Source of the DNA: Nitrospira sp. | Lineage (GTDB): Bacteria; Nitrospirota; Nitrospiria; Nitrospirales; Nitrospiraceae | Reading direction: 5' to 3' | NCBI GenBank assembly: GCA_024760545.1 | Contig: CP060501.1 | Coordinates: forward strand, 2,588,036 to 2,620,035 | Length of the DNA: 32,000 bases | Shown: positions 1 to 32,000 of the stretch, piece by piece | How the letters are laid out: each line of letters opens with the position of its first letter | Position numbering within the stretch: the first letter of the stretch is position 1 | Notes under the pieces: generated by a model | Database searches by the model: none | Told to the model about the DNA's origin: nothing | The model's input: only the letters and a program-made list of their open reading frames with translations | Translations under genes and position numbers: made by a program

Positions 1-61
1 TGGGCAAAAGCTTCAAGGCCCAATTCTTCCATTCAGAAATAGTTATCAATCATCATTCTTT

Positions 62-1387
62 TTGGCTACCCAATGGGCGGCCGGAAAACAGTTTACCCAG
101 CTGAATATAAATGAGGTTCGAATATATGAGGTAGGATCTCAAGGTGCGGTGGATCTTACCAATGAAAAGGCGGGATGTCTTGCTTACATACAAGAAAACA
201 TTAACCTCACATGTCTGCATCCTGAAAGGCAGCCATTTGCTTTCAGCAGTGGGATAATCAATGTAGCTAAATATGTTCTCTTGCCTATGTTGACTCTTTG
301 CCTAATTACGATCCCACTTTCACGGAAAAGTTTTGAAGAGGTGCGAAGGGCGCTATCCTTTTTCAGGTCGGGACGGGGGCTCCTAGCTTGTATCCTATTC
401 ATCGTCATTGTGTGCTTGGGGATTGGGGTCGTGACCATAGATGGCTATGACGGAGAGCCATTCACATTCACAGATGGAGTGAGTACATGGCCAGCTTATC
501 TTATTAGATGTATTGCAGGTGCGTTAGCAGTCTCAGGTATCTGGTTCATGAGGATGAGGTTGCAAGGTGACAAACGAAACGGGCAACCTTCAACTTTTCG
601 AATTGTCATGCGATTCATCAAGATGTGGCTAGGTCGCCACATTTCTCTCGTTAGGCTTTCTGAAGTATGTCAATTACCTGCGACGGACAGACTGTGTGAA
701 CACTGGGAAAGTTTGGTTGCACGAGCTGTGGTCCACACCACCCTTCTTCTTCTTATTGGGTTGTTATTATTTGGAATTTATGGATTCCCTACTACACCAT
801 GCAGAGGACTAGTCAATTGTTCGCTCAATTATGTCATTTTATTGGTCTTCGTGGGTCCGGTCATCACGTTTCAATTGTTTTTGGTTTTAGACGTATTTGC
901 TATATCTGCGAGACATATTATTAAAGGAGCGACGGCAATTGTGACTCCTACAGACGAACAGGGAGTACGTAAATTAGTAAATAAGATCGACGTGATTGGG
1001 GAGTGGACTGACCACATTGATGAGTTCATATATTTTCCGGTCGGTACATTGGCCCTAATGGTGATTGCACGAAGCTCATATTTTGATAATTGGGATATAC
1101 CGCAAGTGCTCGTAGGTCTTTGGAGTGTTATAGGGCTATACATTATTATTGCTGCTCTTCAGTTGCGCCGTGCAGCGGAGCGCAACAGGGAGCAAGTGAT
1201 TGATGCTTTCAAAGGTGGCAGTTTGGCCTTAAGGCAACAGATCGAGGATGCCAAGAAATATATAGAAGCGATGAGGAAAGGAGCATTTGCTTCGTTTGCG
1301 GATCTTCCAGTAGTACGCGCGGTTGCAGTGCCGTCTGGTATCACAGCTCTTATCTACATCTTGGATACGGTCTCGACTCGATTCTAA
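62..1387 (+). CDS. Multi-pass integral membrane protein, unknown family (possibly 5'-partial)
   Basis: 441-codon ORF with a TTG start at 62. The frame has no stop back to position 2, so the gene may begin upstream of the window. About 7-8 hydrophobic segments (LLACILFIVIVCLGIGVVTI, TLLLLIGLLLFGIYGF, LVGLWSVIGLYIIIAAL) and a charged C-terminal helix. No family motif recognised. Confidence 0.55.
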   Translation: MATQWAAGKQFTQLNINEVRIYEVGSQGAVDLTNEKAGCLAYIQENINLTCLHPERQPFAFSSGIINVAKYVLLPMLTLCLITIPLSRKSFEEVRRALSFFRSGRGLLACILFIVIVCLGIGVVTIDGYDGEPFTFTDGVSTWPAYLIRCIAGALAVSGIWFMRMRLQGDKRNGQPSTFRIVMRFIKMWLGRHISLVRLSEVCQLPATDRLCEHWESLVARAVVHTTLLLLIGLLLFGIYGFPTTPCRGLVNCSLNYVILLVFVGPVITFQLFLVLDVFAISARHIIKGATAIVTPTDEQGVRKLVNKIDVIGEWTDHIDEFIYFPVGTLALMVIARSSYFDNWDIPQVLVGLWSVIGLYIIIAALQLRRAAERNREQVIDAFKGGSLALRQQIEDAKKYIEAMRKGAFASFADLPVVRAVAVPSGITALIYILDTVSTRF

Positions 1388-1697
1388 CTAGGGCAACATT
1401 ATCAACTAGCCGGAGGCTGGATAGGGCCGACAAAATCCTCTTGCAGTCCAGTGCAGAAACCAAGGCCATTCACCAATGAGTAAGCCTTTCAAAGACTCTC
1501 GCCACATTGTTTTACCAGAACCTGAGACCGATCTCGTGAATAAAAAGGCTATGGTATGAGGCGGTGAAAGCAAGGGAAGTTTACGATGCAAGCGATGATC
1601 GCCTGATGTGCAAGGATGACAAAGGGAAGGAAGTGGATTGCCGATAGAAGAGAGGCGAGTGCCACTTCCGCGATTCGTGAACGTTGTGAGCTTGAGG

Positions 1698-2768
1698 ATG
1701 CAAACTTGTCTTAATTCGAGGAAGAGAGGTTTACCGGGTGCTGAGCAATTAAGGTATCTACCGGGTGAGGAGTACAACCTGCAGATCAGGTGGAAGACGA
1801 TCTTAACGTTCGTGTCAATAATCGTAATTCTGACCATTACTCCCGTACCGGGGTTGCCGTGGGGCCAAGACGGGCATCGTATTGTCGGTGCATTAGCTGA
1901 TCGAGAGCTTGTTGGGTCACGAGCGGAACGTGAAGTCCGCACCTTGCTTCAACCGAAGGAAACTCTGGAAAATATTTCATTCTGGGCGGACTGTGCCAAA
2001 GGCTATTGTGGTGAGTTGACCGAGGAAATGAAGGCATTCGTACAGTCCAACCCCACTCATCATCACTACCATTACACGGACGTGCCATTTCAACGTTCTC
2101 AGTATATTTGGAAGTCTATTGGCACATCGGACGACGATATTGTAGTGCTTCTCACCCAAGCCATACGGGTTTTGCAAGGCAAGGGAGGATCCTCGGATAA
2201 CCCACATTACTTCACACGTCGGCAAGCTCTCCTGCTCTTAGCACACTGCGTTGGCGATGTGCATCAACCGCTTCATGTCGGATCGGCCTATCTCGACCGA
2301 GACGATATATTTATCGATCCAGCGAGGATGGAAGATATTCAGGCAGGTTCGGTTGAAGCCACGTTCGGTGGTAATCGGCTGCTGATTGACGGCGGACGCA
2401 GCCTTCACGCTGATTGGGATTCCACCGTAGTTCGGTATGCCATGAATCGGGCTCACTCTGATTCGGTACTTTCGTATGTTGATGCCCTAATGACGAAATA
2501 CCCAGCTCATGAGGCTATGACAGGAGAACCGACAACCTGGCCGCAATTGTGGGTCGAAGATTCGTTGCAATTAGCTAAGCGCGTTCACGAAGGACTCATC
2601 GTCCAGCACCGTCGCCGCATCACGGATCCAAAACACGGTGACCAATGGGTCTGGGCGGTTACTCCGCCACCCGACTATGACCGGCAATCGTCGACCGCCG
2701 CTGAACAAGCACTCGTCCGGGCAGGGAAACGATTGGCGGCTCTGCTGCGGGCCATCTGGCCAGAATAA
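1698..2768 (+). CDS. S1/P1-family (nuclease S1 / P1-like) zinc-dependent nuclease, exported
   Basis: Family signature strings are present: WGQDGH (mature N-terminal Trp at nt 1860), WAD, HHYHYTDVP, HCVGDVHQPLHVG, GGNRL, LHADWDS. A hydrophobic signal-like segment WKTILTFVSIIVILTITPVPGLP sits directly before the Trp. The start is uncertain: TTG 1638 with GGAAGGAAG upstream, ATG 1698, or a non-canonical CTG at 1782 preceded by GAGGAG. Confidence 0.85.
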   Translation: MQTCLNSRKRGLPGAEQLRYLPGEEYNLQIRWKTILTFVSIIVILTITPVPGLPWGQDGHRIVGALADRELVGSRAEREVRTLLQPKETLENISFWADCAKGYCGELTEEMKAFVQSNPTHHHYHYTDVPFQRSQYIWKSIGTSDDDIVVLLTQAIRVLQGKGGSSDNPHYFTRRQALLLLAHCVGDVHQPLHVGSAYLDRDDIFIDPARMEDIQAGSVEATFGGNRLLIDGGRSLHADWDSTVVRYAMNRAHSDSVLSYVDALMTKYPAHEAMTGEPTTWPQLWVEDSLQLAKRVHEGLIVQHRRRITDPKHGDQWVWAVTPPPDYDRQSSTAAEQALVRAGKRLAALLRAIWPE

Positions 2769-2803
2769 GGCGACCGAGAGGGAGCGCTTTTATAAGAAAG
2801 GAT

Positions 2804-4090
2804 GTGCAGACGATGTCGACGGAAGACATTCCGCTTTCGCGGCGAGCCTTGTTGAAGACTATTGGTATAGGAGGATCAGCTTGGGCCTTGGCCCAAGCCT
2901 CCCTGGCTAAAGGGGAAGGAATGAGCGAGGCACCGAAGGCGTATGCAGGGAGGAAGGACGAGTTTGTCAATGTCCTGAGGGAACAGCGCGAGGAGACATT
3001 TGAAGACAAAGTCAGAGAGGGCATCGCGCTGTGTGTCTCTGGAGGAGGGTATCGGGCGATGCTCTTTCATCTTGGGACATTCTGGCGTCTCAACCAGGCT
3101 GGTCTGTTGCCTGAACTGCAACGCATTTCATCCGTCTCAGGTGGGTCAATCACGGCAGGGGTACTTGGCTACGCCTGGGGTTCCCTCCTCTTTAAAGAAA
3201 AGATAGCTCAGAACTTCATCGAAAAGGTGGTTGAACCAATCCGCAAGTTAGCCGGAGAGACCATTGATGTGGGCGCCATTATCAAAGGGATTCTTCTACC
3301 CGGGACAATCGGTCAGAAAGTGCGCGATGCCTATGAGGACTACTTGTTTGGTCATGCGACATTGCAAGATCTGCCAGATACCCCACGGTTTGTCATCAAC
3401 GCGACCAACATTCAATCTGGGGTCCTTTGGCGATTCTCGAAGCCCTACATGATTGACTATCGTGTTGGTCAGGTGAAGGAGCCAAACGTACTGCTCGCCA
3501 CAGCGGTTGCGGCGTCTTCGGCCTTCCCACCCGTGCTGTCTCCTGTGGAACTCGACCTAGAACCTGGCCAATGTGTGGACATGACAGGAACGGACCTTCA
3601 TCGAAAACCTTACACGAACCGTGTCGTACTGGGAGATGGCGGAATCTACGACAACCTGGGACTCCAGACAGTCTTGAGTTATGAGACCATTCTCGTCAGT
3701 GATGCTGGTCAGAAAATGGGTCCAGAGGAAGATCCCTCCGCCAACTGGGCATGGCATACGGTTCGGGTGATGAATGTCATCGACAATCAGGTGCGTAGCT
3801 TACGAAAACGACAAATCATAAAGGCCTACGAAACAGGTGAGCGAAAGGGGGCCTATTGGGGGATCGGAACAGATATTCGGAACTACGCCGCATCGAACAA
3901 ATTTGAGTGCCCGCTTGAGCAGACGACCGAATTGGCACATGTGCCGACGCGTTTGAAGGAGATCGAGCCGCAGCTTCAGGAGCGATTGATCAACTGGGGC
4001 TTCGCTGTATGTGATGCGGCGCTCAGAACCCATGTATGGCCCGATATGAACAAGCCCGATGCTCTCCCATATCCTGCAAGTGGGATTTAG
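2804..4090 (+). CDS. Patatin-like phospholipase with twin-arginine (Tat) signal peptide
   Basis: GGGYRA glycine-rich oxyanion motif, SVSGGSITAG nucleophile-elbow region, VLGDGGIYDNLG catalytic Asp (DGG) motif. The N-terminus SRRALLKTIGIGGSAWALAQASLA matches the Tat consensus S-R-R-x-[FL]-L-K. GTG at 2804; ATG at 2813 has better spacing to AAGAAAGGA. Only 35 nt downstream of the nuclease stop. Confidence 0.9.
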   Translation: MQTMSTEDIPLSRRALLKTIGIGGSAWALAQASLAKGEGMSEAPKAYAGRKDEFVNVLREQREETFEDKVREGIALCVSGGGYRAMLFHLGTFWRLNQAGLLPELQRISSVSGGSITAGVLGYAWGSLLFKEKIAQNFIEKVVEPIRKLAGETIDVGAIIKGILLPGTIGQKVRDAYEDYLFGHATLQDLPDTPRFVINATNIQSGVLWRFSKPYMIDYRVGQVKEPNVLLATAVAASSAFPPVLSPVELDLEPGQCVDMTGTDLHRKPYTNRVVLGDGGIYDNLGLQTVLSYETILVSDAGQKMGPEEDPSANWAWHTVRVMNVIDNQVRSLRKRQIIKAYETGERKGAYWGIGTDIRNYAASNKFECPLEQTTELAHVPTRLKEIEPQLQERLINWGFAVCDAALRTHVWPDMNKPDALPYPASGI

Positions 4091-4919
4091 TTCCCGGTAG
4101 TTCTGGGTCGAGAGGAGAACTTCTGCATAAGCCAGATCTCCGTACCCGCTTCTTGCCGATAGAGGTACGAGACTCTAGTATATGCGCGCGGCAACGCGAA
4201 GATTCCGACTGTGTCGTGCCCCACTTAAGATTTGGACAGGCGGCATAGTCAGTGGGATACAGCGAACTTAACCAAATTATTCAAGACTCGTCGCCATAGA
4301 TAGCCGCTGGTCTCTCATCGACATCATCACGAGCGAGTGTCCCGTGAGGCCCTTAAAGAGTGAGGATGCGAACGGGTTCAATTCTTTGGAGAAACAATCC
4401 CGCTCAGTGCGCTATGATTGTCCAAATTTAGGTGGTGCACAACACGTCCACGTGGCCGTAACGTGGATTCCATCCCAAACCGTGTCGCCGTGCGTTTCAC
4501 CCAGGCGTCGTCACCAAACGGACGGCCTCGTTGCACGCTGAGCCGGAGCGCCTCCAGCTCCCCAGAGCTGGGCGTAGGTTCGGTATATGCCTACGTCGAA
4601 GCCAGAACCCCATCCGGCGTAGTAGACCTGGAGCAACCGCACGATCGCCCAGAAAATCAGGCTCGCAGCCACCAAGAGCGGCGCTTGTAATGTGGCGGAT
4701 CGAAGCCGTGGACATGCCATAACTGATCGCTCAGAAAGGTGGCGATAATGAGCCGACACCGGCGTTGTGGTCAACGCATTGTTTCGTGACACCTTTGACG
4801 TAGATTTTTCCGCGTCAGACCATATGGTTTGCGTCCTATCACGGGCGTCTGCTATCCTCCGCTCCGCTGCGTATCTCTGGTTGGATCTCTCTCTCACCCC
4901 CAAGAAAAACGGTACGGAT

Positions 4920-6380
4920 ATGACGAAGGTGGACGCTAGGCGGCGTATGCTGGACTGGGTCGTACCGCTTGGATTCGGGATGATTCTGTTCTTTGCGGTG
5001 CCTTTGCAAACGGCTCTGGAATTGAGTTGGGATGAGGGATATGAGCTGATGAAGGCACTACTTGTGAGCCGCGGCCACGCTCTCTACCGCTCCGTATGGA
5101 GCGATCAACCTCCGGTCTTCACTGAGCTCCTGGCCCTGCTTTTCCGCGTTTTCGGAGCATCCGCTTTCGTCGGTCGGCTGCTGATCCTCTGTTTTGCCAT
5201 GACCCTCGTGTGGATGGTATGGAAGCTCGTGAGCAACAGCTTCGGATCAGCAGCCGGTCTGATCGCGACAGCATTGCTGGTGTCGTCCTCATCATTTCTT
5301 GAACAGAGCGTCGCGCCCATGATCGAGCTGCCGGCAACGACGCTGGCTCTCGCGTCATTACTATCAGCCTCACACTACGACTCCACGCGCAGAATGCGGT
5401 GGCTGGCGCTTTCGGGCGTGCTATTCGGTTGCGCATTGCAAGTGAAACTTACCAGTGCGATCTTTCTGCCGGCGATGGGTGTGGCATACCTGGACAAGAA
5501 TGGCCGGAATCTTCGCACCGACCTTCTCCGCGACGTTGCAGTTTGGTTCGGAGCGGTCCTCGTGACGTCCGGCCTCATCGTCTTGAGGTTCTACGGAACG
5601 GATACCGTGTGGGAGTTCTGGGCGTCTCACTTCTCCGGATCGACGAACGCCGCTGTGCCCGACAGGTACACATTCAAGCCCGCTGCATTTTTCTTGGGTG
5701 CACGGTCGCTATCGGCTGCGACCGCATTGGGCATTGCGTTGCTCGCCTCGAAACGCCGACGGGACGTGATGTGTCCGGCCATGTTGTTTGCCACCGTCCT
5801 GGCGATCCATTGGGTACACCGGCCGTACTGGTGGTACTACAGCCTGCATTTCGCCATCCCGATGGCCTGGTTGGGAGCGGCAGGTATTGTCGGCTGGTTC
5901 GGGTTGCTCCGAGATCGAGCCGGGGCTTGGTGGGAGCGCAGGTCTCTAAACCGGTTGGCTTGGCTCGTCTACGTGCTTGTGATTTCCCTGACGCTGGCAG
6001 ACACTCCTCGGCTCATATGGAGCCACCTGCGGGGGTTACAGACCGCTCCTCTCGCGAGTGAGAATGAACTGGTTGTCGCGTTGCGAAAGCGGGCCTCGAA
6101 CACAAGCTGGGTATTCGCCGATCGTCCGCTCTATCCCTTCTGGGCAGGGCTGCTGGTGCCACCCGAAATGGCAGGGATTCCGTACAAGCGTATCTGGTCG
6201 GGCAGTGTTACGGAGTCAACAGTGTACGAATGCATCGCACAATACAGGCCTGAGGAAATCCTATTTGTCCACACGCTCTCTGGCTGGGAAACCAGAGGGG
6301 CGTTGGCGGCGTACATTCGGGATCATTACGAGCACGATCCTACTGGGGGCCGCGCGAAACTGTTTCATCGAACGCACTGA
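4920..6380 (+). CDS. GT-C fold membrane glycosyltransferase (ArnT / PMT, GT39/GT83-like)
   Basis: About 11-12 hydrophobic helices. The first loop carries the acidic motif WDEGYELMKALLVSRGHALY..SDQPPVF typical of ArnT/PMT-type lipid-linked sugar transferases. A C-terminal soluble region follows. ATG 4920 (MTKVDARRRML) is preferred over the upstream ORF-track start at 4767. Confidence 0.6.
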   Translation: MTKVDARRRMLDWVVPLGFGMILFFAVPLQTALELSWDEGYELMKALLVSRGHALYRSVWSDQPPVFTELLALLFRVFGASAFVGRLLILCFAMTLVWMVWKLVSNSFGSAAGLIATALLVSSSSFLEQSVAPMIELPATTLALASLLSASHYDSTRRMRWLALSGVLFGCALQVKLTSAIFLPAMGVAYLDKNGRNLRTDLLRDVAVWFGAVLVTSGLIVLRFYGTDTVWEFWASHFSGSTNAAVPDRYTFKPAAFFLGARSLSAATALGIALLASKRRRDVMCPAMLFATVLAIHWVHRPYWWYYSLHFAIPMAWLGAAGIVGWFGLLRDRAGAWWERRSLNRLAWLVYVLVISLTLADTPRLIWSHLRGLQTAPLASENELVVALRKRASNTSWVFADRPLYPFWAGLLVPPEMAGIPYKRIWSGSVTESTVYECIAQYRPEEILFVHTLSGWETRGALAAYIRDHYEHDPTGGRAKLFHRTH

Positions 6381-6868
6381 CGACATCAGTGCGCGCCGAC
6401 TCGGTCCTGGCAGTACAAAAGAATTGATATCCGCAGCCAGTGCCGCCGTGGGAGTGGCGAAAGAGATGAGACATCCGTACCAGTCTTACTTACACCACTG
6501 CTTCTTTGCTCTCCTCTCCCATTCTCCACGCTCCCGATGACCGCCTGACTTCTATGGCTCACATTGACGTACTGCACGGTGATCTGTTGCTGCCCACCCT
6601 GCCGGAACTTCTTCAAGGTCAGGAGCCCCAGTTGAAAAATAGACATGAAGCGCGTGGCCACATTGAGTCGTTTGATTTCTGTCTCTGGCGCACACGCGCC
6701 ATGGGCTCGCCCAATCTGTTCCATGGCGTTTTCTGCGCGACGGCCAGCTGATGCGCTAGCTTTTTCCCCAAGCTGTTCGCAGCCTCTATTGAAGCCGACA
6801 CATCGAGCGCCATCGCCACCGCATCGATGCCGTAATCAAGGAGCAACCGACTGCGTTCCAGCGGCCGA

Positions 6869-6910
6869 GTAAAAGGGGTCGGGATGGACTTCCCAGGGTT
6901 TAACGGACAC
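6869..6910. repeat. Left terminal inverted repeat
   Basis: The sequence gtaaaaggggtcgggatggacttcccagggtttaacggacac is the reverse complement of 7841-7882, apart from 4 central mismatches. Confidence 0.85.
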
Positions 6911-6945
6911 CTTTGAGGTGTGGTCGTTCGAACATGGGAGGCCCT

Positions 6946-7836
6946 ATGAGCAATCGGCGCAGATCGCAGAGCATCCGAGTGAAGTATGCTTTCATCAGGG
7001 CCCATCGTGGCGAGTTTGATACGGCTGTCATGTGTCGTCTCCTCGATGTATCGCGCAGCGGATTCTATCAATGGGTACGGCACCCCCTCTCTGATCGAGC
7101 ATTGGAGGATCAGCGGTTACTGTGCCTCATCCGCGTGGCCTATACGGCGAGCCACGGCGTCTACGGTGCCCCGCGGATTTTTCTCGATTTGCGCGAAGCG
7201 GGCGAGACCTGTAGCAAACATCGTGTTGCTCGCATTATGCGGGCCAATCACATCAAAGCCCTTCACGGATATCGAACTCCCCGGTACGCCAGAGGCCCCA
7301 CGTCACTCCTGACGCCTAATACGCTGCAGCGAGGGTTTACCGTCCTCCGGCCCAACACAGCCTGGGTCACCGACATTACGTACGTGCGCACGTGGGAAGG
7401 CTGGCTCTATTTGGCCGTCGTGATGGATCTCTACTCACGCCGAATTGTCGGTTGGTCAACCAAACCCACAATGGCCCGAGAACTTGTGCTGGATGCGATT
7501 CTCATGGCCGTACGGCGACGCAAGCCAAAACACACCCTGATTCATTCCAATCAAGGATCACAATTTGGCAGCGATGCGTGGCGGCGTTTCTGCCATGCGC
7601 ATCATCTTGAGCCAAGCATGAGCCGGCGTGGCAACTGCTGGGATAACGCAGTGGCTGAATCGTTCTTTAGCAGCTTGAAGAAGGAGCAGATTAAGAAGCG
7701 CATCTACACGACTCGGGAGATAGCCACTGCCGAGATCTACGAATACATCGAACTGTTCTATAATCGCACCCGGCGACACAGCCATCTCAGTGGGGTCAGT
7801 CCGGAGGCCTTTGAAGCAATTTCGACTCGGGCTTAA
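6946..7836 (+). CDS. IS3-family transposase OrfB (HTH_21 + rve integrase core), probably catalytically dead
   Basis: YAFIRAHRGEFDTAVMCRLLDVSRSGFYQW (OrfB N-terminus), WVTDITYVRTWEGWLYLAVVMDLYSRRIVGWS (first D), HSNQGSQF (the second catalytic D is N; codon AAT at 7549-7551), WDNAVAESFFSSLKKE (E). SD GGGAGG at 6936-6941. Confidence 0.9.
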   Translation: MSNRRRSQSIRVKYAFIRAHRGEFDTAVMCRLLDVSRSGFYQWVRHPLSDRALEDQRLLCLIRVAYTASHGVYGAPRIFLDLREAGETCSKHRVARIMRANHIKALHGYRTPRYARGPTSLLTPNTLQRGFTVLRPNTAWVTDITYVRTWEGWLYLAVVMDLYSRRIVGWSTKPTMARELVLDAILMAVRRRKPKHTLIHSNQGSQFGSDAWRRFCHAHHLEPSMSRRGNCWDNAVAESFFSSLKKEQIKKRIYTTREIATAEIYEYIELFYNRTRRHSHLSGVSPEAFEAISTRA

Positions 7837-7840
7837 TGAT

Positions 7841-7882
7841 GTGTCCGCAAAAGGCTGGGAAGTCCATCCCGACCCCTTTTAC
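7841..7882. repeat. Right terminal inverted repeat
   Basis: The sequence gtgtccgcaaaaggctgggaagtccatcccgaccccttttac starts 5 nt after the transposase stop codon. Confidence 0.85.
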
Positions 7883-7916
7883 TTCCCCCGACCCCTTTTC
7901 AGTCTCGACCCCTTTT
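7871..7916 (+). repeat. Three direct copies of GACCCCTTTT (spacing 19 and 17 bp)
   Basis: Copies at 7871-7880 (inside IRR), 7890-7899 and 7907-7916. A fourth copy in inverse orientation lies at 6871-6880 (inside IRL). Confidence 0.8.
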
Positions 7917-8435
7917 CTGTCTCTGTCGGCGAGCGGTGGGATTGGCGCACTGGCCATCGGCGGATTTCCGACTCTGGTGGAGAGTGTGTATGCGCTGGGG
8001 GCGGGCCTCACGGCTCCGATATTCAATGCGGGACGCATTCGGGCTCACATCGCTGCCGCGGACGCACGCCTGGATCAAGTCGCGTCGAAGTACGAAAAAA
8101 CCTTCCTCCTTGCCTTGGAAGACGTGGAAAATGCCTTTGTCGTCCATACCTCTTCGAAGGAGCGCCGCGAACAACTCGTGAAGGCCGAAACAGCAGCAGA
8201 GAAAACGTATCGCTCCTCCGAAGCCTTATTTCAGAGGGGAGCGAGTGATTATTTATCCGTGCTGGATGCCCAACGCACCAAACTTTCAATCAACGACGAG
8301 CGTGTCAAAGCTGAAACCGCGGTGCGTGTCTCACTGGTCTCGCTTGCCAGGGCATTTGGTGGCGGTTGGGCCGTGGACAGCTCAGTGAGCCGGGAAAGTG
8401 ATAATGACCCCATGAAAATAACCGAGAAGGACTAA
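7917..8435 (+). pseudogene. 3' fragment of an RND-efflux outer-membrane factor (NodT/OprM/TolC family) gene
   Basis: The translation matches only the C-terminal ~150 aa of OMF lipoproteins: GAGLTAPIFNAGRIRAHIAAADARLDQVASKYEKTFLLALEDVENAF...GASDYLSVLDAQRTKL...LVSLARAFGGGW. The N-terminal two-thirds is absent upstream of the IS. Confidence 0.8.
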
Positions 8436-8479
8436 GTGGTGCGGTTGGGGTCGCTGAGGACTGTCATCGATTTTTTCCT

Positions 8480-8932
8480 TTAGAGAGCGTCCGATGTAGC
8501 CAGCTTCTGCAGGGCGTTTCGTAATGCGACCGCTGCGGTCTTCCCTATTACGATCTCATATTCCTGCTGGGCCTTACGCCACAAAGTTTTGCCATTGGCA
8601 TATTTGGCTGCACCCTTTGCGGTGAGCGCCACACGCCGTGTTCTTCCATCAATCGCATCGGGCTTTAGGGCCACTAAACCTTTGCGAAGAAGTGGCCTCA
8701 AGTTATGCCCGAGCGTTGAGCGGTCCATCACCAAGTATTCCGCCAATTCATTCATGGTCGGAGGTGTTGAGGAGTGTCTGCTGAGTTCCCCAAGCAATGC
8801 GAACTGAGTCGTCTTGAGTCCGGTACTCCTGAGTTGCGCATCATAGATAACCGACACGCGGCGCACGGCTTTTCGCAAGACTGTGCAGTAGCACGGAGAT
8901 TGTGACGATTGTTCCTTAACCATACAGCTCAT
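8480..8932 (-). CDS. MarR-family transcriptional regulator
   Basis: Winged-helix MarR pattern: GLKTTQFALLGELSRH..PPTMNELAEYLVMDRSTLGHNLRPLLRKGLVALKPDAIDGRTRRVALTAKG. The second ATG (MVKEQ, 8923) has better SD spacing (AAAGGA). Confidence 0.9.
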   Translation of the reverse strand: MSCMVKEQSSQSPCYCTVLRKAVRRVSVIYDAQLRSTGLKTTQFALLGELSRHSSTPPTMNELAEYLVMDRSTLGHNLRPLLRKGLVALKPDAIDGRTRRVALTAKGAAKYANGKTLWRKAQQEYEIVIGKTAAVALRNALQKLATSDAL

Positions 8933-8969
8933 CCTTTGTCATAGGTAGCACATGCCGCCGACCACAACC

Positions 8970-8998
8970 ATTATATGTCCTTCTCAAGCATTTTCCAA
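8970..8998 (-). promoter_or_regulatory. Candidate sigma70 promoter for the MarR gene
   Basis: On the minus strand: TTGGAA (8998-8993), a 17-bp spacer, then a perfect TATAAT (8975-8970). This lies about 40 nt upstream of the marR start. Confidence 0.5.
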
Positions 8999-9002
8999 TG
9001 GC

Positions 9003-9032
9003 TTGACAACAGATATTAGCGCGTAGTATATG
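9003..9032 (+). promoter_or_regulatory. Candidate sigma70 promoter reading toward sORF/amoC
   Basis: Perfect TTGACA at 9003-9008, followed 15-18 bp later by the -10-like hexamers TAGTAT (9024-9029) and TATATG (9027-9032). Confidence 0.4.
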
Positions 9033-9066
9033 GGCATATGCCCATATTATACAGGCATATGCCCCT
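9028..9066. promoter_or_regulatory. Candidate MarR operator: 20-bp perfect palindrome plus a second GGCATATGCC core
   Basis: ATATGGGCATATGCCCATAT at 9028-9047 is a perfect palindrome. A second core, aGGCATATGCCcc, lies at 9053-9066. The site overlaps the -10 region of the rightward promoter. Confidence 0.5.
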
Positions 9067-9096
9067 ACTTTAATGCCTTAACCCAGGAGGTTGTAT

Positions 9097-9240
9097 ATGG
9101 CGCTACCTATGCGATCACCCAATGCGCGACGATCTGGCGCTTTAGAAGACACAGCTGGAGATGCAATGCGATTCAAATGGGGGTGGTTAATGGGGTTAGC
9201 CCTCGGAGCTTTAACGGCCGCCTATCGTTATGCAGGCTGA
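9097..9240 (+). CDS. Candidate 47-aa small membrane protein (below the ORF-track length threshold)
   Basis: AGGAGG at 9085-9090, 6 nt before ATG 9097. Translation: MALPMRSPNARRSGALEDTAGDAMRFKWGWLMGLALGALTAAYRYAG, a basic/acidic N-terminus followed by one C-terminal hydrophobic helix. Stop TGA at 9238-9240, 54 nt before amoC. Confidence 0.4.
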   Translation: MALPMRSPNARRSGALEDTAGDAMRFKWGWLMGLALGALTAAYRYAG

Positions 9241-9294
9241 ACAATCGGAGCGGGAAGAAGAGTGTTCCTTAATCTCACCAAGGAGGTCTGAATC

Positions 9295-10122
9295 ATGGCG
9301 TCCTCAAATCAACCAAACAGTGATAGGGGGTATGACATTTCTGAGTGGTACGACTCGAAGCCGGTGAAGATCGGCTGGCTGGCGATCCTGGGGATCGGGG
9401 TCTTTTGGGTGCTGTATCAACGGGCATTCGGGTACTCGCACGGGTTAGATTCCATGACCCCCGAGTTCGACTCGGTGTGGATGGGGCTGTGGCGGTTTAA
9501 CATTTTGGCAAACGCCGTGTTCTTTGCCACGACGATCGGGTGGATCTGGGTGACGCGCGATCGCAACCTCGCGAACCTTGCTCCCAAATTGGAGCTGAAG
9601 CGGTACTTTTATTGGATGGGCTGGCTGGTGTGCTACATGTGGGGCGTGTACTACGCGGGCAGCTATACGTTAGAGCAAGATGCGGCGTGGCATCAGGTGA
9701 TCATCCGGGACACGAGCTTCACGGCGAGCCACATTGTGGCGTTCTACGGGACGTTCCCGTTGTACATCACGTGCGGCGTGGCGACCTACCTGTATGCGCA
9801 GACACGGCTGCCATTGTACAGCCAGGCCACCTCATTTGCCTTAGTGGCAGCGGTGGTGGGGCCGATGTTCATTCTGCCAAACGTCGGACTCAACGAGTGG
9901 GGGCATGCGTTCTGGTTCGTCGATGAATTGTTCTCGGCCCCGTTGCACTGGGGCTTTGTGACGTTGGGCTGGTGCGGGTTGTTCGGCGCGGCAGGCGGCG
10001 TGGCGGCGCAGATCGTGAGCCGGATGTCGAATCTGGCGGACGTAATCTGGAACAACGCGCCGAAGAGTATCCTGGATCCGTTCCCCAGCCAGGTGGGCCC
10101 AGGAGTCAAGACCGTCTACTGA
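9295..10122 (+). CDS. amoC: Ammonia/particulate methane monooxygenase subunit C (AmoC/PmoC family), singleton copy
   Basis: Near-colinear with bacterial AmoC. Conserved strings: [95 protein letters not shown] lies 9 nt upstream. No amoA or amoB in the window. Confidence 0.95.
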
Positions 10123-10342
10123 GAGGCTCACGGGACGAGGAACATCAGTCTAACCTTTAGGCTGTCAGCGGGTGGGTGGTTCTTGCATATGAAGGTTAAG
10201 CAGAGCCCCCACCCGGTTGGGTGGAAGATGTCAGTCTTGAGTAGAACGCTCTGACCGCAAAACACTTTGTTGAACCTCTTGGCAAGAGTATCACGGCGAT
10301 AAGCTATTCGACGTAACCGGACGAAATCGTGAGAGGCTGCCC

Positions 10343-12148
10343 TTGAAAACCAAGACCAAAAAACTACTGTTTTGGACGGTGATAGGCCTGTTCATGATCC
10401 TACTTCTGAATCTATGGACGATGGCGCCCCCGGTATTGGAGGAACAGGTCATTTTTAGCGATTTTATGGCCAAGCTCGACCAGGGCGACATCGAGAAGGT
10501 CATCATCAAGGGACATCAGATCAGCGGTGTCTTAAAAGATAATTCCCAGCTTCGCACCTACGCGGCGGACTATCCCGATCTCGTCCAGCTGCTGCGAGAG
10601 AAGCACGTTCAGATCGAAGTCAAACGATCCGATCAAAACCCCTGGTATATCCAATTTCTCATGACCTGGGGGCCCTTCGTGCTCTTTCTGGGCCTGTTGC
10701 TGTTCTTCATGCGCCGGATGCAGACCGGGAACGCGGCCTTGTCCCTCGTGAAGAGCAAAGCTCGCATGCAGACGGATGAACGGAAAAAGGTGATGTTTTC
10801 CGATGTGGCGGGAATTGATGAGGCGAAAGACGAAGTACAGGAAACGGTTGAATTTCTGAAGGATCCGCGAAAGTTCCAGAAGCTAGGCGGACGCATTCCC
10901 AAGGGTGTGTTAGTCGTCGGCCCGCCCGGAACTGGGAAAACATTATTGGCGAAGGCGATTGCGGGCGAGGCGGGGGTCCCCTTCTTCAGCATCAGCGGAT
11001 CGGATTTTGTCGAAATGTTCGTAGGGGTCGGCGCCTCTCGCGTGCGGGATATGTTCGAGCAAGCGAAAAAGCACGCGCCCTGTATCATTTTTATCGATGA
11101 GATCGATGCCGTCGGACGATCGCGGGGAGCAGGGCTTGGCGGCGGAAACGATGAACGTGAGCAAACGCTCAACCAATTGCTGGTCGAAATGGATGGCTTT
11201 GATACGGCAGAGGGCATCATTTTGGTTGCCGCGACCAATCGGCCGGATGTGCTCGACCCGGCCTTGCTGAGGCCAGGCCGATTCGATCGGCAAGTAACGG
11301 TGAATCATCCGGACCTTCGAGGTCGTTCTGAGATCTTGAAGGTGCATACGAAGAACGTCCCGGTCGCAGTCGACGTAGCGCTAGAGAAGATTGCGAGAGG
11401 GACTCCCGGTTTCTCAGGCGCCGATTTGGAAAACTTGGTCAATGAGGCTGCCCTCTGGGCTGCTCGTCAGAATAAAACTGAAGTCGGAATCGTAGACTTC
11501 GAAATGGCCAAAGACAAGATTATGATGGGTGCCGAGCGCAAGAGCATGATGCTCACGGACGAAGAAAAACGGATCACCGCCTATCACGAGGCAGGCCATG
11601 CCTTGATGGCCACATTACTGCCGGGCACCGATCCGGTTCACAAAGTGTCGATTATTCCAAGAGGCCGGGCATTGGGAGTCACCATGCAGCTGCCCACCGA
11701 CGACCGCCATAATCATTCTAAGGAGTTTTTGTACAACACGCTGGCGATTCTCATGGGCGGCAGAGTCGCAGAAGAACTGGTGTTCGAACATGTCACAACC
11801 GGTGCAGGTAACGATTTAGAGCGGGCAACGGACCTCGCGCGTAAAATGGTTTGCGAATGGGGTATGAGTGAAAAGCTGGGGCCGCTGACGTTCGGGCCGA
11901 AAGAGGAATCGATGTTTCTGGGGCGCACCTTTGGGACTAAGCGTGATCTCAGTAATGCAATGGCATTGGAGATTGATCTGGAAATCAAACGCCTCATCAC
12001 AGAAAACTACGAGCGGAGCAAGCGCATCCTGACCGAGCACAGGGTGACCTTGAAGGCGCTGGCGGATGCGCTCTTGGAAAAAGAGGTGCTGGATGCGCTG
12101 GAGATCCACCAGATTGTTTCCAACTGCTCCCTAACAGTCCTTGCTTAA
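10343..12148 (+). CDS. ftsH: ATP-dependent zinc metalloprotease FtsH
   Basis: N-terminal TM helix, periplasmic loop and second TM helix. Walker A GPPGTGKT, Walker [32 protein letters not shown], zinc site HEAGHAL. TTG start. Confidence 0.95.
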
Positions 12149-12772
12149 AACCGGGGGGGCCCTACTATCTGGAAGTCGTATTCTTTTAGGCTCAGGTGCG
12201 TAGCGTCTCTTTTCCAGATAATGTTGATTCAGACTATGCAGCTCGCGCAGATTCTGAGATTCCTTCGCCTGAAAAGGCGGGGGAATCTCTGGTCTTTGTT
12301 ACGTCAAAGCATCGGTTCGCTTTTCCGACCGTTATATCATGACAGCGAAGGAACGGGGGCCCCGTGCTCTACCAGAGTGGGAACGGGGTGAGTTGCTTTT
12401 AACGGTCAAGGGCGTTTCACAATTTGATTCCAAACGGTCACCTGCAATCAGCACCAATAGCATAGAAGCTCTAGCCGACTGTCTAGAACCGAACCTACGC
12501 AGCAGCTTCCACAGTTCCATGAAACGGATAGCCCAGTCCACAACGCTATAAAAGACCCCCCATCCTGTTAGAAACAAACTAGCTGAAACCGACTACCCTC
12601 AGCTCTTATACGCGCTACCACTGTGGTGAATTTTGTGACAAAACCATGCAGGAACGGAAGGCAAGGTACGGGAAAGCATAGAGGCAATAGAGAGCGCTAA
12701 CCTGTCGTGATTGCGGCTAATATTGGGGAAACCGTTGCAGTAGCGAGCTTTTTTGAAAACCATCGATTTGAC

Positions 12773-12817
12773 CTTTTAAGGCGAGGGCCCTGGGTTCGAG
12801 TCCCAGCCGGCTCACCA
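12773..12817 (+). repeat. 3' half of a tRNA-Lys(UUU) gene (att-like direct repeat, copy 1); not an intact tRNA
   Basis: Parses exactly as anticodon loop CTTTTAA, 3' anticodon stem GGCGA, variable loop GGGCC, T-arm CTGGG-TTCGAGT-CCCAG, acceptor 3' strand CCGGCTC, discriminator A, CCA. The required 5' partners (TCGCC and GAGCCGG) are absent upstream. Confidence 0.8.
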
Positions 12818-13066
12818 CATTGGACAAAGGAAGCTTCGGCGGCGAGATTGTGAAAAGGATAAGGCTCTGACACGGTCGGACTGAATAAGAACTTCGATAC
12901 ATAAAGTTCAGCTATCTTTTAACTACTTGCCCAAAATGCAGTATATAAGGCCTTCTGATAATCTTCTGAAAACCACCCCTTGAGTAACGAAGTTGCAATA
13001 ATGGCACCCCGCGATTAGGTCGCTGACAGTCATCCGTTTTCTGCTTGCCTCTAGCACAGGGCAGGA

Positions 13067-14215
13067 TCAGATCCTTCTCGATCGTTGAAGCGACTTTTTG
13101 GAACGTCGATCCGACTTTGCCTTAACCTTGTCTGAGATCTGTTGGAGCGCATCGGGAATGTCGTCATTGTAATCGTCGAAGGTAATGAGCTCGAGCCCAA
13201 GCGTCGCGAATCCTTTCTCGAATTCCTTTTCTTCATAGTGGTAGATGCGCTCAAGCAACTGTTGAATTTGTCTAGGTTCCTTGTCCAGCATCTTCATCCT
13301 TCCCTTCGGAAACTTGGACAAATACTCTTCTGCCTTTCGTCGAATTTGCGCAAGCTCCGGACTGGGGTCGGTAATCGTCTTGAATTGCGGTTTTCTCATC
13401 AGAATGTAGTTTCTGAGAGGCAGCGGCTGCTGGCGGATCGAGTCGAGAATCCTGCGTGTGTTCCGATCCGAGAGCGACAGTCCAATCATCAGGCCAATCG
13501 AGCTGGTCAACTGGCTGACCTGCACGACATTGCCCCAAAAGAGCGCATCTTGAAAGGCCCGGTTGTATTGGTCTTCTGAGAAAATAATGTCTTCGTATTT
13601 GACGTCTTCAGCTTGATACGGAATGTAGCCGTGTACGTGATAGATGGGAATCTTGTCTGCCTCAAGCTGCTGGTTCCCCTTGTAGATGACCTGGAAGTTC
13701 TTACGGTTCGCGAGATGTGTGAGCCCAAGCTCGACAAGGTTGTCGTAATTATAGGTGACGATCGATCGAAGTCCTTTCTTCTGCGGGATCGATTGTCCGC
13801 AACAATCAACGATAGCCTTCAATGTCGAGTTTTGGTTCACCAGGTATTCTGGCAACCCGGTGATGTCTGATCCGAAGGCCTGACGGCCCAGCCCGGCATA
13901 AAGCGTCGTACTCAACATGGTGATGAAGTCTTTGCCTTCATACCACTGCTTAATCTTGCGAATGATGATATCGAGCGGCTCGTTTTTCTGTTGCAACACC
14001 CATTCTGCCAGCGCGAATAGGTAATTCGGGTAGGGCCTCATGTTGTTGATGAAGTCTTCGTCATGGAGCGTCGTGAAATAGAGTGCCTGAACGAGTTCCT
14101 CCCAGCTGGGCAAGCCATTTGGTTTGGAAACGCCGGCCCCGAGGTAAAGACTCAGTCGCCCACTTTGAAACGCTTCCTTCAACGCAGGAAGGCTTCCGTT
14201 GAACTGTACGGCCAT
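13067..14215 (-). CDS. Stand-alone SIR2_2-type (sirtuin-like, predicted NAD+-consuming) protein
   Basis: LSLYLGAGVSKPNGLPSWEELV (Gly-rich NAD site), IVTYNYDNLVE (conserved Asn), IPIYHVHGYIP (catalytic His), LMIGLSLSDRNTRRIL. These are colinear with the ThsA/DSR SIR2 motifs. About 100 aa of uncharacterised C-terminus ends in a basic tail. SD AAGGAG 8 nt upstream. Confidence 0.85.
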   Translation of the reverse strand: MAVQFNGSLPALKEAFQSGRLSLYLGAGVSKPNGLPSWEELVQALYFTTLHDEDFINNMRPYPNYLFALAEWVLQQKNEPLDIIIRKIKQWYEGKDFITMLSTTLYAGLGRQAFGSDITGLPEYLVNQNSTLKAIVDCCGQSIPQKKGLRSIVTYNYDNLVELGLTHLANRKNFQVIYKGNQQLEADKIPIYHVHGYIPYQAEDVKYEDIIFSEDQYNRAFQDALFWGNVVQVSQLTSSIGLMIGLSLSDRNTRRILDSIRQQPLPLRNYILMRKPQFKTITDPSPELAQIRRKAEEYLSKFPKGRMKMLDKEPRQIQQLLERIYHYEEKEFEKGFATLGLELITFDDYNDDIPDALQQISDKVKAKSDRRSKKSLQRSRRI

Positions 14216-14807
14216 TTCTTTAACTCCTTGCTAGACCGTCCGGGCATGTCGCCACTTGATTACGCGAAATCAACAAAGTGACTAAGGCTTTGCTTTTCGA
14301 AGTGTGCTGCCCCCAGTAGACTTAGAAAGCCCCACGAGGCGGTTCCATTATAGCTTTTCCCGATGCCTGTCAAGAAACCGTGATCAGCGAGATGGTGGGC
14401 ATTGACAGGCATAACGAGGAAATTCTTGGGGAATGAGGACTTCAAATGACCTGAATTCTTTGGAGAAATTATCGTGCTCAACACTTACGACCTGTTCAAA
14501 TCTTAATTGAGGCGCGACACTCGCCACCGCCAGCAAGGCCGCCTTCCAGCTATGGTCAAAGGGTCTGACCTCATATACTTCTCACGAGAACAGGTTCGCT
14601 CGGCCGTTTCCCCCGTCACGCGCAAGACCAGCCGTTGTACCTGTGGGGCGTGATCCTGGTTCATGGTGATGATCAGGCCGGCCGCCCGCTCACCCTCGAC
14701 GATCTGAACGCCCAACATGGAATTGCAGATGTAACCTCTAGAACTCGGGCAACGACTAAGAAGGTAAGGATGATGAGACGATCATCCCTGAGGCCAAACC
14801 GGAGGCG

Positions 14808-15107
14808 ATGGTGGAAGAGAGCCTGCGACGGGGCATCACGTGGGAGGAGCTCGACGTCCGGGCATGGGAGGACGCGATGGTGACTCATGTCATACATGAA
14901 GGAACGCTTCCTGACCTTGAAGTTCCACTGTTGGACTGTGTGGGCAAGCGATCACCGGTGCTGTGCGATCACCAGCACCCCATGGTGGCAATCGTGGTGA
15001 GGCAACGCCCGGAAATCATTTACGCGGGGTACCCTGAAGCGGGCCTCTTCCATTGTCCGATATGCGACCAGACTCGCCGCGTAACATTCACGCTGTCACC
15101 ACGATGA
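14808..15107 (+). CDS. Hypothetical 99-aa protein with Cys/His cluster (weak call)
   Basis: ORF with GGAGG 2 nt upstream. Contains DCVGKRSPVLCDHQH ... FHCPICDQ, a possible zinc ribbon. No family recognised. Confidence 0.3.
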   Translation: MVEESLRRGITWEELDVRAWEDAMVTHVIHEGTLPDLEVPLLDCVGKRSPVLCDHQHPMVAIVVRQRPEIIYAGYPEAGLFHCPICDQTRRVTFTLSPR

Positions 15108-15495
15108 CCTTTGGAGAGCCTTCGAAGAAGAGCGGGTTGATGATGGGGCGATGGTATTGGCACCGGCGCTGCCAGGCGCTGAGCCATTCCCGGCCCATCC
15201 ACCCTTTCCTCTTCCTCATTTCTCCAATGCATCAAGCTGGACGATCAGTCTGAGGAAGTCAGCCCATAGCCGCACCTGACTGGGGGTTCCCATCCATACA
15301 GGCCAAAACCGCACGAGCACCCTGTGCGGAAAGCAAGTGCCGCAAACAGAGTGACGATGCAGACGCCTGTGTTTCTTCACTCTCTGCGTTGCTGCTGGCG
15401 ATCGGCCCGTTGGTCTGGCTCTTGCAAAAACATCGGGCTGGGTTTCGGCGCTGTCGAGACGACTCGGAAGGGCATTCGGTCGCTCCTCGTCAAGA

Positions 15496-15693
15496 ATGGA
15501 GTCGCGATCACAACGAACGGAGGCGTTCGTGGTTCTGCGCTGGTTCATTCTTCTAGGGTCTGTGATGTTGTTCCTCGGGCTCTTGTTGATCATCGTCGTC
15601 TGCCTAAATGCGCGGTCCAAGTCTAAGTCCAACTTCTTCCTAGTTCCTGTCGGCATGGCCTCTATCGGAATGGCACTTGGCCTTTCACTGTAG
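15496..15693 (+). CDS. Hypothetical 65-aa two-helix membrane protein (weak call)
   Basis: Two hydrophobic helices, FVVLRWFILLGSVMLFLGLLLIIVVCL and FFLVPVGMASIGMALGLSL. No obvious SD. Confidence 0.3.
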   Translation: MESRSQRTEAFVVLRWFILLGSVMLFLGLLLIIVVCLNARSKSKSNFFLVPVGMASIGMALGLSL

Positions 15694-15907
15694 GTGGTTC
15701 GGATGGTTGGCGCAGCTAATGGAGATTCCTTCCCTGCTCCACTGGCTGGATCTGCCAGGACGGCGGGGTGTCTCTCATTGGTTTCTCGTAAGGGACATCC
15801 CCGCACGACCATGCTTTCACCGGCCTTTCGCACATTGCCGGACACAGTCCAGTCGAATTCTCAAGCACGAGGCGAGTCCTTTCACAATCAAACCTAAGGA
15901 GTACCTC

Positions 15908-16111
15908 ATGGTTTGTACACGATGCGGTGGGTTTACAGTCCATGATTATTTCTACGGTGCTACAGACTACTTTGCTTGGCAATGTTTGGCTTTCCGCTGC
16001 GTGAATTGCGGAGCGATCAGTAACATTCAATCCTTCGATTCAAGTAACCCAAGCGGCACGGGCAGCACGAGCCATTCACGAGCTCGACATGCAAATGTGG
16101 CGCGGGGATGA
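15908..16111 (+). CDS. Small zinc-ribbon protein (67 aa)
   Basis: AAGGAG 6 nt upstream of ATG 15908. The MVCTRCGG...FRCVNCGA pattern is CxxC-x27-CxxC. The upstream part of the ORF-track call (15677) lacks support. Confidence 0.5.
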   Translation: MVCTRCGGFTVHDYFYGATDYFAWQCLAFRCVNCGAISNIQSFDSSNPSGTGSTSHSRARHANVARG

Positions 16112-16195
16112 GCGGACTATTCATGATCACGTCTACGTGCACGTAGCCAGGTGTCATTCCCTGTCGCTACGCAGACACGAAAAGGTGGGAGAATC

Positions 16196-16462
16196 ATGGC
16201 TACAGAAACGTTCATCGATCGAGTTCGAACTGTCGTCAAGGGACAGAGCACCGGTTGTGCCATGGAAGAAGTGGTGGCTCTCTGTCCGGACTTGACATGG
16301 AATCAGGTGTTCCTCGCCATTGACGACTTAAGCCGGAGCGGAGAGATTCGAGTCACATTGGATGCCGACAGCGCCTATAGAATACAGATTCATCGTCCCG
16401 CACCAGATACCAGTGCGAAGGATCTCGATGAATCGACATCGAGGTGTGTGGTGAGATGTTGA
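16196..16462 (+). CDS. Small hypothetical protein (88 aa), possibly winged-helix-like
   Basis: GGTGGGAG 5 nt upstream of ATG 16196 (MATETFIDRV). Its stop overlaps the next gene's start in ATGTTGA, which suggests translational coupling. Confidence 0.55.
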   Translation: MATETFIDRVRTVVKGQSTGCAMEEVVALCPDLTWNQVFLAIDDLSRSGEIRVTLDADSAYRIQIHRPAPDTSAKDLDESTSRCVVRC

Positions 16463-16992
16463 CTATCGCATCAGCCAAGGCCCTGCCAATGCGACTTCTG
16501 GTGGCAGTAGGCGAATCCGAGCGCGCGTTGCATGCTGTGCGATATGTGGGATCGCTGCTGCAGCGTAGACCGGATGTCATCGTCACGCTCTTTCATGTCC
16601 TCAAACCCATGCCACGCGGCCTATTGGAGCATGGGGGATCTGAAAATCCTGACATGGAAGCAGAGCTGAGCACCCGTTTGAAGGAAGATCAGGAGACGTG
16701 GAAAAAGCAGGAACGAGAAGCACAATGCCCGACTCTCGAACGAGCCCATGAACTTTTGATGCGGGCTGGCTTTGACAAGAGTCGAGTCGCCCTAAAGTTT
16801 GGACATGAGGACAACATTGCGAATGCCATTCTCGATGAAGCGAGAATGGGACAGCACGACACGATTGTCGTGGGCCGCACCGATACGCCTGGAATCACAC
16901 GCATCTTCAGCAGCGGCATCACTGACCATCTACTGCGGGATGCGCGAGGCTTGGTCATCTGGATTATTACCCCCCGCTTGAGACAACTGTGA
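16444..16992 (+). CDS. Universal stress protein (UspA family)
   Basis: USP pattern: MRLLVAVGESERALHAVRYV ... VTLFHV ... ILDEARMGQHDTIVVGRTDTPGITRIFSSGITDHLLRDARGLVIWII. The likely start is ATG 16456. Confidence 0.8.
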   Translation: MCGEMLTIASAKALPMRLLVAVGESERALHAVRYVGSLLQRRPDVIVTLFHVLKPMPRGLLEHGGSENPDMEAELSTRLKEDQETWKKQEREAQCPTLERAHELLMRAGFDKSRVALKFGHEDNIANAILDEARMGQHDTIVVGRTDTPGITRIFSSGITDHLLRDARGLVIWIITPRLRQL

Positions 16993-17241
16993 GGACGTGA
17001 GTTGAGAGTGAAGTCCGGATGTATCATTCAGTTTGACTGCGGGGGAATCCTCCGACCCGGATATCGGGATCTATATACAACGCAACATTCAGCATGAAAC
17101 TAAGAGAGTAACGTGGAGCGATAACCCGCAAGCCCTTCCTGTGGCTGCAGGATCACTTTTCAGACGTGTGCCGTTCGTAACGGAGCATCAAAAGCTTCTA
17201 TGAATTCACAATGATTTATCGGTGAGATTCGGGAGGAAGAT

Positions 17242-17454
17242 ATGGCGAATGACAAAAGAGTAACTGCGCAGGCGGCCGTGGCCAAGTTTGTATCTGCTGC
17301 CGGTCCCATCGAGAGACACCTCCTGGAAGGAAAGCCGCTCACGGACGTGGAGCTTGATTCCATTGCAAACATATCTTTAGGATTTCAAATGGCCATTGAG
17401 GTGTGGAAGAGAACCAACGGCCTGCCCATTAAACTGCGTCGGCGCCCTTCGTGA
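17242..17454 (+). CDS. Hypothetical 70-aa protein
   Basis: GGGAGG 5 nt upstream of the ATG. No family recognised. Confidence 0.5.
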   Translation: MANDKRVTAQAAVAKFVSAAGPIERHLLEGKPLTDVELDSIANISLGFQMAIEVWKRTNGLPIKLRRRPS

Positions 17455-17859
17455 GGGCCAAACAGCGCGACATTTGTCATGGCTCGCCGCTTTGGACCAG
17501 AGACAGAACTTTCAAACGACCTTCCTCCTCAGTCCACCTGCCTAGCCTCCGTCGTCTTGCATTAACTAGGCAACGAACAGGTCTAAGAAGCGAAACAACT
17601 CGCAAATCCATTCTCCCTTAAATTGGCTCTAGCGAACTCTTCATCAGCCTGCCGCAAGATGTGTGACGGTTCGTAACGATGCCGTTGCGACGGTGATTTG
17701 CACAACCAACGCATGTCTGTTTTGAATTGGAGTGATGACCACCGATGTGTTATCACGTTACAACTCACTGTGTGGCGGACGGTCCCCTTCCTGCAGTAAT
17801 CGCCATATCATGGAAATGACGTTTCGAGAACTATTACAACCTGTCGTGGAGACGTAACA

Positions 17860-18030
17860 ATGCCCAAAGCCCGCAGTGCTGGCCAGTGTTATCGATGCGA
17901 AGCCGGAGATCGAGTCAGGATGACCTTCATGACGTGTAGCCGCTGCCGCCGGTATTTCTGTAGTGAGCACGGTTCCTCGCAATTGGAACAATGCGAAACA
18001 TGCCTTGAGGGCGGCGAAGAGATGGACTAG
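17860..18030 (+). CDS. Candidate 56-aa Cys-rich zinc-finger protein (below the ORF-track length threshold)
   Basis: ATG 17860 with GGAGA 8 nt upstream. Translation: MPKARSAGQCYRCEAGDRVRMTFMTCSRCRRYFCSEHGSSQLEQCETCLEGGEEMD. The pattern CxxC-x12-CxxC-x4-C-x2-H-x7-CxxC resembles a cross-braced zinc finger. Confidence 0.45.
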   Translation: MPKARSAGQCYRCEAGDRVRMTFMTCSRCRRYFCSEHGSSQLEQCETCLEGGEEMD

Positions 18031-18157
18031 GGGATTAGCAATCAATCGGCGCCGAATCCTTTTGCGATGAACGCACCGCGGTTGTGTGACAGGCAGGGGA
18101 GCTATCGCGGCAAGTTGAGCGCGACTCCCTACGATCCCGGCTCCACGAGCAACTCCT

Positions 18158-18496
18158 ATGGCCGGTATGGCTTTCCGTTTTCCCCTGATTTCATCAGCAA
18201 TCCGCATGTCCAACGCTCACGATGATATTGAGGAGAAGGTGAAGCTCATCACAAAGTGCCTAGCACAAATCATCTATGTGATCGAAATCGGGGAATATGG
18301 TGAACTCGTGGTCTGCAAGGATGGCAACAAGGTCTTCGAATTTGGATGCTTTCGTCCTGCCATGGAAGCCATGCGCATTGACCACCTCCAGCCGTTCATG
18401 GAAACCAAGGTCATTCCGACGATGCTTCAGTATCCAGGTCAAATGATCTACTTTGGGACTCATGGGCTCAGCGTCACGAAAAGGCATGTATGCTGA
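18158..18496 (+). CDS. Hypothetical protein (96-112 aa)
   Basis: ORF with non-biased composition. Internal start ATG 18206 (MSNAHDDIEEKV) is possible. No SD and no recognised family. Confidence 0.35.
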   Translation: MAGMAFRFPLISSAIRMSNAHDDIEEKVKLITKCLAQIIYVIEIGEYGELVVCKDGNKVFEFGCFRPAMEAMRIDHLQPFMETKVIPTMLQYPGQMIYFGTHGLSVTKRHVC

Positions 18497-19235
18497 TACC
18501 CATAGGAAGCGGGTCATTGAGTAAAGAAGCCGTTGGCACAAGACTGCTTATCGCCTCGCCTCCAATGACGGGATTTGATCTGCTCCCCTGATTTTGGACA
18601 GGTCGAATCGTGTGTATGACGACTCACGCCGCACGAGACTCGGCTGGCGACTGCATGGCCAATGCACTGTGCTGCGCCTGGTGATTGTAGTGTTCGATTC
18701 ACTGCGGGAGTTGACGCGCGACGGCGTCCACTGTTTCCAGACTCACCTTAGAGACATGATCCCGCATGAAACTTCCAAAGAATCCCGATGTGGCCGACTG
18801 ATCAAAACTAGGAAGAAACCCTTCCTTCAGCGGTAAGCCACTGATTAGTCCTCAGGAAATCCTGGCGGGAGGCCGACAAAGTTCCCAATGTTCAGGCAAA
18901 ATCGTTTACAAGTGATAGCATTGATAGGATACCTAATGTTACACTCCACATCTCTGTACTCGAGAAGTGCTTATGCATCCTCAAGGCCAAAGAGCCCGGT
19001 CATCTGACGTGACTGAGGCTTGGGTGATGACCCCGATCGCGCGCCGGGAACAACCGAGAGATCGGTGTTGCTCCGCGGTGGTTTTCCGTACGATTGTCTC
19101 TCCTGATCTCCCCGGGGAGTGCTCCCGCTCTGTTCATGATATCTGTCCGGAACATGTGGGGCACCTGGCGACCCAGCTCTCGAAGTCCTCGGCGCGGGGC
19201 CTCGCCTTCGCTCCTGTCTTGAGGAGTCTGATCCG

Positions 19236-21992
19236 ATGAGGGGCAAGCTGAGCCGTCTCAAATTTGTAGGGATCGTCCTGGCTCTGGCCGCCGTCTATGT
19301 CGTCGCGGCCAAACTCGGACTGATGTTGGCGTTTGTGCACGCCAGCGCCACGGCGGTGTGGCCACCCACAGGGATGACGCTGGCCGCGTTCCTGATCTTC
19401 CGTTATCGGGTCTGGCCAGGTATTTTCCTCGGCGCATTCCTGGCCAACCAACTCACCGCTGGGTCGATCCAGACGTCACTTGGTATCGCAATGGGCAACA
19501 CGCTTGAAGGACTCATAGGCGCATATCTGATGAACCGATATGCCAATGGTCAGCATGCCTTTTCCTCTGCACCCGGAGTGTTGAAGTTCGCGGCGCTTGC
19601 CGGATTGATAAGCACCACCATCAGTGCCACCTTCGGAGTGAGCAGTCTTGCAGCGGGCGGCTATGCGAGTTGGGCCAACTACCCCTCGATTTGGATGACT
19701 TGGTGGCTGGGCGATATCGCAGGGAACCTCCTCGTGGCTCCCACCCTCGTCCTGTGGTCACAACGTCCACAGGTGCGATGGAATCGTGACCAGGCGTTTG
19801 AAGCAGCCGTCTCGATGGTCGTACTCCTTAGCATGGGCCTGGCCCTATTCACCAATGTAGTCCAAGGGACCATAAAGAATTATCCGCTCGTGTTTCTGGT
19901 CGTCGCGAGCCTTGTCTGGATCGCCGCCCGCTTCAGTGAGCGTGACACCGTCACCGCGACGTTCCTGCTTTCAGGGATCGCCATATGGGGCACCCTGCAG
20001 GGCTCCGGGCCCTTTATCAGGGAGTCGCCGAATGAGTCCCTCCTGGTCTTGCAATCCTTTCTGTGTCTCATCGGCATCATGAGCTTGGCGCTGGCGGCGA
20101 GTATTTCAGAGAGGAAACGGGCCGAGGCCGCCGTGCGTGACACGCATGACGCATTGGAACAGAAAGTGACAGCACGAACGAGCGACCTCTCCGCGGCAAA
20201 CCGGGAGCTGGAAAAAGAAGTGGCCGAGCGTCGGCACACCGAAGCGCGATTGCATGAGCGAACGGATGCATTACGCGAGAGCGAAGCCCGAGTGACCGCC
20301 TATGCGCAGGAGCTGGAGCAGAAAAACCGCGACCTCGACCGGGCGTTAGTCGAGGCGCAAGCCGCCACACAAGCCAAATCCGCCTTCCTCGCCGTCATGA
20401 GCCATGAAATTCGTACGCCCCTGAACGCCATCATGGGGTGTAACGGACTCTTGCTCGATACACTCCTGACTCCCGCGCAGCAGGACTACGCCGAGGATGT
20501 GCAGCGGTCTAGCGAAGCCCTGCTCGACATCATCAACGACATTCTTGATTTCTCGAAGTTCGAGGCGGGTAGATTGACGTTTGAGACGATCGATTTTGAC
20601 CTCCGGACCACCGTCGAAGAGGCACTGGATCTCTTTGCCAAACCGGCACAGCGCAAGGGCCTGGAATTGGGTTGTCTCCTGCATGCGGAAGTGCCCACGG
20701 CATTACGGGGGGACCCCGGCCGATTGCATCAAATCCTTATCAATCTTATTGGCAATGCGGTCAAGTTCACCCAACAGGGCGAAGTGATGATGCATGTGAC
20801 ACGGAGCACGGCGACCGCCGAGCGCACCCTGATCGAATTTGCCGTGGTCGACACGGGGATCGGCATTGCCCCCGAGGTACAGGAGCGTCTGTTCAAACCG
20901 TTTACCCAGGCGGACACCTCGACCACGCGCCAGTTTGGCGGCACCGGACTGGGCCTTGCCATTTGCAAACAGCTCGTGGAACAGATGGGCGGGCAGATCG
21001 GCATAGAGAGTACGCTCGGTCAAGGAAGCACGTTCCGGTTTACGGTGTGGCTGACCCACCAGCAGACGCGCGCGACAGCATTGCCAAAAGGGTCTCTCGC
21101 GGGCCGGCGAGTCTGCATTGTGGATGACAATGCCACCAACCGACGTATCCTGGAACAATATGCGTTTCAGTGGGGTCTCCAAAGCGCCACCGCCTCGGAT
21201 GGATATGAAGCCCTCACTCTGCTGAAAGGAGCGGCGGCCCGAGGCGAACCCTTTGATGTGGCGATCCTCGATTTGCAGATGCCACGCATGAACGGACTGG
21301 AGTTGGCGCAGAAAATCAAATCTGATCCCCAGCTGACGGCTATCCCCCTGGTCTTACTGACCTCAATGGGAATGCGGGGGCAGGCTGAAGAAGCGAAACA
21401 GGTCGGGATTGCCGCCTACCTAACCAAGCCCGTCCATCGCACGGACTTATACGACTGTCTGACTATGATTGTGGACAGGCCGGCCCAGGCATCCCCTGAC
21501 GTACTGGAGGTGGGGGCCGCGAGTCGCCCCCGCGATGTGTTGGTGACCCGTCATGTCATTAAGGAAGCCGCCAAGGCGGCACGCCCCCGTATTCTCGTGG
21601 CAGAGGACAATATTGTGAACCAGAAAATCGCGGTGGTTCTGTTGGAAAAGCTCGGTTACCGGGCCGATGTCGTGGCTAACGGACTCGAAGCCGTCGACGC
21701 GGTCGCTCGAATCAGGTATGCCTTGGTCTTGATGGATTGCCAAATGCCCGAGATGGATGGTTGGGAGGCCACGGCGATGATCCGAAAAGAGGAAGGGGCA
21801 CGCGGAAGCCACCGGCTTCCCATCATCGCGATCACCGCGAACGCCATGCCTGGGGACCGTGAAAAGTGTCGGAAAGCAGGCATGGACGATTATCTCGCTA
21901 AGCCGGTGACGCTCGACGAGATTCGAGTCCTCTTGGCCCGATGGATTCCGGGCCATTCCGCATCGGCTGTACAAAAGGAGTCTGTGTCGTAG
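19236..21992 (+). CDS. Hybrid sensor histidine kinase: MASE1 membrane sensor, coiled coil, HisKA, HATPase_c, two receiver domains
   Basis: The N-terminal ~300 aa are polytopic with MASE1-like [33 protein letters not shown]-box [15 protein letters not shown] boxes [32 protein letters not shown]1: [32 protein letters not shown]2: [29 protein letters not shown]. Confidence 0.9.
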
Positions 21993-22307
21993 GAAAGTTG
22001 ATCCTGTTTTCTCTCTCGTCGATCATCTCAGAATATCTACCGATGTCTCCATTGAGATGATGTGGTCTTGGAGTACCGCGCATTCCCTTGTGCGTCTCTC
22101 CATAAGCTCTTCCTCGATTGGACAGGCCATATCGTTCATTTCTTCGGCCAGCTGCGCCAAGTCGTCAGACTGAGGCTGCTCTGGCCGCGTTCAGTGCACC
22201 GCGTCGCTGGGCCCATATAGAGAATTCTTGCTCACTGTATCCATGAGAGTTATTCATCGGTACCAATATACTCCCATCGGGAGATACCAATCATTGAATG
22301 TTTGTAA

Positions 22308-22352
22308 CTTTTAAGGCGAGGGCCCTGGGTTCGAGTCCCAGTCGGCTAACCA
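22308..22352 (+). repeat. 3' half of a tRNA-Lys(UUU) gene (att-like direct repeat, copy 2); not an intact tRNA
   Basis: 43/45 identical to 12773-12817. Both differences fall in the acceptor 3' strand (TCGGCTA versus CCGGCTC). No complementary 5' half upstream. Confidence 0.8.
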
Positions 22353-22541
22353 ACAAATTCAGTAGGTTTGTCATTGCACCAATTCGCCCATCTTCAAAAT
22401 TGTTCGTGTTCTGTCCGTGAACTATCCCCAACTGAACCCCATTCAGTCCCACATCATATCGTATCGCCCCCCATACAATAATAAATCAAAATTTCCTTCA
22501 CGCGAGCGATCTGGCTATGGTCTGTTCTAAATATGAAGCTT

Positions 22542-23357
22542 TCATTCGTGTTGTTCTTGATGGACGGGACACTCCGTCGTAGGAATGCTAAACAACTGGC
22601 TAAATCCGCCATCCACGACTAAATCAGCTCCTAAGACATAATTGGATTCATCACTGGCCAGATACACCGCGCAATCGGCAATGTCCCTAGCTGTTCCGAA
22701 CCGGCCTAAAGGCACTTTGTGGGTAATTAAGTCCTCCATACCCTTCAATTGCGCTTTCGGCAATCCGAGTCGTTCATAGAGAGGAGTGGCAATCGCCCCA
22801 GGACTGATACAATTGACCCTGATTTTCTTTTCAAGGAGAGCGGAAGAGAAGCTTCGGGCAAAGTTTCGAATGGCCGCTTTCGTGGCTGAGACAACACTGA
22901 GCAGCGGAGCACCGATTTCCGCGAGCCAGGCTCCGCTGAGTATGATGGAACCACCATTCTCAGGAAAATAGGAAATGGCCGATTGAACCGAAAGAAAAAC
23001 ACTTTTCAGGTTAGTATCAAATAACCGGCTTAGCTGCACCTCCGTTGTGCTACCAAGTGGCGTCAATTCAGCAATGCCAGCATTCAAGAAAAGGACATCC
23101 AGTCGGCTTTGCTCCTCTTGTACCCGTTTCAGCACTTGAACGAATCCGCTCGCATCATTCGAATCACAAGAGACCCCAGTTACTTTGCCATAACCCAAGG
23201 AATTCAAGTAATTGACTGTTGCCTCTATTGTTTCCACGTTTCTACCTGTGAAATATACTGTTGCCCCTTCCTCCAGAAAACGCTGGACGGTTTCTCTACC
23301 GATCCCACTATTGCCACCGGTCACCAGAGCCACCTTGTTATTAAGTCGATCACTCAT
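22542..23357 (-). CDS. Short-chain dehydrogenase/reductase (classical SDR fold) with a non-canonical active site
   Basis: TGGNSGIG cofactor motif and the LNAGI motif are present. The expected YxxxK reads VSATK, with Val at the catalytic Tyr position (codon 22890-22892). Confidence 0.85.
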   Translation of the reverse strand: MSDRLNNKVALVTGGNSGIGRETVQRFLEEGATVYFTGRNVETIEATVNYLNSLGYGKVTGVSCDSNDASGFVQVLKRVQEEQSRLDVLFLNAGIAELTPLGSTTEVQLSRLFDTNLKSVFLSVQSAISYFPENGGSIILSGAWLAEIGAPLLSVVSATKAAIRNFARSFSSALLEKKIRVNCISPGAIATPLYERLGLPKAQLKGMEDLITHKVPLGRFGTARDIADCAVYLASDESNYVLGADLVVDGGFSQLFSIPTTECPVHQEQHE

Positions 23358-23516
23358 TTTGTTTGTATCCTTTTGTGTTGTGTTTCACTCAAAACCAAGT
23401 CACCTTATTCACCTGATTTCACTTCCTTCTCTGTCGTGCTTTGGCACTACCGGATTCAGAGACCGAACAGGCTCGAGGCACCATCAAATGTGAAAACTTC
23501 ATAATCCCAGCTCTGC

Positions 23517-24131
23517 CTATAGGGTTAACCCTGTCGGCTGTAGCACGGCCAAGGCTTCGTCCTTCACGACCTCTGTCAGAGCACCAGTGTCGATATCATA
23601 GAAATAGCCAAAGATGTTCACGTGCAGCGGCGTCCCAGCGTGGGCTCGAATGAGTCCCGTATCTCGTTTTAGCGATGCTTCATAATCCTCGATGCAGATG
23701 CTTCCCGGGTCGTAGAGGTTTGAAATGTCCGCATGTTGTTCACGTTTATAGGCATCGATTATCCCTTTGGGGGTAAAAGTCGTCGCTCCACAATAGGAAT
23801 GATGCACCACGACGACATTTTTAAGGCCGAACAGATGCTGTGCGACGGTGATAGAACGTAGCGCATCAATCGCGCGGCCTCCGGCCACGATGACCGGGAA
23901 AAGTGTTGTTGAGCTGGCGACGCGCTTGCCAAACCCGTCAAGGATGACTTCACCTGGAAAGACTTCATTGTCCAACAGTTCGGCCACGGCATTGGGAATA
24001 GCCGCTGCTCGTGGGTCGTAACAATAAATGACAAGAGTCGTGAGTGGCACAGCATGCGAAAACGCCTCGCGGGTTTTGGCCTCATGAAATGTTGGGCTGG
24101 CGCTGAACGCATATCGGTCGAACTGGCTCAT
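23517..24131 (-). CDS. Beta-class carbonic anhydrase-like protein
   Basis: Zinc-ligand motifs CYDPR (CxDxR) and HHSYCGA (HxxC). SD AAGGAGG 7 nt upstream. Confidence 0.7.
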   Translation of the reverse strand: MSQFDRYAFSASPTFHEAKTREAFSHAVPLTTLVIYCYDPRAAAIPNAVAELLDNEVFPGEVILDGFGKRVASSTTLFPVIVAGGRAIDALRSITVAQHLFGLKNVVVVHHSYCGATTFTPKGIIDAYKREQHADISNLYDPGSICIEDYEASLKRDTGLIRAHAGTPLHVNIFGYFYDIDTGALTEVVKDEALAVLQPTGLTL

Positions 24132-24320
24132 GTGTGGGCCTCCTTGTTGAAAGTTGTGCGCTTGGGGCGAAGGATCAAGCCATCCAAAGTGGTCGGTGCA
24201 GTCACTGATTCCTCGCCCGGGCGCGGTTTCTTGCGTGAATTTAGATACAGTAGAGCATCAGGTCGTTAGCGCGACTCGAAGCACCTACCTAGTGCCTGGG
24301 AAATTGCATTGTTAGTCATG

Positions 24321-24347
24321 CTGGCGGCCTTTCTGCAGGGCCGCCAG
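24321..24347 (-). terminator. GC-rich hairpin just downstream of the ABM gene (possible terminator or processing site)
   Basis: CTGGCGGCC, a 9-nt loop, then GGCCGCCAG (9-bp perfect stem), 15 nt past the stop at 24362. There is no U-tract, so this is not a canonical intrinsic terminator. Confidence 0.3.
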
Positions 24348-24361
24348 CCGATCACACTCCT

Positions 24362-24679
24362 TTACGAGACAAGCACCTCCTCCGAAAGCTTGGTGCCCAG
24401 AATCTCTATTTTTTCTATGGAAGGCGGCACGGCTAGTAGATGTGGGGCGTTGGCAAAGAGGGCTTGAGCGATGGGCCCATTGAGATGAGCTTGCCTTCCC
24501 GACTCATCATGAAAAGCATCGAATACTGCGAAGGTGGAGGGACCCAGTCGCAGCGCGAACCACAGCGGAGTGGTGGTTTCTTGATTCGCTAATTCAAGAC
24601 CTTGTTTTAGGAAGGCGGCCGTTTCTTTTTCCTTCCCCGGTTTCGCTTCAAGTCGTACAAAGAATCCTACTGAAAGCAT
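24362..24679 (-). CDS. ABM-domain (antibiotic biosynthesis monooxygenase / YgiN-like) protein
   Basis: About 105 aa with a ferredoxin-like pattern: FFVRLEAKPGKEKETAAFLKQGLELANQE..TPLWFALRLGPSTFAVFDAFHDESGRQAH. SD AAAGGAG 8 nt before ATG 24679; the ORF-track start 24736 is less likely. Confidence 0.7.
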   Translation of the reverse strand: MLSVGFFVRLEAKPGKEKETAAFLKQGLELANQETTTPLWFALRLGPSTFAVFDAFHDESGRQAHLNGPIAQALFANAPHLLAVPPSIEKIEILGTKLSEEVLVS

Positions 24680-24838
24680 GTCTAATTCTCCTTTCAATCG
24701 TTTTTTAATGTTGTTTGAGATGCTGAACGTACTCAATTGATATGAGGTTCAAGCTACGGAGGGCCTCTGCTACTTAGAAACACAGAAGGCATCCTCCAGC
24801 TCCTTGCGTGGGTAGACCAGCTTCTCAAAGGAGCTCCT

Positions 24839-25147
24839 TTAGATTTCCTTTAGGGCGTGGGTCCCGTGGGTGATTGCGCCGCCCGCACGAAGTGCTGCCG
24901 CAGCGAGAATAGTTTCGGCGATCTCAGGTTCCGACGAGCCTGCTTCTCGTGCCCTCGCCACATGAAGCTCAATGCAATAGGGGCATTGAATTGTTAACGC
25001 TACCGCGACGGCAATCAGTTCTTTGTACTTTTTGGGAATGGCTCCCTCCGACCAAGCTGCCTTGTCAAAGGCCCAAAATGCCTTCGTGGCTTCAGGAGCG
25101 TGAACTTCCAACTGTTTTAATCGTCCAAGATTTTTCATTTCATACAT
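24839..25147 (-). CDS. Carboxymuconolactone decarboxylase (CMD/AhpD-like) family protein
   Basis: KYKELIAVAVALTIQCPYCIELHV carries the CMD-family CxxC core. SD AGGAGG 5 nt upstream. Confidence 0.8.
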   Translation of the reverse strand: MYEMKNLGRLKQLEVHAPEATKAFWAFDKAAWSEGAIPKKYKELIAVAVALTIQCPYCIELHVARAREAGSSEPEIAETILAAAALRAGGAITHGTHALKEI

Positions 25148-25328
25148 GCTGACCTCCTAGAGTGTGTGAGATTGAAAACATGTTGTGCAGGTTGCACAGT
25201 AAGAGTAACGGCGGGTTTTTGCCTTACCCGAATGACTGATTCTCTTAACAGGAGCGTGCTAAACTGCGTTTAATTTGATTGGATGACTGGCATACTTTGC
25301 CGAAACGCCCGCAGCGCAGCGGAATGAT

Positions 25329-26300
25329 ATGGATGTCTTGTCCGAGGTTCTTGAAGCCATCAAACTCGACGGCGCCGTGTTTTACAATGCGGAATTTTCA
25401 GCGCCCTGGTGCTTTTACTCCCCTCCTTCGACCGTGCTCGCGCCGTATCTGTCTGTCGGCGCCAAACATGTCATCATCTTCCACTTGCTGACCGACGGTC
25501 ACGGTTATGCAGAAGTCGAAGGCAATAGTCTTCCGCTTCCCCTCAGTGCCGGGGATTTGGTCATCCTTCCTCATGGAGACCCGCATGCATTGAGAAACGG
25601 GCCGGTGGTCAAACCGAGCGACAATGGAGAGCAGGTGAGACAAGTATTGGCGCAAGGTCTAAAGGTTGCGCGCATGGGTGGAGGCGGAGAAGTCGCCAAA
25701 TTCATCTGCGGATATATGGCGTGTGATCCGCAGCTTAGCCGGCTTATCCTGGGAGGGCTGCCACCCATTCTAAAGGTCAATGTGCGCACAGATGCCTCGA
25801 GCCATTGGCTCGAGCAAACCATCCGCTATTCAGTGGATCATGCAGATCGGTCTCAGCCCGGTAATCGAGCGGTGCTCGCACGGCTATCAGAAGTCTTGTT
25901 CATCGAGACGCTGCGGCAATATATCGCCGCACTCTCCCCTGAACAGAGAGGATGGTTGGCAGGCGTTCGTGACCCAGAAGTCGGAAGAGTCTTAGCCCTC
26001 TTGCATCGCAACCCCGCGCACCCTTGGACGATCGCATCCCTCACAAAAGAGATAGGGATTTCTCGATCCGTGCTGACGGAGCGATTTCGGCGATATCTCT
26101 CGGAAAGCCCGATGTCGTATCTTGCACGGTGGCGACTGTCCCTCGGAGCGCAACTCCTCCGATCTACGAGCAACAGTGTGGCCCATATTGCTGGTGAGGT
26201 CGGTTATGAATCGGAACCCTCCTTCAACCGCGCATTCAAACGGCAGTTCGGCCTTCCACCGGCCCGGTTCCGCAGCCAATCAAAAGCAACTGCACGCTGA
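25329..26300 (+). CDS. AraC-family transcriptional regulator (cupin-like N-terminal domain + HTH_18)
   Basis: The N-terminus (VFYNAEFSAPWCF...ILPHGDPHAL) is cupin/AraC-binding-like. The C-terminus has a double HTH: WTIASLTKEIGISRSVLTERFRRYLSESPMSYLARWRL...VAHIAGEVGYESEPSFNRAFKRQFGLPPARFR. Divergent from the four-gene cluster. Confidence 0.9.
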   Translation: MDVLSEVLEAIKLDGAVFYNAEFSAPWCFYSPPSTVLAPYLSVGAKHVIIFHLLTDGHGYAEVEGNSLPLPLSAGDLVILPHGDPHALRNGPVVKPSDNGEQVRQVLAQGLKVARMGGGGEVAKFICGYMACDPQLSRLILGGLPPILKVNVRTDASSHWLEQTIRYSVDHADRSQPGNRAVLARLSEVLFIETLRQYIAALSPEQRGWLAGVRDPEVGRVLALLHRNPAHPWTIASLTKEIGISRSVLTERFRRYLSESPMSYLARWRLSLGAQLLRSTSNSVAHIAGEVGYESEPSFNRAFKRQFGLPPARFRSQSKATAR

Positions 26301-26367
26301 CCTTCCCTCCGAAAACTAGATCATTGGGAAGGAAGTACTGCGGAGATGGGCTTAATAGGAGGGGGGC

Positions 26368-26625
26368 ATGACACGTAAACGGCACACGGAAGAACAGATT
26401 GTAAGCTCCCCGCAATCGTAGACAGCCAACAGGAGAACTTTCTGGCAGTATAGCCACCCTAACCAGGAGGTTTTCATGCGGCAGTCGAAGTTCACCGAAA
26501 CCCAAATCGTGTCGATCACTGCGCCAGATTCATTCGTTTCTCCGGGCCGTATCATCCGGCCTGAAGGTCACGGAGACCATGCTATGTGGGTGACCGACCT
26601 CATCCGATTTTTTGGAGGTATAGGG
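26368..26625 (+). pseudogene. Remnants of IS3-family orfA/orfB (two truncated N-termini)
   Basis: SD+ATG 26368 encodes MTRKRHTEEQIV, then stops after 17 codons. SD AGGAGG+ATG 26476 encodes MRQSKFTETQIVSI..., running into ..HAMWVTDLIRF, which resembles the first-Asp motif of OrfB. Both openings resemble IS3/IS407-type OrfA starts (M-x-K/R-x-R/K-F/H-T-E-E-Q-I). Confidence 0.55.
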
Positions 26626-26661
26626 AGTGCCGGCGTGCTGAACGAACTGCAAGTGAGGCTC

Positions 26662-32000: not shown

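Follow-up and report, generated by a model that had tools for sequence, protein, structure and literature searches.

Two 45-bp tRNA-Lys(UUU) repeats mark seams between islands stacked over 82 kb of a Nitrospira-like genome and appear to bracket composite DNA

The two 45-bp direct repeats found in the stretch of 32,000 nucleotides analysed here (the window) are att scars from integration into the 3' end of a tRNA-Lys(UUU) gene, and they mark seams between islands inserted one behind another over 82 kb of a Nitrospira-like genome. An earlier reading of the sequence alone took the 9.5 kb between them for one island. Rather, the interval appears to be made of at least two pieces that lack a recombinase: it is split into a SIR2/USP segment and an X-MASE1 segment by the conserved module X, whose usual place is right after tRNA-Lys or a half-site, and by a 17-bp junction repeat inside the interval. 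A tandem array anchored on tRNA-Lys, in which the 9.5 kb makes up two units like CIMEs (cis-mobilizable elements), flanked by att sequence and lacking a recombinase, is very probably the right description, with an order of events that we infer. From left to right this array would consist of tRNA-Lys, island 1, att2, island 2, att3, the SIR2/USP segment, a 9-nt att remnant, X with the 112-aa ORF and MASE1 (4.8 kb), att4, ~8.9 kb of a further, integrase-less island, and the conserved chromosome (Table 1).

Table 1. Features of the array, in window positions unless contig C1 is named
Feature	Position	Strand	Description
Att1	C1 2537059-2537103	+	Last 45 nt inside intact tRNA-Lys(ttt)
Island 1	Between tRNA-Lys and att2		34.3 kb; integrase int1, inovirus-like Zot/Rep module, type I restriction-modification system
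Att2	C1 2571387	+	Exact 45-mer copy
Island 2	att2 to att3		29.4 kb; integrase int2; cargo including amoC and ftsH
Right arm of int1/int2-type islands	12598..12772	+	~175 bp; right end of island 2; contains GGGGAAACCGTTGCA..AGCGAGC
Att3	12773..12817 (C1 2600808)	+	Exact 45-mer copy, anticodon loop to CCA; attR of island 2
17-bp imperfect direct repeat, left copy	12809..12825	+	GGCTCACCACATTGGAC; last 9 nt of att, followed by 8 nt that match the X start at 7/8
SIR2/USP segment	12826..17480		~4.66 kb, recombinase-less; gene-poor, few convincing ORFs in 14216-16150 (ORF list, Pfam, tblastn)
SIR2_2 protein gene	13067..14215	-	382 aa, stand-alone; PF13289, E 7e-14
Universal stress protein (USP) gene	16444..16992	+	PF00582, E 4e-12
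17-bp repeat, right copy	17481..17497	+	GGCTCGCCGCTTTGGAC; att remnant (last 9 nt, 7/9) fused to X start
Module X	17490..18049	+	570-bp conserved; behind tRNA-Lys or half-site in many genus genomes
Cys-rich zinc-ribbon ORF in X	17860..18030	+	56 aa; intact, 80-95% protein identity in 10 relatives
ORF of unknown function	18158..18496	+	112 aa; 56%-identical paralogue in island 1, remoter copies elsewhere in genome (blastn, tblastn)
MASE1 hybrid histidine kinase segment	18787..22079	+	Apparent mobile cargo; Pfam MASE1-HisKA-HATPase_c-2xREC
MASE1 kinase gene	19236-21992	+	918 aa (Pfam)
Pre-att motif	22293..22307	+	15 nt, ATTGAATGTTTGTAA; 13/15 in G004 unit, likewise ending MASE1-att
Att4	22308..22352 (C1 2610343)	+	Half-site, 2 mismatches (C35T, C41A); junction of MASE1 unit and next island
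Left-arm remnant of third island type	22353..22438	+	Homologous to 71-nt spacer from tRNA-Lys to 411-aa integrase in G036, G080
Variable integrase-less DNA	22439..31288		SDR, carbonic-anhydrase-like, CMD, AraC, then 407-aa and 877-aa gene pair (Pfam)
PilZ-domain gene	31306..31998	-	First gene on right syntenic with most relatives (Pfam; blastn to G116, G062, G004, G003)

In a repeat search the two blocks, att3 and att4, come out as the window's longest direct repeat (45 nt, 43/45 identical, 96%). Their description as 3' halves of tRNA-Lys(UUU) that lack the 5' half is borne out: ARAGORN finds no tRNA in the whole window, at either repeat or elsewhere, and Rfam gives no match in positions 12000-23000, even at E<=1. 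An intact gene had been expected to the left, outside the window, and it is there, a tRNA-Lys(ttt) at C1 2537028-2537103, 63.7 kb left of the first repeat. Searching the whole genome with its last 45 nt yields 4 occurrences, the first inside the intact gene and all in direct orientation on the + strand of C1, as the proposed footprint of integration at a tRNA 3' end would have it. Two more copies, both truncated, lie at C1 2565589 and 2577350, one each inside islands 1 and 2. By chance, a 45-mer match with up to 14 mismatches is expected ~1e-4 times in the 90-kb region. All copies share the same start nucleotide in the anticodon loop and run to CCA, and the 5' half of the tRNA is missing at every displaced copy. 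The att3-att4 interval itself is flanked by a half-site on either side and lacks an intact tRNA; the array as a whole has the intact tRNA and three displaced copies.

The two differences between att3 and att4 do lie, as first noted, at either end of the 3' acceptor strand (its first and its last position). Different tRNA alleles are an unlikely explanation for the C-to-A change (C41A), because the G1-C72 pair would break, and C41A was rejected as a functional tRNA allele. The C-to-T change could be a variant borne by the element, because it recurs in displaced copies of two other genomes.

A genome-wide Pfam scan places PF00589 integrases 53 nt past att1 and 2 nt past att2, next to the attL of islands 1 and 2, with no others in the 82 kb. 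Both int1 and int2 are intact tyrosine integrases, 67% identical to each other, with the att core in common. The lack of an integrase in the 9.5 kb was correctly reported: neither the PF00589 scan nor tblastn with int1, int2 and a third integrase (of the type in genome G036) finds one, there or in 22353-31288. The serial accretion already proposed from the tandem half-sites is supported because the two leftmost islands start with an intact integrase and the flagged interval has none. Pfam matches for the ORFs tested include no relaxase or T4SS domain. The ~175-bp right arm precedes att3, both truncated copies and, in weaker form, att2 (blastn, MAFFT), and is missing before att4.

Such a tandem array would arise if site-specific integration struck the 3' end of the single tRNA-Lys(UUU) gene again and again, each event restoring the tRNA and shifting the older 3'-end copy rightwards. 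Each half-site would therefore close one unit on its right and would once have been the left end of the unit that follows. Williams is said to have described in 2002 a class of tRNA-targeting islands and prophages with tyrosine integrases in which the identity block extends from the anticodon loop to the 3' end. Islands 1 and 2 do not differ from this class (block from anticodon loop to CCA; integrase adjoining the tRNA-proximal end and reading towards it; tRNA restored at attL), whereas the flagged interval is without the defining integrase.

Module X shows ~80-87% identity in more than 40 genomes, and in at least 17 related ones it immediately follows tRNA-Lys or a half-site. Homology to the X of relatives, where a full att precedes it, starts exactly at the right copy of the 17-bp repeat (17481..17497), and X here starts exactly at att position 37. 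The two copies of the 17-bp repeat match at 14/17 positions and bracket the SIR2/USP segment at the att/X junction; the BLAST match between att3 and the att-X junction of G004 is extended to 53 nt. The 36 nt upstream of the 9-nt remnant are not recognisable as att (local alignment no better than 41% of random windows), and a full decayed att before X was dropped from consideration, since only the last 9 nt are recognisable and the rest scores like random DNA. With no more than 9 nt of att left in front of X, the inner boundary depends on the homology to relatives and the 7/8 match. In the sequence of events we prefer, att3 and att4 would at first have enclosed an X-MASE1 unit of 4.86 kb, comparable to the MASE1 unit of 4.7 kb in G004, and the SIR2/USP segment would have entered later at the att3/X junction, leaving the 17-bp repeat.

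The SIR2 gene sits where islands 1 and 2 have their integrase. PADLOC matches its 382-aa product to ThsA (9e-16) and LmuA (6e-14), in the SIR2 domain only, and gives no match to a partner of a SIR2 system (ThsB TIR, LmuB SMC, HerA, pAgo etc.) in 7 neighbouring ORFs; a Thoeris, Lamassu or other SIR2 defence system, which pairs the effector with such a partner, is not recognised there. A sample of 120 genomes of the genus, with 2 candidates per genome scored, yields no copy of SIR2/USP DNA adjoining X or a half-site, and no match at all to the SIR2 gene. Short stretches of the segment, e.g. the USP gene, do match elsewhere in genus genomes.

The MASE1 segment does have matches, at identities of 95% (G116), 90.6% (G004) and 89% (G053), and each time in other surroundings. 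The value in G004 compares with 70-84% (roughly 80%) for flanking core DNA. G004 and the window have in common MASE1, ~90 nt, the pre-att motif and att, and in G004 these belong to a 4.7-kb unit between half-sites at 5348 and 10111. The MASE1 part appears to have moved between species, and the description of the island as fixed is not borne out. (A protein search with the kinase is swamped by generic histidine-kinase cores; the relatives are Nitrospira/Nitrospiraceae.)

Att4 is not the outer boundary of the array. The 72-86 nt that follow it match the G036/G080 spacer at 85-89% identity, and the 411-aa integrase of the G036 type is absent from the window (tblastn); the DNA past att4 would appear to be the left end of another island, its integrase lost. 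Treating the right flank (22353-26300) as conserved chromosome was rejected, as it is not conserved, and no synteny with relatives is found until ~31289, ~9 kb right of att4, where conserved chromosome begins. No terminal att was found at the core junction in searches with the 45-mer, its sub-blocks and the terminal junction of G036.

At least 26 of the 120 sampled genomes have two or more copies of the half-site, and the same 45-nt block adjoins islands in dozens of genomes. The tRNA-Lys(UUU) gene stands out as an integration hotspot across the genus, and at least two integrase families use it. Array make-up varies across the genus; no genome in the sample lacks exactly the att3-att4 interval, and G004 has the MASE1 part between att sites. 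In G062, G004, G116, G003, G014, G017 and G036 the same core flank is found 1.4-13 kb right of X or the last half-site, and G011 has a layout like that of an empty site (tRNA-Lys, then X, then ~3 kb, then core).

This last arrangement bears on another reading, which we consider unlikely, in which X is the ancestral flank of tRNA-Lys, the array stops at att3 or the 9-nt remnant, and the DNA right of X is a separate variable region filled by events independent of att (homologous recombination with foreign arrays, illegitimate insertion), with a stray half-site imported. Intact tRNA-Lys is directly followed by X in G011 and G117, the X-to-core spacer differs in every genome examined (1.4 to 13 kb), and the right boundary of X is sharp, at ~18050, in all, each as an ancestral flank might show. 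Att4, however, has the same orientation as the other copies and conserved element ends on both sides (the G004 motif and the G036/G080 spacer), as accretion predicts. Moreover, X is found at another locus in three genomes (G036, G080 and G013), joined to an att-like copy with 5 mismatches near tRNA-Arg(cct); for this reason it is not simply native flank, and its history is not unique.

That the 9.5 kb is one former integrative island, which entered whole and later lost its integrase, X being flank captured in the attP region, we judge improbable to a high degree. Such an island would be bounded by full-length direct repeats, as att3 and att4 are, and elements carrying att and partial X (29-281 nt) exist in relatives (G004:C119, G087:C39, G042:C38 and G116 at 58181), yet X here lies 4.66 kb inside the interval, not beside att3, with its own att remnant in front. 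SIR2/USP and MASE1 DNA, moreover, occur together in no sampled genome (120 genus genomes, 2 candidates per genome scored), and every MASE1 homologue has a different left neighbour. Decay of a cluster of duplicated tRNA-Lys genes, for which sequence identity to the tRNA speaks and nothing else, is scarcely credible given the common start in the anticodon loop and run to CCA, the missing 5' halves, the integrases abutting two copies and the recurrence of the block beside islands in dozens of genomes.

The tandem array with composite interval adds a new case to the tRNA-anchored islands that include CIME-like members, a type of structure that is well known. In Streptococcus thermophilus, tandem accretion with CIMEs is described for elements related to ICESt1/ICESt3 (Pavlovic et al. 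2004; Bellanger et al. 2011, cited in the review PMC5704250), and that review gives the same history in three steps: integration, decay to a CIME, and new integration. As there, units that have att sites at their ends but no integration or transfer genes are lined up with elements that carry an integrase, all at the 3' end of a single target gene, and the interval has attL and attR kept (att3 exact, att4 43/45, direct) and its own integration and transfer genes lost. The differences are the host phylum (Nitrospirota), an array in which no conjugation module was identified, a unit that has the 17-bp junction repeat at its borders instead of a full 45-bp site, and at least two kinds of element end among the units. 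The ssrA islands of Dehalococcoides offer a second parallel, with many direct repeats of a small-RNA 3' end within ~100 kb downstream of it and islands without an integration module proposed to be CIMEs or fixed (McMurdie et al. 2011, PMC3146451). Both systems have tandem islands, some with an integration module beside attL and some without (cargo differs between strains in Dehalococcoides), but a serine recombinase and a 20-bp tmRNA repeat are used there, and tyrosine recombinases and 45 bp of tRNA-Lys here.

Any present-day movement of a unit by int1 or int2 is a matter of inference; trans-mobilisation by these integrases is doubtful, because att4 lacks the conserved right arm of the int1/int2-type islands. 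A broader proposal, which is conceivable though we would not bet on it, is that the tRNA-Lys(UUU) locus acts as a shared cassette-collecting site, with recombinase-less units of 4-5 kb exchanged between species and shuffled in arrays by integrases acting in trans, and with "half-site + X" as a portable landing pad that seeds arrays elsewhere, as its presence near tRNA-Arg(cct) in 3 genomes suggested.

As to mechanism, the array adds nothing new beyond established tandem accretion and CIMEs. What it provides is an accurate map of 82 kb of variable DNA from a nitrifier-type genome, in which the singleton amoC-ftsH module, the MASE1 hybrid kinase, the stand-alone SIR2 protein and the 877-aa/407-aa gene pair are island cargo, not core. 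Their status as cargo affects how the presence or absence of these genes across Nitrospira is to be read.

The 45-nt direct repeat, CTTTTAAGGCGAGGGCCCTGGGTTCGAGTCCCAG[C/T]CGGCT[C/A]ACCA in its two copies here, is the longest direct repeat within the window. It had been parsed from sequence alone as the stretch from anticodon loop to CCA of a tRNA-Lys(UUU), and an intact tRNA-Lys(ttt) whose 3' part it matches was indeed found on the predicted side, 63.7 kb left of the first window copy. Neither window copy is an intact tRNA, as the same reading had held: ARAGORN calls no tRNA anywhere in the window, and no Rfam family matches 12000-23000 at E<=1. The window spans 2588036-2620035 of contig C1 in the genome G000. 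Searching this genome in full (4.54 Mb, with a second contig of 273 kb) yields four copies of the 45-mer, every one on the + strand of contig C1, comprising the intact gene, one further half-site and the two window copies (att1 to att4, from left to right).

Features of the tRNA-Lys array (window positions unless marked C1)
Feature	Position	Strand	Remark
att1	C1 2537059-2537103	+	3' part of intact tRNA-Lys(ttt), C1 2537028-2537103
int1	C1 2537156-2538415	minus	PF00589 genome scan; directly after att1
Zot/Rep_trans genes	C1 2539820-2544463 (L001:9820-14463)		PF05707, PF02486; adjoin int1
Truncated att	C1 2565589		CTTTTAAGACGAGAGCC
att2	C1 2571387-2571431	+	exact
int2	C1 2571433-2572512	minus	PF00589 genome scan; directly after att2
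Truncated att	C1 2577350		CTTTTAAGGCGAGA
IS3-family element	6868-7883		inverted repeats 6868-6910, 7841-7883; rve transposase 6913-7836
OEP gene fragment	7836-8435		truncated
amoC/pmoC-family gene, MarR, FtsH	8480-12148
att3	12773-12817 (C1 2600808-2600852)	+	exact
SIR2/USP segment	12826-17480
SIR2_2 protein	13067-14215	minus	Pfam
USP	16444-16992		Pfam
X	17481-18049		conserved module
Cys-rich ORF	17860-18030		56 aa, within X
112-aa ORF	18158-18496
MASE1-HisKA-HATPase-2xREC hybrid kinase	19236-21992		Pfam
att4	22308-22352 (C1 2610343-2610387)	+	2 mismatches

Island 1 (att1 to att2) and island 2 (att2 to att3) each have a tyrosine integrase beside an attL-type junction, int1 and int2 respectively; the two are related (67% identical), with Int_N and catalytic domains intact in both, and the genome scan shows no further PF00589 integrase from tRNA-Lys to window position 32000. 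A conserved right arm of ~175 bp stands upstream of att2 (weakly) and att3, and also before a truncated att copy within each of the two islands, so the array represents more integrations than its four full sites reveal. The Zot/Rep_trans module of island 1 is inovirus-like; what follows it looks, from reading the translated ORFs alone, like a type I restriction-modification system with HsdR, HsdM and HsdS-like ORFs. Island 2 carries a patatin, an S1/P1 nuclease, a PMT_2 glycosyltransferase, an IS3 copy and the MarR-amoC-ftsH group, which lies in the left part of the window. This singleton amoC/pmoC-family gene and its neighbours lie between a truncated att and att3 (C1 2577350-2600852), and are therefore island cargo, not core chromosome. 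The IS3-family element, whose 43-nt inverted repeats are 91% complementary, abuts the OEP (outer-membrane efflux) fragment.

The 9.5-kb interval between att3 and att4 is integrase-less, as had been claimed: a PF00589 scan and tblastn searches using int1, int2 and an integrase of a third type detect no integrase or remnant in it. Pfam matches none of its ORFs beyond the three tabulated. PADLOC matches the SIR2 domain alone (ThsA and LmuA models) and finds no defence partner gene beside it; the adjoining ~1.9 kb (14216-16150), without a convincing ORF, Pfam or PADLOC match, may be where the SIR2/USP segment once had its partner or integrase gene, now decayed. The 112-aa ORF belongs to a small dispersed gene family, with six more distant genomic copies at 30-56% protein identity, including one in island 1.

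The opening 8 nt of X (CTTTGGAC) have a counterpart in the 8 nt just 3' of att3 (CATTGGAC), and the SIR2/USP segment is therefore bracketed by an imperfect repeat of 17 bp (14/17). The segment is read, from these ends, as an insertion at the att3/X junction. Alternatively, it would have arrived by a 45-bp-type integration, with most of the inner att copy then deleted. Window homology to the att-X sequence of relatives begins at att position 37 (GGCTCGCCG vs GGCTCACCA), and no att is recognisable in the 36 nt upstream of that start.

X occurs at 80-87% identity in >40 genus genomes, directly 3' of a full 45-nt site in at least 17, whether behind the intact tRNA-Lys (G011, G117) or behind a displaced half-site (G004, G116, G087, G042, G062 and others). 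In 10 relatives the Cys-rich ORF of X is preserved intact, at 80-95% identity. An att-like half-site with 5 mismatches is fused to X in G036 (L051:7754-8258) and G080 (L052:6738-7224), where tRNA-Arg(cct) lies ~1.6 kb away; the locus corresponds to C1 ~3.905 Mb of the present genome, and X also adjoins this homologue in G013 (L046:5480-6047). The half-site and X have thus moved between loci as a module, and X is not purely native flank of tRNA-Lys.

Close homologues of 18787-22079, the MASE1 unit, are found in only 3 of 120 genomes: in G116 (95%) within another island-like region, beside a homologue of C1 2831322; in G004 (90.6%), as a 4.7-kb unit on contig C60, bounded by half-sites at 5348 and 10111; and in G053 (89%) in a third context. 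The present unit and that of G004 share ~90 nt following the stop codon, as well as the last 15 nt before att (ATTGAATGnTTnTAA). Because the core DNA flanking the G004 unit is just 70-84% identical, this comparison points to horizontal movement of the unit together with its att-side end. The lack of the ~175-bp arm at att4 argues against int1 or int2 still being able to move the unit. The left half-site of the G004 unit carries C35T, as does att4, and the left part of that unit (L036:5560-6334) has, in place of X, a candidate two-gene pair that by eye looks like a HEPN (DUF86)/nucleotidyltransferase (HEPN/MNT-type) toxin-antitoxin.

The two att4 mismatches had been taken to fit an origin of the halves from different tRNA alleles, host versus element. 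For C41A this is unlikely: the A would face G1 of the acceptor stem, and the change is best read as decay. C35T leaves a G-U pair; the same change is present in displaced copies in both G004 and G080, and it may be a variant carried by elements. As a boundary, att4 stands as the junction of the MASE1 unit and does not mark where the array ends. The 72-86 nt 3' of it have a counterpart, at 85-89% identity, behind the intact tRNA-Lys of G036 and G080, where a tyrosine integrase of 411 aa, with 24% identity to int1, starts 71 nt past the tRNA; att4 is therefore the place where the MASE1 unit meets a third island type. In the window this homology ends at the would-be integrase start, with an SDR gene next, and the third island type appears to have lost its integrase. 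Right-hand core resumes only at C1 ~2619324 (window ~31289), continuing at 2620691, 2623491 and so on, so that 22353-31288 is variable too; in G011, G062, G004, G003, G116, G014, G017 and G036 the same core lies 1.4-13 kb past X or the last half-site.

In the first sample, 16 of 18 same-genus relatives match the sequence left of tRNA-Lys at 75-85% identity. Of 120 sampled genus genomes, at least 26 contain the 45-mer more than once, which makes the locus an integration hotspot across the genus. Each further integration at the intact tRNA-Lys would have displaced older units rightward, the three right-hand units would have lost their integrase genes, and the SIR2/USP segment would have entered at the att3/X junction. 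Such an array is like the tandem accretion with CIMEs (att-bounded, recombinase-less cis-mobilizable elements) reviewed in PMC5704250, and like the tandem ssrA islands of Dehalococcoides (PMC3146451). It is real and ordinary in kind, and the value added by the analysis is a corrected map of it.

Follow-up and report, generated by a model that had tools for sequence, protein, structure and literature searches.

A stand-alone SIR2_2 protein at the border of a Nitrospira tRNA-Lys island as a candidate sensor-less defence NADase

To our knowledge, all characterised SIR2 defence effectors are governed either by an attached sensor (SLOG, the DSR C-terminus, STAND or APAZ) or by a partner (HerA, KomB, LmuB or pAgo). 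The question raised by the locus described here, which lies in a 32,000-nt stretch of Nitrospira sp. DNA (the window), is what a SIR2 protein that has neither might be doing in the cell. An earlier note, made from the sequence alone, had recognised a defence-type SIR2 protein and left two readings side by side, namely a single-gene defence acting by NAD+ depletion and an effector orphaned from a larger system. Our literature search turned up no account of a SIR2 defence protein that is both stand-alone and of this size.

The class of the protein is well supported, since its Pfam match to PF13289 (SIR2_2, also called 'SIRim') reaches 52.5 bits (E 7e-14), above the gathering threshold of 24.5. 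All the motifs quoted in the earlier note are present (LGAGVSKPNGLPSWEEL, VTYNYDNL and IYHVHGY) and none of their core residues varies among 40 family members, the predicted catalytic residues Asn156 and His195 included (Table 1); the DSR2 residue aligned with the latter is the one mutated in the deposited DSR2(H171A) structures. The gene is intact and under purifying selection (dN/dS 0.116 against its nearest relative), an identical protein is encoded on contigs from two other samples, and the AT-richness previously noted by eye is real but modest, with a GC content of 0.50 for the gene, 0.537 for the window and 0.54-0.59 for the neighbouring genes. Upstream of the ATG lie a Shine-Dalgarno sequence and a putative promoter-like element; our promoter and terminator consensus scan listed nothing, the promoter-like element being absent from it because the scan demands a spacer of 16-18 nt. 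Neither a structured RNA nor a tRNA was found in the window by the Rfam and tRNA scans.

Table 1. Features of the SIR2 locus and of the island segment that carries it (positions in the window)
Feature	Position	Strand	Remarks
SIR2_2 ('SIRim') stand-alone gene	13067..14215	-	ORF, 382 aa, ATG start, no internal stops
K/R-rich tail, residues 362-382, lineage-specific	13070..13132	-	Only in P0001, partly in P0002; pLDDT 54-61
His195 codon (HVHG motif), predicted catalytic His	13631..13633	-	Invariant (n = 40); aligns with DSR2 H171
Asn156 codon (YNYDN motif), predicted catalytic Asn	13748..13750	-	Invariant (n = 40); aligns with DSR2 N133 (profile alignment)
Shine-Dalgarno AAGGAG	14224..14229	-	8 nt ahead of the ATG; read from the sequence
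Promoter-like TTGACA-15 nt-TATAAT, putative	14347..14373	-	Read by eye
att copy, 3' 45 nt of tRNA-Lys(UUU)	12773..12817	+	Left border of island segment III
Degenerate att copy, 2 mismatches	22308..22352	+	Right border of island segment III
Island segment III, 9.5 kb, integrase-less	12818..22307	.	SIR2, small ORFs, Usp, MASE1 hybrid histidine kinase

Three islands are arranged in tandem at tRNA-Lys(UUU), and the third one, which has no integrase, opens with the SIR2 gene. Its position at an island edge beside an att-like tRNA half-site, as had been proposed, is borne out by the left att copy, which sits 249 bp from the SIR2 stop codon and exactly matches the 3' end of the complete tRNA (G000:C1:2537028-2537103). 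Segment III contains no PADLOC defence partner and no other recognisable defence gene. When the island I and island II integrases were used as tblastn queries, no integrase remnant was returned, and a decayed integrase upstream of the SIR2 gene was rejected. The lost integrase, the degenerate right-hand att copy and the 1.7 kb devoid of convincing genes in this segment would fit a functionless relic in a decaying island; however, this is a highly improbable reading for an intact ORF that keeps all the invariant residues, a low dN/dS, a Shine-Dalgarno sequence and a promoter-like element, and whose product recurs unchanged in the two other samples.

The AF2 model of the protein (pLDDT 87.8, pTM 0.84) contains seven strands and, together with the Foldseek results, indicates a ThsA-like fold with a seven-stranded central sheet and no zinc-binding module; a sheet of seven strands is a feature of the SIR2 fold of ThsA and FAM118 (PMC12700824). 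The top Foldseek matches were the antiphage SIR2 NADases ThsA, KomC and DSR2, and the same three were matched when sequence profiles and folds were considered together, along with the SIR2 domains of short-Ago systems and, weakly by sequence, FAM118B. All significant matches by sequence or fold fall in the immune SIR2_2 branch, not among the CobB-type sirtuins. The earlier note had pointed to a C-terminal extension of about 100 aa with a K/R-rich tail as the only candidate sensor or regulatory part. Both elements exist, but the regulatory reading of the extension did not hold: the C-terminal ~100 aa are part of the SIR2 fold and common to the fused relatives. Residues 286-361 are conserved family-wide; the model places in them, with high confidence, helices, strand seven of the central sheet and a last helix. 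In the alignment they correspond to the C-terminal portion of the SIR2 domain of ThsA, and they also occur in relatives with N-terminal sensor-like domains. The tail (362-382) is predicted to be disordered and is missing from the fused relatives, and nucleotide homology with the locus L003 ends just short of it. No sensor domain or trigger could be identified.

None of the named systems accommodates this protein, as had been anticipated; PADLOC gave only partial, domain-level matches (ThsA, LmuA, PDC-S25 and Dsr1), and no SLOG, HerA, TIR, pAgo or long sensor region was found in the protein or its neighbours. The best PADLOC match is ThsA of type I Thoeris, a SIR2-SLOG NADase (PDB 6lhx, 8bto/8btp, 7uxt, 8wc0), with 55.6 bits over the SIR2 part, which is also the best fold match (Foldseek E 8e-11); the two proteins have in common the seven-strand fold, the lack of a zinc module and the arrangement of the catalytic Asn and His, but share only ~14-18% identity, and the window protein has extra helices in the small subdomain. 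ThsA, however, bears a C-terminal SLOG (STALD) domain that binds gcADPR, whereas the window protein ends where the SIR2 fold ends and therefore cannot read gcADPR in the known way. Moreover, Thoeris needs an adjacent ThsB (TIR), and there is no TIR gene in the island and no ThsB_TIR (PF08937) in the whole genome. KomC of Kongming (PDB 8zsf, 9v0g, 9xvc), a stand-alone SIR2 NADase of 264 aa that is likewise without an extra domain, gave the highest target-normalised TM-scores (0.63-0.70), although its sequence match to the window protein, which is ~100 aa longer, lies mainly in the N-terminal GAG region. According to the PDB titles KomC forms helical filaments, and it acts in a KomBC complex that reads dITP; neither KomB (HAM1-like) nor KomA was found in the island, nor did they occur among the ±2 neighbouring genes of 38 family loci. 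DSR2 and DSR1, which are also single-gene systems, contain a homologous SIR2 domain (profile E 1.7e-11) but are 1000-1200 aa long; their large C-terminal sensor, to which phage tail tube protein binds, is missing here. The NCBIfam Dsr1 score was 18.3 bits against a cut-off of 1400, and the PADLOC Dsr1 match covers residues 12-61 only.

The multi-gene systems with a SIR2_2-type effector fit no better. LmuA-SIR2 of Lamassu, whose NADase effector domain is of this type, gave a partial PADLOC match (50 bits in the core; 114-238 of 433 profile positions), but Lamassu needs LmuB (SMC-like), with or without LmuC, and neither adjoins the window gene. SIR2-HerA (Nezha) needs a HerA that is not adjacent here, with 13.6 bits for the PADLOC SIR2 profiles, and for SPARSA (SIR2-APAZ plus short pAgo) there is no APAZ or PIWI match in the protein or its neighbours. 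The PADLOC candidate PDC-S25 was matched with 31 bits over profile positions 17-251 of 528, short of the full length of ~520 aa. Closest by sequence are uncharacterised relatives in neighbouring clades, in which the same module is fused as PD-(D/E)xK-like-SIR2 (~500 aa), Mrr_N-SIR2 (~600 aa) or TIR-SIR2 (978 aa). Identity is 26-33% across the entire module, C-terminal helices included. These relatives bear an N-terminal, probably nucleic-acid-reading domain that the window protein does not have. A fusion of SIR2 with a restriction nuclease has been mentioned as a predicted defence protein in a preprint (10.1101/2025.01.08.631966). The vertebrate SIRal proteins FAM118B and FAM118A (PDB 9r3e, 9r0p) resemble the window protein in being stand-alone SIR2_2 proteins of ~350 aa with no sensor domain, but they are eukaryotic and very distant (FAM118B profile E 0.05), and their NAD-processing activity is weak and tied to TLR signalling. 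This activity depends on filament formation, FAM118B alone being almost inactive (PMC12700824). The activity of some SIR2_2 proteins may likewise be weak, or may not be that of an NADase.

The distribution of the gene is that of an acquired trait. It was not found in the 24 genomes of the same genus and 16 of the same order that were searched (40 in all), and its product falls within a Bacteroidota clade, whereas the neighbouring AmoC groups with Nitrospira; at the nucleotide level, homology to the nearest relative comprises the ORF and ~100 nt only. The gene was thus horizontally acquired. Paralogy within the genome was discarded, the four other SIR2_2 proteins encoded there having no significant BLAST similarity to the window protein. 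Homologues numbered 719, the majority of them 355-370 aa long and covered to ≥90%, with ~75 full-length 50%-identity clusters scoring above 240 bits. By its full-length homology, its lack of an N-terminal domain and its supported placement, the window protein belongs to a stand-alone clade of ~360 aa in which 36 of the 36 rows are bare (SH-aLRT 100), and which is spread very patchily over more than 10 phyla with a cross-phylum identity of 68%; in the adjoining clades the module is preceded by a nuclease-like, Mrr_N or TIR domain. No phage matches and no BFVD fold match at E ≤ 1e-3 were obtained, and the plasmid search gave a single full-length match of 28% identity. The best explanation is that the SIR2 is an accessory gene, mobile between phyla as a single-gene unit.

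The genomic context of the homologues was surveyed by BLAST clustering across 80 genome loci and by Pfam and PADLOC tallies of the 125 genes within ±2 positions. The conserved partner for which the earlier note had suggested looking did not emerge: the top neighbour cluster is present at only 8 of the 80 loci and no family occurs more than three times among the 125 genes, and a universal partner gene was therefore rejected. Among the close loci no neighbour is common to more than three, except for a subtilase/IetS-like S8 peptidase found within ~5 kb in 5 of 12. Since the bare clade is conserved and no neighbour is kept, the protein is not a part left over by accident from a multi-gene system, and of the two readings first offered the single gene is the better supported. 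Some loci do have defence-like neighbours, the S8 peptidase just mentioned among them: nSTAND1+SIR2_2 at L003, an MTase-HD protein together with patatin and S8 at L004, SLATT_2 at L032, or TIR and EVE at L102. The window also encodes a patatin (2804-4090), but a link with those adjoining SIR2 at L004 and L017 was discarded, the 24% identity between them being domain-level only. Many other homologues lie amid housekeeping genes (FabH, LolA-like, AIR-synthase-like, ABC transporters), a context that had been named beforehand as speaking against a defence role if homologues lay in it consistently; therefore, although the SIRim clade overall shows a 12-fold enrichment of defence neighbours (Bonhomme et al., 10.1101/2024.09.18.613514), enrichment in defence islands is not demonstrated for the stand-alone clade.

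This context speaks for a non-immune NAD-dependent enzyme, be it a deacylase, an ADP-ribosyltransferase or a regulator of NAD+ or stress carried on the island by chance. Canonical sirtuins are deacylases, the protein has no trigger-sensing domain, and stress genes recur near its homologues (Usp in the window and at L016/L006, as well as HSP20 and PMSR). Such an enzyme is nevertheless quite unlikely given matches confined to the immune branch, the absence of the zinc module and of a conserved substrate or partner gene, and a patchy spread with high identity across phyla that is a better fit to accessory conflict genes than to metabolism.

The survey bears equally on the possibility that the bare SIR2 is half of a split system, whose sensor or regulator would be encoded by a variable neighbour or an unlinked gene, and would here be missing or located elsewhere, so that the gene may be silent or activated in trans. 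This arrangement is suggested by the covalently fused sensor-like domains of the adjoining clades, by the requirement of the bare KomC for KomB (PDB titles), by the six TIR_2 proteins encoded elsewhere in the genome (the nearest ~270 kb away), and by the co-directional neighbours that recur in some subclades: a 2-TM/CBS-like protein of ~250 aa at L004, L017 and L026, the SLATT_2 protein of L032, a DnaJ-domain protein at L024 and L027, and a co-directional cluster of seven genes with stop/start overlap at L100. Nothing upstream of the window gene resembles these recurrent neighbours, however, and at many loci, the window included, there is no co-directional neighbour at operon distance. Apart from the 2-TM/CBS-like trio, the only related set among them, the upstream neighbours of ~250-290 aa showed no remote similarity to one another or to the 1.7 kb upstream of the window gene. 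A signal made by a TIR protein would meet no SLOG or other known ligand-binding domain in the protein, in a genome without ThsB_TIR, and the solo copy is under strong purifying selection. Together with the low frequency of any shared neighbour, these observations make a split system unlikely.

SIR2 NADases are toxic when active, and two small co-directional ORFs lie upstream of the window gene (14260-14484 and 14503-14718; 74 or 71 aa), called as genes on one metagenome contig. One of them could accordingly be the antitoxin, and the SIR2 the toxin, of a toxin-antitoxin-like addiction module by which the island is kept stable. We hold this to be very improbable, as the small ORFs have no family matches, overlap the promoter-like element and are left uncalled on another contig whose sequence is the same throughout the stretch compared. 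Nor are they conserved, homology with an 84%-identical relative ending ~100 nt upstream of the ATG, and the upstream genes of other family members are unrelated.

On balance, we favor, with a probability of about one half, a minimal sensor-less SIR2 of the immune type, horizontally mobile and conferring abortive-infection-type defence by NAD+ depletion, for which the NADase activity, the role in defence and the mode of activation are what we infer. The GAGxS and GLPxW elements of the enzyme would bind NAD+, and Asn156 and His195 would serve to cleave it. The protein would be inactive in healthy cells and turned on during infection, probably by a change of oligomeric state or by filament formation, as in ThsA, KomC, Avs5 and FAM118B. 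As a separate sensor domain is lacking, the trigger would probably be a phage-derived protein or metabolite that binds to the enzyme directly. The gene now lies in an old, integrase-less segment of the tRNA-Lys island array. More tentatively, the whole bare ~360-aa SIRim clade might represent the smallest SIR2 defence module, a single protein that acts autonomously in immunity, and a bacterial counterpart of the sensor-less, filament-forming FAM118 proteins. In this speculative extension, the catalytic domain itself would sense infection, for instance by forming filaments upon the trigger or by directly binding a phage protein or metabolite at the conserved helical subdomain, and the clade would have derived by sensor loss from ancestors fused to nuclease-like or Mrr_N sensors.

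The clade to which the protein belongs has no attached sensor or partner, yet it is conserved, under purifying selection and mobile across more than 10 phyla, which raises the question of how a lethal NADase stays off, and is then turned on, without a sensor. PADLOC-DB 2.0.0 does not pick up the stand-alone family as a system; if validated, the family would add a single-gene system to the defence catalogues. An answer to that question would define the minimum requirements for SIR2-based immunity, and may inform the study of sensor-less eukaryotic relatives such as FAM118.

In the PADLOC and PF13289 check, residues 151-279 of the SIR2 protein matched Pfam SIR2_2 (PF13289) with 52.5 bits (cut-off 24.5), and the motifs described in the earlier note (GAGVS...GLPSW, TYNYDN and YHVHG) are present, with core residues invariant across an alignment of 40 family members. 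Matches in PADLOC-DB 2.0.0 were partial and at domain level only: ThsA (55.6 bits, SIR2 part only), LmuA (50 bits), PDC-S25 (31 bits) and the N-terminus of Dsr1. Because these matches are partial and the NCBIfam Dsr1 score lies far under its cut-off (18 versus 1400 bits), the protein is placed, by its sequence, in the defence-type SIR2 class, outside every named system of PADLOC-DB 2.0.0 and NCBIfam. As the earlier note had anticipated, it could be assigned to no known SIR2 system: it has neither the SLOG domain nor the ThsB of Thoeris, it lacks the sensor region of DSR, the partners of SIR2-HerA, SPARSA, Kongming and Lamassu are missing here, and the resemblance to PDC-S25 does not extend over the whole profile. 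The literature searches turned up no SIR2 defence protein of such size that stands alone and has been characterised.

The AF2 model of the protein (pLDDT 87.8, pTM 0.84) contains seven strands (21-25, 149-154, 174-177, 189-193, 240-244, 269-274 and 341-346) with helical insertions between them, a layout that agrees with the seven-stranded, zinc-free architecture described for ThsA and FAM118 (PMC12700824). The top Foldseek matches in the PDB were only ThsA, KomC and DSR2 (E 8e-11 to 1e-7), with TM-scores of up to 0.70 under normalisation to KomC (264-277 aa), and in a profile alignment N156 and H195 correspond to N133 and H171 of DSR2. The C-terminal extension of about 100 aa, previously suggested as a sensor, was rejected in that role: residues 286-361 are conserved family-wide, hold the seventh strand, line up with the final part of the SIR2 domain in ThsA and also occur in the fused relatives. 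Only the K/R tail (362-382) stands apart, as lineage-specific and predicted to be disordered. Since residues 286-361 belong to the SIR2 fold and just the tail is extra, the protein is a bare SIR2 domain.

A word-index search recovered 719 homologues, nearly all of 355-370 aa at ≥90% coverage, from Bacteroidota, Acidobacteriota, Thermodesulfobacteriota, Planctomycetota, Gemmatimonadota, Verrucomicrobiota, Pseudomonadota and one archaeon. With a limit of E ≤ 1e-30, an exhaustive profile search yielded 832 representative clusters; bare full-length proteins made up the top ~75 (>240 bits), and next came a large set of 440-670 aa whose SIR2 module begins at residue ~140-360. A maximum-likelihood tree of 76 SIR2 modules ("quick" search) united the bare proteins in one clade (36 rows, SH-aLRT 100, long stem), nested in a 51-row clade (SH-aLRT 97) that also takes in two fused clades, from which they differ only by short loop insertions (113-124 and 302-318); being midpoint-rooted, the tree gives no direction of domain gain versus loss. 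In one fused clade the proteins are ~600 aa long and carry an Mrr_N domain at the N-terminus, in the other they are ~500 aa long and have an N-terminal domain of ~180 aa without family assignment; a TIR_2-SIR2 fusion is placed further out. The ~180-aa domain carries a D...(I/V)E(V/I)K motif. Its AF2 model (pLDDT 81) most closely resembles restriction endonucleases, Can2 and Mus81/XPF-type nuclease folds, with weak E-values (1e-3 at best), a result consistent with a PD-(D/E)xK domain but no proof of one. A SIR2 and restriction-nuclease fusion has been noted as a predicted new defence protein (preprint 10.1101/2025.01.08.631966); the ~500-aa fusions correspond to no named PADLOC-2023 system. The Mrr_N-SIR2 and TIR_2-SIR2 fusions look like candidate single-gene defence architectures.

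No universal partner emerged when ORFs were called in 80 genome loci, by a simple longest-ORF procedure, and every protein encoded up to 7 kb away from the SIR2 gene was clustered: the most recurrent cluster occurred in at most eight loci, and immediate neighbours vary in size, strand and spacing. Within ±2 positions in 38 core loci, 125 genes fell into 114 Pfam families, each present in three loci at most (pooled tallies, without per-locus statistics). A split system, whose partner would be variable or unlinked, is rather unlikely. Some associations are restricted to subclades: a protein of ~250 aa, bearing two TM helices at its N-terminus and a weak CBS-like part at its C-terminus, adjoins the gene in three loci and could be a subclade-specific partner, SLATT_2 occurs in one locus (L032) and a DnaJ-domain protein in two (L024 and L027). 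Of the 12 closest loci, 5 have an S8 peptidase (PADLOC subtilase and IetS profiles) no more than ~5 kb away. In L100 the SIR2 start overlaps the stop of the preceding gene of a tight cluster, and S8, Amidohydro_2 and cell-wall hydrolase genes are likewise near SIR2 in L004 and L017. Viewed locus by locus for the defence-island context raised in the earlier note, several loci have defence-like neighbours (L003 has nSTAND1+SIR2_2; L004 has patatin, S8 and an MTase-HD protein; L102 has TIR and EVE), and others look like ordinary housekeeping neighbourhoods. A non-immune NAD-dependent enzyme is a still less probable reading than a split system.

Coordinates of the features (window positions, unless a G000:C1 source-contig or L-numbered fetched-locus prefix is given)
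Feature	Location	Strand	Remarks
SIR2_2 protein gene	13067-14215	minus	382-aa ORF, ATG start
Shine-Dalgarno AAGGAG	8 nt upstream of SIR2 ATG		
Promoter-like TTGACA-15 nt-TATAAT	14373-14347		found by eye
Region upstream of SIR2 gene	14216-15907		~1.7 kb without convincing gene
Complete tRNA-Lys(UUU)	G000:C1:2,537,028-2,537,103		
Island array	G000:C1:2537028-2610387		also L097, L098; window 1-22352 is its right part
att copy, +64 kb	12773-12817		45 nt of tRNA 3' part; 249 bp from SIR2 stop
att copy, +73 kb	22308-22352		2 mismatches
Segment III	12818-22307		9.5 kb
Singleton amoC with MarR and ftsH neighbours	8480-12148		inside island II
2-TM/CBS-like protein	L004:7206-7949; L017:6983-7750; L026:11103-11882		upstream in two, downstream in one
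Seven-gene cluster	L100:513-9092	co-directional	CHAP/PG-binding protein, 400 aa, Peptidase_S8, 656 aa, Amidohydro_2, M19-like protein, SIR2
~500-aa fusions	L054, L057, L059, L065, L069, L070, L073, L075, L092 (mostly about 9450-10990)		Pseudomonas, Aeromonas, Bacteroides, Methylococcaceae; motif Lys replaced in three
Mrr_N-SIR2 fusions	L060:6800-8605; L082:9059-10918; L090:9149-10903		584-619 aa, Bacillota
TIR_2-SIR2 fusion	L071:5982-8918		978 aa, Acidimicrobiia
Two large SIR2_2 proteins	G000:C1:3629814-3636281 (L011, L013)		open frames 1277 and 947 aa, ~3 kb apart

The att-like half-site reported beside the gene is real. A whole-genome search placed three direct 45-nt copies after the complete tRNA-Lys(UUU), at +34, +64 and +73 kb. 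Segments I and II each open with a minus-strand tyrosine integrase directly after an att copy (67% identical to each other); in segment III the SIR2 gene takes this position, at the island edge as proposed, and neither an integrase nor an integrase remnant was found in the segment. Its rest holds small ORFs without family matches, a Usp gene and a MASE1 hybrid histidine kinase, with no PADLOC defence protein. The first genes of island I (34 kb) are those for its integrase, RadC and a Zot-like P-loop protein, a set suggestive of an element that is filamentous-phage-like or ICE-like. The 29-kb island II begins with an integrase, and the extra amoC copy, being inside it, is potentially mobile along with the element. 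At 90% identity, the neighbouring AmoC clusters with proteins of Nitrospira sp., including MAG proteins, which makes Nitrospira the host only probably, because this gene is itself island-borne.

The SIR2 gene is AT-richer than its neighbours, as had been judged by eye (GC 0.50 versus 0.54-0.59; window 0.537). Its product was not found at E ≤ 1e-10 in 24 genomes of other congeneric species and 16 of the same order, and the four other SIR2_2 proteins of the genome are unrelated to it beyond the domain. Elsewhere in the genome, two large SIR2_2 proteins lie close together and may form a DSR-like or other SIR2 defence locus. In the tree it nests within a Bacteroidota subclade (Ferruginibacter, Bacteroidales, Chitinophagaceae, Cryomorphaceae and Adhaeribacter; SH-aLRT 98, 97, 98), with 68% identity to the Ferruginibacter protein. 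Judged from these comparisons, the gene is accessory and horizontally acquired. Neither phage-borne copies nor viral fold matches (E ≤ 1e-3) were found, and the one full-length plasmid match has 28% identity. The nearest relative (L003, 83%) shares nucleotide homology only over the ORF and a ~100-nt leader, and therefore the conserved unit is a single gene. A relic is highly improbable, since dN/dS against this relative is 0.116 and the gene is therefore kept by selection. Similarly little weight falls on an addiction toxin, because the small upstream ORFs are not conserved. The region upstream yielded small ORFs without Pfam or PADLOC matches, no Rfam match and no integrase remnant; its gene-proximal part carries the promoter-like pair, which a consensus scan requiring a 16-18 nt spacer did not list.

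The best-supported reading, to which we give a probability of about 0.5, is a minimal, sensor-less SIRim NADase, an accessory defence gene acting alone. The whole SIRim clade has been argued, from neighbourhood enrichment, to be immune (Bonhomme et al., 10.1101/2024.09.18.613514), and in its working the protein would be closest to the SIR2 domains of ThsA, DSR2 and KomC. Filament-dependent activation is known for ThsA, KomC, Avs5 and FAM118B (PDB titles; PMC12700824). We infer the NADase activity, the defence role and the mode of activation alike: the SIR2 protein alone would be the defence effector, with no separate sensor, and may be switched on by a change of assembly state or by direct binding of a trigger.
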